In this document: positions 1 to 21,524 of the stretch, piece after piece
Layout of the letters: each line of letters opens with the position of its first letter
Position numbering within the stretch: position 1 is the stretch's first letter
Virus record (IMG/VR): IMGVR_UViG_2663762839_000009
Span: 1 to 21,524 of that record
Origin: a virus
Lineage: Duplodnaviria; Heunggongvirae; Uroviricota; Caudoviricetes
Reading direction: 5' to 3' (one strand)
Length of the DNA: 21,524 nt
Translations under genes and position numbers: made by a program
Notes under the pieces: model-generated
What the model saw: the letters and a program-made list of their open reading frames with translations, nothing else
Database searches by the model: none
What the model was told of the DNA's origin: nothing

Positions 1-564
1 CACATTAATTATATTGAAGTAATGTTTTAAGGTTTGTAATGCCCCTGGAACAGTACTAATTTAAAAAATTTCTGCTGGGCAATAGCACAATTGTCACCCG
101 ATATCACTCTTACATTTTTTGCACTTTCTGTGACCTCGACAACTGGCATTTCTAATCAGCAATTGTATTGGTATTTGGCGTATTACCCCTGAAACCACTC
201 ATGCGCTGGTCCCTCACTATTCAATGATAATCAGCGAAAACCAACCACACCAGTGTCCACTGCAACCACTTGCGCTCAGAGCGACAAACGATTGGCTAAA
301 GAGTCGGCGACAGTCGAGTATCATCGAACCAATAGTGGTTGTTTCCGTCATAATTTCATCAGGTTGCTATTTTGTCGCCAGCTGCCTTTATCCCCTCACA
401 TTTATAGTGGGATTATTTTGCATCGTTACACGATAAAAGGTAGGATTCTGCGCCGACAGTTATACCCATAAAGAATAATGGTGAATCTTGTCATCGCCAG
501 GATGAATAAACATTGTTCATGGCGACATAAAAGACTTTTTTCATTAAAGCAATCAGGGAGCGCA

Positions 565-2064
565 ATGAGTAAACACAACACCGACACTTCAGAGCAACAC
601 GCTGCGAAACGCCGCTGGCTTAATGCCCACGAAGAGGGATATCACAAAGCAATGGGCAATCGTCAGGTGCAGATGATCGCCATTGGCGGTGCGATTGGTA
701 CTGGTTTGTTTTTAGGCGCGGGAGCCCGACTGCAAATGGCGGGGCCGGCGCTGGCACTGGTCTATTTAATCTGCGGCCTGTTTTCGTTTTTTATTCTGCG
801 CGCGTTGGGTGAGCTGGTATTGCATCGCCCTTCCAGTGGCAGCTTTGTCTCCTATGCCCGTGAGTTTCTGGGTGAGAAAGCCGCTTATGTTGCCGGTTGG
901 ATGTACTTCATCAACTGGGCGATGACCGGGATTGTTGATATTACCGCCGTCGCTCTGTATATGCATTACTGGGGTGCGTTTGGCGGCGTGCCGCAGTGGG
1001 TCTTTGCGCTCGCTGCACTTACCATCGTTGGCACCATGAATATGATCGGCGTGAAATGGTTCGCCGAGATGGAGTTCTGGTTTGCGCTTATTAAAGTGCT
1101 CGCCATTGTGACCTTTTTGGTCGTGGGTACGGTGTTCCTCGGTAGTGGTCAGCCGCTGGATGGCAACACCACTGGCTTTCATTTAATCACCGATAATGGC
1201 GGCTTCTTCCCCCACGGTTTGCTGCCTGCGCTGGTGTTGATTCAGGGCGTAGTGTTTGCTTTTGCCTCCATTGAAATGGTGGGTACAGCTGCCGGAGAAT
1301 GTAAAGATCCGCAGACCATGGTGCCTAAAGCGATTAACAGTGTGATTTGGCGTATTGGCCTGTTTTACGTCGGCTCCGTGGTGTTGCTGGTTATGTTATT
1401 GCCGTGGAGCGCGTATCAGGCGGGGCAAAGTCCGTTCGTGACGTTTTTCTCTAAACTGGGTGTGCCATATATCGGCAGCATTATGAACATTGTGGTGCTG
1501 ACCGCTGCCCTCTCCAGCCTGAATTCAGGTCTGTACTGCACCGGACGTATTCTGCGCTCAATGGCGATGGGCGGTTCCGCACCGAGTTTTATGGCGAAAA
1601 TGAGTCGTCAGCATGTGCCGTATGCCGGGATTCTGGCGACACTGGTTGTGTATGTCGTCGGCGTATTCCTCAACTATCTGGTGCCGTCGCGCGTATTTGA
1701 GATTGTGTTGAACTTCGCGTCGCTGGGAATCATCGCTTCATGGGCGTTTATCATCGTGTGCCAGATGCGCCTGCGTAAAGCGATTAAAGAAGGCAAAGCA
1801 GCGGATGTCAGTTTTAAACTGCCTGGCGCGCCCTTCACTTCCTGGCTGACATTACTGTTTTTACTGAGTGTCCTTGTGCTGATGGCGTTCGATTACCCGA
1901 ACGGGACTTATACTATCGCGGCGCTGCCGATTATCGGTATTCTGCTGGTTATAGGCTGGTTTGGTGTGCGCAAACGCGTTGCTGAAATTCACAGCACTGC
2001 GCCCGTAGTCGAAGTAGATAAAGAAAAACAGGATATTGCATTTAAGCCTGAAACGGCGAGTTAA
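565..2064 (+). CDS. ansP: L-asparagine permease (APC-family amino acid transporter)
   Basis: Long ORF 478..2064; the translation from the internal ATG at 565 (MSKHNTDTSEQHAAKRRWLNAHEEGYHKAMGNRQVQMIAIGGAIGTG...) is recognised as AnsP. AGGGAG Shine-Dalgarno about 8 nt upstream of 565. Multi-pass hydrophobic transporter profile. The upstream 29 codons of the ORF are probably not translated. Confidence 0.85.
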   Translation: MSKHNTDTSEQHAAKRRWLNAHEEGYHKAMGNRQVQMIAIGGAIGTGLFLGAGARLQMAGPALALVYLICGLFSFFILRALGELVLHRPSSGSFVSYAREFLGEKAAYVAGWMYFINWAMTGIVDITAVALYMHYWGAFGGVPQWVFALAALTIVGTMNMIGVKWFAEMEFWFALIKVLAIVTFLVVGTVFLGSGQPLDGNTTGFHLITDNGGFFPHGLLPALVLIQGVVFAFASIEMVGTAAGECKDPQTMVPKAINSVIWRIGLFYVGSVVLLVMLLPWSAYQAGQSPFVTFFSKLGVPYIGSIMNIVVLTAALSSLNSGLYCTGRILRSMAMGGSAPSFMAKMSRQHVPYAGILATLVVYVVGVFLNYLVPSRVFEIVLNFASLGIIASWAFIIVCQMRLRKAIKEGKAADVSFKLPGAPFTSWLTLLFLLSVLVLMAFDYPNGTYTIAALPIIGILLVIGWFGVRKRVAEIHSTAPVVEVDKEKQDIAFKPETAS

Positions 2065-2072
2065 TTGCAAAA

Positions 2073-2095
2073 TTGCCCGGCTACGAGCCGGGCAA
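2073..2095. terminator. Hairpin between convergent ansP and yncE (candidate bidirectional terminator)
   Basis: TTGCCCGGC-tacga-GCCGGGCAA perfect 9-bp stem a few nt after the ansP stop; only short T/A runs flank it. Confidence 0.45.
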
Positions 2096-2127
2096 ATTCA
2101 TATTGCTGACGAGGTGCTCTTTGTTCG

Positions 2128-2161
2128 TGCCGGATGCGGCGCAAGCGCCTTATCTGGCCTA
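2128..2161. repeat. REP (repetitive extragenic palindromic) element
   Basis: GCCGGATGCGGCGCAAGCGCCTTATCTGGCCTAC matches the classic enterobacterial REP consensus (GCCGGATGCGGCG...CGCCTTATCCGGCCTAC), in the intergenic space between convergent genes. Confidence 0.75.
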
Positions 2162-2186
2162 CGAAAGACAAACTCCCCCATGTCTA

Positions 2187-2655
2187 TTACAGCGCTATAC
2201 GAATCACATCGTCTGGCTGGGTAGCTTCCTGCTGTTTAGTGGATTTTTGTTTCACACTGACATACAGCGTTTTACCATCGGCAGAAAGAGCCAGACTGTT
2301 CGGATGAGTCGGCGTATCGAACGTTTTCACCACTTTATAGCTTTTCGCGTCAATCACACTGACTTTACCTGCCTGACGATGCGTCACGTAGGCTTCATTA
2401 CGCGCGGGGTTAAACAGCACAGCCAGTGATTCCGGTGCCGCAACCTTCGCCAGAATATTGCCATTACGGGTATCGACCACTAACACTTCTGCCGCTTTAG
2501 AATCGGTGATAAATGCACGCTGCCTGGCGGTATCAAGGCTGATGTTGATAAAGAAGTGCTCTTTGCCGTCATCCAGCAGCTTTTTACGACTGAGGATTTT
2601 ATTGTCGGCGGTGTCGATGGTAATCAATTCGCCGTCAGCGTTAGTGGTGTAACTA
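2187..2655 (-). pseudogene. yncE: yncE 3' fragment (PQQ-like beta-propeller protein), 5' part replaced by prophage DNA
   Basis: Minus-strand ORF 2187..2687; from about residue 13 onward (YTTNADGELITIDTADNKILSRKKLLDDGKEHFF...DDVIRIAL) it reads as the C-terminal half of YncE. The first ~12 codons are antisense to a tail-fibre-assembly fragment, so the gene is 5'-truncated at about 2650-2665. Confidence 0.7.
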
Positions 2656-2662
2656 CGCAAGA

Positions 2663-2878
2663 AAACTGGAAGCAATGCGCCAGTCATATCTTAATCAGGC
2701 ATATGAAAAAATTAATGACTGGAGAACGGAGCTACAACTGGGCACCATCAGCGATGAAGACAGAGCAGCACTTACCCAATGGATGGCATACATCAGTCAG
2801 GTGAAGAAAATGGAACTACCCGCCATTAAAACAGAAGCTGAATTTAACGCCATTAAATGGCCTGAGCAGCCACAGTAA
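2663..2878 (+). pseudogene. Tail fibre assembly protein (Tfa/U-type), C-terminal fragment, inverted relative to the tail fibre gene
   Basis: Frame is open from the TAG at 2642-2644; the translation ...SDEDRAALTQWMAYISQVKKMELPAIKTEAEFNAIKWPEQPQ has the typical Tfa C-terminus (acidic-Ala-Leu, W/Y-rich, terminal WPxxP). There is no N-terminal portion; the fragment abuts yncE. Confidence 0.5.
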
Positions 2879-2881
2879 TAA

Positions 2882-2901
2882 AGAAGGCCGGAAGGCCTTC
2901 T
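2882..2901. terminator. Hairpin between convergent tail fibre gene and Tfa fragment
   Basis: AGAAGGCC-ggaa-GGCCTTCT perfect 8-bp stem, 3 nt after the Tfa stop and 8 nt after the tail fibre stop; AT-rich flanks. Confidence 0.5.
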
Positions 2902-2909
2902 GAATATCA

Positions 2910-3791
2910 TTATATACTTGCAGCCGTCACCCATGCTCCATTTAACAGATACTGCAACGGCCGGTAATACACGCCGCCGACGTTATCTGCCGTATTCTTA
3001 CCGACATCCTGTACTTTAATTCCGGTAAGAACATTGCCGCCCCCCAGATTCAGATCCCAGCTTTCCCATGTTCCGGGCATATGTGCGGTCACCGACCCCA
3101 GTCTTATGGCGGTTACTGTTCCTGATGAGATAGTGATATCCTGCGTCCCGTCAAAGGGAACACCATTAATTGTGTGGGCATTTGCCAGCCTGTTCGCGGC
3201 AACGGCGGTGCCGTCCGATGGCAGGGCATTCGCCGCCCTGTTTACCGTTTCCCGTAAACCGACGTTATCGATAAAAGCCCCTTTATCCGGAATGTCTGCG
3301 CCGTTCTGCTCCCTGCGCAGGTAACGGTTATCACCTTCGCTTTTGCTGTAAACATCCAGATTATTACGGGCGGTTCCCTTATTCTCCAGGTCGGCGAGAT
3401 TCTGATCCTTCGCCAGGGCATTAACGTCAGCGGGACCAAGACTGTTTTTTGTGGCAAGCGTCCCCAGACCAAGATAACCACGGGCCAGACGCTGGGCCTC
3501 CGCACCGGCATCAGCAATTTCTTTCAGGTTATTTTTCCGGGAAAAGGCATTCGCAGCGATAATGGCTTTAATGGACAGCGTAAGCTGGTTTAACTGCGCC
3601 TTATCCGGCTGAATACTGGCTTCAGCCAGAATATTCAGCAGTTCGGCCTGGAGAATATTCAGCCAGTCCTGACCAATCCAGCTGATACCTTTTTGTCCGT
3701 CACCTTCGGTAAACCAGGTGGTGGTATTACTCTGCGCCGGTGCCAGCGCAGGCATATTCGCCACGCCGGAATTATTATCAACATGAAACAT
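2910..3791 (-). CDS. Phage tail fibre protein
   Basis: 293-aa ORF. C-terminal region contains a phage tail-fibre repeat-like motif ([20 protein letters not shown]). ATG overlaps the stop of the upstream baseplate-gene fragment (TAATG), as for baseplate/tail-fibre coupling in Mu-like phages. Confidence 0.7.
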
Positions 3792-4276
3792 TAAATAGTC
3801 TCCTCTTCATGGCTGTTTGCATAAACGTAAATAAACGTCTGCCATGCAGGCTTATAACGGTTCAGAATACATTCCAGCGCACCGCCTTCATAAATACGCA
3901 GCGGCGTGAGAATATCATCCAGCACATTCATATTCCGGTAGCCGGTTTCACTGTTAATCGTGACAATACTGACCCACTGCGAATCCGGTGAGGGCTGAAT
4001 GTCAATCTGATAACCAAACTCCGCCGCAAACCGGATATAAAATTCACGGTTCAGCGAGGGCTTCATCCGGTATTTATTTCCGGCATAACGCTGTCGCTCC
4101 GTGAGGGTGGCTCCGGCCATATCACACTCGGGAAGCCCGAGATAACGCTCCCAGTCTTCCAGCAGCAGGCGCGACGTGTCAGGGAAACGCTCGGCAAGCA
4201 GCTGTTTACCCGTCCAGGATAAGCATTCACAATCACATCCAGTTTGTCGGGCTGACGTTTCAGACTGTACGGTGCA
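3791..4276 (-). pseudogene. Mu gp48/YmfQ-like baseplate protein, 5'-truncated
   Basis: Frame is open from the stop at 4277-4279 to 3791 and reads ...LLAERFPDTSRLLLEDWERYLGLPECDMAGATLTERQRYAGNKYRMKPSLNREFYIRFAAEFGY..., but there is no ATG/GTG/TTG before the ATG at 4120, which lies downstream of the conserved LEDWERYLGLP motif. Family assignment is from recalled motif similarity, not a search. Confidence 0.5.
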
Positions 4277-5472
4277 TTAACGGCAATCTGCACACTGCCA
4301 TCCTTATTTTCCACGATATACATCAGATTTTTGTGCCGTTTGTCCCACAGCACCGCTTTTGGCTTTGCCAGCATTGCCGGTAAGCGCCCGAAGTCCTCTG
4401 GCATCAGGGCGATGCCGTCATTCTGATGTTTCACACTGTCTGCATGGAGCACATTTTTACCGCTCATCGCCAGCAGGCGGGCCGGTGGCGTTCCCGTCCG
4501 GCTTTCCACTGCCTGCGCAATGCTTTCAGTCATAAAGCCCAGCGTGCGGATATCGTTACCACCTCGCCGGGTCTGCATGATGTTTTTTGCCCAGATGCGG
4601 AACGCCAGCTGCCGCTCCGGGCTGTTGTTCATCTCCTGAACCACCATTTCCCGTAACGCCGGGCTTTTCACCTCGATCAGTTTGCGGATCAGCGCCTGGT
4701 CTGTGCCGAACGCTGCCGAGCCGGGGTTATATGACCAGCCCACATCCGGTGTCATGGTTCTGGTGCCATCTGAATATGTGGTCACCGGCATTTCTCTGAC
4801 TTCTCCGGTCTGTTTATCCACGCCAGCCTCAACATTGCGGGTGGAGAGATGATCCTCACCGGATGAAACGGATAACCCCATTGCATCCAGACGAGCCTGA
4901 GACAATGGCCGCACACGGCAGCGGCAGTTCCAGCCATTAGGTGGGTAGTGTGTTTTCCAGAACGGATCGTCATAGCGGAATACCAGACCGTTAAGGGCGG
5001 AATGCGACGGGCGGGTACGGCTGTCCATGACCGCCACATACTGCCAGAACGGATGCGTGTCCGTGTTGTTCATCATCTGCGTGTAACGCCCGGCATTGTA
5101 AGCCACCCGGGTGTTCACGTTGTAAATCAGCGCCAGACGACGGGGACTGCCCAGTTGCACTTCTTCCGCGTTACCGTCGCTGTCCACCACAATCTGCTTT
5201 CCCCACCATCCCAGCTTTTGCAGGCGTGGCGTCAGCGTGCGGATAAATGCTTTCTGTGAAATTCCCTCATCAATGGCCCGCTGCACTTCGGCCTGTAACG
5301 TGGTCACCACATCCAGGCGTGCCGCTTTTGCTGCCGTGAATGAGCGGGCATGAACATCCGCGGCTGTTTCGAACCAGTTCCAGCTGATATGCGCCCCTTT
5401 GACACGGAAGTATGCTACCGCCTCTTTTGAGGGAAGCGTGGCGGCATAACCTAAATCAATCCCCTGTGTCAT
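4063..5472 (-). CDS. Mu F (gp30)-like head morphogenesis protein; last ~50 codons read out of frame through the baseplate-gene fragment
   Basis: 469-aa ORF. Contains the Mu F / SPP1 gp7-type motif (...VAVMDSRTRPSHSALNGLVFRYDDPFWKTHYPPNGWNCRCRVRPL...). After ...KLDVIVNAYPG the translation becomes low-complexity (RVNSCLPSVSLTRRACCWKTGSVISGFP...) while the other frame encodes the baseplate protein. Confidence 0.8.
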   Translation of the reverse strand: MTQGIDLGYAATLPSKEAVAYFRVKGAHISWNWFETAADVHARSFTAAKAARLDVVTTLQAEVQRAIDEGISQKAFIRTLTPRLQKLGWWGKQIVVDSDGNAEEVQLGSPRRLALIYNVNTRVAYNAGRYTQMMNNTDTHPFWQYVAVMDSRTRPSHSALNGLVFRYDDPFWKTHYPPNGWNCRCRVRPLSQARLDAMGLSVSSGEDHLSTRNVEAGVDKQTGEVREMPVTTYSDGTRTMTPDVGWSYNPGSAAFGTDQALIRKLIEVKSPALREMVVQEMNNSPERQLAFRIWAKNIMQTRRGGNDIRTLGFMTESIAQAVESRTGTPPARLLAMSGKNVLHADSVKHQNDGIALMPEDFGRLPAMLAKPKAVLWDKRHKNLMYIVENKDGSVQIAVNAPYSLKRQPDKLDVIVNAYPGRVNSCLPSVSLTRRACCWKTGSVISGFPSVIWPEPPSRSDSVMPEINTG

Positions 5473-7045
5473 CCAGCATCCCCTTCATTTCCGCAGCAAA
5501 CATGGCATCACTGAGCAGCGTCATCAGGCGGGAATCATCCATTTCACGATAAAGGGCAGGCAGGTCTGCCAGCGCATCCGCCAGCCCCCGCGTTCTGATG
5601 GCATCAATGACCGGCTCCAGTACCGGGTCGATGGCCTCCTGTAAGCGGCGGGCAGGCACCGCGTCCCCCATATCATCCAGTTCATCACGCGGCGTGCTTT
5701 TCGCTTCCGGCAGTCTGGCTGACAGCGCCGTCTGCTCTGTTTTTTCCTGTTTTTCCGGTGGTGTTTCCCTGTCGGTCTGAGCCGGTTCATTGCCACTCTG
5801 ACGGACACGGAATATGGCTTCACCGGGCGTGGGCTGCGGAATACCGGTCTGCTCACGTATCCAGGGATCAGAAATATCCATCCCCGTACTGAGCTGCATC
5901 ACCGCACTGGTGATTTTGGTGATATCACCTGGTTCTTTTGTCTGGAAGCAGATACGTGGCAGACGGCGGATATCAATAGTGTGCGTGGTGTTCAGGGCGT
6001 ACAGCGGATACACCAGATCGCGGTTCAGGGTTGCAGCCAGCTGTCGTAAATCAGAATCCCTGATTTCCCGGCGCACCTCGTTATGTACCTCACCCAGTGA
6101 GCGCGCGCCTTTGTCTCCGGCTTCCGTGGTCAGCGTGCCGCCGAGTATTGCTTTGGAGATGGAACGCTCCCCCCACGAAATCATGGTTTCAAACGGATCG
6201 GCCTGACCGTTCGCTGCCGCCTGAAACTCCAGCGACATCCCGGCCGGGATGATCCCGCCTGTACGTCGCCCGATATCCATCACCGCCCGCATCAGGGCAC
6301 TTTTCTGCTCCGGTGTTGCCCCGGACGGGTATTTCCCGACCTTCATCGGCAGGCCGTACACCTCCAGAAATTCCGCCAGATCGCGCACGGAATAGTTTTT
6401 GAAAATGAACGGCCAGATAAGCGTCCGGACAAGCCCGGTTGCACCACCGTAACCGGTGCGTGAACGCGACTGATGCACTATCCAGCCAAAGGGCTGAAAC
6501 GCCACCCCGGAATGGCTGCCGTCACGCAGCCGCAGTTCGCTCAAATCATCCGGGTTAAGGCAGAAATGCCCGCTGTCACGCCAGCGGATGGCGCGGATGA
6601 TGTGCATTTTACCGAGCATCCCGTGCTCAATTTCCATGCAGGAATAGCCCTTCAGGATGGCATCCGTGGCGTCAAACAGCATGGCATCAAACCAGTCTGC
6701 GGAATGCAGATATTCGTCGAGCATTTCCGCGTCCTTTTTCTCATTCGCGCTGGCGTTCGGTGGCGGCTCAATACTCCATGGCCCCCCCTGAATGGCAAGA
6801 CGTCGCTTGCCCAGCTCCGCAAAAAGGTGGGTGTCCTTTTCTTCAATATCAGCGGCCAGATCGGACTGGGCAATCAGATCGCCACGTTCAGCCCCGCGAA
6901 GGCACTGCGCCGCCCGGTTCGGGGTGATACCCGAAGCCGGATGTTCAATATAACGGCTGGCAATCTGCGGAATATCCAGCGCGGCACTCTGCATCTCCGG
7001 GTCAAAGGAGAAAGGTTTTCCGTCAGTATCAATGATGCGTCCCAC
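5456..7045 (-). CDS. Portal protein (Mu gp29-like)
   Basis: 529-aa ORF directly downstream of and overlapping the large terminase gene by 1 nt, followed by the F-like gene: the conserved terminase-portal-F order of Mu-like phages. Confidence 0.8.
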   Translation of the reverse strand: MGRIIDTDGKPFSFDPEMQSAALDIPQIASRYIEHPASGITPNRAAQCLRGAERGDLIAQSDLAADIEEKDTHLFAELGKRRLAIQGGPWSIEPPPNASANEKKDAEMLDEYLHSADWFDAMLFDATDAILKGYSCMEIEHGMLGKMHIIRAIRWRDSGHFCLNPDDLSELRLRDGSHSGVAFQPFGWIVHQSRSRTGYGGATGLVRTLIWPFIFKNYSVRDLAEFLEVYGLPMKVGKYPSGATPEQKSALMRAVMDIGRRTGGIIPAGMSLEFQAAANGQADPFETMISWGERSISKAILGGTLTTEAGDKGARSLGEVHNEVRREIRDSDLRQLAATLNRDLVYPLYALNTTHTIDIRRLPRICFQTKEPGDITKITSAVMQLSTGMDISDPWIREQTGIPQPTPGEAIFRVRQSGNEPAQTDRETPPEKQEKTEQTALSARLPEAKSTPRDELDDMGDAVPARRLQEAIDPVLEPVIDAIRTRGLADALADLPALYREMDDSRLMTLLSDAMFAAEMKGMLDDTGD

Positions 7046-8709
7046 TACCAGCCCCCCCGATCAAATTCATGATATGCCTCATCGTCATCACGATAACCGC
7101 CCTCCATTGCCCGCGACCGCTCCGGTAGCGCCTGACAGGCTGATTCATCCAGGATGAAGCCCTCCATGTATGACGCCCGGTTTGCCATACAGAGCGCCAC
7201 GGCAAAATCACCATGGCGGCGGGCGTTCGCAGCCGTTGCGTTCTGGTCCTTCGTGCGCCCCTTGTCGATTTGCGGGATACCATTCACTACCTTCACATGG
7301 CGCAAATCATCAAGCGTGGTCTGATGGCGGGCGACGAGGATATTCTGATCTTCAAACTCGGCTTTCAGTTTTGGCATCCACTCGCCGTACCACTTCGGCG
7401 ACAACATCACGCAGTCGATGATGTCCGGGCCAAAGGCCAGCAGTGCGGCCTCTGCCAGATAGCCGCCGTTACCGGTGGCGTCGAACGCCGCACCGACCAG
7501 CGCCGGAACGCGGGTCAGGATGTACATCATCACCTGTTCCTGCTGGGCATACGGCAGGTTGCGCAGCTCCACGCGAAACACCTCGCGCTTTGCCAGGGAT
7601 TCGGTGATTTCCAGCAGCACAAAGCAGGACAGGTCACCGGTGCGGGCAAAGTCTTCCCCGAAGCTGAAGCGGGAACGGGGATTTAATTTCTCTAAAAGCG
7701 GTTTTAAATGTTCTTCACACCAGGTTAAAACTTCCGATTCACGCAGCCATGCGGCACGGCTGATGAAGTTGTCCGGGGCTTCAAACGTCAGAATCGGGAT
7801 GTCGCGGATCATCGCCATTTCAATAAGCGCGTGGGGGATATAGGCACCGCCGGATTTTTTCGGGATACAGCCGTATTCCTCGTCGGCATCCTCACGGGTC
7901 GGGGCATTTTTGTAGAGATCATCACGCCATTTCTGCTCGCTTTCCGGTGACCATTCCTGATCGGTGACGTAACAGATACGACGGTACAGCCCGTCCGCAA
8001 TGGCATCATCCAGGGTTATGCGGTGGACGCTGTAATCCTTGCGCCCCTCGCGGGCTTCCTGAATGTACTGATTAAACAGATTATCGACGCCGTTATGCGT
8101 GGAGATAATACGCACGCGCGCGCCCCACATAGTGAGCGCCATTGCCGCCTTGAGAAGTTCATCCAGCGACTCGTGGAACGCGGCTTCATCAATCACCACA
8201 TCCCCCTGAAGGCCGCGCAGGTTTGACGGACGGGAAGACAATGCCTGAATTTTGAATCCACTGTACGGAAAGCGGATCATGTAGGTCAAAATTTCTTCTT
8301 TTTTATCCCGTTCCCAGAATGTCTGCTCATACACATCAGCATCTGCCAGCTGGTTAAAGGCACGGGAGAACAGCGCGCAGGCAGAAATATATTCCAGCGC
8401 CATCTCCTGCTTTGATCCCACATAAAACACATTGCGGCCACCACGACGCTTCGGTTTTGCAGCAGTAATGACGTTACGCCCGGCTTCCGCCCAGGTAAGA
8501 CCGGTGCGGCGGGATTTTTCCGCAATGCAGACCTGACTTTCATCCTCAAACCAGCGGGCCTGATAATCCAGAAACACCGGCATATCACCGGGCAAATCAA
8601 GTCTGTCCGGCACATCCACGCCCAGCAGGGCTTTTTCACCGGACAGATCAATTTTGCGGGGAGGCGTCATTTGTATCAGTGAAGGAGACGTTTCTTTGGC
8701 TTTGTTCAT
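7045..8709 (-). CDS. Terminase large subunit (Mu gp28-like)
   Basis: 554-aa ORF with an ATPase-like N-terminal part and nuclease-like C-terminal part; sits between the gp27-like gene and the portal gene. Confidence 0.8.
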   Translation of the reverse strand: MNKAKETSPSLIQMTPPRKIDLSGEKALLGVDVPDRLDLPGDMPVFLDYQARWFEDESQVCIAEKSRRTGLTWAEAGRNVITAAKPKRRGGRNVFYVGSKQEMALEYISACALFSRAFNQLADADVYEQTFWERDKKEEILTYMIRFPYSGFKIQALSSRPSNLRGLQGDVVIDEAAFHESLDELLKAAMALTMWGARVRIISTHNGVDNLFNQYIQEAREGRKDYSVHRITLDDAIADGLYRRICYVTDQEWSPESEQKWRDDLYKNAPTREDADEEYGCIPKKSGGAYIPHALIEMAMIRDIPILTFEAPDNFISRAAWLRESEVLTWCEEHLKPLLEKLNPRSRFSFGEDFARTGDLSCFVLLEITESLAKREVFRVELRNLPYAQQEQVMMYILTRVPALVGAAFDATGNGGYLAEAALLAFGPDIIDCVMLSPKWYGEWMPKLKAEFEDQNILVARHQTTLDDLRHVKVVNGIPQIDKGRTKDQNATAANARRHGDFAVALCMANRASYMEGFILDESACQALPERSRAMEGGYRDDDEAYHEFDRGGW

Positions 8710-8957
8710 CAGGCTTTACCTGTCAGAATGCTTTTGATTCGGAACTCAAGCTCTTCAGTCATCACGTCCACGCCACTCAACTCATCAGTGACAGCCTCTG
8801 CCAGCAGCGAATGCAGTTGTTCCAGGGATATTTCCCCGGCAATGCTGAGTTCAGTCAACTCACGACACGCTTTTATGGTTTCAGGAGGTAACTGTGTTGC
8901 AAGACTGAATGCCTTCTGATGAGCACTACTCATCAGTGAGCGGTTATCTGTTACCAC
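8709..8957 (-). CDS. Small protein (82 aa) whose C-terminus copies the C-terminal tail of the adjacent gp27-like protein
   Basis: GTG start at 8957 preceded by AGGAGGTG. C-terminus ...LLAEAVTDELSGVDVMTEELEFRIKSILTGKA parallels ...EEMANAVTDELRGVDGMSEQIEFRIRQMLLGKA of ORF 8968..9549. Stop overlaps the terminase start. Confidence 0.5.
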   Translation of the reverse strand: MVTDNRSLMSSAHQKAFSLATQLPPETIKACRELTELSIAGEISLEQLHSLLAEAVTDELSGVDVMTEELEFRIKSILTGKA

Positions 8958-8967
8958 GATTCACCTC

Positions 8968-9549
8968 CTACGCCTTACCAAGCAGCATCTGCCTGATACG
9001 GAATTCTATCTGCTCGCTCATGCCATCCACGCCGCGCAACTCGTCGGTGACGGCGTTCGCCATCTCTTCAGCAAATGCGGCCCGGATTTCTTTTTCACGC
9101 TTAATGCTGCGCTCGGCGGCACTTTCCGCACGCTGTGCCGACAGGAGGATGTCCTTAATAAGGCGCATATCCACATCGCTGTCGCTGTTCAGGGATTCGG
9201 TGGCAGCACGCAGACGGCGGTACATCAGGGCGCGGGACATTTCCAGAATCAGTGCCGTGGTTTCACCGGTCGGCTTGTCCCCCAGTTCGGCCATCATGGC
9301 TTTTGTCTGCTCGCGTAAATCACGCAGGTTACGGGCAATCAGCTCATTACGGGAGGCCTCCCGGCTGATGGCCGCCGGTGAAAGCTGCTGCTCTTCCGGC
9401 AGACCCGCCTCACGGATCAGGCGGTTGATTTCCTCGCGGATCTGGACCTGCGTCAGGCGTTTTTCACGCAGCATTTCCAGCAGCGGCTTACGGATGCTGT
9501 CGGGGAGCAAATCCACCTTGCGTACACGGCCACGCGTTGGCTTATCCAT
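8968..9549 (-). CDS. Mu gp27-like protein (putative small terminase/packaging subunit)
   Basis: 193-aa ORF, basic N-terminus (MDKPTRGRVRKVDLLPDSIRKPLLEMLREKRL...) with a helical, charged body; position immediately upstream of the large terminase. Confidence 0.7.
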   Translation of the reverse strand: MDKPTRGRVRKVDLLPDSIRKPLLEMLREKRLTQVQIREEINRLIREAGLPEEQQLSPAAISREASRNELIARNLRDLREQTKAMMAELGDKPTGETTALILEMSRALMYRRLRAATESLNSDSDVDMRLIKDILLSAQRAESAAERSIKREKEIRAAFAEEMANAVTDELRGVDGMSEQIEFRIRQMLLGKA

Positions 9550-9551
9550 CG

Positions 9552-9842
9552 TTACCCCCTTGCGCGTGGTTTCTTCACACCCGGAACAGTGGCACGACCT
9601 TCCGCCACATCCTGACCCCGGCCGGTCAGTTCAGCGATGAAATAACCGTTAACAAGCGTGCGCTTACGCACCAGTCCCTGCTCGGCAAGCCAGGCAATGT
9701 GGGTGTGAACGGTGTCGCGGGACACACGGTGGCCGTAATCATCCAGGCAGTCCTGAAGCACGGATTCGCCCAGTTCGCCGTTGTAATCCGCCAGCGACCG
9801 CAGAATGACAAGACGCTGATCTTCAGTAATGAAATCACTCAT
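9552..9842 (-). CDS. Mu gp26-like small protein (winged-helix-like)
   Basis: 96-aa ORF tightly coupled between the membrane protein and the gp27-like gene. Confidence 0.55.
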   Translation of the reverse strand: MSDFITEDQRLVILRSLADYNGELGESVLQDCLDDYGHRVSRDTVHTHIAWLAEQGLVRKRTLVNGYFIAELTGRGQDVAEGRATVPGVKKPRARG

Positions 9843-10147
9843 TGTGTTTTTTTCCTTACAGCCTGCTCCAGCAGCAGTTCGTTCTGGTGGGAGACGGATT
9901 TCAGGGTGGCATTGGTGGCCTTAAGCTCACCGCGCAGGGTGGTGATTTCGATATTGAGTCTGTTCACCTCCTGCTGCGTGGGCAGGCCGGAAATCCGGCT
10001 CTCCACCCGCTCAACCCGGTCGGAGAGTTTTTCAAAGGCCTCGCGGGGGACAAAGGTTTTGCGCATCAGCGCCATAAAGATCCCCCCGGCCGTGGCCGTG
10101 GCCGACAGGATCGGCACGACATAATCTTTAACGATACTGACCCACAT
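9839..10147 (-). CDS. Small membrane/coiled-coil protein (Mu gp25-like; possible lysis accessory)
   Basis: N-terminal hydrophobic segment (VVPILSATATAGGIFMALM) followed by a heptad-like charged region; located in the lysis/packaging junction. Confidence 0.55.
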   Translation of the reverse strand: MWVSIVKDYVVPILSATATAGGIFMALMRKTFVPREAFEKLSDRVERVESRISGLPTQQEVNRLNIEITTLRGELKATNATLKSVSHQNELLLEQAVRKKTQ

Positions 10148-10355
10148 GACCGGCCTCCATGATGTTCTGGCAGTTCACACAACGGATGGCATCCGGCACG
10201 GCAACCAGACGGGCGGCCGGAATGTCACCCCCGCAGTCCGCGCATGCACGCCTGCCCGGTGTCTCCGCCACCCGGCGCTTACGTGTCAGCCGGTCACAAA
10301 GGGCGCGTTCTGTTGCCCGCTCCACGACTGCCTGAGCACAATCTGAATCATCCAT
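10128..10355 (-). CDS. TraR/DksA-family C4 zinc-finger protein
   Basis: CADCGGDIP...(17 aa)...CVNCQ four-cysteine motif. Start taken at the internal ATG at 10355, which has an AAGGA Shine-Dalgarno; the ORF track starts at 10421. Confidence 0.65.
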   Translation of the reverse strand: MDDSDCAQAVVERATERALCDRLTRKRRVAETPGRRACADCGGDIPAARLVAVPDAIRCVNCQNIMEAGHVGQYR

Positions 10356-10365
10356 ACCTTTTTCC

Positions 10366-10737
10366 TTACTTCGTCTTTCCTGCCGGAACAGCAGTCGTTC
10401 CGGCCATATCAGTAAATTCATGCTGTCGCTGTGCCTCCAGACGGCGGATGCTGGCCTTGTCCACGTTGCAGTTTTTAATCACCGCCAGCAGTTGCAGGTT
10501 GTAAGTGACCGATGCGCCAAATGTGAACGGCTGCGGCACAGGAGGGACCAGACAGTCAGCCAGCCATTCAGCGGGGATCGGCACCGGCTTCACCGGCACG
10601 TATTTCACAGACGGCCCGCCGCACCCGGTCAGCCACATCATCAGGCACAGGAACAGAGGCCGCAGGCACCGTTGCCAGCGACCGGCGGACAATGCTCTGC
10701 TGTTCCTCGCTGTGCTGCATGTTCTGCTGTTTTTCAT
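10366..10737 (-). CDS. Outer-membrane spanin candidate (Rz1-like lipoprotein), overlapping the i-spanin in another frame
   Basis: Lipobox LTGC (..LFLCLMMWLTGCGGPS..) followed by a proline-rich segment (PVKPVPIPAEW...PPVPQP). Start codon uncertain; the ORF track frame is 10366..10848. Confidence 0.45.
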   Translation of the reverse strand: MKNSRTCSTARNSRALSAGRWQRCLRPLFLCLMMWLTGCGGPSVKYVPVKPVPIPAEWLADCLVPPVPQPFTFGASVTYNLQLLAVIKNCNVDKASIRRLEAQRQHEFTDMAGTTAVPAGKTK

Positions 10738-11068
10738 TCGTGGCCGCCTTGCTGATTTGTGAAATGAGTTGCAGGGTGCGTTGCTGGTTTGCCAGCACCA
10801 GACGGGCTTCGTCCCGTTCACGCACAAGCACATGATTATTGTCCTCAAGGCGCTGCGTCTTCTGGTGCATTCCCCATACCACGGCAGCCAGCACGCTCAT
10901 CACCCCCAGCGCCGCCATACAGCCTCCGGCAATCAGGGCCGGTAAGGGATTGTTCACCGCAGCCACAGCACACCCCGCAGCAGCACAACGGCACACAGCA
11001 GCGCAATCATGAGCGGTCGCCAGAAGCGGTTCAGACTTTCGGCAAATCGTAACGACATAACCATTCAT
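10568..11068 (-). CDS. Inner-membrane spanin candidate (Rz-like)
   Basis: Hydrophobic segment (MAALGVMSVLAAVVWGM) followed by a charged coiled-coil-like region (HQKTQRLEDNNHVLVRERDEARLVLANQQRTLQ...); immediately downstream of the lysozyme gene. Start uncertain (ATG at 11068 or 10918). Confidence 0.55.
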   Translation of the reverse strand: MNGYVVTICRKSEPLLATAHDCAAVCRCAAAGCAVAAVNNPLPALIAGGCMAALGVMSVLAAVVWGMHQKTQRLEDNNHVLVRERDEARLVLANQQRTLQLISQISKAATNEKQQNMQHSEEQQSIVRRSLATVPAASVPVPDDVADRVRRAVCEIRAGEAGADPR

Positions 11069-11531
11069 CCGCCGAACGGCGGGCCTCAAGACCGGGGAGT
11101 TTTACCCCCTTTGAATAAATCCAGCGGATATACTGCTTACAGGACGCGGGCATCTGCCCGGCATTGATAAGGCACAGGAGCGTGGAGTTGCGAAAGTTCG
11201 TTTCACCGGCCCAGAAAATCCAGGAGGCCAGCGCCACCGTCTGACCACGGGTAAGCGGCACCTGAACATGACGATCGATAGCCGCAAAGGCCCATTTCAT
11301 GTCCTTTTCCAGCAGCTCCAGACACTCTTCATCAGTTTTTGTCATCCCCGGTTTCACATCCGGGCCGGTATGGCCGTAACAGATGGTGGGGGTGCCGGTG
11401 GGATCAATGTACGTGGTGTTTTCTTTCCCTTCCCAGTAGCCGGTGTAGTGCGTGGCAATGGTGAACGTCCCGGCTCCGGCCAGAACAAGGGCAATCAGCT
11501 TTTTACGCAGGGGTGCGGGGAGTTTTGGCAT
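11031..11531 (-). CDS. Phage lysozyme (T4-lysozyme/GH24-type) with N-terminal signal-anchor-release (SAR)-like segment
   Basis: YWEGKENTTYIDPTGTPTICYGHTG catalytic-region motif. N-terminal Gly/Ala-rich weakly hydrophobic stretch (LIALVLAGAGTFTIATHY) typical of SAR endolysins. Confidence 0.85.
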   Translation of the reverse strand: MPKLPAPLRKKLIALVLAGAGTFTIATHYTGYWEGKENTTYIDPTGTPTICYGHTGPDVKPGMTKTDEECLELLEKDMKWAFAAIDRHVQVPLTRGQTVALASWIFWAGETNFRNSTLLCLINAGQMPASCKQYIRWIYSKGVKLPGLEARRSADEWLCRYDLPKV

Positions 11532-11532
11532 T

Positions 11533-11570
11533 GTTACGCTGTCTCATGGTGTTCTCTGAGTCAGCGTAAC
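11533..11570 (-). promoter_or_regulatory. 9-bp perfect inverted repeat immediately upstream of the lysozyme start
   Basis: GTTACGCTG (11533-11541) and CAGCGTAAC (11562-11570) separated by 20 bp, in the 71-bp gap between the Mor/C-family gene and the lysozyme gene. Confidence 0.4.
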
Positions 11571-11602
11571 CGTGGGAAAAAGTGGGCAGGATTTGCGGAA
11601 TA

Positions 11603-12025
11603 TCAGAAAAGCCGTGGCTGCGTGCGTTCCTGATGCAGGCGACGCTGGTTGCGGATAACGGAGTAAATCTGCGTCTCTGACATCTGGTAGTGGCGGCGCA
11701 GGGTTTCAATTTTTTCGCCCTGGCTCCAGCGGGAAAAAATTTCATTATTGCGCAGTTCGGTGAAAAGGGATTCACCGACCGGGAGATAATAACCACGCCC
11801 GCCCATGTACCCGGCCTGTGCGGCTGCAACCTTACGGGCAAGCATTCCCGCCTGAGCAGGTTCAATCCCCTGACGGTGCAGTTCAGCACTGATCACATCA
11901 ACCAGGTCCCGCAGCGTGCCGGGCCAGTTCTTTTTCAGCTCATCATCAGGAATATCATCCAGACGGTCAATCAGCGCGTGCAGCTGTTCGCTGTCACCAA
12001 ACATGCTCATCTGTGTTTCAGCCAT
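11603..12025 (-). CDS. Mor/C-family transcriptional activator
   Basis: 140-aa ORF with a C-terminal HTH-like region (...ETLRRHYQMSETQIYSVIRNQRR...) in the Mu position between gemA and the lysis gene; preceded by a terminator-like hairpin. Confidence 0.75.
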   Translation of the reverse strand: MAETQMSMFGDSEQLHALIDRLDDIPDDELKKNWPGTLRDLVDVISAELHRQGIEPAQAGMLARKVAAAQAGYMGGRGYYLPVGESLFTELRNNEIFSRWSQGEKIETLRRHYQMSETQIYSVIRNQRRLHQERTQPRLF

Positions 12026-12065
12026 ACCCGCCTCCGGTCATCATTACACAGGGCAAGTTTAAAAT

Positions 12066-12090
12066 AAAAATCCCGCGCTGTGGCGGGGTT
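12066..12090 (-). terminator. Candidate intrinsic terminator at the end of the early operon
   Basis: On the minus strand: CCCGC-cacagc-GCGGG stem followed by ATTTTTATTTT, directly after the gemA stop. Confidence 0.45.
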
Positions 12091-12095
12091 TGGGG

Positions 12096-12608
12096 TTAAA
12101 AGGGGGAGGATTCTTCATACAGCCTGCAAACGCGCTCATAACTCATCACTGTACGCGCTGGCATCCCCAGCACATCCAGCATCTTGCGGCGGTGCCAGCG
12201 TTTGAGACGCTCCAGCACATCAGAGGCCAGCGCGGGGTGTTGTTCCAGCCACTGCCAGTTAGCCACACCTTCGCCGCCGTTCTGAGCGGCCGTCTGCGAT
12301 TTCACCCAGCGGTTAAGGGCTGTTTCCCCGCCATCAGAGATAAAGCCCTGCCGGTGCATCACCTTCCAGATGGCGCGAATTTTGGCGGTCACCGTACCCG
12401 GTTTTAAGGCCCGGTTAACCGGCTTCTGACGCACTTTAAAACCGCGTTTTTTGAAAACATCCAGCACGCGGGATAACTCATCCGGTGACATATCCCGGCA
12501 ACTGGGTTTGCCGGTGGCTGCCAGTAGTACGGATGTGTAGGTCTCATGGTCAAGCTGTAGATCGCGTTTTGCGACATGTATTAAGGTAATCAGGGAAGCG
12601 CGATTCAT
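12096..12608 (-). CDS. gemA: GemA-like protein (Mu gp16 family)
   Basis: 170-aa ORF (MNRASLITLIHVAKRDLQLDHETYTSVLLAATGKPSCRDMSPDELSRVLDVFKKRGF...) at the end of the early operon, immediately before the Mor/C-family activator. Confidence 0.75.
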   Translation of the reverse strand: MNRASLITLIHVAKRDLQLDHETYTSVLLAATGKPSCRDMSPDELSRVLDVFKKRGFKVRQKPVNRALKPGTVTAKIRAIWKVMHRQGFISDGGETALNRWVKSQTAAQNGGEGVANWQWLEQHPALASDVLERLKRWHRRKMLDVLGMPARTVMSYERVCRLYEESSPF

Positions 12609-12672
12609 TATCGTGTCTCCGTAACAACAGGCGGCATGGCAACGCCGCCCGGATAAAACTAAAGGTATCGAT

Positions 12673-13083
12673 ATGAAAATAGATTACGATGAAGTATTAA
12701 GTATTCTCACAACTTTTCAGGATGCTGAAACACCTTTCCTTACACTACAGGATCTGGGCATGGCTGAGGCAGAAGGAGAGGAAAAGGATAAAAAAGTTTT
12801 TCATCTTATGCTTCTCGCTGATAATGGCTCAATTGTTAATGGTGATATGCAGTCAGAAACACCCAAATATATTGGTTTCTTTTTCCATTCTCTGGGCGTT
12901 GGTTTCAGAAACACGCCCATTATGCTTACCCAGCAGGGGCATGATTTAGCTAACGCCCTGAGAAAAAAACCAATCCTTGAAAGAATCAAAAAGGAGTTTA
13001 CAGACGCACCATTTGATCTAATTAAAGAAGTTACCAAATCAATGTTAACCAGGTTCGTCAAAGAACGTATTGGGATTGACTGA
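12673..13083 (+). CDS. Hypothetical protein, opposite-strand AT-rich accessory gene
   Basis: 136-aa ORF on the plus strand inside an otherwise minus-strand operon; AAAGG Shine-Dalgarno 7 nt upstream; visibly AT-rich codon usage; own hairpin plus T-run downstream; 3' end overlaps the convergent gene 13045..13353 by about 39 nt. Confidence 0.6.
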   Translation: MKIDYDEVLSILTTFQDAETPFLTLQDLGMAEAEGEEKDKKVFHLMLLADNGSIVNGDMQSETPKYIGFFFHSLGVGFRNTPIMLTQQGHDLANALRKKPILERIKKEFTDAPFDLIKEVTKSMLTRFVKERIGID

Positions 13084-13353
13084 ACAACTTAATTCAGCCA
13101 GTAATCGCAGGGCGGCGACAGCCGCCTGCTTGTCACTTCTTTTAGCTATTTCCGCAAGAGTATGCACAATCCATAACGGACTTAACGCCACGGCTGAATC
13201 CAGAATCATGTCATCCATAATAATTTCTGGCATATCCCGCTTGTCACATTCTTTATCCATAAAAGAAACGAATTTCTCTGCATCTTCCGGTTTCATGCCT
13301 CCGGCGATAAGGATTTTGCGATATTCATAAGACGATCTTAATTCAATACTCAT
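13045..13353 (-). CDS. Hypothetical protein (102 aa)
   Basis: ATG at 13353 preceded by AGGTGA; AT-rich; acidic protein. Confidence 0.5.
   Translation of the reverse strand: MSIELRSSYEYRKILIAGGMKPEDAEKFVSFMDKECDKRDMPEIIMDDMILDSAVALSPLWIVHTLAEIAKRSDKQAAVAALRLLAELSCSVNPNTFFDEPG
13107..13145 (+). terminator. Candidate intrinsic terminator for the plus-strand accessory gene
   Basis: GCAGGGCGGCG-aca-GCCGCCTGC stem followed by TTGTCACTTCTTTT, about 25 nt after the stop at 13083; lies inside the coding sequence of the convergent minus-strand gene. Confidence 0.45.
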
Positions 13354-13368
13354 TATTCACCTGCCTGC

Positions 13369-13761
13369 TTAATCTGTTTCCAGTGCTTTGCTACGGGCTA
13401 TAGCCTCACATTCAAAAAACACCGACTCCGGCACGCGCTCTTTTAATTCACGAACAAGGAAATCATTAACGCGTTCATGACGTCTTATATTTCTTTCCTT
13501 TTCCTCCTGGCGCAATACAGCAAGGCGGTATTCAACAGCCCGGCGTTGTTTCTGAAAGACAGCCAGTGCTTTTCTGGCAGCATTACGCCATGCATCATCG
13601 CCACATGGTGCGTATTCAAGCTGAAATTTAATCTCTTCAATAGTTTCTTTGATTTTTGCCAGCAAGCTAAGACAGTCGCTTATTGTCTCCAGCTTTTCAT
13701 TATCAATATAACTTCTCACGCATTCACCTCCCGTAATTCCGGTAAAGCCGAAATATGACAC
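13369..13761 (-). CDS. Hypothetical coiled-coil protein
   Basis: ORF 13369..13761; the true start may be the GTG at 13719, which overlaps the upstream stop as GTGA. Charged helical sequence (...RKALAVFQKQRRAVEYRLAVLRQEEKERNIRRHERV...). Confidence 0.5.
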   Translation of the reverse strand: MSYFGFTGITGGECVRSYIDNEKLETISDCLSLLAKIKETIEEIKFQLEYAPCGDDAWRNAARKALAVFQKQRRAVEYRLAVLRQEEKERNIRRHERVNDFLVRELKERVPESVFFECEAIARSKALETD

Positions 13762-14045
13762 CAGTGCGTCACCTGTCCGTCTTCATCTTCAAGGCAGGCT
13801 CCGGTTTCTTCATCAACAAAAAAGCCTTCATACCCCATATGGCCGATGCGCAGCTCCTGACGGTGACCATACTGAACAATCAGCACGGCAGCCTCCATAT
13901 CAGGTGGGAAAGCATCATTCAGTGAATGCCAGGGATAACCGCGTAAATCCCCGAAATAAACACCGGTCAGCGTTCCGCCACAGAGCGGCATTCCGGCGGC
14001 ACACACAAGAGGTTCATCTGATTCAACAAATAAGGTCGTTATCAT
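13716..14045 (-). CDS. Hypothetical protein (109 aa)
   Basis: ORF translationally coupled to its neighbours (overlaps 14042..14593 by 4 nt). Confidence 0.5.
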   Translation of the reverse strand: MITTLFVESDEPLVCAAGMPLCGGTLTGVYFGDLRGYPWHSLNDAFPPDMEAAVLIVQYGHRQELRIGHMGYEGFFVDEETGACLEDEDGQVTHWCHISALPELREVNA

Positions 14046-14593
14046 GGCGTTAACTCCCGTAATACAGCGTCCTCGGCAGTCCGGCGACGGTAATAAACTG
14101 CGTGAGCAGAATGTTCAGATATTCCAAACTTTTCGCCAATTTCCCGGAATGACAGACGGCGTGGGTAATCGGAATCACGCAGCGCACGTATAAGACGTAC
14201 ATCATCATCAGATATGTGCGTGCCGGGGCGTAACTCTCCGCACTTTGTTAATCCAGCACCAATCATTCCTGCCCGACATCTGACAGAATCTTTATTACGT
14301 CCGAGATATTCTCCCATTTGCTGGCAGGTCATTGTTCTGGCATTTTTTCGAATAAACTTATCTTCATCAGGTGTAAATCTTGGGTGTTTATATTTCAGTA
14401 ACTCCGGGTATGAACTGCGCAATACACCAGTCCGGTTATATACAGCCCAGACAGTTCTTTTTATTCTGGCAGCAATATCCTTAACCGGGGTGGATGAATA
14501 AAGCGCAATCAGCAGCGCATCTTCTTCAGGTGTCCACGGACGGACATGAGCGGGGGCGCGACCTTTTAGTCCCATGGGTTGTAATTTCATCAT
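14042..14593 (-). CDS. Putative DNA-binding protein with three internal Myb/SANT-like helix-turn-helix repeats
   Basis: Three repeats of the pattern hydrophobic-T/S-acidic-acidic-helix: WTPEEDALLIALYSSTPVKDIAARIKRTVWAVYNR / FTPDEDKFIRKNARTMTCQQMGEYLGRNKDSVRCR / ISDDDVRLIRALRDSDYPRRLSFREIGEKFGISEHSAHAVYYRR. Confidence 0.55.
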   Translation of the reverse strand: MMKLQPMGLKGRAPAHVRPWTPEEDALLIALYSSTPVKDIAARIKRTVWAVYNRTGVLRSSYPELLKYKHPRFTPDEDKFIRKNARTMTCQQMGEYLGRNKDSVRCRAGMIGAGLTKCGELRPGTHISDDDVRLIRALRDSDYPRRLSFREIGEKFGISEHSAHAVYYRRRTAEDAVLRELTP

Positions 14594-14596
14594 GCA

Positions 14597-15112
14597 TCAC
14601 CCCCTGACTCGCTTTTCAGCAGCATAAAACTCATCAGACAGTATTTCGGTCATTTTCTGTTTTGCGGGTTTTACGCCGCACTGAAGGTAAATCACATCGT
14701 CAACGCAGAACCACTTCACAGGGCCAAACAGGATTGCCGAGAAATCAATACCCAACCAGAACAACAGCGCATCGGTTCTGGCATACGTGACGGGCGAATA
14801 TTCACGCCACAGACTGTTCAGTTCATCAGAGGCAACACGCAGGGTTTTAGGGATACGTGATGTGCGCGGTGTGCAGCTCCAGCCATTCGACGCAGTCGGT
14901 TTTCGCCATAAGTCGCGATGAAAAGGATATTTGTCCTCCGTAAAACGCAGTCCCTTAAAGTAAAATCCACTGATACCGGATACAAATACCGACCGGCACG
15001 CAACATTCAGCACGGCCTCAAGGCGTTTTGCCTCATCCTTAACTTTCTGGCAGTCCTGCTGGTATTTTTGCCACGCAGCCAGCGCGGAAGGGTTTGATGT
15101 TTTAAAGAACAT
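14597..15112 (-). CDS. Hypothetical protein (171 aa)
   Basis: ORF whose ATG overlaps the stop of the upstream gene (TAATG at 15112); no recognisable motif. Confidence 0.5.
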   Translation of the reverse strand: MFFKTSNPSALAAWQKYQQDCQKVKDEAKRLEAVLNVACRSVFVSGISGFYFKGLRFTEDKYPFHRDLWRKPTASNGWSCTPRTSRIPKTLRVASDELNSLWREYSPVTYARTDALLFWLGIDFSAILFGPVKWFCVDDVIYLQCGVKPAKQKMTEILSDEFYAAEKRVRG

Positions 15113-15645
15113 TACGCCACCTCCGCAGATATCCCGGCAGGCGCTGCTGTCCGGTCAACAATCAGGTAGCGCAGAACATGTTCAGTGATATTCCAGCCGC
15201 TTAAACCGCAGATAATGACGCCCAGGCGTATGTCGATATACGCCATCACAAACTGGGGCACGCCTTCTTTCATGGCCTGCTCATCAACTTCTGCCACCAC
15301 ATAAACGGTTTCACAGGTCAGAACGCCCTGAGCAAATTCCCACGCCATCGACGGAATATCATGCCCCTCAATCCATGGCAGGGATTTTCTGAAGCCGCAC
15401 CACTGAACATCATCAGCCGCAGATTCCTGGCTGCATTTGCGACGAACCGGCTGCACCGGGCGGGGGCGCGGAATATCATAAAAACCGTTACATTCCGTCA
15501 GCACGCCTGCATCAACCGCATCACGCAGAAAATAAACCATGGAGGATGGCGGCATATTCATTTTTTCAGCCAGTACACCGCAGGTCAGGCGGCCATAAAT
15601 ACACAGCCAGTTTTTAACCCCTTCAAGCACTTTTGCATCAATCAT
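15112..15645 (-). CDS. Hypothetical protein with N-terminal winged-helix-like region
   Basis: 177-aa ORF, first gene after the AT-rich spacer downstream of gam; N-terminus GRLTCGVLAEKMNMPPSSMVYFLRDAVDAGVL resembles a wHTH. Confidence 0.5.
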   Translation of the reverse strand: MIDAKVLEGVKNWLCIYGRLTCGVLAEKMNMPPSSMVYFLRDAVDAGVLTECNGFYDIPRPRPVQPVRRKCSQESAADDVQWCGFRKSLPWIEGHDIPSMAWEFAQGVLTCETVYVVAEVDEQAMKEGVPQFVMAYIDIRLGVIICGLSGWNITEHVLRYLIVDRTAAPAGISAEVA

Positions 15646-15790
15646 GATTTATTTCCCCACCACATTATTAATGACGATATAAACGTATTTCATATTTCTT
15701 AACCCTTATTTTCTGTTTTCAGGCGCAAGCAGTCCCCTGACGCGAGCGCCATAATTAAAATGAAGTGATATTTAATTGATTAATGTGGTG

Positions 15791-16321
15791 TTATTTATTC
15801 AGTCCGGCGTCCTGTTCAAAAGGCTCGACATAAAAACTTTCAGCGCCTTTATTCACCTTGATACCGGCAATGCCTTTCACAGCATCCGGCTCCGCCAGGA
15901 CGGCTTCCTTGTTCACTTCCTCTTTCGTGCGGATGAAACGCTCAAGCCCCATACGGCGCAGCATTTCAATCACACCTTCCACATCACGGCTGACGCTGCA
16001 TGATGGCGTTCCCAGCCGCCATGACACCGTTCCGGTGGTCAGATTGGCTGTTTTGGTTTTGCCGCCGTTCGTCAGCTCATCACGGTTGGTTTTGCACCAG
16101 TCCTGAATCCCTTTAAAAAGCACTTTGATTTGCTTTTTAAGATTTTCAATCTGCGGCGTATAACGGGCGGTGATTTCTGCCACTTCGTCATTCATCGCCG
16201 TTTCCAGGCGCAGCGCCTCTCGCTGAATATCTCCCAGGGTGCGGATATCACGGCTGACTTCTTCCCGGGTCTGCGGTGCCGCCTCGGCTGCGGCCTTTAA
16301 TTTTGTAACGCGTTTAGCCAT
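15791..16321 (-). CDS. gam: Gam-like host-nuclease inhibitor (Mu Gam/Ku-like DNA end-binding protein)
   Basis: 176-aa ORF; ...EVSRDIRTLGDIQREALRLETAMNDEVAEITARY...WCKTNRDELTNGGKTKTANLTTGTVSWR...FIRTKEEVNKEAVLAEP... is recognised as Mu Gam. Confidence 0.8.
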   Translation of the reverse strand: MAKRVTKLKAAAEAAPQTREEVSRDIRTLGDIQREALRLETAMNDEVAEITARYTPQIENLKKQIKVLFKGIQDWCKTNRDELTNGGKTKTANLTTGTVSWRLGTPSCSVSRDVEGVIEMLRRMGLERFIRTKEEVNKEAVLAEPDAVKGIAGIKVNKGAESFYVEPFEQDAGLNK

Positions 16322-16332
16322 TTTGTTTTTCC

Positions 16333-16626
16333 TTATTGCAGTGTGCCTGATGCTTTATGCACGCGGTGGCGTTTAATGATGGCATCCGCTCCAAAAGACT
16401 GTGCAGATGCCTGAAATTCCGCTGAGAGAAACTGAATAATTGCAGGACTGTGATACTGGAGAATACTTGCATAAACGTCACAGAGTGACGTCGGCCTGTT
16501 ATCCGTATCACGTTCTGTTTTCACATCCACTCCAATCTTTTCATGCACTTCAACACAGTCATTGCCTGCCAACTTTTCGTCATGCGAAACATGATTAAAT
16601 TCAAAAATAACGCGTACTTTGCTCAT
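16333..16626 (-). CDS. Small hypothetical protein, paralogue B of a tandem pair
   Basis: Start ATG at 16626 with AGGGG Shine-Dalgarno (the ORF track starts further upstream at 16653). N-terminus MSKVRVIFEFNHV... parallels MSKVVRIIFEYKEDV... of the upstream ORF. Confidence 0.5.
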   Translation of the reverse strand: MSKVRVIFEFNHVSHDEKLAGNDCVEVHEKIGVDVKTERDTDNRPTSLCDVYASILQYHSPAIIQFLSAEFQASAQSFGADAIIKRHRVHKASGTLQ

Positions 16627-16630
16627 GGAA

Positions 16631-16903
16631 TTACCCCTGTTGATTAAATTCATTACCGTTAATAACCCCGGAAGCCATGCCTCTGTCTTTCATGAATGCA
16701 CTGGCTTTCATTGCCACAAACTCTGCGAAGTTTCTGCTTTCTGCCAGCATAACCACCCCAAAAATCATGGCGGGTCCATTATCTTTCTTCTTTATTCCGG
16801 TTGAACGTATATCCAGACTTACCCCTCTGTGCGTGCTGCCATCAGAGTTTTTGCAGATAACATCTTCCTTGTATTCGAAAATAATGCGTACGACTTTACT
16901 CAT
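16631..16903 (-). CDS. Small hypothetical protein, paralogue A of a tandem pair
   Basis: 90-aa ORF with GAGGA Shine-Dalgarno; shares N-terminal and internal motifs (AEF.A.KAS.F) with ORF 16333..16626. Confidence 0.5.
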   Translation of the reverse strand: MSKVVRIIFEYKEDVICKNSDGSTHRGVSLDIRSTGIKKKDNGPAMIFGVVMLAESRNFAEFVAMKASAFMKDRGMASGVINGNEFNQQG

Positions 16904-17181
16904 CCTCTGGTCCTCGTTCTGTTTGGATAACTGACCCGGCGTCTAACCTCACGGCAGAACCGAATCATGGCATTAAAGGCTTCTTCCTCCGTCACCGCTT
17001 CCGGTATCCCCGGAACCAGTAACTGCTCCTGTTCATCACGTCCATGACGCGCCATAACCTCAATCACATGCCGTACCGTGGCAGGCTTTCCGGCAACTAT
17101 CGGCAATGCACCTTCCGGCAGGACGTAACCAAACTCAATAAGACCACTCGACCACGCCCATGCAATGAGATTTTTTTTCAC
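16900..17181 (-). CDS. Hypothetical protein (93 aa)
   Basis: ORF in the tightly packed early operon between B and gam. Confidence 0.45.
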   Translation of the reverse strand: MKKNLIAWAWSSGLIEFGYVLPEGALPIVAGKPATVRHVIEVMARHGRDEQEQLLVPGIPEAVTEEEAFNAMIRFCREVRRRVSYPNRTRTRG

Positions 17182-17182
17182 C

Positions 17183-17437
17183 TCACACCTCCCAGTAAAC
17201 CGTGCAGCCGCTGATGCGGGTGGCCTTCACACGGCGGCGCAGGCCGTTGGTCTGTATGGTGATTTCAATTTCACCGGTTCCCTGCACGTTGCCTACCGGC
17301 GGCGTGGTTTTCAGTGCAAAACGTTGCGGATAGCGCTTACTGCGTTCCAGTACCGCACCGGCAAGTTCGGTCAGACGGCGCGCGCTGTTCAGGGAGTCGA
17401 ATAAATTCATTTTGTTACCGCAGGATTGCATATTCAT
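17183..17437 (-). CDS. Hypothetical small early protein (possible kil-region gene)
   Basis: ORF 17183..17449; the internal ATG at 17437 is preceded by GAGGTG, so this is the likelier start. Position downstream of B. Confidence 0.4.
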   Translation of the reverse strand: MNMQSCGNKMNLFDSLNSARRLTELAGAVLERSKRYPQRFALKTTPPVGNVQGTGEIEITIQTNGLRRRVKATRISGCTVYWEV

Positions 17438-17449
17438 ATAACACCTCAT

Positions 17450-17677
17450 TTAGCTGACTTGTTTCGCACCAACAGAACGGCATATTCCGCTGTAAACTTC
17501 TGTCGCACCTTCGCGATCAAGTCCGGCAGATATCACCATTCGTGTGCGGTCATTAAATTCAAAAAGTAAATCGCCACATTCTTTATTTTCGGCCAGTGAA
17601 ATCACCTTCACGTTATCGAAATTAACCAGGTAAAAGCGTCCGTAAATATCAGGAATATTAAATACCGCCATAATCAC
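17450..17677 (-). CDS. Hypothetical small early protein (75 aa)
   Basis: ORF starting 4 nt inside the end of the B gene (translational coupling). Confidence 0.45.
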   Translation of the reverse strand: MIMAVFNIPDIYGRFYLVNFDNVKVISLAENKECGDLLFEFNDRTRMVISAGLDREGATEVYSGICRSVGAKQVS

Positions 17678-18615
17678 ACCTGTGAGAGTAATTCAGGGTT
17701 GGTATAAACCTCTTTAAAGGCCGCATTAATATGTTTTTCTGTCAGCGCCGCGCCTTCACCGCTGGCGGTGAGCCACGCCTGGTTAAGCGTATGTGTCAGA
17801 ACGCGTAACGCTCCCGGCTTTTCAGCGATAGCCTGCATGACGGCCAGCTCGGCCTCACCACTGATCCCCCACGCCATGGCAATGGCCAGCACATCCGCCT
17901 TTTTGGCCTTGCGAAGTTGTTTTGTACGGGCAAGACGGCTGAACAGGCGCGATAAATCATCAAAGGCGCGGCGTCCACCTTTAAACAATCCGCGCGGGTT
18001 ACCAATAAGCACCATCCCGATCCCCGTGGCGTCCTGAATTGCCCGGAGTTGCTCCAGACCGTCAATACCAAGATGATCCGCCTCATCCACAATCACCAGT
18101 CCACGCGTTCCCATCAGGCGACGGCGGATGGCGCGGGATAATGCCCCTTTGTTCGCGCGGGTGTAATCAATCCCCAGCGCATCGGCCAGCTCCAGCAGAC
18201 ACTCCGTGACGCTGGAGTGCGCGGGTGACAGGGTGATCATCCAGGTGTTTGGTTGCTCCTGGCAGTAATTACGGGCAGTGGCCGTTTTACCCACACCCGG
18301 TACGCCCACAATAACGTTAATACAGCCCATCAGGCGAACCGCCTGAAACAGTGCGCGCAGCTCCTGGACTGTCTGAGTTTCCACAAACTGCGGCGGTTCC
18401 GGCAGTGCGCTTTGTTTATTCCAGTTCTCATACCAGGAGCGCAGGGAAGCAGCCACAGCAGCGTTATCGCCTTTATATTTTCCCTTACGGAAAGCCGATA
18501 ATGTGCCGTCGGAAATTCCCGCCTCTCTGGCGATGGCATACTGCGTCAGTACGCCGCCATCAATAAGTTCATCAATGGTCTTGATTACATCGTTAATATC
18601 GGTCATATTATTCAC
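17674..18615 (-). CDS. MuB-like transposition target-capture ATPase
   Basis: 313-aa ORF with N-terminal HTH-like region and Walker A motif GVPGVGKT; located directly downstream of the transposase gene as in Mu. Confidence 0.85.
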   Translation of the reverse strand: MNNMTDINDVIKTIDELIDGGVLTQYAIAREAGISDGTLSAFRKGKYKGDNAAVAASLRSWYENWNKQSALPEPPQFVETQTVQELRALFQAVRLMGCINVIVGVPGVGKTATARNYCQEQPNTWMITLSPAHSSVTECLLELADALGIDYTRANKGALSRAIRRRLMGTRGLVIVDEADHLGIDGLEQLRAIQDATGIGMVLIGNPRGLFKGGRRAFDDLSRLFSRLARTKQLRKAKKADVLAIAMAWGISGEAELAVMQAIAEKPGALRVLTHTLNQAWLTASGEGAALTEKHINAAFKEVYTNPELLSQV

Positions 18616-18688
18616 CTCGCTTGAGACAGCATTCTCCGAGACTGAAACCTCAAATAACCTGAGTCACCCCTCGGGTTATTTTTTTATT

Positions 18689-20446
18689 TCAGGCCAGCGG
18701 ATCACTTTCTTTTAATTTCGCTTCGAGCAGTTGCAATCCCCGCTGGAAATTACGCTCGTATTCTTCATCAGGTTCATCGTCAGCGACCGGTTGCTGAACG
18801 GTCACCGTATTACCCACAGGGCGGTATATGTTTTCCAGCCAGGGCTCCTGCGGCTTGTGCTCCAGCACGTTGACAACCTCATCCTCGACATCACGGATTT
18901 TTTCCTCTGCGCGTTTACGCATGCCTTTAAGGCGCTGCTGCTGTTTGTAGTATTCCGCGCTGACAGGGAAGGCTTCGCGTTTATTGCCGTCCCATACCGC
19001 CTCGCAAATCACGCTGCCATCCGGGCGGCGCACGGTAATTCGTTCGGCATCATGAATGTCATAGCTGATAAGTACCTTACGGCCATGCTCGTCACGCAGC
19101 TCGGGCGCGTAGTAAATATTATTCAGCCAGCGTATTTCACAGCGTCTTACAGGGCGCTCCACCATCGGCCGGAACATATCCCGCAGTTCAACATCGGACA
19201 GCCATTCAATTTCCGTGTCCTCTTCCGCCAGGCGTTTTTTTCTGAACTCCGCCGGGCTGTAATGTTTACCGTTCGGCTTCATGGGTAATTCATCGTGCGG
19301 CCGGTTGTTGTACCACTCAACACCGTCACGAATGGCATCAATCAGTTCAGACCAGGACGGTAAATCACGCATCGCTGACTGCTGCCGGGCGTTCAGCCGT
19401 TTGCCCTGTTGCAGGGCACTGAATGCCGAGCGTAAATCGCGGTTGGTTTTACGTAACGTCTCGCGATCTGCTCCTTTCCCGAAATAGGTGCGGTATTTAC
19501 GGGCTATGCGCATCGGTAATGTGCGGTTAAGCCGTTCGATAATGCCCCGTCCCTGCGGATTACCGGCAATCCCTGTCGGGTGATTAATCCCCAGTCGTGG
19601 CAGTACCCGGCCTTTTTGTTTCACCACTTCCGGCAGTTTCTTCATTGCGCGGCGAATGGTGTCATAAGAGGGCATGATATCGAGCATATAAGGCTCATCA
19701 GCGTGCCGGTGCTGCCATTCAGCAACAAAATCCTCGTAAGCCTCGGTCATTGGTCGGCCGTTTGACTGGCGATACTGCGCCAGAAATTCGGGCAGCCAGT
19801 TAATATCTTCGGCTTTTATTTCCTGGCGTTTACCCGGTGCCAGTAAAAGCAGGCGTTCAGCGGCGTTCTGTGCCTTGTTAAAGGCCGCAATCCAGCGTTT
19901 CAGCGTGATTTCACTCAACGCGCGGCTGTTTCCCTTTTTGGCGTTCGCCGTCTCAACCATTGCCACAATGCGCTCGTCCAGTTGTGATCGTGCCAGGCTG
20001 TTAACGAGGAACCGGATAGCCTTAGCGCAACTAAAGCCGGGTTGTTGCGCGATTTTCAGCACCTCGCTGACGATCGCTATTCGTGCCTCTGCCACTTTAC
20101 GTTGGTTTTCAGTCAGGGCATTGAGGCGTTCGACCATCAGTTGGGGTGATCCGCGATATGCCTCCACCGCATCAACCACGGCAGGTGAGCGTCTGGCCTT
20201 TGTCACCACCGGAGCCGGTGATTCATCGGCTTTTTGCGTCATCAGTTGCAGGGCGTAGCGTTCACGTAATGCCTGCTGCGTCACTTCAGGTAAACAGTCG
20301 ATGCTGTATTCAGTTGCTTTAGAGCCTGAGCGACGACGGGAACAACAGCTTTTCCCTTGTACGTAACGTTGTAATGCCTGGCGAATACCTTTTGTTGTAG
20401 CAGGCATTCCGGGCGCGCCAATCAGTTCTTTTGCAATGACATACAT
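18689..20446 (-). CDS. MuA-like transposase
   Basis: 585-aa ORF following ner. Contains integrase-core-like motifs (...GNPQGRGIIERLNRTL... and ...WYNNRPHDELPMKP...) and a C-terminal region resembling the MuA C-terminal domain (...RPDGSVICEAVWDG...IYRPVGNTV...DDEPDEEYERN...). Confidence 0.8.
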   Translation of the reverse strand: MYVIAKELIGAPGMPATTKGIRQALQRYVQGKSCCSRRRSGSKATEYSIDCLPEVTQQALRERYALQLMTQKADESPAPVVTKARRSPAVVDAVEAYRGSPQLMVERLNALTENQRKVAEARIAIVSEVLKIAQQPGFSCAKAIRFLVNSLARSQLDERIVAMVETANAKKGNSRALSEITLKRWIAAFNKAQNAAERLLLLAPGKRQEIKAEDINWLPEFLAQYRQSNGRPMTEAYEDFVAEWQHRHADEPYMLDIMPSYDTIRRAMKKLPEVVKQKGRVLPRLGINHPTGIAGNPQGRGIIERLNRTLPMRIARKYRTYFGKGADRETLRKTNRDLRSAFSALQQGKRLNARQQSAMRDLPSWSELIDAIRDGVEWYNNRPHDELPMKPNGKHYSPAEFRKKRLAEEDTEIEWLSDVELRDMFRPMVERPVRRCEIRWLNNIYYAPELRDEHGRKVLISYDIHDAERITVRRPDGSVICEAVWDGNKREAFPVSAEYYKQQQRLKGMRKRAEEKIRDVEDEVVNVLEHKPQEPWLENIYRPVGNTVTVQQPVADDEPDEEYERNFQRGLQLLEAKLKESDPLA

Positions 20447-20447
20447 A

Positions 20448-20696
20448 TCATGACGCCTTTCTCATATAGCTCTTAACCTGGTATCGACTGGGCCAGATTT
20501 CTTCAGGTGATACCCCAAGAGCATCAGCAATTATTTGCTGATACGGTCGGCAAGGAGTACGTAATACGCTTTTCAGCGAATCCCTGCTGTAACCAGCCTT
20601 TAAAGATAAAGAGCGCAGTGATAAGCCAGCCATGTGTAAGCGCGCCTTGATGATTTCAGGCGGCCAATCGTGATCTGAAACTTCTCTTCTACTCAT
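20448..20696 (-). CDS. ner: Ner-like DNA-binding regulator
   Basis: 82-aa ORF (...DWPPEIIKARLHMAGLSLRSLSLKAGYSRDSLKSVLRTPCRPYQQIIADALGVSPEEIWPSRYQ...) recognised as Mu Ner / E. coli Nlp family; AGGAAG Shine-Dalgarno; first gene of the early operon. Confidence 0.85.
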   Translation of the reverse strand: MSRREVSDHDWPPEIIKARLHMAGLSLRSLSLKAGYSRDSLKSVLRTPCRPYQQIIADALGVSPEEIWPSRYQVKSYMRKAS

Positions 20697-20886
20697 ACTT
20701 CCTCTATTCTAAAAAGTTACCCGCGCGGATATTCGTGCGGATATCTGTACGGGTAAATAATGCATCACCAAAAATACCAAACCAAGGTATTTTTGGTATT
20801 TTGGCTAATTTTTGCTTTTATCCTTATTTTTCAATTGGATAAATAGAAAGAAACCTTTCCTTAGAAAAGCACCAAGAGGTATCTTT
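20697..20886. promoter_or_regulatory. Divergent early/repressor promoter-operator region
   Basis: 190-bp AT-rich intergenic region between divergent ner and repressor genes. Contains a perfect 12-bp inverted repeat ACCAAAAATACC-n7-GGTATTTTTGGT (20767-20797), direct repeats GCGGATAT at 20725-20732 and 20737-20744, and an enclosing TTACCCG/CGGGTAA inverted repeat (20717-20723 and 20750-20756). Confidence 0.6.
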
Positions 20887-21417
20887 ATGTCGCAGGGAAA
20901 AGAACCTGTTATTGAACGTATTGGAATGCTTACAAAGCGCTACCCTTCAAGAAGTGCAGCTGCCAGAGCGTGGGGAATCAATATCAACACATTAAACAGC
21001 TATTTCAAGGGAGGACAAACACAACCAGCCCCCAGAGAAAGTATCCTTATACGAATTTCTGAAAGTGAAGGCGTTAGTCTTGAGTGGCTTAAAGAGGGCA
21101 AGGGTGAATTACCAAACGATATTGGTATTTATGGTAATTTTGGTTGTTCTGGTGATAAGGGAGATCAGCTTACACAGATGCTTTCATTCCTTACGAAAGA
21201 CGAACGAGAACAGTTAACCAATCTCCTTGCTCGCAAAGGTGTAGAGACGGTTCTGACACTGCTGAATAAAGAAAACCAAGATTTATTACAACTAGAAGGC
21301 AGGAAGCGCCTGGCTGCGTTGATGATTGTAGATATGCCAGACGATTGCGTCAGAGAGATTTTGGAAAAAACCGAGACAAGTAGGCAATCAAATCCGGTAG
21401 AATCTAAAGCGGGTTAG
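20887..21417 (+). CDS. Putative prophage repressor with CI-type (phage 186 CI-like) HTH
   Basis: Start ATG at 20887 with AAGAGG Shine-Dalgarno (the ORF track starts at 20812). N-terminus ...SRSAAARAWGININTLNSYFKGGQTQPAPRESILIRISESEGVSLEWLKEGKG resembles the CI-repressor HTH domain; divergent from ner as the Mu c repressor is. Confidence 0.6.
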   Translation: MSQGKEPVIERIGMLTKRYPSRSAAARAWGININTLNSYFKGGQTQPAPRESILIRISESEGVSLEWLKEGKGELPNDIGIYGNFGCSGDKGDQLTQMLSFLTKDEREQLTNLLARKGVETVLTLLNKENQDLLQLEGRKRLAALMIVDMPDDCVREILEKTETSRQSNPVESKAG

Positions 21418-21524
21418 TTTGGCGAGGCTGGCCCGTATGTTAGTTGCCATATAGATTTAATGAAGTTTTAAACGCTTTAAAAAGTTGAGATCGCAGTATC
21501 AAAAGTTTTGCCGATTTTAGAATA

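What the first reader, a model, noticed from the sequence alone, without database searches (positions are those of the whole stretch)
2640..2690. Prophage-host junction: inverted tail-fibre-assembly fragment fused to the 3' half of yncE
On the plus strand a Tfa C-terminal fragment (frame open from 2645, typical WPEQPQ end at 2878) runs antisense into the minus-strand yncE remnant. The yncE ORF acquires about 12 foreign N-terminal codons (MTGALLPVFLRS) before the YncE sequence begins. The invertase, the rest of the invertible tail-fibre segment and the phage right end are all missing, and so is the 5' half of yncE. This implies a deletion spanning the original right end rather than a clean transposition insertion. 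It also inactivates yncE.
Basis: partly seen in the sequence, partly recalled or inferred. Interest (0 to 1): 0.45.

Follow-up and report, generated by a model that had tools for sequence, protein, structure and literature searches.

The report
Deletion scar joining prophage to yncE

Summary
Bases 1-2652 are E. coli chromosome: ansP plus the 3' 466 bp of yncE, one mismatch against strain 14EC033. From 2650 on, the sequence is 100% identical to a Mu-like prophage that is intact in strain HH35. The arms overlap by 3 bp (TAA, 2650-2652).

The breakpoint lies inside the tail-fibre-assembly gene, keeping residues 100-173 of 173. That is 5,860 bp from the phage right terminus. The rest of the invertible segment, the invertase, com/mom and the right end are gone. 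So are yncE codons 1-199.

The best explanation is a short-microhomology illegitimate deletion, not a transposition junction.

- A 13,830-bp internal deletion at 4220/4221 fuses the Mu F gene to ymfQ/gp48 and removes nearly all head and tail genes.
- A 333-bp in-frame deletion at 19604/19605 removes part of the catalytic core of the MuA-type transposase.

All three chimeric proteins occur only in this contig and in an independent assembly of run ERR738831.

The window is a whole 21,524-bp contig that stops 139 bp short of the phage left end. The original insertion site and the extent of host loss are therefore unknown. This is routine prophage decay and of low interest.

The parts
565..2064 (+). 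ansP (L-asparagine permease), intact, 499 aa. This is the host flank.
   Evidence: Annotated ansP under the match in 14EC033. The exact protein is listed in 205 blocks of the collection. In all 7 places shown it sits next to an intact 353-aa yncE.
2187..2652 (-). yncE remnant: the 3' 466 bp, encoding YncE residues 200-353 of 353. The promoter, signal peptide and N-terminal blades are missing.
   Evidence: Part of the 2,652-bp host arm that matches 14EC033 with one mismatch. Mapping of the remnant onto full-length YncE. Weak Pfam YNCE hit to profile positions 177-303 of 339.
2187..2687 (-). Chimeric ORF of 166 aa: 12 codons (MTGALLPVFLRS) read from the antisense strand of tfa, then the YncE C-terminal 154 aa. 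Probably a pseudogene.
   Evidence: ORF list. The exact protein was found only in this contig and in Logan contig ERR738831_837. The scan of 2050-3000 reported no sigma-70-like site upstream of the ATG at 2687; its only minus-strand site (2623-2596) lies inside the ORF.
2650..2652 (.). Junction 1: TAA shared by both parents. The host arm ends at 2652 and the phage arm starts at 2650.
   Evidence: Three-way alignment and exact-extent computation.
2653..2878 (+). 3' fragment of the tail-fibre-assembly gene (Tfa residues 100-173 of 173, with its stop codon). It is antisense to the phage late genes, as in intact relatives.
   Evidence: Pfam PF02413 at E=1.5e-14, C-terminal half of the profile only. 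100% identical to HH35 L002 8989-9214.
2882..2901 (.). G+C-rich hairpin between the convergent tfa and tail-fibre genes. The consensus scan called it a terminator on the minus strand only.
   Evidence: Terminator-like site on the minus strand in the scan. Palindrome I5. Consensus match only; function not tested.
2910..3791 (-). Tail-fibre gene (293 aa), intact, frozen in one orientation of the invertible segment.
   Evidence: 100% identical to HH35 CDS L002 9246-10127. No Pfam hit. Its position matches Mu S.
3136..3279 (.). The one surviving copy of the roughly 145-bp inverted repeat that bounds the invertible tail-fibre segment. Its partner copy is deleted.
   Evidence: Window 3136-3279 matches HH35 L002 8406-8264 in reverse at 86.9%. 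That partner lies next to the serine recombinase gene in HH35.
3791..4221 (-). 3' remnant of ymfQ / Mu gp48-like baseplate gene (called ORF 3791-4120, 109 aa).
   Evidence: Pfam Phage_Mu_Gp48 profile positions 66-147 of 150. 100% identical to the HH35 YmfQ gene up to L002 10557.
4220..4221 (.). Junction 2: a 13,830-bp internal deletion with 2-bp TA overlap. It joins ymfQ to codon 417 of the Mu F-like gene. It removes baseplate, tape measure, tube, sheath, major head, protease and gpG genes.
   Evidence: Alignment to both HH35 arms. Gene content of the lost interval from the HH35 annotation. The junction is spanned by Logan contig ERR738831_154.
4063..5472 (-). Truncated Mu F-like head-morphogenesis gene. 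About 417 of 443 codons are fused to 52 out-of-frame ymfQ codons.
   Evidence: Pfam Phage_Mu_F at E=1e-29. Relatives are 443 aa. The 469-aa chimera is seen only in this isolate.
5456..8709 (-). Mu-type portal gene (5456-7045) and a 554-aa ORF (7045-8709) that is probably the large terminase. Both are intact.
   Evidence: Pfam Portal_Mu on the portal. The 554-aa product has no Pfam hit and is annotated 'hypothetical protein' in HH35. Its position fits, and part of it matches genes annotated as large terminase in Pseudomonas phages at 77% DNA identity. The whole stretch is 97-99.9% identical to relatives.
18689..20446 (-). MuA-type transposase gene with a 333-bp in-frame deletion (junction 3 at 19604/19605, TA overlap). 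The product is 585 aa instead of 696 and lacks residues 281-390.
   Evidence: Alignments. The deleted stretch includes the SDNGSG segment, which aligns to the retroviral-integrase catalytic core. The exact protein, WP_045177156.1, is found only in this isolate.
20448..21417 (.). Ner-like gene (20448-20696, minus strand) and repressor gene (20887-21417, plus strand). This is the left-end immunity region and is intact.
   Evidence: Pfam HTH_35 on the 82-aa product. The exact repressor is listed in 4,448 blocks of the collection, next to 696-aa transposases in intact relatives.

Best explanation
A Mu-like transposable prophage, nearly identical to prophages in Shigella sonnei 53G and many E. coli, once sat on the promoter side of yncE with its right end facing yncE. 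A single RecA-independent illegitimate deletion then joined yncE codon 199/200 to codon 99/100 of the phage tfa gene. The mechanism would be replication slippage or end-joining at the 3-bp TAA microhomology.

That event removed:
- the 5' 596 bp of yncE;
- an unknown length of host DNA;
- the last 5,860 bp of the prophage: the tfa 5' part, the alternative tail-fibre tip, the serine invertase, DUF6645, com/mom and the right transposition end.

Two further short-microhomology deletions hit the same prophage: 13,830 bp of head and tail genes, and 333 bp of the transposase core. The result is an immobile 19-kb remnant that cannot make particles. It still carries the repressor and ner, the early genes, the lysis genes, and the portal and probable terminase genes.

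Shown: both parental arms, the breakpoints, the microhomologies, what an intact relative carries beyond the breakpoint, and that the three junctions are unique to this isolate.

Inferred: that the event was a deletion rather than an inversion, the RecA-independent mechanism, and that selection against a lethal inducible prophage favoured these lesions.
For: - Host arm 1-2652 is 99.96% identical to 14EC033, where yncE is intact and followed by pqqU, mcbR and curA.
- Phage arm 2650-4221 is 100% identical to the HH35 prophage.
- Exact overlap is TAA.
- In HH35 the order is right end, mom, com, DUF6645, invertase, S'v, tfa, tail fibre and so on to the left end, with a 5-bp duplication TACGT. The window's orientation is exactly what a simple deletion from host into the right end would leave.
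- No IS, phage terminus or recombination site lies at the junction. The inverted repeat of the invertible segment is about 480 bp away, at 3136-3279.
- The junction is spanned by two assemblies.
- The same prophage carries two more deletions, each with a TA overlap.
- All three chimeric proteins are found only in this isolate, among about 15 billion proteins.
- Other strains carry independently decayed remnants of this prophage family (L006 and L011).
- All 7 places shown for the same AnsP allele keep an intact yncE, so the lesion is recent and private.
Against: - The left end and its host flank are not in the window. The NCBI contig stops 139 bp short and the Logan contig stops at 21417. The original insertion site, the size of the host deletion, and even the absence of the yncE 5' half from the genome are untested.
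- Microhomologies of 2-3 bp are only weakly diagnostic. An overlap of 3 bp or more is expected by chance about 1 time in 64.
- The selective explanation is conjecture.
Confidence: 0.82

Rival explanations
1. Inversion or other balanced rearrangement. One break fell in yncE and one in tfa of a prophage lying in the opposite orientation. The yncE 5' half and the phage right-end block would then survive elsewhere as the reciprocal junction.
For: The window alone cannot exclude it, because the contig ends before any informative flank. Both assemblies break at 21417-21524. That suggests the left-end sequence is repeated in this genome and that more Mu-like DNA is present elsewhere.
Against: The two proteins predicted from an exactly reciprocal junction are a 199-aa YncE N-terminal fragment and a 123-aa Tfa N-terminal chimera. 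Neither is in the protein collection, which does hold this isolate's other chimeras. This is weak evidence, because illegitimate inversions are rarely exactly reciprocal. A simple deletion needs fewer events, and the same prophage shows two unambiguous deletions of the same style.
Confidence: 0.12
2. Assembly or library chimera. The host-phage join does not exist in the chromosome.
For: The window is a short-read draft contig. I infer that both assemblies derive from the same run.
Against: A 3-bp overlap is far below any k-mer size, so reads must span the join. Two different assemblers give the same sequence across it: CDRI01000202.1 and Logan ERR738831_837, which covers window 2135-3973. The Logan break at 3944-3973 is a 30-nt overlap of the kind expected at a short repeated k-1-mer, and it is not at the junction.
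Confidence: 0.03
3. Clean Mu-type transposition of a shortened phage into yncE, or an invertase-mediated (Gin/Pin-type) recombination with a pseudo-site in yncE.
For: The phage family does transpose: HH35 shows a 5-bp duplication. It also carries a serine invertase next to the segment.
Against: The junction lies inside the tfa coding sequence, 5,860 bp from the right terminus, and no terminal transposase-binding repeats are adjacent. The inverted repeats that bound the invertible segment are at window 3136-3279 and at the deleted partner, about 480-580 bp from the breakpoint.
Confidence: 0.02

Closest known systems
Right-end deletion derivatives of bacteriophage Mu prophages. These are classical defective Mu lysogens in which a deletion enters the prophage from adjacent host DNA. 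I cite this from general knowledge of Mu genetics, not from a paper read here.
   Same: A deletion starts in flanking host DNA, ends inside the late or G-segment region, and removes the right attachment end. The prophage can then no longer transpose, replicate or be packaged.
   Different: This is a natural isolate and a Mu-like phage only distantly related to Mu, D108 and SfMu at DNA level: about 70% identity over about 600 bp of the portal/F genes. Two additional independent deletions are present.
Intact Mu-like prophages of E. coli and Shigella: HH35 NZ_CP136993.2 at 577,125-615,758, S. sonnei 53G HE616528.1, and the 'inserted Bacteriophage Mu-like phage' regions in the Stx phage records LC727881 and LC727895.
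   Same: 97-100% nucleotide identity over every retained segment, with the same gene order and the same orientation of the tfa/tail-fibre invertible segment.
   Different: Those relatives have both ends, a 696-aa transposase, a 443-aa F protein and the full head and tail module. The window lacks 5.86 kb, 13.83 kb and 0.33 kb of that.
Cryptic or defective prophages of E. coli such as e14, Rac and Qin, that is, prophage decay by deletion. Cited from general knowledge.
   Same: Loss of ends and structural genes leaves an immobile remnant that retains regulatory and some accessory genes.
   Different: Those remnants are old and shared by many strains. This one is private to a single isolate and still about 100% identical to active-looking relatives, so it is very recent.
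Other natural yncE-negative E. coli: 6 of 1,556 strains in PMC5120174.
   Same: Loss of a gene otherwise present in 99.6% of E. coli and proposed as a broad vaccine antigen.
   Different: I did not examine the mechanism of loss in those strains. Here it is a prophage-associated deletion that leaves the 3' 44% of the gene.

Membership tests
Mu-like transposable prophage | MuA-type DDE transposase plus MuB ATPase next to a Ner/repressor immunity region | tested here: met
   Pfam HTH_Tnp_Mu_1 and Mu-transpos_C on the 585-aa product. Phage-MuB_C on the 310-aa product. HTH_35 (Ner-like) product and divergent repressor. The transposase is internally deleted.
Mu-like transposable prophage | Mu-type late module (Mor, GemA, Gp27, portal_Mu, Mu F, Gp48) | tested here: met
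   Pfam hits on the called genes. The module is interrupted by the 13.83-kb deletion.
Mu-like transposable prophage | Defined termini flanked by a 5-bp target-site duplication | not testable with these tools
   The right terminus is deleted and the left terminus is 139 bp beyond the contig end. In the intact relative HH35 a 5-bp TACGT duplication flanks the element inside a diguanylate-cyclase gene.
Tail-fibre assembly protein (Caudo_TAP, PF02413) | Significant match to the family profile | tested here: met
   54.7 bits against a cut-off of 22.1, E=1.5e-14, profile positions 64-131 of 131.
Tail-fibre assembly protein (Caudo_TAP, PF02413) | Complete coding sequence with its own start | tested here: not met
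   Only residues 100-173 of the 173-aa protein of HH35 remain. The frame opens on host sequence at 2645.
YncE (7-bladed periplasmic beta-propeller) | Full-length 353-aa protein with an N-terminal Sec signal peptide | tested here: not met
   Only residues 200-353 remain, preceded by 12 foreign residues. The DNA matches annotated yncE of 14EC033.
Gin/Pin-type invertible tail-fibre segment | Two inverted repeats flanking alternative tail-fibre tips, with an adjacent serine invertase | tested here: not met
   One repeat copy survives (3136-3279). The partner copy, the alternative tip and the recombinase gene are present in HH35 but absent from the window.
Clean transposition junction (phage end abutting target DNA) | The phage terminus lies at the host-phage boundary | tested here: not met
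   The boundary is inside tfa, 5,860 bp from the right terminus as defined in HH35.
Short-microhomology illegitimate deletion | Both arms collinear with their parents, a few shared bases at the join, and no mobile-element or site-specific sequence at the join | tested here: met
   TAA overlap with exact parental identity on each side. No repeat family or IS at 2600-2700.
Short-microhomology illegitimate deletion | The intervening DNA is absent from the genome, which distinguishes deletion from inversion | not testable with these tools
   Only this contig and two Logan contigs of the isolate could be reached. The exact reciprocal products are not on record, which is weak support only.

The most novel reading that the evidence does not exclude
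The remnant might not be mere debris. It could be a selected, domesticated immunity or defence module.

It keeps:
- the repressor and Ner;
- MuB, Kil and Gam;
- an in-frame MuA that retains its DNA-binding N-terminus and its C-terminal domain but lacks the catalytic core.

Such a protein could act as a dominant-negative inhibitor of incoming or co-resident Mu-like phages. Three private deletions in a prophage still about 100% identical to active relatives would then reflect rapid selection for a harmless but protective remnant.

A co-resident Mu-like element is hinted at because both assemblies break at the left-end sequence.
Probability: 0.06. Interest if true: 0.4.

Novelty: already known. 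Interest (0 to 1): 0.12.

Why it matters
The main value is for annotation. The 166-aa 'YncE-like' ORF, the 469-aa 'head morphogenesis' ORF and the 585-aa transposase (WP_045177156.1) are deletion chimeras, not genes. The region should be labelled a defective Mu-like prophage remnant.

It also gives a datable example of how fast a transposable prophage can be disarmed. Three private short-microhomology deletions remove the right end, the virion genes and the transposase core while the rest stays about 100% identical to intact relatives.

There is a minor applied point. yncE is present in 99.6% of E. coli and has been proposed as a broad vaccine antigen (PMC5120174). This isolate is a natural yncE-negative variant.

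Nothing here challenges current understanding.

Tried and rejected
(1) Recovering the phage left end and its host flank. The window is the whole NCBI contig. The Logan contig with the transposase (ERR738831_154, 17,474 bp) covers only window 3944-21417. A repressor look-up returned only other strains.

(2) A lead that the original insertion was next to yncJ. Locus L005 (CP061272.1) has the same phage's left end beside yncJ-rlhA-tehAB, about 20 kb from yncE and in the matching orientation. I rejected it as coincidence. No complete E. coli genome shares that site. L005's host flank is 99.8% identical to the many E. coli genomes at the top of the hit list, whereas the window's host arm is only about 93% identical to most E. 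coli and has few close matches.

(3) Looking for an ancestral intact prophage near yncE in the closest host relative, 14EC033. There is none within 50 kb.

(4) Exact look-up of predicted reciprocal-inversion products. They are not on record. This is only weakly informative.

(5) Literature search for the accessions ERR738831, GCA_000946855 and CDRI01. No hits.

(6) The idea that the truncated YncE might be the toxic fragment described in the literature. Rejected: the lytic construct is the 5' 408 bp (PMC5476278), whereas this remnant is the 3' part.

(7) Invertase-mediated or transposase-mediated origin of the junction. Rejected on breakpoint position.

Full report
**What the window is.** The 21,524-base window is an entire draft contig, CDRI01000202.1 of assembly GCA_000946855.1. 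One of its proteins carries a RefSeq name assigned to Escherichia coli (WP_045177156.1).

Bases 1-2652 are chromosome. They hold an intact ansP (565-2064, + strand) and the 3' end of yncE on the minus strand. They are 99.96% identical (one mismatch) to E. coli 14EC033. In that strain yncE is a complete 353-codon gene followed by pqqU, mcbR and curA.

Everything from 2650 to the end is a Mu-like transposable prophage. Its called genes hit Pfam families for the Mu transposase, MuB, Kil, Gam, GemA, Mor, Gp27, Mu portal, Mu F and Gp48. Intact relatives exist in many strains. HH35 (NZ_CP136993.2) has a copy of about 38.6 kb inside a diguanylate-cyclase gene, flanked by a 5-bp TACGT duplication. Shigella sonnei 53G is 99.96% identical over window 11220-19608. 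In the phage collection the nearest entries are 'Mu-like phage' inserts in two Stx-phage records, at about 93% identity. Mu, D108 and SfMu match only about 600 bp at about 70%.

**Checking the observation.** Every descriptive element is correct.
- The minus-strand ORF 2187-2687 starts MTGALLPVFLRS and continues with YncE residues 200-353.
- The plus-strand frame opens at 2645 after a TAG and ends ...KWPEQPQ-stop at 2878.
- That frame scores 54.7 bits on Caudo_TAP, covering only the C-terminal half of the profile.
- It equals residues 100-173 of the 173-aa Tfa of HH35.

A three-way alignment puts the end of host identity at 2652 and the start of phage identity at 2650. The arms therefore share TAA.

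The antisense orientation of tfa is not itself a rearrangement. In HH35 and more than 20 other relatives the 293-aa tail-fibre gene is followed by a convergent tfa, then an alternative tail-fibre tip, then a serine recombinase. An inverted repeat of about 145 bp bounds the segment (window 3136-3279 against HH35 L002 8264-8406).

**What is missing.** In HH35 the DNA beyond the breakpoint runs 5,860 bp to the right terminus. It carries:
- the tfa 5' part;
- the alternative tail-fibre tip;
- the invertase;
- DUF6645, DUF1378 and DUF826 genes;
- com and a mom-like gene.

None of these is in the window. On the host side, yncE codons 1-199, its signal peptide and its promoter region are replaced by phage DNA.

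**Is it real?** A 3-bp overlap cannot produce a k-mer mis-join. An independent Logan assembly of run ERR738831 has a 1,839-bp contig covering window 2135-3973, straight across the junction. I infer, but did not show, that this run is the read set behind the NCBI assembly. The chimeric 166-aa protein is found in no other contig among about 153 billion gene positions and about 15 billion proteins. All 7 places shown for the identical AnsP allele have an intact yncE. The lesion is therefore private to this isolate and recent.

The phage arm is not continuous.

At 4220/4221 (TA overlap) identity to HH35 jumps from L002 10557 to 24386. This is a 13,830-bp deletion that fuses the ymfQ/gp48 remnant to codon 417 of the Mu F-like gene. 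It removes the baseplate, tape measure, tube, sheath, head-completion, major head, protease and gpG genes.

At 19604/19605 (TA overlap) there is a 333-bp in-frame deletion in the transposase gene. It shortens the protein from 696 to 585 residues and removes residues 281-390. That stretch includes the SDNGSG segment, which aligns to the catalytic core of retroviral integrases. At least one catalytic acidic residue is therefore gone.

Both junctions are spanned by a second Logan contig (ERR738831_154, 17,474 bp, window 3944-21417), and both chimeric proteins are unique to this isolate.

The prophage has thus lost three things: its right end, its virion genes and its transposase core. The retained DNA is 97-100% identical to intact relatives.

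**Mechanism.** The best-supported account is a simple illegitimate deletion at short microhomology. It runs from inside yncE, across an unknown stretch of host DNA and the prophage right end, into tfa.
- The window's orientation (ansP, yncE 3' part, then tfa, tail fibre and on toward the left end) is what such a deletion would leave if the phage sat on the promoter side of yncE with its right end proximal.
- It is not a transposition junction, because the breakpoint is 5.86 kb from the terminus.
- It is not an invertase product, because the breakpoint is about 480-580 bp from either repeat.
- Other lineages carry independently decayed remnants of the same prophage family (L006 and L011), so deletional decay is common here.

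Selection against an inducible, host-killing transposable phage is a plausible reason for three inactivating lesions. That part is inference.

**Limits.** The contig stops 139 bp before the phage left terminus, and the Logan contig stops even earlier. As a result the following are not established:
- the original insertion site;
- the length of host DNA lost;
- whether the yncE 5' half is truly absent from the genome.

An inversion with breaks in yncE and tfa would give the same local picture. The two proteins predicted from an exactly reciprocal junction are not on record, but that is weak evidence. The closest host relative, 14EC033, has no prophage within 50 kb, so it cannot serve as the ancestral state. 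A locus with the same phage next to yncJ (L005) looked promising but no complete E. coli genome shares that site and its host flank does not look like this isolate's.

**Context and verdict.** yncE encodes a Fur-regulated, Sec-exported seven-bladed propeller of unknown function. A yncE mutant takes up PQQ normally (bioRxiv 10.1101/2022.06.07.495086). The gene is present in 99.6% of 1,556 E. coli genomes and has been proposed as a vaccine antigen (PMC5120174). The lytic 'truncated YncE' of the literature is the 5' 408 bp (PMC5476278), not the 3' part kept here.

It is an ordinary instance of prophage decay. Its value is for correct annotation of three chimeric ORFs and as a neat, recent example of multi-hit prophage inactivation. 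Interest is low.

Noticed in passing
window 4220-4221: Second deletion junction (TA overlap). 13,830 bp of head and tail genes are missing relative to HH35. It fuses the ymfQ/gp48 remnant to codon 417 of the Mu F-like gene and creates a 469-aa chimeric ORF (4063-5472).
   Followed up: yes
window 19604-19605 (gene 18689-20446, minus strand): 333-bp in-frame deletion in the MuA-type transposase: 585 aa against 696 aa in all relatives. It removes residues 281-390, including the DNG segment of the DDE core. The N-terminal DNA-binding part and the C-terminal part are retained, so the protein could in principle be dominant-negative.
   Followed up: partly
window 21417-21524 and 3944-3973: Both assemblies break near the phage left end: Logan at 21417, NCBI at 21524, which is 139 bp short of the terminus. 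Logan also breaks at a 30-nt overlap inside the ymfQ remnant. This suggests that the left-end sequence, and a short ymfQ stretch, occur elsewhere in this genome, possibly in a second Mu-like or related prophage.
   Followed up: partly
window 1-1000 and 2001-2250: The host arm is only about 93% identical to most E. coli; 6 of 5,419 matching records reach 99% or more. Divergence is concentrated upstream of ansP (80%), in the ansP 5' half (about 93%) and in the ansP-yncE intergenic REP region (80%). The ansP 3' half and yncE are 97-99% identical. This looks like a mosaic, recombinant allele next to an rhs/T6SS island.
   Followed up: partly
L006 and L011, same left-flank host genes: Two other strains carry the same prophage family at one insertion site, reduced by large internal deletions. 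In L011 little is called between the tail-fibre gene and ner. These are independent examples of deletional decay in this family.
   Followed up: no
L005 10532-11000 (CP061272.1): The same phage's left end abuts yncJ-rlhA-tehAB. That is about 20 kb from yncE on the chromosome map and in the orientation a simple deletion model would need. I judged it coincidental: no complete E. coli genome shares the site, and its host flank is 99.8% identical to many E. coli genomes, unlike the window's rare host allele.
   Followed up: yes
window 12628-13729: A mosaic segment with no match in the HH35 prophage but near-identical in the S. sonnei 53G-type prophages (L007, L014). It includes a plus-strand 136-aa ORF (12673-13083) of unknown function that is antisense to the early operon.
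   Followed up: no
L002 24226-24305 (HH35 prophage, between gpG and the F gene): RefSeq annotates a 'tRNA-OTHER' feature inside the intact relative's late region. It lies within the interval deleted from the window.
   Followed up: no

Follow-up and report, generated by a model that had tools for sequence, protein, structure and literature searches.

A multiply deleted Mu-like prophage beside ansP and yncE of Escherichia coli, with the very probable scar of a single large deletion between its head gene F and baseplate gene ymfQ

Background

When the reading frame of a phage head gene runs directly into that of a truncated baseplate gene, does the junction record the loss of the structural genes between them, is it native to an element of unusual architecture, or was it made by the assembly? 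This question is raised by a Mu-type prophage in a stretch of E. coli DNA of 21,524 bp, referred to below as the window, which is one whole short-read draft contig (CDRI01000202.1, NCBI assembly GCA_000946855.1) of an E. coli isolate. An earlier note, made from the sequence alone, had placed an out-of-frame junction between an F-like head gene and a gp48/YmfQ-like baseplate gene at positions 4120-4290 and interpreted it as a deletion scar in an otherwise intact-looking element. Here we locate the junction (termed J1) by comparison with three intact reference prophages, those of strains STEC2018-553 (L001, inserted beside the tdc operon), JE86-ST02 (L002, in citF) and AF39 (L005, in the D-cysteine desulfhydrase gene), describe two further junctions (J2 and J3) in the same element, and weigh the possible explanations.

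Results

Gene content of the window

Mapping of ORFs and Pfam scans place host genes at the left of the window: positions 1-2652 are 100% identical to the ansP-yncE region of E. coli 14EC033 and contain ansP (478-2064, plus strand; Pfam AA_permease match) and the 3' part of yncE (2187-2652, minus strand, about 155 codons; Pfam YNCE-like match). The host DNA is followed by a Mu-type prophage with nearly all of its genes on the minus strand. Its first feature is a 3' fragment of a tail-fibre assembly gene (2653-2878, plus strand), which corresponds to about residues 99-173 of 173 according to tblastn and to positions 72-131 of the 131 positions of the Pfam Caudo_TAP profile. The adjacent tail-fibre gene (2910-3791, minus strand, 293 aa) is apparently intact, with 99.9% DNA identity to its relatives and the same length in AF39 (882 bp). 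The remnant of the gp48/YmfQ baseplate gene (3791-4219, minus strand) and the F fusion ORF (4063-5472, minus strand) come next, and are described in the following section. The portal gene (5456-7045, minus strand; Pfam Portal_Mu, E-value 4.9e-93) and the large terminase gene (7045-8709, minus strand) are of full length, and over that length their proteins are 99.5-99.8% identical to those of JE86-ST02.

The region 8709-21417 holds, mostly on the minus strand, the genes for Gp27, lysis, Mor, GemA, Gam, B, A, ner and the repressor, as identified by comparison with JE86-ST02; the repressor gene (20887-21417) and a DUF2513 gene (12673-13083) are on the plus strand and both are of full length. The earlier note had described A, B, ner, repressor, lysis, terminase and portal genes as intact-looking, and this holds for all of them but one: with the exception of A, which carries an in-frame deletion (see below), the genes of this region are full length and 98.9-100% identical to their JE86-ST02 counterparts. 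Pfam families derived from Mu recognise F, portal, Gp27, Gp48, Mor, GemA, Gam and the C-terminal domain of the Mu transposase. The gene order is of the Mu type (c, ner, A, B ... lys ... terminase, portal, F ... tail ... tail fibre) and, apart from the deletions, is collinear with the three intact relatives. Two minus-strand ORFs, at 9839-10147 and 13045-13353, are intact in the window and pseudogenes in JE86-ST02 (a truncated DUF2730 gene and a frameshifted hypothetical gene), hence the JE86-ST02 copy is not the direct ancestor of this one.

The head gene F and the baseplate gene ymfQ at junction J1

The 469-aa ORF at 4063-5472 matches the Phage_Mu_F family (PF04233, E-value 1.1e-29, 103.8 bits against a cut-off of 29.6) with its residues 58-187. 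Its residues 1-418 are identical (418/418) to the 443-aa F protein of JE86-ST02, and no similarity follows; the point at which the frame had been thought to run into junk, about residue 420, is thus moved to residue 418. The 51 residues 419-469, up to the stop codon at 4063-4065, are an out-of-frame reading of ymfQ DNA. With the native C terminus missing, the product is not the full-length protein, which has 443 aa in close relatives, and its MuF_C match falls to 27.5 bits (cut-off 27.6), compared with 28.3 bits in the intact F. Within the same 90% cluster, the full-length F proteins that were read have 443 aa in nearly every case (one has 441 aa), and the 469-aa form is recorded for this contig only, so a natural F with such an extension was not found there. 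MuF-family proteins with extra C-terminal domains exist (MuF polymorphic toxins), but a genuine added domain of this kind can be ruled out here, as the 51 added residues arise from translation of ymfQ DNA out of frame.

On the other side of J1, the frame at 3791-4276 (minus strand), which opens directly after a stop codon at 4277-4279, matches Phage_Mu_Gp48 (PF10076, E-value 8.9e-17, 61.7 bits against a cut-off of 37.4) at profile positions 30-147 of 150. The remnant is identical to residues 45-186 of the 186-aa YmfQ of JE86-ST02, and codons 1-44 are absent; it therefore passes the score threshold of the family as an incomplete gene, devoid of its N-terminal region and its start codon. A scan of the frame found no ATG, GTG or TTG ahead of the ATG at 4120, which is Met78 of ymfQ and, as the earlier note had recognised, lies past the LEDWERYLGLP motif; it yields a 109-aa ORF (3791-4120). 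Direct reading of the sequence upstream of this internal ATG revealed no convincing ribosome-binding site. Given this weak start context, the ymfQ remnant is unlikely to be translated, and its translational coupling to the tail-fibre gene has probably been lost too. The start of the tail-fibre gene overlaps the ymfQ stop codon at 3791 by one base.

Position of the breakpoint

In all three intact references F (443 aa) and YmfQ (186 aa) are encoded about 13.8 kb apart, in the order and orientation seen in the window, with structural genes between them, which bears out the proposal that the head and tail-shaft modules were deleted. BLAST aligns window 3136-4221 with L002 9519-10604 (98.07% identity), window 4220-19608 with L002 24427-39818 (99.916%) and window 19604-21524 with L002 40147-42067 (98.75%). 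Identity to the ymfQ side stops at 4221 and identity to the F side begins at 4220, which puts the breakpoint at 4220-4221, inside the interval named originally. Mapped onto the relatives' proteins, it joins residue 418 of F to residue 45 of YmfQ, and the deleted stretch begins with codon 419 of F and ends with codon 44 of the gp48/YmfQ gene. Relatives among the complete E. coli genomes are 98-100% identical to the window on both sides of J1, and since these DNA matches are near-identical with E = 0, chance is no explanation for them. The missing stretch amounts to 13,824 bp relative to JE86-ST02, and, by the match coordinates, to 13,793 bp relative to STEC2018-553 and 13,833 bp relative to AF39. 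The two genes are in different frames in JE86-ST02 and the deleted length is divisible by three; for this reason the join is out of frame and F reads through 51 junk codons of ymfQ.

The ymfQ-side parent reads ...CCGTCCAGGATA up to the breakpoint and continues with CACGCG..., the F-side parent reads ...AACCCGGTA and continues with AGCATTC..., and the window reads ...CCGTCCAGGATA and continues with AGCATTC.... In these three-way alignments only the dinucleotide TA is common to both parental sequences at J1, which is all that the proposed check for microhomology brought to light. No longer homology or inverted repeat was found within ±150 bp: the best local alignment score was 9, compared with a mean of 8.5 and a maximum of 12 for shuffled sequences. 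As the similarity of the flanks is no better than that of shuffles, no repeat can explain the deletion. J1 thus combines the features of a microhomology deletion, i.e. collinear flanks in the same orientation, a missing internal segment, a join of a few bases and no long repeat.

The missing block

Sixteen whole genes, from G to baseplate J, are gone. From F onward the relatives encode G, the protease/scaffold, the major head subunit, an HI1506-related gene, a gp436-family gene, a DUF1834 gene and a DUF2635 gene, followed by the sheath, tube, tail assembly, tape measure, a DNA circularization protein and four baseplate genes, the last of which is J/gp47. The block includes four head-completion or connector genes after the major head protein. 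The absence of the structural genes G to J from the contig agrees with the view, held from the outset, that the element cannot build a capsid or tail.

The spacer between F and G in the relatives carries an 80-nt tRNA-like element on the plus strand, antisense to the late genes (L002 24267-24346, L001 34454-34533 and L005 23517-23596), which PGAP annotates as "tRNA-OTHER". It reaches 31 bits with the Rfam tRNA model (gathering score 29), while ARAGORN gives no call. A scan of the window at the Rfam gathering score returned no match to it, because the element lies inside the deleted block.

Lesions in transposase A and at the prophage ends

Close relatives all carry 333 bp more inside A (18689-20446 in the window, minus strand) than the window does, as their alignment reveals. 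The protein has 585 aa compared with 696 aa when intact, residues 282-392 (111 codons) being gone in frame; the junction J2, found by BLAST against JE86-ST02, lies at 19604-19608 and has a short imperfect microhomology. The catalytic triad of MuA consists of D269, D336 and E392, and the A protein of D108 is one residue shorter than MuA. Alignment of the intact A with D108 A (25% identity) sets D309 opposite D268 and D375 opposite D335, and alignment with the RSV integrase identifies the aspartate of "SDNGS" as D375 and the glutamate as E415. D309 and D375, the counterparts of MuA D269 and D336, are both within the deleted segment, and the protein of the window therefore retains only one of the three DDE residues. 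Its RefSeq entry (WP_045177156.1), which is recorded on the window contig only, is still named Mu transposase domain protein.

At the other end of the element, J3 fuses yncE to a point midway in the tail-fibre assembly gene, at residue 98-99 of the 173-aa protein. Identity to host DNA extends as far as 2652 and that to phage DNA begins at 2646, so that the two overlap by 7 nt (2646-2652, GGTGTAA). Beyond the corresponding point the intact relatives have a partial tail-fibre cassette, an invertase gene (gin), a DUF6645 gene, com, mom and the right end. The contig is without gin, the DUF6645 gene, com, mom, attR and the 5' part of yncE. With the right end missing, the element does not possess the two ends of a functional Mu-like prophage. 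The left end is outside the window: the contig ends (at 21524) about 143 bp before it would reach the left end, whose position is taken from JE86-ST02 (about L002 42210), and this break may reflect a repeat, e.g. another Mu-like prophage in the genome. None of the three junctions lies at a Mu end, which rules out deletion mediated by Mu transposition at J1, J2 and J3.

The tail-fibre assembly gene is convergent to the tail-fibre gene (window 2653-3791), as in AF39 (L005 7555-9415), where a partial second tail-fibre cassette and the invertase follow. This arrangement is consistent with an invertible host-range segment held in one orientation, the invertase having been lost from the window.

Occurrence of the junction elsewhere

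We compared window 3400-5000 by megablast with 5,426 complete E. coli genomes. Matches were obtained in 254 of them, and J1 was covered in none (0/5,426), nor was F followed directly by a short baseplate-like gene in any of these genomes. The ymfQ/tail-fibre side was matched up to position 4221 with 100% identity in seven genomes (H1-H7), and the F side from position 4220 on with 100% identity in three genomes (in a second search). An exact 40-mer across J1 is absent from the GTDB species representatives (one genome per species), and an exact 32-mer from the JGI metagenome contigs. A search of 153 billion gene positions recovered the exact fusion protein on two contigs only, namely the window contig and a contig of 10-20 kb with the same neighbours; the sources listed for the protein in a collection of 15 billion proteins are NCBI and Logan. 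For the shortened A protein and for the truncated YncE, a record from a Logan assembly likewise exists in each case. As J1 is seen only in the window contig and a single Logan contig resembling it, no lineage carrying the junction is available for study.

Relatives of the element

The closest relatives are Sp18-type Mu-like prophages (STEC2018-553, JE86-ST02, AF39), whose genes agree with those of the window in order and content, first from repressor, ner, A and B through lysis and terminase to portal and F, and then from ymfQ through tail fibre to tail-fibre assembly. The JE86-ST02 prophage is 99.9% identical to the window at the DNA level over 15.4 kb, and Mu-like copies in O157:H7 strains are about 95% identical. 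Three segments of the Sp18-type prophages are missing from the window copy, namely the 13.8 kb of head and tail genes, 333 bp from the core of A, and the whole right-hand part of the prophage from midway through the tail-fibre assembly gene onward. Sp18 itself, from O157:H7 Sakai, has been described as Mu-like and predicted to be intact (PMC2669165); the comparison reported here was made with the STEC2018-553, JE86-ST02 and AF39 copies. Mu, D108 and SfMu (Muvirus) share the functional layout of the window, but in the GenBank phage collection D108 and SfMu are only distant in sequence (about 70% DNA identity over a 600-bp stretch of portal and F). Two Stx phage records in that collection hold an inserted Mu-like phage at 95% identity.

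The ancestry of the element appears mosaic. On the ymfQ/tail-fibre side, identity is 100% to one set of prophages and 98.07% to JE86-ST02, and the side from F to A is 99.9-100% identical to JE86-ST02. The JE86-ST05 genome carries both prophage types separately, about 100 kb apart.

Discussion

Origin of the junction

We conclude, with high confidence, that the window contains, beside host ansP and yncE, what several deletions have left of an Sp18-type Mu-like transposable prophage, and that J1 is the scar of a single deletion by illegitimate recombination. One homology-independent event would have removed about 13.8 kb and joined the ends at TA, either by replication slippage or by illegitimate recombination of the end-joining type. 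Two further microhomology deletions would account for the loss of 333 bp from A and for that of the right end of the prophage together with the 5' part of yncE. These events are likely to be recent, judging from the 99.9% identity between the surviving genes and those of an intact prophage.

Three other explanations have to be set against a simple deletion. The one to which we leave most room, though it is distinctly improbable, is a rearrangement in which the 13.8-kb block was moved elsewhere, or in which two Mu-like prophages in direct orientation recombined with loss of the host DNA between them. The two sides of J1 do differ in their best relatives (H1-H7 at 100% and JE86-ST02 at 98.07% for the ymfQ side, JE86-ST02 at 100% for the F side), and JE86-ST05 provides a precedent for a genome holding two such prophages. 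Against this, single intact prophages match both sides, i.e. AF39 with 100% and 99.8% and S1-CAM-01-A with 99.6% and 100%, the tail-fibre modules of related phages are commonly mosaic, and flanks that keep their order and orientation are the signature of a simple internal deletion. It is even less probable that the contig is a chimera that wrongly joins reads from F and ymfQ, while the real prophage is intact. A complete contig of a draft assembly, ending shortly before the left end of the prophage in a way that suggests repeat-related breaks, might invite this suspicion, but chimeras form at shared k-mers; the parents share only 2 nt at J1 and nothing significant around it, so there is nothing there for an assembler to collapse. 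Moreover, the products of all three lesions (the fusion protein, the shortened A and the truncated YncE) are each also recorded from a Logan assembly, which comes from a different pipeline, and three independent clean junctions with short microhomology are typical of real deletions.

We give almost no credence to the last explanation, a natural and functional short architecture, such as that of a satellite-like or domesticated element, in which the extension of F and the short baseplate-like gene would be native. The full-length terminase, portal, lysis and tail-fibre genes, and the extra C-terminal domains known from other MuF-family proteins, could be read in its favour. However, the 51-residue extension is the relatives' ymfQ DNA in the wrong frame, ymfQ lacks a start codon, the arrangement stands as a singleton against the 5,426 complete genomes and the 15-billion-protein collection, and the core of the transposase and the right end have been destroyed as well.

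Consequences for the element

The remnant left by these deletions is almost certainly locked in place, unable to make particles or to transpose, because the head and tail block, two DDE residues and the right end are lost; this prediction is drawn from the gene content of the contig. A test of transposition on induction, as suggested in the earlier note, is predicted to be negative because the transposase core and attR are gone.

A residual function can be imagined, although we consider it very doubtful: the remnant might serve as an immobile starting point for lateral-type transduction of the neighbouring chromosome, with a related, intact Mu-like prophage in the same cell as a helper. It would bring its full-length terminase, portal, lysis and regulatory genes and a left end whose pac site is possibly located just past the end of the contig, and the helper would supply heads and tails; headful packaging starting from the left end of the stump of about 19 kb could then extend into about 20 kb of host DNA (yncE, ansP and beyond).

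Comparison with known deleted prophages

Inactivation of prophages via internal deletion and loss of an end is textbook knowledge. Defective ("grounded") prophages such as those of O157 Sakai are the same in kind as the element described here. The decayed prophages of that strain have internal deletions and have lost attachment ends, leaving a non-mobile remnant with other genes intact (PMC2669165). Compared with other grounded prophages, the one in the window appears very young, with surviving genes 99.9% identical to a complete prophage, and comes from a single isolate. Mini-Mu deletion derivatives resemble it in being Mu-type genomes without the morphogenetic region, but they keep both Mu ends and are transposable, whereas the element in the window has no right end and a transposase minus two catalytic residues.

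Conclusions

The element is a new singleton instance within a known prophage family and a case of ordinary prophage decay, and its significance beyond annotation is little. We suggest that pseudogene status be given to the "head morphogenesis protein" (469 aa), the "Gp48" ORF (109 aa), the "Mu transposase" (585 aa, WP_045177156.1) and the YncE fragment (166 aa), and that the prophage be scored as defective and immobile in prophage censuses. As a clean and apparently very young case of prophage decay, it may serve as a small data point on the speed with which transposable prophages are inactivated and on the kinds of lesions that inactivate them.

What the first reader, a model, noticed from the sequence alone, without database searches (positions are those of the whole stretch)
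8709..8957. Extra small gene carrying a diverged copy of the gp27-like C-terminal tail, wedged in front of the large terminase
The 82-aa ORF has a strong AGGAGGTG ribosome-binding site and a GTG start. Its last ~30 residues (AVTDELSGVDVMTEELEFRIKSILTGKA) parallel the C-terminus of the upstream gp27-like putative small-terminase subunit (AVTDELRGVDGMSEQIEFRIRQMLLGKA), and its stop overlaps the terminase start codon. The nucleotide sequences are clearly diverged rather than identical, so this is not a recent tandem duplication. It could be a recombination scar between two Mu-like phages. It could also be a functional mini-protein that shares the terminase-contacting tail and modulates or redirects packaging, as satellite-encoded small-terminase mimics do.
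Basis: seen in the sequence. Interest (0 to 1): 0.55.

Follow-up and report, generated by a model that had tools for sequence, protein, structure and literature searches.

The report
Chimeric small gene before Mu-like terminase
The 82-codon gene is real and does end in a diverged copy of the small-terminase tail, but it is most likely a recombination product: a small accessory gene of Mu-like phages joined in frame to the tail of another phage's small-terminase gene, with no sign that the copied tail is still under selection.

Summary
ORF82 (8709-8957, minus strand) has an AGGAGGTG ribosome-binding site and a GTG start. Its stop overlaps the large-terminase ATG. Its last 31 residues match the gp27 C-terminus (20/31 identical, E=1e-12).

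It is not a local duplication. The tail DNA is closer to the gp27 tail of relatives that lack the ORF (78%) than to the neighbouring gp27 tail (66%).

Residues 1-54 belong to a small protein family I call X. X sits directly after gp27 in a minority of E. coli, Salmonella and Mu-type phages, and elsewhere it has no tail. X is homologous to an N-terminal segment of the MuF/gp30 head protein (hhalign probability 91%).

In Salmonella, X is paired with a convergent, overlapping 166-aa reverse-strand gene (R166). That layout matches anti-Tab/Tab in Pseudomonas Mu-like phages. The window has no R gene.

About 25 of about 230 related E. coli prophages carry ORF82. The rest lack exactly 259 bp.

Polymorphism is near neutral in ORF82 (N=24, S=13) but strongly constrained in gp27 (N=1, S=44).

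Best reading: an in-frame recombination scar that is translated and tolerated. A packaging-modulator role is not excluded but has no support. Interest is moderate.

The parts
8968..9549 (-). gp27-family small terminase subunit (193 aa)
   Evidence: PF11985 E=3e-33 and phrog_426 'terminase small subunit' E=9e-55. The protein is identical in nearly all ORF82-carrying prophages.
8968..9063 (-). C-terminal tail of gp27 (aa 163-193, MANAVTDELRGVDGMSEQIEFRIRQMLLGKA) plus stop
   Evidence: The first 48 nt are 90% identical to cassette-less relatives and the last 48 nt only 67%, so the left boundary of the acquired cassette lies inside this tail. Polymorphism among 11 haplotypes is S=10, N=0.
8962..8969 (-). 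Shine-Dalgarno AGGAGGTG for ORF82, overlapping the gp27 stop codon
   Evidence: Read directly from the sequence. The same TAGGAGGTGAATC(A/G)TG junction precedes the X gene in L011 and in all ORF82 loci.
8796..8957 (-). ORF82 residues 1-54: the X domain, predicted as a three-helix unit and homologous to an N-terminal segment of MuF
   Evidence: Homologous to tail-less X proteins: P0012/X67 (HMMER E=1e-10), Salmonella X69 (E=1e-7), X65 (E=1.4e-4) and the unannotated Tongde X58. hhalign of the X family against MuF N-termini gives probability 91.4%, E=9e-7. AF2 predicts helices 4-22, 25-39 and 45-60 with block-mean pLDDT of 69-87 over residues 1-50, falling to 67 over 51-60.
8709..8804 (-). ORF82 residues 52-82 plus stop: a diverged copy of a gp27 C-terminal tail
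   Evidence: BLASTP E=1e-12 against gp27 aa 163-193. DNA is 78% identical to the tail of single-gene E. coli relatives and 66% to the adjacent gp27 tail. Fixed changes occur at gp27-invariant positions (R->S, DGMS->DVMT, LLGKA->LTGKA). Polymorphism is S=4, N=5.
7045..8709 (-). Large terminase (554 aa); its ATG overlaps the ORF82 stop (TGATG)
   Evidence: phrog_2 E=2e-43. The same GGTAAAGCCTGATG junction links gp27 directly to TerL in relatives without ORF82. The first ~22 residues of TerL are hypervariable between otherwise near-identical phages.
5239..5382 (-). Segment of the window's own MuF/gp30 gene (aa 31-78) that is homologous to the X domain
   Evidence: BLASTP of X69 against window MuF: aa 2-57 to aa 28-87, E=2e-5. 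hhalign aligns X 3-50 to MuF 31-78. X58, X69 and X65 hit phrog_220 'minor head protein' in the same register.
8916..8936 (.). 8-bp inverted repeat CTGATGAG-n5-CTCATCAG inside codons 8-14 of ORF82
   Evidence: Read from the sequence. Hairpins occur at a similar place in X genes of L007, L011 and Salmonella but are weak in L003 and Tongde. Folding z-scores are unremarkable, -0.4 to -1.9. Its significance is unknown.

Best explanation

Its first ~54 residues are a member of a small protein family (X). X normally stands alone (58-87 aa) directly after gp27 in a minority of enterobacterial Mu-like phages. It is a paralogue of the N-terminal helical segment of the MuF/gp30 head protein.

Its last ~30 residues are the C-terminal tail of a gp27 gene from a different, cassette-less phage lineage.

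Inferred origin: recombination between a cassette-bearing phage (gp27 - X - reverse-strand R gene - TerL) and a cassette-less phage (gp27 - TerL). The left crossover lay within the gp27 tail. The right crossover was an illegitimate or microhomology join (LAEA|VTDEL) between the 3' end of X and the start of the recipient's gp27 tail. This removed the R gene and the native C-terminus of X.

Only an in-frame join lets ribosomes read through to the native TGATG stop/start overlap with TerL. That may explain why the ORF stays open.

The product is probably made from the late transcript, because the ribosome-binding site is strong. The copied tail is drifting and probably contributes little or nothing to packaging. 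Any residual activity more likely lies in the X part.

Shown: the chimeric composition, the distribution and the contrast in constraint. Inferred: the order of events, translation, and lack of function.
For: Composition:
- The tail is homologous to gp27 (E=1e-12; profile E=6e-8).
- The N-terminal part is homologous to tail-less X proteins at the same locus in L011, Tongde and Salmonella.
- X is homologous to the MuF N-terminus.

Origin:
- The tail DNA is 78% identical to the single-gene E. coli gp27 tail against 66% to its own neighbour. The neighbouring gp27 tail switches from 90% to 67% identity halfway along.
- L011 shares the identical gp27 tail, ribosome-binding site and start of X, but continues into a native X C-terminus, a degraded R remnant, and a TerL with a different N-terminus.
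- About 205 of about 230 related E. coli prophages lack exactly 259 bp.
- Salmonella and Mu homologues show the canonical single tail, so the single-gene state is ancestral.

Relaxed constraint:
- ORF82 has S=13, N=24 (ratio 0.58, p=0.085 against neutrality), while gp27 in the same loci has S=44, N=1.
- The tails alone are 4/5 against 10/0. Pairwise dN/dS is 0.2-0.6 against 0-0.18 for the neighbours.
- Substitutions are fixed at positions invariant in 120 gp27 tails.

Tolerance:
- ORF82 sits in a full-length, unflagged prophage in FORC_069, at a different insertion site from the window copy.
- The exact protein is on at least 1000 contigs in E. coli, Shigella and E. albertii.
Against: - All eight distinct full-length haplotypes, and every locus read, keep the 82-codon frame, the ribosome-binding site and the TGATG overlap. 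One locus (L039) has an in-frame 2-codon deletion. A purely neutral scar might be expected to show some frameshifts.
- Polymorphism is slightly below neutral expectation (ratio 0.45-0.58).
- TerL is translated without an overlapping upstream ORF in L011, Tongde and Salmonella. Coupling is therefore not obligatory in this phage group, which weakens the 'kept open for coupling' argument.
- The exact donor of the tail was not found. The best match is only 78%.
- No expression or binding data exist.
Confidence: 0.55

Rival explanations
1. Orphan antidote. The X part of ORF82 is still functional. By analogy with anti-Tab, it would neutralise a prophage-encoded R166-like factor, perhaps by mimicking the MuF N-terminus. 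Keeping X without R would let the phage grow on hosts that carry R-encoding prophages. On this view the gp27 tail is a passenger.
For: - In Salmonella, intact X69 and intact R166 form a convergent, ~150-nt overlapping pair between gp27 and TerL. This is the layout of atab/tab in JBD26.
- In that system anti-Tab alone protects a phage that lacks Tab (PMC10884400).
- X occurs alone, coupled to TerL, in other Salmonella prophages (X65).
- X family members keep the MuF-like motif across 25-57% identity.
Against: - X/R166 have no sequence similarity to anti-Tab/Tab. R166 has no hit in Pfam, PADLOC or PHROGs.
- No promoter-like site for R was found in the region scanned.
- The X part of ORF82 is itself close to neutral (S=9, N=19).
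- R-like DNA was not found in complete E. coli genomes, so a target in E. coli is not evident.
Confidence: 0.2
2. Packaging modulator. ORF82 uses the copied tail to bind the TerL N-terminus. It would compete with gp27 or tether the MuF-like X domain to the motor, thereby tuning or redirecting packaging.
For: - In lambda and P22 the TerS C-terminus binds the N-terminal ~23 residues of TerL (PMC9611059).
- The tail keeps most family-conserved residues and the same predicted helix-break-helix shape as gp27.
- The ORF has a strong ribosome-binding site and sits immediately upstream of TerL.
- The frame is intact in all haplotypes read.
Against: - The tail shows no purifying selection (N=5, S=4), whereas the gp27 tail is frozen (N=0, S=10).
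- Four positions that are invariant or nearly invariant in gp27 tails are replaced.
- No other X protein has a statistically supported tail.
- About 90% of close relatives do without the ORF.
- Nothing is known experimentally about which part of Mu gp27 contacts TerL.
Confidence: 0.12
3. Local tandem duplication of the 3' end of the resident gp27 gene, followed by divergence.
For: There are two tail copies 259 bp apart on the same strand.
Against: - The intervening 160 nt are homologous to an independent gene family (X), not to gp27.
- The ORF82 tail is closer to a different gp27 allele than to the resident one.
- The resident gp27 tail is itself the imported one, because it is shared with L011.
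Confidence: 0.03
4. Untranslated pseudo-ORF: the open frame is incidental and no protein is made.
For: Evolution is near neutral. The family has no known function (phrog_30922).
Against: - The AGGAGGTG ribosome-binding site with a 4-nt spacer is conserved, with ATG or GTG starts, in all copies.
- The ORF lies inside the late operon between two essential genes.
- X homologues are conserved as proteins across genera.
Confidence: 0.1

Closest known systems
anti-Tab / Tab accessory locus of Pseudomonas Mu-like phages (JBD26 gp30/gp31; PMC10884400)
   Same: [quoted passage not shown]
- A small (~80 aa) gene lies directly after TerS on the late strand.
- In the Salmonella relatives of X, a convergent reverse-strand partner overlaps its 3' end.
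   Different: - No detectable sequence similarity.
- The window has no reverse-strand partner.
- ORF82 carries a TerS tail, which anti-Tab does not.
- No functional data exist for X or R166.
C-terminal TerL-binding region of small terminases (lambda gpNu1, P22 gp3; review PMC9611059), and Mu gp27/D
   Same: The last ~30 residues of ORF82 are homologous to the C-terminus of the gp27 family. This is the segment expected by analogy to contact TerL, and it lies next to a TerL whose N-terminus is hypervariable.
   Different: ORF82 lacks the rest of gp27: no N-terminal DNA-binding or oligomerisation part and no PF11985 hit. Its tail is not conserved like real gp27 tails. TerL binding by the Mu gp27 tail has not itself been demonstrated.
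MuF / Mu gp30 / SPP1 gp7 minor head protein family (PF04233; PMC5576092)
   Same: The X domain aligns to MuF residues ~31-78, covering the AH.aF.VA ... eG.t...F motif region (hhalign probability 91%).
   Different: X covers only ~50 residues at and before the start of the Pfam domain. It has no significant Pfam hit of its own and is encoded at a different locus. What this MuF segment does is unknown. SPP1 gp7 as a whole binds the portal.
Satellite-encoded terminase hijackers (SaPI TerS, PICI Rpp; PMC6739421)
   Same: Conceptually these are small proteins that interfere with terminase subunit pairing.
   Different: ORF82 is phage-encoded, inside the phage's own late operon. It has no DNA-binding domain, and there is no evidence for a satellite or for redirected packaging. 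Sequence relationship was not tested.
phrog_30922 / WP_000255658-type 'hypothetical protein [Enterobacteriaceae]'
   Same: ORF82 is a full-length member (E=1e-55). The exact protein is on at least 1000 contigs.
   Different: The family carries no annotation. Its chimeric make-up (X plus gp27 tail) is not recorded in any annotation I saw.

Membership tests
Phage_Mu_Gp27 small terminase (PF11985 / phrog_426) | Full-length match to the family profile (~173 positions, including the N-terminal part) | tested here: not met
   ORF82 has no Pfam hit at E<=10. Only residues 52-82 align to gp27. The neighbouring 193-aa gene meets it (E=3e-33).
Phage_Mu_Gp27 small terminase (PF11985 / phrog_426) | Conserved C-terminal tail motif DELRG.DGMSE.LE..I...L.GKA | tested here: inconclusive
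   20/31 residues are identical, but R->S, G->V, S->T and L->T occur at positions that are invariant or nearly invariant in 120 homologues.
phrog_30922 (unknown function) | Full-length profile match | tested here: met
   E=1.1e-55 over positions 1-82 of 82.
X family (provisional: small ORF directly downstream of gp27 in Mu-like phages) | N-terminal motif (D/N).(R/W)..L..SAH.KAF and position within ~10 nt after the gp27 stop, on the same strand | tested here: met
   Pairwise E values are 1e-19 to X67, 1e-7 to X69, 1e-4 to X65 and 7e-4 to X58. The position is the same in L011, L027, L048, L051, L055 and Tongde.
MuF / Phage_Mu_F (PF04233) | Significant match to the MuF domain profile | tested here: not met
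   No Pfam hit for ORF82; X58 scores only E=0.15 to profile positions 2-26. Homology is limited to a ~48-residue N-terminal segment (hhalign probability 91.4%).
Tab / anti-Tab system | Sequence homology to JBD26 gp30 (anti-Tab) or gp31 (Tab) | tested here: not met
   The best BLASTP E is 0.7 over 13 residues.
Tab / anti-Tab system | Gene pair between TerS and TerL: late-strand gene directly after TerS plus a convergent reverse-strand gene | tested here: not met
   The window has only the late-strand gene, and no R remnant was found. The layout is met in the Salmonella relatives L054-L056.
Tab / anti-Tab system | Reverse-strand gene blocks virion assembly of incoming phages; the late gene binds and neutralises it | not testable with these tools
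   This needs plaque assays and interaction assays.
Satellite terminase mimics (SaPI TerS, PICI Rpp) | Encoded by a satellite element; binds the helper TerS or TerL and changes pac/cos specificity | not tested
   ORF82 is inside a Mu-like prophage late operon. No sequence comparison with Rpp or SaPI TerS was run.

The most novel reading that the evidence does not exclude
Enterobacterial Mu-like phages may carry, in the TerS|TerL slot, a two-gene conflict module analogous to Tab/anti-Tab. R166 would be a prophage-expressed factor that attacks head assembly through MuF or its partner. X would be a late-expressed MuF-N-terminus mimic that acts as decoy or antidote. ORF82 would then be an orphan antidote that has captured a TerL-docking tail, which would place the decoy at the packaging motor. 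That would be a naturally occurring fusion of two assembly-protein interaction modules.
Probability: 0.12. Interest if true: 0.7.

Novelty: new variant of a known kind. Interest (0 to 1): 0.4.

Why it matters
If the best explanation holds, ORF82 is a clear example of how phage mosaicism creates new in-frame chimeric ORFs at a recombination hot spot, the TerS 3' end / TerL 5' end. It also shows that such ORFs can spread widely (at least 1000 contigs in E. coli and Shigella) without evident selection on the protein. Annotators should not read the shared tail as evidence of a second terminase subunit.

The by-products are of more interest. The TerS|TerL slot of enterobacterial Mu-like phages holds a previously undescribed small-gene family (X) derived from the MuF N-terminus. 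In Salmonella it also holds a convergent partner gene (R166) in the same layout as the Tab/anti-Tab defence module of Pseudomonas phages. That gives a directly testable candidate for a second assembly-targeting defence/anti-defence pair, and a handle on what the MuF N-terminus binds.

Tried and rejected
- Pfam, PADLOC and PDB sequence searches of ORF82 gave nothing.
- HMMER over 1.84 billion representatives with an ORF82 profile found only near-identical proteins plus P0012. A third hit, P0013, is a repeat protein matching about 20 residues and was judged spurious.
- Foldseek of the AF2 model against BFVD found no match at E<=0.001.
- The gp27 AF2 model has low confidence (pLDDT 51). I used it only for secondary-structure pattern.
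- Two scans of GTDB species representatives for X found nothing. The metagenome scan and the IMG/VR scan with the X alignment only re-found ORF82; the IMG/VR scan with X69 alone found nothing.
- The IMG/VR hit to R72 (L031) is spurious, with no phage genes around it.
- Anti-Tab/Tab homology was rejected.
- A possible second tail remnant at the end of Salmonella X87 (..AEGLRGAE..VGKTS) is not statistically supported: no BLASTP hit at E<=1.
- Truncated 49-aa database entries (P0008, P0009) could not be traced to DNA. They may reflect alternative start calls rather than disruption.
- No promoter-like sites were found around ORF82 or upstream of R in Salmonella.
- Rfam found no family in the window.
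- The hairpin in the 5' part of X has unremarkable z-scores.
- R-like and L011-type cassette DNA is essentially absent from complete E. coli genomes, and R166 is absent from deposited phage genomes.
I worked round this through their gp27 neighbours.
Full report
**Context.** The window is a Mu-like prophage of E. coli with its genes on the minus strand. The order is lysozyme (11031-11531), spanin/TraR/DUF2730 genes, a gp26-like winged-helix gene (9552-9842), gp27 (8968-9549; PF11985 E=3e-33, phrog_426 'terminase small subunit'), the 82-codon ORF (8709-8957), the large terminase (7045-8709), the portal (5456-7045) and MuF (4063-5472). The junction region is 100% identical to E. coli JE86-ST05, and about 230 of 5,426 complete E. 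coli genomes carry related prophages.

**Checking the observation.**
- AGGAGGTG lies at 8962-8969 and overlaps the gp27 TAG stop. A 4-nt spacer follows, then a GTG start at 8955-8957. Several relatives have ATG.
- The ORF82 TGA shares one base with the TerL ATG (TGATG).
- ORF82 residues 52-82 align without gaps to gp27 residues 163-193: 20/31 identical, 26/31 similar, E=1e-12 for the pair.
- As an independent test, the gp27 tail hits the PHROG profile of the ORF82 family (phrog_30922, positions 51-82) at E=6e-8.
- At DNA level the two 96-nt tails are 66% identical.

**Distribution.** A 276-nt probe covering the ORF finds it in 25 complete E. coli genomes: 19 at 99% identity or more, 4 at 95-99%, one at 93% and one at 87%. 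The other ~184 matching genomes align only over the tail. Relatives without it lack exactly 259 bp, and there gp27 runs directly into TerL through the same GGTAAAGCCTGATG junction. The exact 82-aa protein is on at least 1000 contigs and is annotated as a hypothetical protein in E. coli, Shigella flexneri, S. sonnei, S. dysenteriae and E. albertii. It is catalogued as phrog_30922, function unknown.

**ORF82 is a chimera.**
- An HMMER search of 1.84 billion representatives with an ORF82 profile found one informative relative, P0012 (67 aa, E=1e-10). It matches only ORF82 residues 1-56.
- P0012 is encoded at the same place in a 31-kb Mu-like contig (L011). That contig has an identical gp27 protein with the identical tail IEFRIRQMLLGKA and the same TAGGAGGTGAATCATG junction. 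It then has a 67-aa ORF with its own C-terminus, a 120-nt gap, and a TerL whose first ~22 residues differ.
- Yersinia phage Tongde (genus Muvirus) has a 417-nt insertion at the same junction. It contains an unannotated 58-aa ORF (MKNNYRAQLISAHKKAF...) homologous to the ORF82 N-terminus, plus a second small gene.
- Salmonella Mu-like prophages have further members directly after gp27: X69, X65 and X87.
- I call this family X. Pairwise E-values to ORF82 are 1e-19 (X67), 1e-7 (X69), 1.4e-4 (X65) and 7e-4 (X58).
- None of these has a statistically supported gp27 tail. ORF82 is therefore X (residues 1 to about 54) joined to a gp27 tail.

**X is related to MuF.**
- X69 aligns to residues 28-87 of the window's own MuF protein (E=2e-5).
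- X58, X69 and X65 all hit phrog_220 'minor head protein' at profile positions ~916-970.
- X58 weakly hits the first 25 positions of PF04233, in the same register.
- A profile-profile comparison of five X sequences with ten MuF N-termini from diverse Mu-like phages gives probability 91.4% and E=9e-7, aligning X 3-50 to MuF 31-78.
- An HMM of MuF N-termini scores X58, X69 and X65 at 2e-8, 3e-8 and 6e-6.
- The function of this MuF segment is unknown. The SPP1 homologue gp7 binds the portal (PMC5576092).
- AF2 predicts ORF82 as three helices (4-22, 25-39, 45-60), a low-confidence break at residues 60-64 with no helix from 61 to 67, and a terminal helix (68-79), with mean pLDDT 73. The poor gp27 model shows the same helix-break-helix ending.

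**Origin of the tail.**
- The ORF82 tail DNA is 76-78% identical to the gp27 tail of single-gene E. coli relatives, but only 64-66% identical to the gp27 tail next to it.
- The resident gp27 tail is 90% identical to single-gene relatives over its first 48 nt and 67% over its last 48 nt. The left edge of the imported block therefore lies inside the gp27 tail.
- Flanking genes are 93-100% identical among all these phages. The stretch from about 8580 to 8980, which includes the first ~70 nt of TerL, is a mosaic hot spot.
- Salmonella and Mu homologues have one canonical tail (AVTDELRG.DGMSE.LE.RI...LLGKA), so the single-gene state is ancestral.
- The simplest history is recombination between a cassette-bearing phage and a cassette-less one. 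The right-hand join falls at LAEA|VTDEL, where the end of X (LVAHAQ in X67) and gp27 (MANAV) are similar. This history is an inference.

**Constraint.**
- Thirteen loci gave 8 distinct ORF82 haplotypes. All are 82 codons, with the ribosome-binding site and TGATG preserved, and they encode 8 different proteins. The 11 gp27 haplotypes encode 2 proteins.
- Counting polymorphic codons gives ORF82 S=13, N=24 (ratio 0.58, p=0.085 against neutrality) and gp27 S=44, N=1. For the tails alone the figures are ORF82 S=4, N=5 and gp27 S=10, N=0.
- Pairwise dN/dS is 0.2-0.6 for ORF82 and 0-0.18 for gp26, gp27 and TerL.
- Part of the ORF82 diversity is itself recombinational. In L007 the first ~100 nt are 77% identical to the window and the rest is 99% identical.
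- The ORF82 tail has fixed replacements at positions that are invariant or nearly invariant in 120 gp27 homologues: R->S, DGMS->DVMT, LLGKA->LTGKA.
- The copied tail is therefore not behaving like a functional TerS tail.
- The open frame, with no frameshift in any locus read and one in-frame 2-codon deletion in L039, is weak evidence for some constraint. That constraint could be translational coupling to TerL. However, TerL is not coupled in L011, Tongde or the Salmonella X/R phages.

**The slot is an accessory locus.**
- In Pseudomonas Mu-like phages the TerS|TerL gap holds anti-Tab and Tab. Anti-Tab lies on the late strand directly after TerS. Tab lies on the reverse strand with its own promoter and blocks tail assembly of incoming phages (PMC10884400).
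- In Salmonella prophages L054-L056, an intact X69 ORF (3093-3302) and an intact 166-aa reverse-strand gene (R166, 3148-3648) are convergent and overlap by ~150 nt between gp27 and TerL.
- L027 has the same pair with R frameshifted.
- L011 retains a degraded remnant of R residues 93-165 (E=2e-7).
- The window, L007 and Tongde have no R remnant.
- R166 has no hit in Pfam, PADLOC or PHROGs. X and R have no similarity to anti-Tab or Tab. No sigma-70-like promoter was found in the region scanned.
- The resemblance to Tab/anti-Tab is therefore architectural only.

**Viability context.**
- The window's own prophage is defective. A 13.8-kb deletion joins MuF to a gp48-like fragment at 4219|4220, removing head and tail genes. 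A 329-bp deletion interrupts the transposase near 19605.
- ORF82 also occurs in a full-length prophage with no pseudogene flags in FORC_069. That prophage is inserted in elfC, whereas the window copy abuts a yncE fragment.
- Different insertion sites suggest that ORF82-carrying phages have been active.

**Verdict.** TerS C-termini do bind TerL N-termini in lambda and P22 (PMC9611059). I rate the feature a new variant of a known kind, an accessory small gene in the TerS|TerL slot of transposable phages, of moderate interest. The more promising lead is the X/R166 module and the link between X and MuF.

Noticed in passing
window 4219|4220 (MuF ORF 4063-5472 running into the gp48-like fragment 3791-4120): The prophage in the window is defective. 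Compared with the full-length FORC_069 prophage, 13.8 kb are missing, from the MuF C-terminus, gpG, protease and major head through the tail and baseplate genes up to gp48.
   Followed up: partly
window ~19605-19608 (transposase ORF 18689-20446): A 329-bp internal deletion relative to FORC_069 shortens the MuA-like ORF to 585 aa, against 696 aa annotated in relatives.
   Followed up: partly
window 478-2064 (+) and 2187-2687 (-): Host flank: an amino-acid permease (PF00324, E=2.5e-137) and a YncE-like beta-propeller fragment. This copy appears to abut or interrupt yncE. The FORC_069 copy interrupts the elfC usher gene.
   Followed up: no
L055 3093-3302 (+) and 3148-3648 (-); also L054, L056, L027: Salmonella Mu-like prophages carry X69 and a 166-aa reverse-strand gene (R166) as a convergent pair overlapping by ~150 nt between gp27 and TerL. 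The gene callers report only R166. R166 has no hit in Pfam, PADLOC or PHROGs. The layout matches anti-Tab/Tab.
   Followed up: partly
L005 (Yersinia phage vB_YpM_Tongde) ~2937-3113 (-) and 2732-2926 (-): There is an unannotated 58-aa X-family ORF directly after gp27, followed by an annotated 64-aa gene (phrog_21398). The second gene's cluster is widespread in E. coli, E. albertii, Salmonella and Yersinia enterocolitica.
   Followed up: partly
window 8640-8709 (TerL residues 1-22) and the equivalent in L001, L011, L027, L028 and Mu: The first ~22 residues of TerL are hypervariable between phages whose TerL is otherwise 93-100% identical at DNA level. The last ~13 residues of gp27 are variable in the same way. 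This could reflect co-varying contact surfaces or simply a recombination hot spot.
   Followed up: partly
window 8916-8936; L011 ~4016-4038; L007 and L027 at the equivalent codons: Inverted repeats of 7-10 bp lie within codons ~7-14 of several X genes, with different sequences and slightly different registers. In L011 the scan scores the repeat as terminator-like on the reverse strand. Folding z-scores are unremarkable.
   Followed up: partly
L047 15361-15440 and L046 4798-4877: RefSeq annotates a 'tRNA-OTHER' between MuF and the gpG-like gene in full-length relatives. The region is deleted in the window.
   Followed up: no
window 12673-13083 (+): A DUF2513 gene lies on the opposite strand within the early/middle region. 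It is present in JE86-ST05, but FORC_069 has different genes at that position, so this is another variable slot.
   Followed up: no
P0015 (291 aa, on a 34-kb Logan contig): A gp26-gp27 fusion ORF occurs in one assembly. It is presumably a frameshift or an assembly error at the 2-nt gap between the two genes.
   Followed up: no
L048 3093-3356: Salmonella X87 begins like X (MQQKYDWYEF) and ends ...AEGLRGAELYLFVRYFVGKTS, overlapping the TerL start. This faintly resembles a degraded gp27 tail (ELRG ... GK). BLASTP gives no hit, so it remains only a hint of a second, older fusion.
   Followed up: partly

What the first reader, a model, noticed from the sequence alone, without database searches (positions are those of the whole stretch)
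12610..13761. AT-rich convergent gene island in the early region just upstream of gemA: candidate accessory (defence or anti-defence) module
Three ORFs (minus 13369..13761, minus 13045..13353, plus 12673..13083) are visibly more AT-rich than the surrounding prophage genes. The 136-aa plus-strand gene is the only opposite-strand gene in the early-to-late operon block. It has its own ribosome-binding site and a hairpin/T-run terminator at 13107-13145, its 3' end overlaps the convergent 102-aa gene by about 39 nt, and its terminator lies inside that gene's coding sequence. This is the arrangement expected for a horizontally acquired cargo cassette, with possible antisense coupling between the convergent partners. 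None of the three proteins has a motif I can assign, so the function is open.
Basis: partly seen in the sequence, partly recalled or inferred. Interest (0 to 1): 0.7.

Follow-up and report, generated by a model that had tools for sequence, protein, structure and literature searches.

The report
Optional backwards gene in Mu-like prophage
One small gene of unknown function, encoding a winged-helix (DNA-binding-type) protein, sits backwards in a swap-prone slot next to the gemA gene of a Mu-like E. coli prophage; its two AT-rich neighbours are ordinary backbone phage genes, and nothing links any of them to phage defence.

Summary
The sequence features are mostly real. The plus-strand ORF 12673-13083 is a genuine gene. 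It is the most AT-rich gene in the window (GC 0.39) and overlaps the convergent 102-aa gene by 39 nt. A GC hairpin lies 24 nt past its stop.

The "three-gene island" is not one unit. Only 12582-13108 is swapped in related E. coli Mu-like prophages. The two minus-strand genes are conserved backbone early genes.

The plus-strand protein belongs to the DUF2513 family. With a 124-sequence alignment AlphaFold gives pLDDT 97, and the fold is a winged helix of the MarR/PadR/TubR type.

The gene is facultative:
- It is in 6 of about 232 E. coli genomes that carry this prophage family.
- It is patchy among Mu-like viral contigs.
- One contig has lost it through a clean 358-bp deletion.

It is also old. 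At 31-54% identity it keeps the same place, strand and short convergent overlap in six other sequence lineages of Mu-like phages, among them a Klebsiella phage; a Shewanella prophage keeps the place and strand. The low GC recurs in all six other lineages measured, so it does not indicate recent import.

I found no sigma-70 promoter, no canonical terminator, no defence-model hit and no literature. Best reading: a moron-like accessory gene for a small winged-helix regulator, probably expressed in the lysogen. Its target is unknown.

The parts
12096..12608 (-). gemA (Mu gp16 family). It marks the fixed left boundary of the variable slot and is divergent from the DUF2513 gene.
   Evidence: Pfam GemA E 2.8e-28. 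RefSeq names it 'gp16 family protein'.
12630..12649 (.). Palindrome/hairpin GGCGGC-N8-GCCGCC in the 64-nt gemA/DUF2513 intergenic region. On the early (minus) strand it is followed by TGTTGTTAC and the gemA ribosome-binding site (GGAGA, 12616-12620). It resembles a terminator or an operator, and it belongs to the gemA boundary rather than to DUF2513.
   Evidence: Sequence; fold -24.5 kcal/mol. The same element, GGCGGTG-N6-CACCGCC plus a T-run, lies upstream of gemA in loci with DUF2513, in loci with the unrelated 79-aa gene, and in a few loci with neither. The terminator scan does not call it in this window.
12673..13083 (+). DUF2513-family gene (136 aa): winged-helix domain (about residues 1-97) plus C-terminal helices. 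This is the only truly facultative gene of the finding.
12582..13108 (.). The segment actually swapped relative to the common E. coli O157-type Mu-like prophage. There it is replaced by 584 bp that carry two same-strand genes of 98 and 65 aa. It includes the first 9 codons of gemA and the last 21 codons of the 102-aa gene.
   Evidence: blastn break points, annotation of L002/L003 and alignment.
12667..13024 (.). 358 bp missing in a natural deletion variant (viral contig L027/L072). The deletion removes the DUF2513 start and 117 codons and leaves the gene's 3' 59 nt.
   Evidence: blastn of L027 against the window: 13025 is joined to 12666 through a 7-nt overlap.
13045..13083 (.). 39-nt convergent, in-register overlap between the 3' ends of the DUF2513 gene and the 102-aa gene.
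   Evidence: Overlap is 39 nt in five further groups of loci (L005/L006, L007/L020, L021/L022, L023, L048-L051), 30 nt in L017-L019, 29 nt in Klebsiella phage Kp4866-3 and 18 nt in L140.
13107..13129 (.). GC hairpin (GCAGGGCGGC-GACA-GCCGCCTGC) 24 nt after the DUF2513 stop. It lies on the invariant Q-A-A-V-A-A-L codons of the 102-aa gene. It is at best a weak terminator here, because the T-run at 13137-13143 is not adjacent.
   Evidence: Folds. The hairpin is kept in 9 loci with a GCG/GCC to GCA/GCT compensatory change, and two loci have G.U only on the plus strand. It is also present in loci without DUF2513. The terminator scan does not call it.
13045..13353 (-). 102-aa early gene of unknown function, with the invariant motif DKxAAVAAL. 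It is a backbone gene whose C-terminal tail co-varies with the slot occupant.
   Evidence: phrog_1988 E 1.3e-38. It is 81% identical over its whole length (A4; 93% over residues 1-76 in the Stx2c-phage copy) in prophages lacking DUF2513, and only the last roughly 20 aa differ. No Pfam or PDB match.
13369..13719 (-). 116-aa early gene of unknown function. It is a backbone gene. The 130-aa reading from GTG at 13761 is probably too long.
   Evidence: phrog_6158 E 1e-54, aligned from residue 15 of the long ORF. RefSeq uses the 351-nt call. It is conserved in L002/L003.

Best explanation
SHOWN
- The window is a defective Mu-like prophage of E. coli, with its genes on the minus strand.
- Between the semi-essential early genes and gemA-mor lies a polymorphic slot.
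- In this prophage the slot holds one opposite-strand gene, 12673-13083. It encodes a 136-aa acidic protein of the DUF2513 family with a winged-helix fold of the MarR/PadR/TubR type and C-terminal helices.
- The gene is facultative: it is present, absent, replaced or deleted among close relatives.
- It is also an old resident of Mu-like phages. It is always antisense to the early operon. In all but one of the loci that carry it (L140) it is divergent from gemA. It usually overlaps the 3' end of the neighbouring roughly 100-aa early gene by 18-39 nt.
- The two minus-strand ORFs named in the finding are ordinary conserved early genes of unknown function.

INFERRED
- Strong early transcription from Pe runs antisense through the gene. 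It is therefore most likely expressed when the early operon is silent, that is from the repressed prophage, like a moron.
- Its product most likely acts as a small, probably dimeric, nucleic-acid-binding regulator.
- The target could be the phage's own gemA-mor boundary, incoming related phages, or host genes. Which one is unknown.
- The convergent overlap and the two flanking GC hairpins may couple its expression to that of the early operon. This has not been shown.
For: - Real gene under selection. Full-length homologues exist at 31-54% identity with no disruption. A profile search finds 256 clusters at 50% identity.
- Facultative. 6 of 232 E. coli genomes. 14 of about 80 gemA-bearing viral contigs, with presence and absence within one gemA lineage (L105/107/109/110 versus L104/106/108/111). 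Alternative occupants of the slot. A deletion remnant in L027. A frameshifted copy in L014 and an IS1 insertion next to the gene in L013.
- Ancient, fixed position. Escherichia, Klebsiella phage Kp4866-3 and a Shewanella algae prophage all have gemA divergent from DUF2513.
- Persistent low GC in all seven lineages measured.
- Distant family members lie in other accessory settings: between lysis genes and terS in a Klebsiella phage, in a Vibrio prophage accessory block, and in an integron-like cassette array.
- Precedent. Forward-strand genes expressed in the lysogen, overlapping early genes and giving exclusion, occur in Pseudomonas Mu-like phage Fc02 (PMC9936078).
Against: - No sigma-70-like promoter was found upstream of 12673, either in the window or conserved across lineages. 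Expression in the lysogen is therefore pure inference.
- There is no canonical terminator in this window.
- The protein and its family are acidic. The window protein has pI 5.2 and the family median is 5.3. The winged-helix part carries a net charge of -8.
- The putative recognition helix has no conserved basic residues. The family's best-conserved basic residue (R84, 95%) is Met in this protein. DNA binding is therefore not assured, and a protein-binding winged-helix module is possible.
- The Pfam score of this protein (23.6 bits) is below the gathering cut-off of 29.6.
- The prophage in the window is defective, so the gene may no longer serve the phage.
Confidence: 0.6

Rival explanations
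1. Phage-internal switch. The DUF2513 protein, or simply convergent transcription of its gene, gates expression of gemA-mor and so the early-to-middle transition. It would act at the intergenic palindrome or terminator-like hairpin just upstream of gemA, for example by keeping mor silent in the lysogen.
For: - The divergent adjacency to gemA is strictly conserved in Escherichia, Klebsiella and Shewanella Mu-like phages.
- This is the classic layout of a regulator and its divergent target, with a palindrome between the two start codons.
- The hairpin with a T-run lies directly before the gemA ribosome-binding site.
- In the window, GGCGG-N5-12-CCGCC occurs only twice, once on each side of the gene.
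Against: - The gene is dispensable in many close relatives.
- The gemA-proximal hairpin also occurs with an unrelated 79-aa gene and with no opposite-strand gene. It is missing in DUF2513 lineages whose intergenic region is only 30 nt.
- In L140 the gene sits downstream of gemA.
- The arm sequences of the two hairpins do not match in other lineages.
- 6 of 100 shuffles also give two matches.
Confidence: 0.2
2. Lysogenic-conversion defence gene. The DUF2513 protein excludes or restricts superinfecting phages, or alternatively it counters a host defence.
For: - The slot is polymorphic and holds alternative small cargo genes, like known prophage defence hotspots.
- The gene lies opposite to the lytic operon.
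- Relatives sit in integron-like cassette arrays and prophage accessory blocks.
- Pseudomonas Mu-like phage Fc02 has overlapping genes with exclusion activity (PMC9936078).
Against: - No PADLOC model matches any of the seven proteins tested.
- There is no effector domain (nuclease, membrane, NTPase) in a 136-aa winged-helix protein.
- The library holds no paper on DUF2513 or PF10711.
- The position and partner are conserved down to 31% identity. That fits a resident phage gene better than rapidly turning-over defence cargo.
Confidence: 0.15
3. A three-gene, recently acquired AT-rich island (12610-13761) that works as one module, as proposed by the first reader.
For: The AT-rich stretch is contiguous, and two of the genes overlap convergently.
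Against: - Homology to prophages that lack the plus-strand gene resumes at 13109 and runs at 89-97% through both minus-strand genes.
- The 116-aa gene has no special link to DUF2513. Other DUF2513 lineages have different genes at that position.
- Low GC is shared by several other early genes and is ancient.
Confidence: 0.03

Closest known systems
Pfam PF10711 (DUF2513) / PHROG 585, and the related YjcQ family (PF09639)
   Same: - The window protein aligns over the whole model (residues 2-111 to positions 1-96 of 100).
- 95 of 124 homologues match PF10711, and one matches YjcQ.
- phrog_585 E 7e-18.
- RefSeq already names it a DUF2513 domain-containing protein.
   Different: - Its own Pfam score (23.6 bits) is below the gathering cut-off.
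- It lacks the family's conserved Arg84.
- The family has no known function, and the searched library holds no paper on it.
MarR / PadR / HxlR / TubR-type winged-helix DNA-binding proteins
   Same: - The length is similar, and helices flank the winged helix as in MarR dimers.
- It has an LTxxG-type motif after the wing.
   Different: - There is no sequence-level membership, with no Pfam hit to MarR or PadR.
- The protein is acidic, and the recognition helix is poor in basic residues.
- The dimer, the operator and any ligand are all untested.
Morons (accessory single-gene cassettes of temperate phages; Juhala/Hendrix concept as summarised in PMC4378225)
   Same: - A single small gene is present or absent between the same two backbone genes in related phages.
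- Its base composition deviates from its neighbours.
- It is oriented independently of the surrounding operon.
   Different: - Its own promoter and terminator could not be demonstrated.
- The gene is not a recent arrival. Position, strand and overlap are conserved to 31% identity.
Overlapping genes expressed in the lysogen with exclusion activity in Pseudomonas Mu-like phage Fc02 (olg1 / gene 10; PMC9936078)
   Same: It is a transposable Mu-like phage in which a gene on the repressor strand overlaps an early-operon gene on the other strand.
   Different: - The location differs: Fc02's genes lie beside the repressor and ner, not beside gemA.
- The proteins are unrelated.
- The overlap there is extensive, not a 3'-end overlap.
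- No exclusion has been shown for DUF2513.

Membership tests
DUF2513 (PF10711) | Match to the Pfam model at or above the gathering score (29.6 bits) | tested here: not met
   The score is 23.6 bits, E 6.6e-5, with full-length alignment.
DUF2513 (PF10711) | Homology to family members shown by profile or transitive searches | tested here: met
   A profile built from the window protein and two homologues recovers 256 clusters. 95 of 124 of these match PF10711, best E 9e-15. phrog_585 E 7e-18. RefSeq uses the DUF2513 name.
MarR/PadR-type winged-helix transcription regulators | Winged helix-turn-helix fold with flanking helices | tested here: met
   [not shown]
MarR/PadR-type winged-helix transcription regulators | Sequence membership (Pfam MarR, MarR_2, PadR) | tested here: not met
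   No such hit for the window protein or for any of the 124 homologues. The PDB sequence/profile search gives nothing significant.
MarR/PadR-type winged-helix transcription regulators | Basic DNA-contact surface and conserved wing arginine | tested here: inconclusive
   pI is 5.2 and the winged-helix part has net charge -8. The conserved R84 (95% of the family) is Met here.
MarR/PadR-type winged-helix transcription regulators | Dimer binding a palindromic operator near its own gene | not testable with these tools
   A palindrome exists at 12630-12649, but it is shared with loci that lack the gene. Binding needs EMSA or ChIP.
Moron / accessory prophage cassette | Present or absent between the same flanking genes in related phages | tested here: met
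Moron / accessory prophage cassette | Own promoter and own terminator | tested here: inconclusive
   No sigma-70 consensus lies upstream. The hairpin at 13107-13129 has no adjacent T-run in the window, but it is followed directly by U5 in L005 and L023.
Moron / accessory prophage cassette | Base composition different from neighbouring genes | tested here: met
   GC is 0.387 against 0.556 for gemA. The trait is ancient and shared by other early genes, so it does not date an acquisition.
Moron / accessory prophage cassette | Expressed from the repressed prophage | not testable with these tools
   This needs strand-specific RNA-seq or a reporter fusion in a lysogen.
Known anti-phage defence systems (PADLOC-DB v2) | Match of any component to a defence-system model | tested here: not met
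   No hit for the DUF2513 protein. The only hit among the seven proteins is PDC-S72 at E 0.068 for the 102-aa protein, which I treat as chance.

The most novel reading that the evidence does not exclude
The slot immediately upstream of gemA is a previously undescribed hotspot for opposite-strand cargo in enterobacterial Mu-like phages. DUF2513 would then be the founding member of a new functional class. It could be a winged-helix superinfection-exclusion or defence factor expressed in the lysogen. Or, together with its overlapping roughly 100-aa partner and the gemA-proximal hairpin, it could form a convergent-transcription switch that gates mor and so the early-to-middle transition.
Probability: 0.15. 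Interest if true: 0.65.

Novelty: new member of a known kind. Interest (0 to 1): 0.33.

Why it matters
- Small prophage accessory genes in variable slots have repeatedly turned out to be defence, anti-defence or lysogeny-control factors.
- For E. coli Mu-like prophages I found no description of such a slot in the searched literature.
- This work narrows the candidate from a three-gene, 1.15-kb 'island' to one 411-bp gene with a confident fold.
- It identifies a natural deletion allele (12667-13024) and two alternative occupants of the same slot. These give ready-made controls for experiments.
- If the gene only encodes one more uncharacterised winged-helix protein with no phenotype, the finding is ordinary.

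Tried and rejected
- PADLOC defence models on seven proteins of the region gave nothing.
- NCBIfam gave nothing useful.
- Rfam, with permissive E-values over 11500-14500, gave only a chance snoRNA hit inside mor.
- The PDB sequence/profile search for the DUF2513 family gave nothing significant, and the same was true for the 102-aa family. Pfam on the 102-aa family gave nothing.
- Foldseek against BFVD returned only weak, mostly unnamed winged-helix proteins. The AFDB50 library was unavailable.
- Literature searches for DUF2513, 'DUF 2513', PF10711 and WP_000687317 returned zero papers. Searches on gemA and Mu-like accessory genes gave only general precedents.
- Promoter search. The tool scan and my own weighted -35/-10 scan of seven lineages found no conserved sigma-70 promoter. 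The best recurring candidate (TAGATC-18-TAAnnT) is weak and lies in conserved gemA codons.
- I rejected the idea that the two GGCGGC hairpins flanking the gene are paired operator sites. The arm sequences differ between the 5' and 3' hairpins in other lineages, and the 5' one is not specific to DUF2513.
- I could not establish that the roughly 100-aa partner always travels with DUF2513. It also occurs without it. DUF2513 occurs without it in Shewanella. The partners in L064 and L140 are only weakly similar (hhalign probability about 19%).
- The search for related loci with the 124-sequence alignment failed for lack of a conserved stretch, so I used smaller alignments instead.
Full report
**Context**

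The window is a Mu-like prophage of E. coli with its genes on the minus strand.
- Repressor: 20812-21417 (+).
- ner: 20448-20696.
- Transposase A: 18689-20446.
- B: 17674-18615.
- gam: 15791-16321.
- A gp11-like gene: 15112-15645.
- gemA/gp16: 12096-12608.
- mor: 11603-12025.
- Lysozyme: 11031-11531.
- Terminase, portal and MuF lie further left.

These assignments rest. The segment 12400-14100 is 99.7-99.9% identical to five complete E. coli genomes (97.7% to a sixth). RefSeq annotates it there as gp16 family protein, DUF2513 domain-containing protein (opposite strand), three hypothetical proteins and a SANT/Myb-like protein.

**Check of the observation**

The AT-rich stretch is real. GC is 0.41-0.45 over 12600-13800 against 0.55-0.60 to the left. 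Per gene:
- plus-strand ORF: GC 0.387, GC3 0.34, the lowest in the window;
- 102-aa gene: 0.424;
- next gene: 0.430;
- gemA: 0.556.

Four other early-region genes, including the repressor, are equally AT-rich at 0.41-0.43.

The plus-strand ORF 12673-13083 has an AAAGG Shine-Dalgarno sequence. It overlaps the convergent 102-aa gene (13045-13353) by 39 nt, with the codons in register.

The hairpin at 13107-13129 is real. Its T-run begins 8 nt after the stem, and the terminator scan does not call it.

The third ORF is better read as 13369-13719 (116 aa) than as 130 aa.

**The 'island' is not one unit**

I compared the window with the common E. coli O157-type Mu-like prophage (L002, L003). Homology runs up to 12581 and resumes at 13109, at 89-97% identity through both minus-strand ORFs.

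Only 12582-13108 is replaced. In those prophages the segment is 584 bp and carries two same-strand genes of 98 and 65 aa.

The swapped piece contains:
- the first 9 codons of gemA;
- the intergenic region;
- the plus-strand gene;
- the last roughly 21 codons of the 102-aa gene, whose C-terminal tail therefore differs between the two types.

The 102-aa and 116-aa proteins match PHROG families 1988 and 6158 strongly. They have no Pfam, NCBIfam, PADLOC or PDB match. They are backbone early genes of unknown function.

**What the plus-strand gene encodes**

The protein matches Pfam DUF2513 over its full length, but below the gathering score (23.6 against 29.6 bits). It matches phrog_585 at E 7e-18.

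Close homologues are few. An exhaustive profile search finds 256 clusters, nearly all stand-alone proteins of 125-150 aa. 95 of 124 of them match PF10711.

With that alignment AlphaFold gives pLDDT 97.1 and pTM 0.89.
- Foldseek gives weak MarR-family matches over the full length.
- BFVD adds nothing.

The family is acidic: median pI 5.3, and 5.2 for this protein. The winged-helix part has net charge -8. The best-conserved basic residue, R84, is Met here. The fold is therefore shown, but DNA binding is only inferred. The held library contains no paper that mentions DUF2513 or PF10711.

**Facultative but ancient**

Evidence that the gene is facultative:
- The DUF2513 cassette is in 6 of 5,426 complete E. 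coli genomes, against about 232 genomes that carry the flanks.
- A different, unrelated opposite-strand 79-aa gene (phrog_32893) occupies the same slot in 14 genomes.
- Other viral contigs have nothing there (L056-L061).
- Among about 80 gemA-bearing Mu-like viral contigs, 14 carry DUF2513. Presence and absence both occur within a single gemA lineage.
- Contig L027/L072 is the window type with a clean 358-bp deletion (window 12667-13024). It leaves the last 59 nt of the gene, so this is a loss rather than a gain.
- L014 has a frameshifted copy, and L013 has IS1 inserted just after the gene.

Evidence that it is ancient:
- Homologues of 31-54% identity lie in the same place, divergent from gemA and antisense to the early operon. 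These are metagenomic contigs L005-L007, viral contigs L017-L023 and L048-L051, Klebsiella phage Kp4866-3 and a Shewanella algae prophage.
- In all of these except the Shewanella prophage the gene overlaps the 3' end of a roughly 100-aa early gene by 29-39 nt; in L140 the overlap is 18 nt.
- In L140 the convergent pair sits downstream of gemA instead. Its partner there is only weakly similar to the 102-aa family.
- The low GC of DUF2513 and its partner relative to gemA recurs in all seven lineages measured. It is a standing property, not a sign of recent import.

More distant family members lie in other accessory settings:
- between the lysis genes and terS of a Klebsiella lambdoid phage;
- in a Vibrio prophage accessory block;
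- in an integron-like cassette array.

**Regulatory signals**

No sigma-70-type promoter is found upstream of 12673 by the tool scan or by my scan of seven lineages.

The 64-nt intergenic region holds a palindrome, GGCGGC-N8-GCCGCC (12630-12649).
- On the early strand it is followed by a T-rich tail and the gemA ribosome-binding site.
- In relatives it is GGCGGTG-N6-CACCGCC followed by T5-6, which looks like an intrinsic terminator.
- It also occurs with the 79-aa gene and in a few loci with neither gene. It is absent from DUF2513 lineages that have a 30-nt intergenic region.
- It therefore belongs to the gemA boundary, not to DUF2513.

The 3' hairpin (13107-13129) lies on the invariant DKxAAVAAL codons of the 102-aa protein.
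- It is kept in nine loci with one compensatory change, and in two loci it pairs only on the plus strand (G.U).
- It is also present where DUF2513 is absent.
- In L005 and L023 it is followed directly by U5 and would make a reasonable terminator for the plus-strand gene. In this window it would not.

The motif GGCGG-N5-12-CCGCC occurs exactly twice in the window, once on each side of the gene. 6 of 100 shuffles do as well, and the arm identity is not conserved in other lineages. Rfam finds nothing.

**Interpretation**

The best-supported reading is a moron-like accessory gene for a small winged-helix protein in a polymorphic slot upstream of gemA.
- Early transcription runs antisense through the gene, so it is most plausibly expressed when Pe is repressed, that is in the lysogen. 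This step is inferred.
- Its target is unknown.

Rivals:
- A phage-internal regulator of gemA-mor. The conserved divergent adjacency to gemA favours this. The gene's dispensability and the non-specific hairpin count against it.
- A lysogenic-conversion exclusion or defence factor. The hotspot behaviour and the Fc02 precedent (PMC9936078) favour this. Against it are the absence of any defence-model hit, the lack of an effector domain and the deep conservation of position.
- The three-gene acquired island. contradict it.

**Verdict**

The gene is already annotated in RefSeq as a DUF2513 protein. What this work adds:
- the confident fold;
- the exact extent of the variable segment;
- the alternative occupants of the slot;
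- the natural deletion allele;
- the conserved convergent overlap.

This is a new member of a known kind (a prophage accessory gene of an uncharacterised DUF family) and is of modest interest unless a phenotype is found.

Noticed in passing
window 2187-5472: The prophage looks defective. The MuF-like gene (4063-5472) abuts a C-terminal fragment of a Mu Gp48-like baseplate gene (3791-4120), so most head and tail genes appear to be deleted. A 166-aa YncE-like beta-propeller fragment (2187-2687) and an amino-acid permease (478-2064, +) look like the host flank, which suggests insertion in or next to yncE.
   Followed up: partly
window 12619-12649; also L076, L105, L107-L109, L112, L113, L115, L139, L149, L150 (about 40 nt upstream of gemA): A nearly sequence-identical GC hairpin (GGCGGTG-N6-CACCGCC) with a T-rich tail sits directly before the gemA ribosome-binding site on the early strand. 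It occurs in Mu-like phages whose GemA proteins are only 41-67% identical. The stem sequence itself is conserved, rather than only the pairing, which suggests a specific function such as an internal early-operon terminator or attenuator, or a protein-binding site.
   Followed up: partly
L077 2191-2430 (-), also L079, L108, L139, L150; 14 E. coli genomes: A second, unrelated opposite-strand gene (79 aa, phrog_32893, unknown function) occupies the same slot upstream of gemA. It overlaps the 3' end of a same-strand 100-aa early gene (phrog_6075) by 20 nt. This mirrors the DUF2513 arrangement.
   Followed up: partly
window 13105-13131 and homologous codons in L002, L003, L005, L007, L017, L018, L021, L023: The only invariant block of the roughly 100-aa early protein family (DKxAAVAAL) coincides with a conserved GC hairpin. 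Its one free third-codon-position pair co-varies (GCG/GCC to GCA/GCT). This may be dual coding of a protein motif and an RNA or DNA structure.
   Followed up: partly
L013 about 8500-9200; L042-type hit H42 (NZ_CP027586.1): IS1 copies are inserted in or right next to this slot in at least two independent prophages. In L013 IS1 lies immediately downstream of the DUF2513 gene, and in H42 it lies inside the 79-aa cassette.
   Followed up: no
L068 2592-12405: A distant DUF2513 homologue (P0126) lies in what looks like a chromosomal integron cassette array. A divergent tyrosine-recombinase gene is followed by many small same-strand ORFs, including an SMI1/KNR4 (SUKH) immunity-type protein.
   Followed up: no
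E. coli JE86-ST02 / JE86-ST05 (NZ_AP022811.1, NZ_AP022815.1): These genomes carry two copies of the DUF2513 cassette at different chromosomal sites. JE86-ST05 also carries the 79-aa cassette, so several Mu-like prophages with different slot occupants coexist in one cell.
   Followed up: no

What the first reader, a model, noticed from the sequence alone, without database searches (positions are those of the whole stretch)
14042..15645. Unassigned, translationally coupled early-operon genes between gam and the AT-rich island, including a triple HTH-repeat protein
Three consecutive genes (15112..15645, 14597..15112, 14042..14593) are coupled by overlapping stop/start codons and have no recognisable enzymatic motifs. 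The first has a winged-helix-like N-terminus. The third has three tandem Myb/SANT-like helix-turn-helix repeats (WTPEEDALL..., FTPDEDKFI..., ISDDDVRLI...), an unusual architecture for a small phage early protein. This stretch corresponds to the semi-essential region of Mu-like phages, where host-takeover and defence or anti-defence functions tend to accumulate, so these are candidates for an uncharacterised module.
Basis: partly seen in the sequence, partly recalled or inferred. Interest (0 to 1): 0.55.

Follow-up and report, generated by a model that had tools for sequence, protein, structure and literature searches.

The report
Mu gp11, gp12, D5-like HTH protein
These are three real early genes of a Mu-like E. 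coli prophage: two are orthologues of phage Mu's uncharacterised gp11 and gp12, and the third is a three-unit helix-turn-helix DNA-binding protein of the widespread phage T5 D5-like family, so this is ordinary accessory phage content, not a new module.

Summary
The three ORFs exist at exactly the stated coordinates on the minus strand and are under purifying selection. Gene 1 (15112-15645) is the orthologue of phage Mu gp11 (68% identity, Pfam Gp11_C). Gene 2 (14597-15112) is the orthologue of Mu gp12 (55% identity, Pfam PF26885 in its homologues). Both families are catalogued but have no known function. Gene 3 (14042-14593) does fold into three three-helix HTH units. It is not an unusual architecture. 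It belongs to PHROG 323 ("transcriptional regulator, D5-like") and aligns collinearly with phage T5 D5. Mu's own gp9 is a two-unit relative, and thousands of proteins carry the same repeat. Units 1 and 2 are Myb/SANT-like and clearly homologous to each other. Unit 3 is a divergent HTH. The three genes are not an obligate module. gp12 occurs without gp11 in other Mu-like phages, and the D5-like gene also sits alone in the early operons of P2-like phages. No defence or anti-defence match was found. The most likely role of gene 3 is a basic dsDNA-binding early protein that modulates transcription or replication. This is inferred by analogy with T5 D5 and was not shown. One mildly interesting point: gene 3 exists as two old alleles that differ mainly in the third helices.

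The parts
15112..15645 (-). Orthologue of phage Mu gp11 (177 aa, pI 4.9). It has a conserved N-terminal ~60 aa three-helix domain (probably winged-helix), a variable Pro-rich linker (residues ~62-80) and a C-terminal Gp11_C domain (residues 90-167).
14597..15112 (-). Orthologue of phage Mu gp12 (171 aa, pI 9.3), Pfam PF26885 'Mu-Gp12' family. Its start overlaps the gp11 stop (TAATG).
   Evidence: 55% identity to Mu gp12. All 46 homologues carry precomputed PF26885. PGAP names it 'Mu-Gp12 family protein'. PHROG 2314. Distant homologues occur in Klebsiella, Pseudomonas, Vibrio and Acinetobacter phages.
14042..14593 (-). D5-like triple-HTH DNA-binding protein (183 aa, pI 9.9). Its ATG lies 3 nt after the gp12 stop, and its stop overlaps the next gene's ATG (ATGA).
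   Evidence: PHROG 323 at 1.3e-52. hhalign to T5 D5 gives probability 96.7%, E 4.2e-10, over 151 columns. AF2 pLDDT 82.6. pI.
14543..14593 (-). Conserved N-terminal arm of the D5-like protein (residues 1-17, ..PMG.xGRxPAHV), predicted disordered.
   Evidence: Invariant M2, L4, G11, H16 and V17 in alignment A1. pLDDT 45-63.
14417..14542 (-). HTH unit 1 (residues 18-59), Myb/SANT-like, beginning with the motif WTPEEDALL.
   Evidence: Helices 22-31, 37-44 and 48-59. Pfam Myb_DNA-binding at 20.7 bits, below the cut-off of 24.4. Homologous to unit 2 at E 2e-12.
14264..14383 (-). HTH unit 2 (residues 71-110), Myb/SANT-like, beginning with the motif FTPDEDKFI.
   Evidence: Helices 75-84, 90-97 and 101-110. 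hhalign comparison with unit 1. Units 1+2 (profile positions 17-115) are the part matched in tandem in multi-repeat proteins.
14051..14215 (-). HTH unit 3 (residues 127-169) plus a C-terminal helix (173-181). It is a divergent HTH with a nearly invariant second helix, FREIGEKF.
   Evidence: Helices 129-140, 149-156, 160-169 and 173-181. Sub-threshold HTH_AsnC-type and HTH_10 hits. Column entropy 0.08 for helix 2 and 1.54 for helix 3.
14090..14450 (-). Mosaic segment inside the D5-like gene that separates two old allele classes (about 71% amino-acid identity).
   Evidence: Nucleotide identity is 65-78% here against 88-100% in the flanks. dS is 0.89 inside against about 0.17 in the flanks, with dN/dS 0.25. 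Both classes are seen in E. coli prophages.
13716..14045 (-). Downstream gene coupled to the D5-like gene by an ATGA overlap (109 aa, very acidic, pI 4.3), function unknown. It is often but not always present next to the D5-like gene.
   Evidence: ORF list, junction sequence, PHROG 6925 unknown, pI, presence/absence table.
15646..15790 (-). gam-gp11 spacer. It holds a hairpin (15722-15750) conserved with Mu, flanked by the inverted repeat CACCACATT (15782-15790) / AATGTGGTG (15658-15666).
   Evidence: Alignment with Mu and a relative. RNA fold z -2.7, with 0 of 200 shuffles as stable. Coordinates.

Best explanation
The stretch is part of the polycistronic early operon of a Mu-like E. coli prophage. 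It holds three independent accessory genes, not one dedicated module.

Shown: gene 1 is the orthologue of Mu gp11 and gene 2 is the orthologue of Mu gp12. Both functions are unknown. Their one-base stop/start overlap is conserved in Mu.

Shown: gene 3 is a basic protein of three tri-helical HTH units. It belongs to the phage T5 D5-like family (PHROG 323), to which Mu's shorter gp9 also belongs. It sits in a variable slot between gp12 and gemA, where Mu has the unrelated genes gp13 and gp14. The same gene occurs on its own in the early operons of P2-like phages.

Inferred: gene 3 binds double-stranded DNA. The third helix of each unit would sit in the major groove, with the units joined by flexible 11-18-residue linkers so that one molecule covers about two to three turns of DNA. 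Made early in lytic growth, it would modulate transcription and/or replication of phage or host DNA. This follows T5 D5, which is a DNA-binding protein needed for replication, late transcription and shut-off of earlier genes. In a Mu-type phage the role would be dispensable.

Inferred: the two old alleles, which differ mostly in the third helices, bind different sequences or partners. gp11 is probably a winged-helix protein with a family-specific C-terminal domain. I cannot assign a mechanism to gp12.
For: Context: the window matches an E. coli prophage at 99.9% identity. Gam, GemA and Mor flank the stretch, and MuB lies upstream.

Orthology of genes 1 and 2.

Gene 3 family: PHROG 323 at 1.3e-52. 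T5 D5 hits PHROG 323 at 1.2e-71. Collinear hhalign of gene 3 residues 17-171 to D5 residues 71-232, probability 96.7%, E 4.2e-10. Mu gp9 hits PHROG 323 at 5.2e-29 and matches profile positions 65-168, 33 bits.

Gene 3 fold: three 3-helix bundles, pLDDT 82.6. pI 9.9.

D5 function: the T5 GenBank note reads 'DNA-binding protein; required for DNA replication and late transcription; also is involved in shutoff'. D5's HTH is described as engaging DNA in PMC13405049.

Independence of the three genes: gp12 homologues in Klebsiella and Pseudomonas Mu-like phages have no gp11 or D5-like neighbour. Of 61 viral loci with the D5-like gene, 41 are Mu-like and 20 are P2-like, where it lies upstream of gpA without gp11, gp12 or the 109-aa gene. 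Mu has gp11 and gp12 but unrelated genes in the slot.

Operon: no promoter or terminator excess inside the stretch.

Alleles. Differences fall at helix 1 2/32, helix 2 4/24 and helix 3 18/32 positions, Fisher p 9e-6.
Against: - No DNA-binding, expression or phenotype data exist for this protein or for Mu gp9.
- Homology to T5 D5 is remote (25% identity), and D5 has about 70 extra N-terminal residues, so D5's function may not transfer.
- Pfam HTH and Myb hits on this sequence are all below the curated cut-offs.
- Foldseek against the PDB gave only weak generic multi-HTH matches (best E 0.065).
- Inter-unit geometry is not confidently predicted (pTM 0.50).
- Helix 2 of units 1 and 2 is also variable across the wider family, so 'recognition-helix variation' is not unique to helix 3.
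- The gp11 model is of low confidence.
Confidence: 0.6

Rival explanations
1. One reading: the three coupled genes form one functional module (a complex or pathway) for host takeover, defence or anti-defence.
For: Tight spacing in one operon. The order gp11-gp12-D5-like is kept in all 39 E. coli/Salmonella Mu-like loci that have enough flanking sequence. The region is the semi-essential early region, where accessory functions accumulate.
Against: The loci were selected for having the D5-like gene, so their shared order is not independent evidence. Mu, D108 and SfMu have gp11 and gp12 without it. gp12 homologues occur without gp11. The D5-like gene occurs alone in P2-like phages. There are no PADLOC hits. 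Short gaps and overlaps are the rule along this whole operon.
Confidence: 0.1
2. The D5-like protein acts in phage-host or phage-phage conflict instead of in the phage's own gene control. It could bind nucleic acid of a host immune system, or be sensed by one as T5 D5 is by a type IX retron. It could also repress a competing phage or prophage. The two alleles would then reflect escape or altered targeting.
For: T5 D5, a family member, is reported as the natural trigger of retron-Kva2 through its HTH binding msDNA (PMC13405049). The gene is an accessory cargo gene shared by unrelated temperate phage lineages. The allele differences concentrate in the third helices.
Against: Being a trigger is a liability, not a function. 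dN/dS is 0.25 and dS is 0.89 in the divergent segment, which indicates old alleles exchanged by recombination and not recent positive selection. There is no PADLOC match. No direct data exist.
Confidence: 0.12
3. The D5-like gene is a free-standing remnant of the DNA-targeting domain of a homing endonuclease or methylase, that is, a selfish or decaying element with no role for the phage.
For: Weak PHROG hits to HNH endonuclease families. tblastn matches the N-terminal parts of mycobacteriophage HNH/methylase genes. BFVD matches include endonucleases with similar HTH arrays. A helicase fused to 9 repeats was also found.
Against: No nuclease domain is present or nearby. The 170-196 aa three-unit form is conserved across Escherichia, Salmonella, Klebsiella, Raoultella, Hafnia and Citrobacter. 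It is under purifying selection. It has invariant residues along its whole length.
Confidence: 0.05

Closest known systems
Phage T5 D5 protein (T5.118, 255 aa), the founding member of PHROG 323 'transcriptional regulator, D5-like'
   Same: Same PHROG family. Collinear alignment over all three HTH units, hhalign probability 96.7%. Both are expressed before late genes. D5 is a DNA-binding protein (GenBank note).
   Different: Only 25% identity. D5 has about 70 extra N-terminal residues. D5 belongs to a virulent phage and is required for replication and late transcription, whereas here the gene sits in a dispensable, variable slot of temperate phages. No biochemistry exists for this protein.
Phage Mu gp9 (E8, 99 aa, immediately upstream of gam)
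   Same: Same PHROG 323. It matches units 2+3 of the profile, positions 65-168, 33 bits. It is also an early-operon gene of a transposable phage and is uncharacterised.
   Different: It has two units, not three (it lacks unit 1 and the N-terminal arm). It sits in a different slot, before gam and not after gp12. The window's gene at the gp9 position (16333-16626) is unrelated (PHROG 2230).
Phage Mu gp11 (Pfam PF25754 Gp11_C)
   Same: 68% identity, same length, same position after gam, and the same one-base overlap with gp12.
   Different: Nothing of note. The linker (residues ~62-80) is variable. Close relatives carry an extra 180-aa gene between gam and gp11, which this window lacks.
Phage Mu gp12 (Pfam PF26885, PGAP 'Mu-Gp12 family protein')
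   Same: 55% identity over the full length and the same position.
   Different: Nothing of note. The family reaches further than gp11, with 26-30% identical homologues in Klebsiella, Pseudomonas, Vibrio and Acinetobacter phages.
Eukaryotic Myb/SANT repeats (Pfam PF00249), e.g. R2R3 Myb
   Same: Tri-helical HTH units in tandem, starting with a W/F-T-x-E-E-D motif. Several homologues pass the Pfam Myb threshold.
   Different: This sequence is below the threshold (20.7 against 24.4 bits). The regularly spaced Trp triad is not kept: only W20 and W49 in unit 1, and F73 in unit 2 (read from the sequence). Unit 3 is not Myb-like.
AsnC/Lrp family regulators (the name RefSeq gives many relatives)
   Same: A weak HTH_AsnC-type match in unit 3 (E 0.0012, 19.1 bits).
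   Different: It is below the cut-off of 27 bits, and there is no C-terminal AsnC_trans_reg/RAM domain. The name is a misnomer.

Membership tests
T5 D5-like DNA-binding proteins (PHROG 323) | Significant match to the family profile | tested here: met
   E 1.3e-52, 180 bits, residues 2-182 on profile positions 80-256. T5 D5 itself gives 1.2e-71.
T5 D5-like DNA-binding proteins (PHROG 323) | Collinear homology to T5 D5 itself | tested here: met
   hhalign probability 96.7%, E 4.2e-10, 151 columns, query residues 17-171 against D5 residues 71-232.
T5 D5-like DNA-binding proteins (PHROG 323) | Tandem tri-helical HTH units | tested here: met
   AF2 model, pLDDT 82.6, with three 3-helix bundles.
T5 D5-like DNA-binding proteins (PHROG 323) | Binds double-stranded DNA | not testable with these tools
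   Only indirect support: pI 9.9 and the HTH fold.
T5 D5-like DNA-binding proteins (PHROG 323) | Needed for replication, late transcription and shut-off of earlier genes | not testable with these tools
   This role is known for T5 D5 only (GenBank note). The gene's variable presence in Mu-like phages argues it is dispensable here.
Myb/SANT domain (Pfam PF00249) | Score at or above Pfam's gathering threshold | tested here: not met
   20.7 bits against 24.4. Some homologues do pass.
Myb/SANT domain (Pfam PF00249) | Three regularly spaced aromatic (Trp) residues per repeat | tested here: not met
   Read from the sequence: unit 1 has W20 and W49 only, unit 2 has F73 only, and unit 3 has none at the equivalent positions.
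Myb/SANT domain (Pfam PF00249) | Tri-helical fold with helices 2-3 forming an HTH, in tandem repeats | tested here: met
   Units 1 and 2 are homologous to each other at E 2e-12.
AsnC/Lrp family | N-terminal HTH plus C-terminal AsnC_trans_reg (RAM) domain | tested here: not met
   No PF01037 hit, and HTH_AsnC-type scores 19.1 bits against a cut-off of 27.
Mu gp11 family (Pfam PF25754) | Gp11_C domain above threshold, with orthology and synteny to Mu gp11 | tested here: met
   139 bits against 27. 68% identity. Position after gam and before gp12.
Mu gp12 family (Pfam PF26885) | Family domain, with orthology and synteny to Mu gp12 | tested here: met
   All homologues carry precomputed PF26885. 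55% identity. PGAP name. The local Pfam copy lacks this model, so there was no direct hit.
Winged-helix DNA-binding domain (gp11 N-terminus) | Three helices followed by a beta-hairpin wing | tested here: inconclusive
Known anti-phage defence systems (PADLOC-DB) | Match to any defence-protein model | tested here: not met
   No hit for any of the seven proteins between gam and gemA. Anti-defence libraries were not available.

The most novel reading that the evidence does not exclude
The D5-like gene is kept in enterobacterial temperate phages as two or more ancient specificity alleles whose differences sit in the DNA-contacting third helices. These alleles could direct an early-expressed phage factor to different DNA or nucleic-acid targets, such as promoters of rival prophages or the msDNA of HTH-sensing retrons. 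That would make it a portable conflict or specificity cassette shared by Mu-like and P2-like phages. Separately, gp11 (winged helix plus an unknown domain) and gp12 remain conserved Mu early proteins with no known fold relatives or function.
Probability: 0.1. Interest if true: 0.55.

Novelty: new member of a known kind. Interest (0 to 1): 0.22.

Why it matters
It matters little beyond annotation. The result replaces "hypothetical", "AsnC family" and "SANT/Myb" labels in hundreds of E. coli and Salmonella prophages with a consistent reading: Mu gp11, Mu gp12, and a T5 D5-like / Mu gp9-like multi-HTH DNA binder. It also shows that Mu's own gp9 belongs to that family. If the allele-specific third helices do encode different targets, the protein would be an easy entry point for studying what D5-like proteins do in temperate phages. 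That topic gained some interest when T5 D5 was reported as a retron trigger. gp11 and gp12 remain open questions of classic Mu biology, but nothing found here makes them directly testable in a new way.

Tried and rejected
- Raw self-alignment of the three units is too weak to decide. Profile-profile comparison was needed.
- Sequence searches of the PDB for all three proteins, as single sequences and as profiles, found nothing significant. The MIF and glutaredoxin matches at E about 1 are noise.
- Foldseek of the triple-HTH model against the PDB gave only generic multi-HTH hits at E >= 0.065.
- NCBIfam gave no hit for any protein.
- PADLOC gave no hit.
- BLASTP of gene 3 against Mu gp9 was not significant. 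The relationship appeared only with profiles.
- The gp11 structure prediction was of low confidence, so nothing is claimed about its C-terminal domain.
- Literature searches for Mu gp9, gp11 and gp12, for the Pfam accessions and for Myb-like phage early proteins found nothing relevant.
- The DRT4 trigger paper concerns T5 ORF55, not D5.
- I considered a conserved gp12 + D5-like gene pair because Lastavirus phages have both. I rejected it because the two genes lie about 3 kb apart there.
- I considered recent positive selection as the cause of the allele divergence. I rejected it because dS is 5-fold higher in the segment and dN/dS is 0.25.
Full report
WHAT THE WINDOW IS. The window is a Mu-like prophage of E. 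coli. Positions 13000-16400 match strain JE86-ST02 at 99.9% identity, and 232 of 5426 complete E. coli genomes hold a related stretch. The early operon runs on the minus strand: MuB (17674-18615), small ORFs, Gam (15791-16321), the three genes of the finding, three more small genes, an opposite-strand DUF2513 gene in an AT-rich patch (GC 0.42-0.43 at 12.5-13.5 kb), then GemA and a Mor/C-type activator. This is the semi-essential early region as defined for Mu (PMC4553209).

THE OBSERVATION. All three ORFs are at the stated coordinates, and PGAP calls the same genes in a near-identical prophage. They are real genes. Against a related prophage, dN/dS is 0.09 for gene 1, 0.10 for gene 2 and 0.21-0.25 over most of gene 3.

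Coupling is only partly as described. Genes 1 and 2 overlap by one base (TAATG), as do Mu gp11 and gp12. Gene 3's ATG lies 3 nt after gene 2's stop, so there is no overlap. A consensus scan finds no excess of promoters or terminators inside the stretch, which fits one long transcript.

GENES 1 AND 2. Gene 1 is 68% identical to Mu gp11 over its full length. It hits Pfam PF25754 (Gp11_C) at 139 bits against a cut-off of 27. Gene 2 is 55% identical to Mu gp12. All its homologues carry Pfam PF26885, and PGAP names one of them 'Mu-Gp12 family protein'. Both are therefore catalogued families without a known function. No paper in the library names them, and neither has a solved relative by sequence.

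gp11 is confined to E. coli, Shigella, Salmonella and Yersinia Mu-type phages. gp12 reaches Klebsiella, Pseudomonas, Vibrio and Acinetobacter phages at 26-30% identity. In the Klebsiella and Pseudomonas Mu-like phages it sits at the same relative position without any gp11 upstream.

GENE 3: ARCHITECTURE. The AF2 model (16-sequence alignment, pLDDT 82.6) shows three three-helix bundles at residues 22-59, 75-110 and 129-169, plus a C-terminal helix. The triple-HTH architecture is therefore real. The protein is basic, pI 9.9.

The units are not equally related. Shuffled-sequence tests on the raw sequence are weak (R1/R2 z 2.7; the others not significant). Profile-profile comparison gives R1 vs R2 at probability 97.7%, E 2e-12; R2 vs R3 at 69%, E 4e-5; and R1 vs R3 at 12%. 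Pfam hits on this sequence are all below threshold: Myb_DNA-binding at 20.7 against 24.4 bits in unit 1, and HTH_AsnC-type and HTH_10 in unit 3. The fair description is two Myb/SANT-like repeats followed by a divergent HTH.

GENE 3: FAMILY. The architecture is not unusual. The protein hits PHROG 323, 'transcriptional regulator, D5-like', at 1.3e-52. A profile of its 15 full-length homologues, searched against 1.84 billion representative proteins, finds 9764 proteins at E <= 1e-3. About 22 of the best 150 hits are full-length three-unit proteins of 169-216 aa. Most of the rest are long proteins with 3-9 tandem copies of units 1+2. Examples include a helicase fused to nine repeats, which scores 2e-41 on Pfam Myb_DNA-binding. 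Foldseek against viral models gives 21 matches at E <= 1e-3, including several jumbo-phage Goslar proteins, endonuclease fusions and a Vibrio-phage 'D5 protein'.

Phage T5 D5 itself is PHROG 323 (1.2e-71). It aligns collinearly with gene 3 across all three units: residues 17-171 against D5 residues 71-232, probability 96.7%, E 4.2e-10, 25% identity.

Mu also has a relative, which BLASTP missed. Mu gp9 (E8, 99 aa, just upstream of gam) is PHROG 323 at 5.2e-29. It matches profile positions 65-168, that is units 2+3. The family thus comes in nested sizes: D5 has an N-terminal part plus three units, this protein has three units, and Mu gp9 has two.

The three-unit form is spread through Escherichia, Salmonella, Klebsiella, Raoultella, Hafnia and Citrobacter. 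It is usually mislabelled 'AsnC family protein', although it has no AsnC C-terminal domain.

IS IT A MODULE? Mu has no homologue of gene 3 or of the four genes that follow it. It has the unrelated gp13, gp14 and gp15 in that slot. Among 61 viral contigs that encode a relative of gene 3, 41 are Mu-like, with the gene after gp12. The other 20 are P2-like. There the gene lies in the early operon upstream of replication gene A, with no gp11, no gp12 and no 109-aa neighbour. Together with gp12 occurring without gp11, this shows three genes with separate histories. Tight packing is simply how this operon is built. No protein between gam and gemA matches a PADLOC defence model.

TWO ALLELES OF GENE 3. 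E. coli Mu-like prophages carry gene 3 in two forms that are about 71% identical, while gp11, gp12 and the downstream genes stay 92-98% identical. The divergence is confined to about 14090-14450. In that segment dS is 0.89 against about 0.17 in the flanks, and dN/dS is 0.25. These are therefore old alleles moved by recombination, not products of recent positive selection.

The amino-acid differences fall on the third helices (18 of 32 positions) and the linkers. Helix 1 has 2 of 32 differences and helix 2 has 4 of 24. Helix 3 against helices 1+2 gives p 9e-6, and within the divergent segment alone p is 0.011. This is what a change of binding specificity would look like. However, helix 2 of units 1 and 2 is also variable across the wider family, so I treat this as a lead only.

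MECHANISM. Shown: family membership, fold, basic charge, early-operon position and mobility between phage lineages. Inferred: the protein binds dsDNA through the third helix of each unit, with flexible linkers (pTM 0.50, so the relative orientation of the units is not predicted). It would then modulate transcription and/or replication early in lytic growth.

This inference is by analogy with T5 D5. The T5 record describes D5 as a DNA-binding protein required for replication and late transcription and involved in shut-off. From my own recollection of the 1970s-80s T5 literature, which was not checked here, D5 is an abundant, cooperatively binding dsDNA protein.

A 2026 preprint reports T5 D5 as the natural trigger of a type IX retron, through its HTH binding msDNA (PMC13405049). 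That keeps a phage-host conflict reading alive, but it describes a liability and not a function.

I have no mechanism for gp12. For gp11 I can offer only 'probable winged-helix protein with a family-specific C-terminal domain'.

VERDICT. The interpretation overstates the novelty. Two genes are the known Mu gp11 and gp12 families, and the third is a new member of the known D5-like multi-HTH family. The functions of all three remain untested. Interest is low to modest.

Noticed in passing
window 15646-15790 (minus strand); L004-L006: Close relatives carry an extra 180-aa gene (PHROG 2260, unknown function) between gam and gp11, and this window lacks it. The remaining 145-nt spacer keeps a GC-rich hairpin (15722-15750) that is conserved with phage Mu. 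The spacer is bracketed by the inverted repeat CACCACATT / AATGTGGTG, folds better than all 200 shuffles (z -2.7), and holds a 14-codon mini-ORF (ATG at 15693) that ends just before the gp11 ribosome-binding site.
   Followed up: partly
window 13716-14045 (minus strand): The gene coupled to the D5-like gene by an ATGA overlap encodes a very acidic 109-aa protein (pI 4.3; 18 D+E against 4 K+R). It is PHROG 6925, function unknown. It accompanies the D5-like gene in many but not all Mu-like loci and in no P2-like locus. An acidic partner next to a basic DNA binder could be a modulator or a DNA mimic. This was not tested.
   Followed up: partly
window 14090-14450: The D5-like gene occurs as two old allele classes (about 71% amino-acid identity) with sharp mosaic boundaries inside otherwise 92-98% identical prophages. 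dS is 0.89 in the segment against 0.17 in the flanks. The differences concentrate in the third helix of each HTH unit.
   Followed up: yes
window 12673-13083 (+) and 13045-13353 (-): A DUF2513 gene lies on the opposite strand in the AT-rich patch. It converges on, and overlaps by 39 nt, the last small early gene. It is the positional counterpart of Mu gp15, which is also on the opposite strand, but the two are unrelated in sequence.
   Followed up: no
window 11603-12025 and 12072-12087 (minus strand): The region examined (mainly 11.6-18.6 kb) shows only one Mor/C-type activator. It is closer to Mu C (40%) than to Mu Mor (28%), whereas Mu has both. A terminator-like hairpin sits just upstream of it, after gemA.
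   Followed up: no
window 16900-17181 (minus strand): This small early ORF hits PHROG 1518, annotated 'host nuclease inhibitor'. That would be a second candidate nuclease inhibitor besides Gam.
   Followed up: no
L002 (phage Mu) 5482-5781: Mu gp9 (E8) is a two-unit member of the T5 D5-like family (PHROG 323, 5.2e-29). This link is not visible by BLASTP. The gene at the equivalent position in this window (16333-16626) is unrelated to it.
   Followed up: yes
RefSeq/GenBank names of homologues (P0002-P0014, P0023 and others): Most relatives of the D5-like protein are named 'AsnC family protein'. This rests only on a sub-threshold HTH_AsnC-type match, and no AsnC effector domain is present.
   Followed up: yes

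What the first reader, a model, noticed from the sequence alone, without database searches (positions are those of the whole stretch)
16333..16903. Tandem pair of paralogous small proteins in the early region
Two adjacent ORFs with good ribosome-binding sites begin MSKVVRIIFEYKEDV... and MSKVRVIFEFNHV... and share an internal AEF.A.KAS.F motif. This suggests a duplicated, diverged small-protein family between the B/kil region and gam, a position typical of host-takeover or nuclease-inhibitor-type functions. Diverged tandem small-protein paralogues are a common signature of inhibitor families, though that is an analogy and not evidence.
Basis: seen in the sequence. Interest (0 to 1): 0.45.

Follow-up and report, generated by a model that had tools for sequence, protein, structure and literature searches.

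The report
Two divergent small Mu-like early genes
Two neighbouring small genes in the early operon of a Mu-like E. coli prophage are real, very distant relatives from one highly variable family confined to Mu-like prophages of enteric bacteria; nobody knows their function, and the anti-defence idea is untested.

Summary
The two ORFs exist exactly as described: ORF-A at 16631-16903 (90 aa) and ORF-B at 16333-16626 (97 aa), both on the minus strand. Both have Shine-Dalgarno sites, are tightly coupled, and lie between MuB/Kil and Gam.

Direct A-B similarity is real only in the first ~11 residues. Homology still holds through intermediates, even without the N-terminus: A~C-type (3e-8), C~S-type (5e-7), S~B (2e-17). 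Both proteins are predicted to have the same beta-hairpin plus long-helix topology.

The family is tiny, with 11 representatives among 1.84 billion proteins. It occurs only in Mu-like prophages of E. coli, Salmonella, Klebsiella and Serratia, always in the same slot upstream of gam or DUF3164. It was single-copy in all five relatives examined from other genera and in one E. coli variant.

In E. coli the slot is a diversity hotspot. Alleles assort independently, dN/dS is about 0.3, and conserved DNA flanks the variable gene body.

No Pfam, NCBIfam, PADLOC, PDB or fold match was found. The function is unknown. An accessory inhibitor of a host or defence factor is the best guess, and it is inference only.

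The parts
16631..16903 (-). ORF-A, 90 aa (MSKVVRIIFEYKEDV...). Member of phrog_4107. Found here only in E. coli.
   Evidence: ORF list and sequence. PGAP CDS WP_000049428.1 in identical DNA. phrog_4107 E=1.7e-54. 42 relatives, every one that a source names is E. coli. dN/dS 0.32. AF2 pLDDT 81 with E6-18, E24-35, H44-73.
16333..16626 (-). ORF-B, 97 aa (MSKVRVIFEFNHV...). Member of phrog_2230.
   Evidence: PGAP CDS WP_000049310.1. phrog_2230 E=1.8e-38. Exhaustive HMMER search found 11 representatives in 1.84e9 proteins. dN/dS 0.30 and pi 0.17-0.28. AF2 pLDDT 84 with E4-20, E24-39, H48-58, H60-77.
16912..16915 (-). Shine-Dalgarno-like GAGG, 8 nt upstream of the ORF-A ATG. The ORF-A ATG (16901-16903) overlaps the TGA stop (16900-16902) of the upstream phrog_1518 gene.
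   Evidence: Read directly from the sequence.
16634..16638 (-). Shine-Dalgarno-like AGGGG, 7 nt upstream of the ORF-B ATG. It lies at the 3' end of ORF-A, ending at the A stop codon (16631-16633), which is 4 nt from the B start.
   Evidence: Read directly from the sequence.
16871..16903 (-). Conserved 5' segment of ORF-A (codons 1-11, MSKVVRIIFEY; beta-strand 1). Together with its upstream flank it is near-identical DNA to the 5' end of the single-copy B gene of strain STEC299.
   Evidence: DNA comparison. (lowest column entropy, 0.82 bits, in beta-1).
16597..16626 (-). Conserved 5' segment of ORF-B (codons 1-10, MSKVRVIFEF). It carries nearly all of the direct A-B similarity.
   Evidence: Pi drops to 0.094 here against 0.28 in the adjacent 60-nt window.
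16900..17181 (-). Upstream neighbour, a phrog_1518 protein. It is labelled 'host nuclease inhibitor' by name only, and it is present in some relatives and absent in others. Context only.
15791..16321 (-). Downstream neighbour, Mu Gam (PF07352). Context only.
   Evidence: E=5.5e-42. 57% identical to Mu Gam.

Best explanation
ORF-A and ORF-B are two real, co-transcribed and translationally coupled early genes of a Mu-like transposable prophage. They are very distant homologues within one small protein superfamily (PHROGs 4107 and 2230). The predicted fold is a long beta-hairpin followed by a long helix and a disordered tail.

The family is confined to Mu-like prophages of Enterobacterales. It occupies a fixed slot just upstream of gam (or of DUF3164 where that replaces gam). 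The slot behaves as an exchangeable cassette. The last bases of the upstream gene plus the first ~10 codons (strand beta-1), and the junction with the downstream gene, are conserved DNA. The gene body between them is replaced by alleles only 25-60% identical. In this E. coli lineage two such divergent alleles sit in tandem: A resembles the C-type and B resembles the S-type.

Inferred, not shown: the proteins are dispensable accessory factors of the semi-essential early region. They probably act as small oligomeric binders or inhibitors of a variable host factor, most plausibly a nuclease or an anti-phage defence component. Carrying two alleles would then broaden the range of targets.
For: Real genes:
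- Intact ORFs with SD sites and coupling, and the same CDS calls by PGAP.
- The pair is present in 226-232 of 5426 complete E. coli genomes. ORF-B follows ORF-A at a constant 277-280 nt offset in 38 of the 40 IMG/VR loci recovered with A; one of the other two lacks B and one is degraded.
- dN/dS is 0.32 for A and 0.30 for B.
- No promoter or terminator signal above chance inside the operon.

Homology:
- hhalign A-B E=6e-6, A-C 5e-8, C-S 5e-16, B-S 2e-21.
- With the first 12 residues removed: A-C 3e-8, C-S 5e-7, B-S 2e-17.
- The B-family HMM ranks 6 of 9 A-family proteins above 20,000 shuffles.
- The full-length alignment needs almost no gaps, and the predicted strands and helices line up.

Fixed slot, usually single copy.

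Cassette behaviour:
- Pi is 0.17-0.28 over B and 0.06-0.14 over A, against 0.006 over the adjacent phrog_1518 gene.
- Mean identity to the window is 86-88% for A and B, against 97-99% for gam, kil and phrog_1518. A and B alleles assort independently.
- The 5' DNA is conserved across alleles.

Accessory context:
- Mu itself has unrelated genes in this position.
- phrog_1518 is present or absent among relatives, and an IS element has inserted in A in one strain.
- A Lar-like restriction-alleviation ORF occupies the neighbouring position in a Serratia relative.
Against: - Direct A-B similarity outside the N-terminus is not significant, so homology is transitive.
- The A and B alignments are shallow (Neff ~1.5), and hhalign probabilities are only 81-95% for links involving A.
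- The two AF2 models used overlapping alignments, so their shared topology is not independent evidence.
- dN/dS ~0.3 shows purifying selection, not positive selection. The high diversity of B comes with high dS (0.62), which indicates allele replacement rather than fast in-place evolution.
- The pI values (9.25 for A, 6.27 for B) argue against a DNA-mimic mechanism.
- The loci used for the diversity estimates were picked to span the identity range, so they are not a random sample.
Confidence: 0.55

Rival explanations
1. The proteins are auxiliary factors of Mu replication or transposition, or of DNA-end protection. For example, they could be partners or modulators of Gam/DUF3164 or of MuB, rather than inhibitors of host defence.
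For: They lie in the early operon directly upstream of gam or its DUF3164 replacement, and are tightly coupled to it, in every relative examined. Beta-strand 1 and helix 1 are conserved across the family.
Against: They are absent from Mu, SfMu and the Yersinia Mu-like phages, which transpose normally; no tblastn hit was found at E<=1. The family persists whether the neighbour is Gam or DUF3164. Hypervariability and allele shuffling are unusual for a partner of well-conserved proteins (gam 97.5% identity). One lineage lacks A, and IS disruption of A is tolerated.
Confidence: 0.15
2. They are host-shutoff or toxic early proteins like Kil, or exclusion factors acting against competing phages. On this view they are not counter-defence proteins.
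For: They are neighbours of a Kil-like gene in the semi-essential early region. They are small and have no homologues, as is typical of host-takeover proteins. Allelic diversity could track variable host or competitor targets.
Against: No similarity to Kil families. Early-operon genes are repressed in a lysogen (established Mu biology), so exclusion expressed from the prophage state is unlikely. No transmembrane or signal features (GRAVY -0.2 and -0.3).
Confidence: 0.15
3. A and B are unrelated proteins. They share only an N-terminal segment because that segment is a recombination joint or translation-initiation region copied between neighbouring genes.
For: Nearly all the direct A-B similarity lies in residues 1-11, and nothing is detectable without them. 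The 5' DNA, including the upstream flank, is shared between A and the single-copy B gene of STEC299.
Against: The chain A-C (3e-8), C-S (5e-7), S-B (2e-17) holds after removing the first 12 residues. BLASTP of A against the S-type protein P0066 aligns residues 27-69 with 30-75 at 30% identity. The predicted secondary-structure order is the same and is in register.
Confidence: 0.07
4. One or both ORFs are not expressed genes, but chance ORFs or decaying remnants.
For: Frameshifted, truncated and fused variants exist in the databases, for example P0030, P0034, P0039 and P0052.
Against: Full-length ORFs are kept at 57-100% identity in hundreds of genomes with dN/dS ~0.3. They have SD sites and coupled starts. 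Homologues of conserved length (93-99 aa) occur in other genera.
Confidence: 0.02

Closest known systems
PHROG families phrog_2230 and phrog_4107 (phage proteins of unknown function)
   Same: ORF-B matches phrog_2230 (E=1.8e-38) and ORF-A matches phrog_4107 (E=1.7e-54), both full length. The Salmonella, Serratia and Klebsiella relatives also fall in phrog_2230.
   Different: PHROGs keeps the two as separate families with no annotation. Here they are linked as one superfamily through intermediates. No function is attached to either.
Accessory genes of the phage Mu semi-essential early region (kil, gp6-gp9/E5-E8, gam)
   Same: Same operon position between B and gam. Small, tightly packed, dispensable-looking early genes. 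The flanking genes are true homologues of Mu genes: gam 57%, gp11 68% and gp12 55% identity.
   Different: None of Mu gp6-gp9 is detectably related to A or B. A weak hit of Mu gp7 to phrog_2230 (E=0.009) was not reproduced.
Variable anti-defence cassettes at fixed slots in Mu-like Pseudomonas phages, such as the anti-CRISPR loci of JBD30-type phages (from my own knowledge, not tested here)
   Same: Small unrelated or highly divergent ORFs swapped at one conserved genomic position. Sometimes several sit in tandem, flanked by conserved genes.
   Different: Those loci lie in the late (head) region and are marked by an aca regulator gene. No sequence or fold similarity was found, and no inhibitory activity is known for A or B.
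Lar-like restriction alleviation proteins (phrog_599)
   Same: A Lar-like ORF sits next to the family gene, in the position ORF-A occupies here, in a Serratia Mu-like prophage (L007).
   Different: Lar-like proteins are CxxC zinc-finger proteins. A and B have no such motifs and no similarity to them. The resemblance is positional only.

Membership tests
phrog_4107 (ORF-A) and phrog_2230 (ORF-B) | Full-length significant match to the family HMM | tested here: met
   A: E=1.7e-54, residues 1-90 against profile 1-90 of 90. B: E=1.8e-38, residues 3-97 against profile 1-88 of 89.
Single superfamily containing A and B (paralogy claim) | Statistically supported homology beyond the shared N-terminal 11 residues | tested here: met
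   The direct A-B comparison is not significant without the N-terminus (P=0.12). The chain through intermediates is significant: A-C 3.2e-8, C-S 5e-7, S-B 1.8e-17. The predicted beta-beta-alpha topology is the same and in register.
   C-terminal halves score 19 against 18.1+/-3.5 in shuffles. The motif occurrences fall in different alignment columns.
Mu Gam / host-nuclease inhibitor (PF07352) | Match to the Pfam Phage_Mu_Gam model (Ku-like fold) | tested here: not met
   No Pfam hit for A or B at E<=0.1, and none for 94 family members at E<=1. The true Gam is the next gene downstream.
Kil septation inhibitors (PF26843, phrog_2679) | Match to the Kil models | tested here: not met
   No hit. The Kil-like gene is at 17183-17449.
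DNA-mimic anti-restriction proteins (Ocr/ArdA type) | Strongly acidic protein and fold or sequence similarity to known mimics | tested here: not met
   pI is 9.25 for A and 6.27 for B. No PDB sequence hit apart from one chance match at E=0.016, and no informative fold match.
Lar-like restriction alleviation (phrog_599) | CxxC zinc-finger motifs and an HMM match | tested here: not met
   No PHROG hit other than 4107 and 2230. No CxxC pairs in either sequence.
Known anti-phage defence proteins (PADLOC-DB) | HMM match | tested here: not met
   No hits at E<=1 for A, B, the S-type or the C-type.
Mu gp7 (E6, phrog_10252) | Detectable sequence homology | tested here: not met
   hhalign P=0.086-0.57. 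gp7 is not in the top 400 of 20,001 sequences scored with three family HMMs. The only signal is a weak gp7 hit to phrog_2230 at E=0.009.
Anti-defence or host-factor inhibitor (functional class) | Demonstrated inhibition of a host defence or host factor | not testable with these tools
   Needs genetics or biochemistry. Only circumstantial context is available.

The most novel reading that the evidence does not exclude
The family is a previously unrecognised counter-defence or host-factor-inhibitor family specific to Mu-like phages. It would be organised as an exchangeable cassette whose conserved first ~10 codons and flanks act as recombination handles. The E. coli lineage would have stacked two divergent alleles to widen its inhibitory spectrum.
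Probability: 0.3. Interest if true: 0.6.

Novelty: new member of a known kind. Interest (0 to 1): 0.33.

Why it matters
If these proteins do inhibit host nucleases or defence systems, they would give a new inhibitor family. They would also give a clear example of allele stacking at a recombination-prone slot in transposable phages, with many natural alleles (four subfamilies and dozens of 90%-identity clusters) available for specificity mapping. As it stands, the result tidies the annotation: two "hypothetical proteins" and two separate PHROGs belong to one lineage-restricted superfamily with a predicted beta-hairpin plus helix fold.

Tried and rejected
1. Direct A-B homology from the internal AEF motif. 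Rejected: it is not above shuffles and is out of register.

2. Relationship to Mu gp7 (E6). It was suggested by eye (MAKVIIEIKN...) and by a phrog_2230 hit at E=0.009. It is not supported by hhalign or by HMM-versus-shuffle tests. gp7 relatives are too uniform (>=88% identity) to build a profile.

3. Other Mu early proteins (gp5-gp14). No similarity.

4. Domain and family libraries (Pfam, NCBIfam, PADLOC). No hits.

5. Solved structures by sequence. Only one chance-level hit, to eL31 at E=0.016.

7. Recent gene conversion as the cause of the N-terminal identity. Codon comparison (5 of 7 degenerate codons identical) is not decisive. The better-supported reading is a conserved 5' joint shared by all alleles.

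8. RNA elements or internal promoters and terminators. There were no Rfam hits, and promoter and terminator counts were at the shuffle expectation.

9. The scan of one genome per species (genome contigs) found nothing.

10. Literature searches on the Mu early region, anti-defence, the protein accessions and the PHROG ids found nothing about these proteins.

Full report
**Context.** The window carries a Mu-like transposable prophage, read on the minus strand.
- Pfam identifies a Ner-like HTH protein (20448-20696), MuA (18689-20446) and MuB (17674-18615).
- Downstream it identifies Gam (15791-16321), a Gp11_C protein (15112-15645), GemA (12096-12608), Mor (11603-12025) and a lysozyme.
- PHROGs adds a phrog_3375 protein (17450-17677), a Kil-like protein (17183-17449) and a phrog_1518 protein named "host nuclease inhibitor" (16900-17181).
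- Identical or near-identical DNA occurs in 232 of 5426 complete E. coli genomes, and in Mu-like insertions inside two Stx phage records.

**The observation.**
PGAP calls the same CDSs.
- A has GAGG 8 nt upstream of its ATG, and its ATG overlaps the stop of the upstream gene (ATGA).
- B has AGGGG 7 nt upstream and starts 4 nt after the A stop.
- No promoter or terminator signal exceeds the shuffle expectation, and there are no Rfam hits. The two genes are part of the long early operon.

**Is the similarity real?**
- BLASTP of A against B gives 22% identity over 76 residues, E=6e-4.
- In a shuffle test the full-length local score is 50 against 23.9+/-4.3 (1 of 5000).
- After removing the first 11 and 10 residues it drops to 31 against 22.5+/-4.0 (p~0.04).
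- In every family alignment the two AEF strings fall in different columns.
- So the direct similarity is essentially MSKVVRIIFEY against MSKV-RVIFEF, and the internal motif is chance.

**Homology through intermediates.**
- An exhaustive HMMER search with the B family found only 11 representatives among 1.84 billion proteins. They include full-length 93-98 aa proteins at 25-30% identity.
- A word-indexed search with a joint alignment then returned many Salmonella proteins, plus Serratia and Klebsiella proteins.
- These fall into four subfamilies: S (72 clusters at 90% identity; Salmonella and Serratia), A (22; E. coli), C (8; Klebsiella and Salmonella) and B (7; E. coli).
- Profile-profile comparisons give A-B 6e-6, A-C 5e-8, A-S 6e-4, B-C 1e-4, B-S 2e-21 and C-S 5e-16.
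- With the first 12 residues removed, A-B is lost (0.12), but A-C (3e-8), C-S (5e-7) and B-S (2e-17) remain.
- A B-family HMM ranks six of nine A-family proteins above 20,000 shuffled decoys.
- AlphaFold2 gives the same topology for both proteins. A has pLDDT 81 with strands 6-18 and 24-35 and a helix at 44-73. B has pLDDT 84 with strands 4-20 and 24-39 and helices at 48-58 and 60-77. These elements are in register in the joint alignment.
- The two models share most of their input alignments, so this is consistent evidence rather than independent evidence.
- I conclude that A and B are true but very distant homologues.

**Where the family lives.**
- Every relative I examined sits in a Mu-like early region in the same slot, immediately upstream of gam or of a DUF3164 gene that replaces gam.
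- It is usually preceded by the phrog_1518 homologue. It is single-copy in all of these relatives (L003-L008, L010).
- One E. coli lineage (STEC299) also has phrog_1518 followed by B only. Another has A+B but lacks phrog_1518. A third has an IS66 element where A should be.
- Of the 40 IMG/VR loci recovered with A, B follows at a constant 277-280 nt offset in 38. Of the other two, L079 has no B match and L080 is degraded.
- Phage Mu, SfMu and the Yersinia Mu-like phages have no detectable member.

**Cassette behaviour.**
- Among six colinear E. coli loci, nucleotide diversity is 0.17-0.28 over B and 0.06-0.14 over A. It is 0.006 over the adjacent phrog_1518 gene and about 0.03-0.09 over gam.
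- Across the IMG/VR loci, mean protein identity to the window is 86% for A and 88% for B. It is 97.5% for gam, 97.4% for kil and 98.6% for phrog_1518.
- There are discrete allele classes: A at ~100, 95, 88 and 80% identity, and B at ~100, 93, 82 and 58%. They combine freely.
- dN/dS is 0.32 for A and 0.30 for B, against 0.07 for gam and 0.17 for MuB. B has a high dS of 0.62. This pattern indicates purifying selection on alleles that are exchanged, not runaway in-place evolution.
- At the DNA level, the upstream flank and first ~10 codons of A are nearly the same as those of the single-copy B gene of STEC299. This includes a codon (GTC/ATC) that the window's B lacks.
- S-type and C-type alleles likewise share nearly identical first codons and flanks, although their gene bodies are only 25-30% identical.
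- Column entropy is lowest in strand beta-1 (0.82 bits) and highest in the distal hairpin, the loop before the helix and the tail (1.9-2.2 bits).
- Because A is closest to the C-type and B to the S-type, the tandem pair is best read as two old alleles of one slot brought side by side, not as a recent duplication.

**What they do.**
- Nothing known matches. Pfam, NCBIfam and PADLOC gave no hits. PDB sequence search gave no relevant hit.
- No literature was found.
- The proteins are soluble, with pI 9.25 (A) and 6.27 (B), so they are not acidic DNA mimics.
- My best inference is that they are dispensable early accessory proteins that bind a variable host target. The reasons are the operon position beside Kil and Gam, the allelic diversity, the presence/absence variation of genes in the slot, and a Lar-like restriction-alleviation ORF in the neighbouring position in a Serratia relative.
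- Only the gene structure, homology, distribution and diversity are shown. The inhibitor function, the oligomeric state and the "two alleles broaden the range" idea are all inference.

**Rivals.**
- A role with Gam/DUF3164 or in transposition is possible, because the adjacency is conserved. It fits poorly with the family's absence from Mu and its hypervariability.
- A Kil-like toxic role or an exclusion role cannot be excluded.
- The idea that A and B share only a recombination joint is contradicted by the chain of profile matches that do not depend on the N-terminus.
- Non-coding status is contradicted by conservation, dN/dS and translation signals.

**Verdict.** This is an uncharacterised, lineage-restricted, hypervariable small-protein family already catalogued without annotation. 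It is a reasonable but unproven anti-defence candidate of moderate interest.

Noticed in passing
L007:3815-4000 (Serratia Mu-like prophage): An uncalled 64-aa ORF with CxxC motifs (MASTDDMSNFKPCPFCGD...) lies between kil and the family gene. It hits the Lar-like restriction alleviation family phrog_599 at E=1.6e-5. It occupies the position that ORF-A has in the window.
   Followed up: partly
protein P0030 (E. coli; relates to window 16333-16903): A natural in-frame deletion fuses ORF-A residues 1-49 to ORF-B residues 80-97, joined at a shared FG. The two parts are not in homologous register, so this looks like a microhomology deletion.
   Followed up: no
L013:3415-5750 (E. coli 23CRST049): An IS66-family element (ISEc22) is inserted where ORF-A should be, directly upstream of an intact ORF-B and gam.
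   Followed up: no
window 16900-17181; L012; about a third of loci L041-L080: The upstream phrog_1518 gene is named 'host nuclease inhibitor' with no evidence that I could find. It is present in some relatives and absent in others. Many relatives keep only a ~22-aa remnant before ORF-A.
   Followed up: partly
L003:4303-4941, L008:3303-3941, L010:3304-3942: In Salmonella and Klebsiella relatives, gam is replaced at the same position by a 212-aa DUF3164 (PF11363) protein. The family gene stays directly upstream.
   Followed up: no
window 478-2064 (+) and 2910-3791 (-): A host amino-acid permease gene (PF00324, E=2.5e-137) lies less than 1 kb from the last phage-like ORF. Only about 18.5 kb of Mu-like DNA (repressor side through the head genes) is in the window. 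The prophage may be truncated or rearranged on its tail-gene side.
   Followed up: no
window 16871-16943 vs L011:1992-2079; L003, L008 and L010 gene starts: The 5' flank and first ~10 codons are near-identical DNA across alleles whose gene bodies are only 25-30% identical. ORF-A carries the 5' end, with its extra codon, that the single-copy B gene has in strain STEC299. This suggests conserved recombination handles around a variable cassette.
   Followed up: partly
window 18689-20446 (-): The MuA-like ORF as listed is 585 aa, shorter than the 660-694 aa transposases in the related loci. The DDE_2 Pfam domain did not appear among its hits at E<=0.001. The true start or the integrity of the gene was not checked.
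   Followed up: no

Follow-up and report, generated by a model that had tools for sequence, protein, structure and literature searches.

In bacteriophage Mu, the textbook example, the repressor and the transposase have a DNA-binding domain in common and are rivals for a single operator/enhancer. Three operators built from repeated half-sites occupy the gap between the Mu repressor gene and ner, and the enhancer lies on the repressor side of this gap (O1–O2), away from the Ner site. Coliphage 186 provides a second point of reference, with flanking sites and distant auxiliary operators. Within the Ner family, the Edwardsiella nucleoid-associated regulator EnrR is a monomeric protein with the PF13693 fold that binds as two closely packed monomers, side by side, on one short palindromic hexamer, CTATAG (PMC9023278). 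It binds AT-rich DNA globally and uses an N-terminal minor-groove arm (PMC9023278). For Mu-like prophages of the Sp18 type, a literature search returned no study of the switch and no binding, footprint or transcript-start data for the family. Sp18 itself has been described as a predicted-intact Mu-like prophage that is not induced by mitomycin C (PMC2669165).

The DNA analysed here (the window, 21,524 nucleotides, record IMGVR_UViG_2663762839_000009) is the left end of a Sp18-type Mu-like E. coli prophage. The right end of the window carries the following four genes.

17674–18615, minus strand: MuB-like ATPase (ORF listing and Pfam Phage-MuB_C)
18689–20446, minus strand: MuA-like transposase (Pfam Mu-transpos_C and HTH_Tnp_Mu_1)
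20448–20696, minus strand: ner, 82 aa, HTH_35 family (Pfam PF13693, 2.5e-19)
20887–21417, plus strand: repressor gene, 176 aa, XRE/CI-type HTH followed by a Mu c-type C-terminal domain

We read positions 20697–20886 as the lysis-lysogeny control region of this prophage, in which two separate palindromes, both predicted to bind proteins, are arranged around one early promoter (Pe). The repressor would bind site B over the −35 hexamer of Pe, and Ner would bind site A. We assign this reading a probability of about 0.7. The region, described as intergenic in an earlier sequence-only reading of the same DNA, measures 190 bp (34% GC) and exactly fills the interval from the start codon of ner (on the minus strand, with its end at 20696) to the repressor ATG (20887).

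This gap is 98.9% identical to that of prophage Sp18 of E. coli O157:H7 Sakai (genes ECs_4943 to ECs_4945), and Sp18-type gap sequence is present in 195 of 5426 complete E. coli genomes, Sakai included. The Ner protein of the window is identical to WP_001310454.1 (Sakai counterpart ECs_4944) and shares 39% identity with Ner from Mu and D108. The repressor corresponds to Sakai ECs_4943 ("regulatory protein") and is 98% identical to the Sakai-type protein. Relatives were also found in phages of Yersinia and Pseudomonas, as well as in several further genomes and metagenome bins of Enterobacterales (Pantoea, Sodalis, Symbiopectobacterium, Buttiauxella and others). The final 1.1 kb of the window matches, at 98.8% identity, Mu-like phages that sit within Stx phages, and there the element ends 143 bp past the window edge. 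The window edge lies about 143 bp short of the left end of the prophage, with the transposase end-binding sites outside view. Two near-identical Mu-like phages, L001 (LC727881) and LC727895, are annotated inside Stx1a- and Stx2c-converting prophages, and in LC727881 a 4-bp repeat is annotated as the insertion duplication. The lineage has therefore been mobile in the recent past. The transposase of the window comprises 585 residues, compared with 696 in Sakai ECs_4945. It has lost residues 282–391 in frame, with 97% identity on either side. The lost segment is the expected place of the integrase-type core, of which only weak rve_2 and rve_3 remnants are detected, and this copy of the prophage is probably unable to transpose.

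For comparison we assembled 32 distinct versions of the gap, drawn from E. coli variants, Pseudomonas phage VW-6B, Yersinia phage Tongde, 13 genome-collection loci and 20 viral contigs (individual relatives are cited by handles such as L001). In all 32, 213–216 bp separate the ner ATG from the conserved GKEP codons of the repressor gene. Since insertions and deletions are almost absent, positions could be compared column by column across relatives. Promoter and column-pair statistics were computed on 19 non-redundant relatives.

Repeats and promoters of the ner–repressor gap

The elements of the gap discussed below are these.

20717–20756, unstranded: site A, a 40-bp dyad of four hexamers with about 12-bp phasing (TTACCC 20717–22; GATATT 20728–33; GATATC 20740–45; GGGTAA 20751–56), axis at 20736/20737; putative Ner operator
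20757–20762, minus strand: −10 hexamer of Pe, CATTAT, the best conserved promoter column on either strand
20767–20797, unstranded: site B, a 12-bp inverted repeat with 7-bp spacer, centre at 20782; putative main repressor operator
20780–20785, minus strand: −35 hexamer of Pe, TTGGTT, 17-bp spacer to the −10 hexamer, located in the spacer of site B
20795–20806, plus strand: extra right-hand half-site GGTATTTTGGCT, overlapping the right arm of site B at a 9-bp offset
20793–20821, plus strand: candidate repressor promoter Pc, TTGGTA-17-TTTTAT, low confidence
20801–06 and 20825–30, plus strand: alternative Pc candidate, TTGGCT / TATTTT, weak
20682–87 and 20705–10: alternative Pc candidate in a Mu-like face-to-face arrangement, TTCTCT / TATTCT, weak
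20829–20841, plus strand: IHF-like core TTTCAATTGGATA, two mismatches to WATCAANNNNTTR

The perfect 12-bp inverted repeat highlighted by the sequence-only reading, ACCAAAAATACC (20767–78) and GGTATTTTTGGT (20786–97) with its 7-bp spacer, is present as claimed. The same is true for the outer inverted repeat TTACCCG (20717–23) / CGGGTAA (20750–56) that encloses a set of direct repeats. Outer and direct repeats together make up a palindrome with 19-nt arms that are 79% complementary. Among 5000 dinucleotide-preserving shuffles of the 190-bp gap, 5 contained a perfect inverted repeat 12 bp long or longer, and 27 contained 19-nt arms with at least 15 matches. The repeats in the gap therefore exceed chance. 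The earlier reading had also staked its case on conservation of the repeats in related elements, and all elements are indeed kept in position across the 32 distinct gaps. Only the direct repeats need a different description. The two copies of GCGGATAT do occur at 20725–32 and 20737–44, 12 bp from start to start (the repeats CGCGCGGATATT / CGTGCGGATATC span 20722–45), but they are specific to the lineage of the window, and relatives keep dyad symmetry instead. Most of them read GGATAAC and GGTTATC, an inverted pair, and we rejected GCGGATAT as a conserved direct repeat.

The conserved element at this place is the dyad that we call site A. Its pattern, TTACCC-N5-GATAWY-N6-GWTATC-N5-GGGTAA, includes the GCGGATAT repeats, and most relatives carry it as TTAYCC-N5-GATAAC-N6-GTTATC-N5-GGRTAA. 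In the lineage of the window the inner hexamers became GATATT and GATATC. Since GATATC is its own reverse complement, the window displays an apparent direct repeat. The symmetric column pairs in the hexamers of site A are 79–100% complementary across the 19 relatives, with the exception of one outer pair (37%), and in some pairs both members have changed (A-T to T-A, C-G to T-A). Complementarity is only 37–63% in the linking segments. Relative to Pe, site A extends from about −6 to +34, which leaves 20 bp up to the ner ATG. A comparable element is found in Mu, where a dyad with 18-nt arms and the core CTAAGT-N6-ACTTAG lies 35 bp upstream of ner and occupies the interval that separates the two annotated parts of the Ner binding region. 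In D108, a perfect inverted repeat whose 11-bp arms flank an 8-bp spacer lies 25 bp upstream of ner. Both dyads presumably coincide with the published Ner footprints of these phages. No single residue of the Ner recognition helix separates relatives with GATAT-type from those with GATAAC-type versions of site A; a K versus R/Q rule is broken by L028.

Site B brackets the −35 hexamer of Pe, so that at sequence level this hexamer is the spacer of the palindrome. The palindrome has been maintained by compensatory changes in relatives, as illustrated by ACGAAAAATACC/GGTATTTTTCGT in L007 and AAAGAAAC/GTTTCTTT in L012. The group of VL40 reads ACCAAAGA..CC at this site. In L046 (E. coli OkiPb01714) a 7-bp insertion at the place of window positions 20786–20806 has produced three GGTATTTT units in tandem within the right arm of site B, which looks like slipped-strand variation inside the site.

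Pe was found by a position-weight scan over the 19 non-redundant sequences. It scores a median of 8.0 bits, and 95% of these relatives reach at least 4.5 bits, whereas every other minus-strand column has a median of 4.5 or less. The predicted start is near 20750. Relatives carry TTGATT, TTGACA or TTTACA as −35 hexamer, and the promoter of L012 reads TTGACA-17-TATGCT. A standard promoter scan of the gap found nothing and missed Pe. The window version is weak, matching the consensus at 7 of 12 positions (TTGGTT/CATTAT), in part because of a C at 20782 that is specific to the window. All close relatives have T at this position, and the change converts the −35 hexamer TTGATT to TTGGTT. It may represent a promoter-down change in this copy.

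Promoter prediction on both strands, which the sequence-only reading had proposed as a check, thus gave a divided result: the early promoter on the minus strand is conserved, but the scan across relatives uncovered no convincingly conserved repressor promoter on the plus strand and none kept as well as Pe. The three Pc candidates listed above are correspondingly weak. Between site B and the repressor gene, 9 of 19 relatives match an IHF-like core with at most one mismatch at one alignment column, three of them perfectly, compared with a chance expectation of about 0.017 per sequence. The perfect cores are those of VL40, L016 and L033, in the same column as 20829–20841 of the window. In L007, L008 and L011, a near-consensus copy is found on the opposite strand about 13 columns away.

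The repressor and its predicted operators

The sequence-only reading had described a CI-type HTH instead of a Mu c-type N-terminal domain, and this description holds. A Pfam search found no match to the Mu c / MuA I-alpha domain (PF02316) in the window repressor, and the N-terminus fits CI/XRE families. In Pfam the protein stays below threshold for every HTH family, with one sub-threshold YfeC-like match, and a profile search of solved structures with its sequence returned marginal HTH matches only. In PHROGs the whole repressor corresponds to phrog_3037. Its N-terminal 70 residues match generic CI/XRE families (residues 20–78 at about 1e-5), and residues 91–174 match the Mu c family phrog_7148 (1.5e-10; reciprocal 1.1e-4). 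The N-terminus of Mu c matched the MuA family phrog_310 in the same search. The C-terminal halves of the window repressor and Mu c are 29% identical over 80 residues (BLASTP), and 17 of 35 repressor homologues match PF07022 (Phage_CI_repr). An AlphaFold model (mean pLDDT 80) consists of five N-terminal helices, a disordered linker (residues 83–89) and a helical C-terminal domain. The HTH spans about residues 8–70 and the Mu c-type helical domain about 91–174. With Foldseek, the N-terminal domain aligns with P22 c2, 434 repressor and Cro, and SinR at target-normalised TM-scores (TMt) of about 0.7, and more weakly with 186 CI (78 columns, TMt 0.26). The repressor is thus a chimera that joins an HTH of the PF07022/XRE type to a C-terminal domain of the Mu c type.

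Most relatives start the protein at MxKEP..., where they have ATG and the window has CTT (20860–20889). The Sp18 lineage, L048 and L050 start 27 nt downstream, at ATG 20887 behind AAGAGG. The family therefore contains two classes of start site. Three direct copies of GAAAG/GAAAAG-(A/C)ACC (20846–20856, 20864–20873 and 20897–20906) surround the ribosome-binding site of the repressor and its GKEP codons. Similar to the left half-site ACAAAAGAACC of some relatives, they may have arisen by coding coincidence or may be additional weak operators. Near the start of the repressor, the GAAAAGAACC repeats are possibly operator-like as well; we did not count them because they overlap the conserved GKEP codons. 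At the far end of the gene, a terminator-like hairpin (21409–21436) overlaps the stop codon and is followed by no T-run.

The pairing of repressor and site B can be examined in a natural swap. Five E. coli prophages (L004, L005, L038, L039 and L047) encode a Ner that is 100% identical to that of the window, together with a repressor of only 43–45% identity. Their site A is 93–100% identical to that of the window, and their site B has been rebuilt as AAAAGAAC...GTTCTTTT. Identity falls at about 20760, between the two sites. Among the relatives, half-site variants of site B group with the residues that start the predicted recognition helix (ININT, INVQT, INEGT, INVST, INIST). Over all pairs, the distance between versions of site B correlates weakly with repressor distance (0.20; 0.17 with Ner). 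Since this global correlation is weak, the case for site B as the site of the repressor relies on the swap prophages, on the position over the −35 hexamer and on distal copies of the half-site.

These distal copies are located inside the repressor gene.

21124–21144, plus strand: tandem half-sites GGTATTTATGGT and GGTAATTTTGGT (one mismatch each), candidate distal operator

The two half-sites, at 21124–35 and 21133–44, are 347.5 and 356.5 bp from the centre of site B and fall in the codons of the interdomain linker. Shuffling the repressor gene produced at least one such half-site in 66 of 20000 cases, and two in none of 20000. A copy of the own half-site (at most one mismatch) 334–367 bp from the centre of the main operator is present in 10 of 19 non-redundant relatives, and three additional loci (L050, L051 and L047) likewise have tandem own-type copies at this place. 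Own half-sites match the distal place better than foreign ones (a mean of 1.8 versus 2.8 mismatches), and none of 20000 permutations did as well. The copies use two codon phases and either strand, and the encoded peptides are unrelated (GIYGN, TKNTK, SKEPK, IPKTP and others). These patterns point to selection on DNA rather than on protein, and suggest that an oligomeric repressor may form a loop between site B and the distal copies. This candidate looping operator, composed of own half-site copies about 350 bp away in linker codons of the repressor gene, goes beyond what the sequence-only reading had described.

Alternative assignments and a proposed mechanism

Site A might be, or double as, a transposition enhancer for the N-terminal (I-alpha-type) domain of the MuA-like transposase instead of serving solely as Ner operator. 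The transposase keeps PF02316 (1e-6) and the repressor has none, so that an enhancer would be recognised independently of the repressor. GATAT-type sites co-occur with transposase N-termini of the form GMP...SRRR.G.KA[TI]EY. Moreover, the distance between versions of site A correlates with the MuA N-terminus (Spearman 0.36; partial 0.23 with Ner controlled). This correlation arises because ner and the A gene are always inherited together, and for the same reason site A could belong to the transposase domain. The correlation with Ner is nevertheless stronger (0.44; 0.35 with the MuA N-terminus controlled), and the correlation with the repressor is 0.05. Position and geometry of site A replicate those of the dyads that precede ner in Mu and D108, and the Mu enhancer is situated at O1–O2 and not at the Ner site. 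We consider the enhancer role unlikely. By these comparisons site A is a conserved dyad inherited with ner. Exchanging the two assignments, with the repressor on site A and Ner on site B, is less probable by a wide margin. Both sites are dyads suited to HTH proteins, and we infer both assignments. However, the swap prophages keep site A and change site B while Ner is identical and the repressor very different, copies of the site B half-site are embedded in the repressor module, and site A occupies the position of the Ner site in Mu and D108.

An RNA hairpin at site B, either a plus-strand intrinsic terminator or attenuator or a 5′ stem, would make a protein site unnecessary as an explanation for the 12-bp inverted repeat. 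A terminator scan does flag 20767–97, followed by ATTTTGG, the predicted folding energy is −15 to −16 kcal/mol (z about −4), and all relatives have a T-rich tract after the repeat. On the other hand, there is no upstream gene whose transcript would need to end there, the stem contains only four G-C pairs, and Rfam gives no match. The −35 hexamer of Pe lies in the loop and the predicted start of Pe lies downstream, so that the early RNA would not contain the repeat. The arms are conserved as sequence, beyond mere pairing, and lone half-sites recur at a distance with no partner, which would be senseless for a hairpin. We therefore regard the hairpin as very improbable, though a shade less so than the exchanged assignment. 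The two-palindrome switch, with the repressor on site B and Ner on site A, is the reading with which we continue.

A mechanism consistent with this layout would operate as follows. The leftward promoter Pe would drive ner and the genes A and B. A repressor dimer or higher oligomer would bind site B through its XRE/CI-type HTH and block RNA polymerase at Pe, which would maintain lysogeny. The Mu c-type C-terminal domain would oligomerise and may bridge site B to the half-sites at 21124–44. In many relatives the DNA between site B and the repressor gene is likely to undergo an IHF-type bend, and the corresponding site is degenerate in the window. By analogy with the dyads of Mu and D108, Ner would bind site A immediately past the start of Pe, and accumulated Ner would turn down early transcription. 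Because the DNA-binding domain of the repressor is unrelated to the N-terminal domain of the transposase, the Mu-style competition for operator and enhancer cannot work identically. A broader proposal would be that the chimeric repressor closes a loop of about 350 bp with the operator in its own gene, and that immunity, since repressor and transposase no longer have a DNA-binding domain in common, has been uncoupled from an enhancer located elsewhere, possibly at site A. We view this combination as tentative, with the odds against it.

Comparison with known switches

The earlier suggestion that a Mu-type ner/early promoter may be combined here with a different repressor specificity is in agreement with every test we ran. 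Judged from its sequence, the locus is a Mu-type switch with a domain-swapped repressor, and its predicted operator layout now has coordinates: Sp18-type prophages have retained a Ner, a promoter, and A and B genes of the Mu type, and have exchanged the DNA-binding head of the repressor. The resulting map of predicted targets (the −35 operator, the Ner-type dyad, the IHF-like site and the intragenic operator copy) can be used for footprinting, for immunity swaps and for studying enhancer function where repressor and transposase lack homology. It would also explain how several immunity types share one ner-A module. If the broader proposal is true, immunity and enhancer recognition have become separate in a Mu-like lineage that is widespread among enterobacteria.

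The closest likeness is to Mu and D108. The locus shares with them the divergent arrangement of repressor and ner, with A and B behind ner, an HTH_35-family Ner (39% identical), a dyad of 30–42 bp located 20–35 bp upstream of ner and immediately downstream of the early promoter, and an IHF-like site, here in many relatives. The C-terminal domain of the repressor is homologous to that of Mu c. Unlike Mu c, with the winged helix that it shares with MuA I-alpha, the window repressor has an XRE/CI-type HTH, and in place of the Mu arrangement there is one simple palindrome over the −35 hexamer of Pe and a candidate distal intragenic copy. The site sequences are unrelated to those of Mu and D108.

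In its five-helix HTH N-terminal domain, the repressor resembles 186 CI and other PF07022/XRE-type repressors (P22 c2, 434), and a palindromic operator over the lytic promoter, predicted here from sequence alone, is a further point in common with them. The possible use of far auxiliary sites a few hundred base pairs away recalls 186. In contrast to 186, P22 and 434, the C-terminal domain is of the Mu c type and neither a 186 CI oligomerisation domain nor an S24 peptidase, the partner regulator is Ner and not Apl or Cro, and the element is a transposable phage. With EnrR, finally, Ner has the PF13693 fold in common, and the CTATAG hexamer can be compared with GATATC in site A. Unlike that global regulator, Ner in Sp18-type prophages would be a dedicated switch protein with a putative operator of four hexamers.
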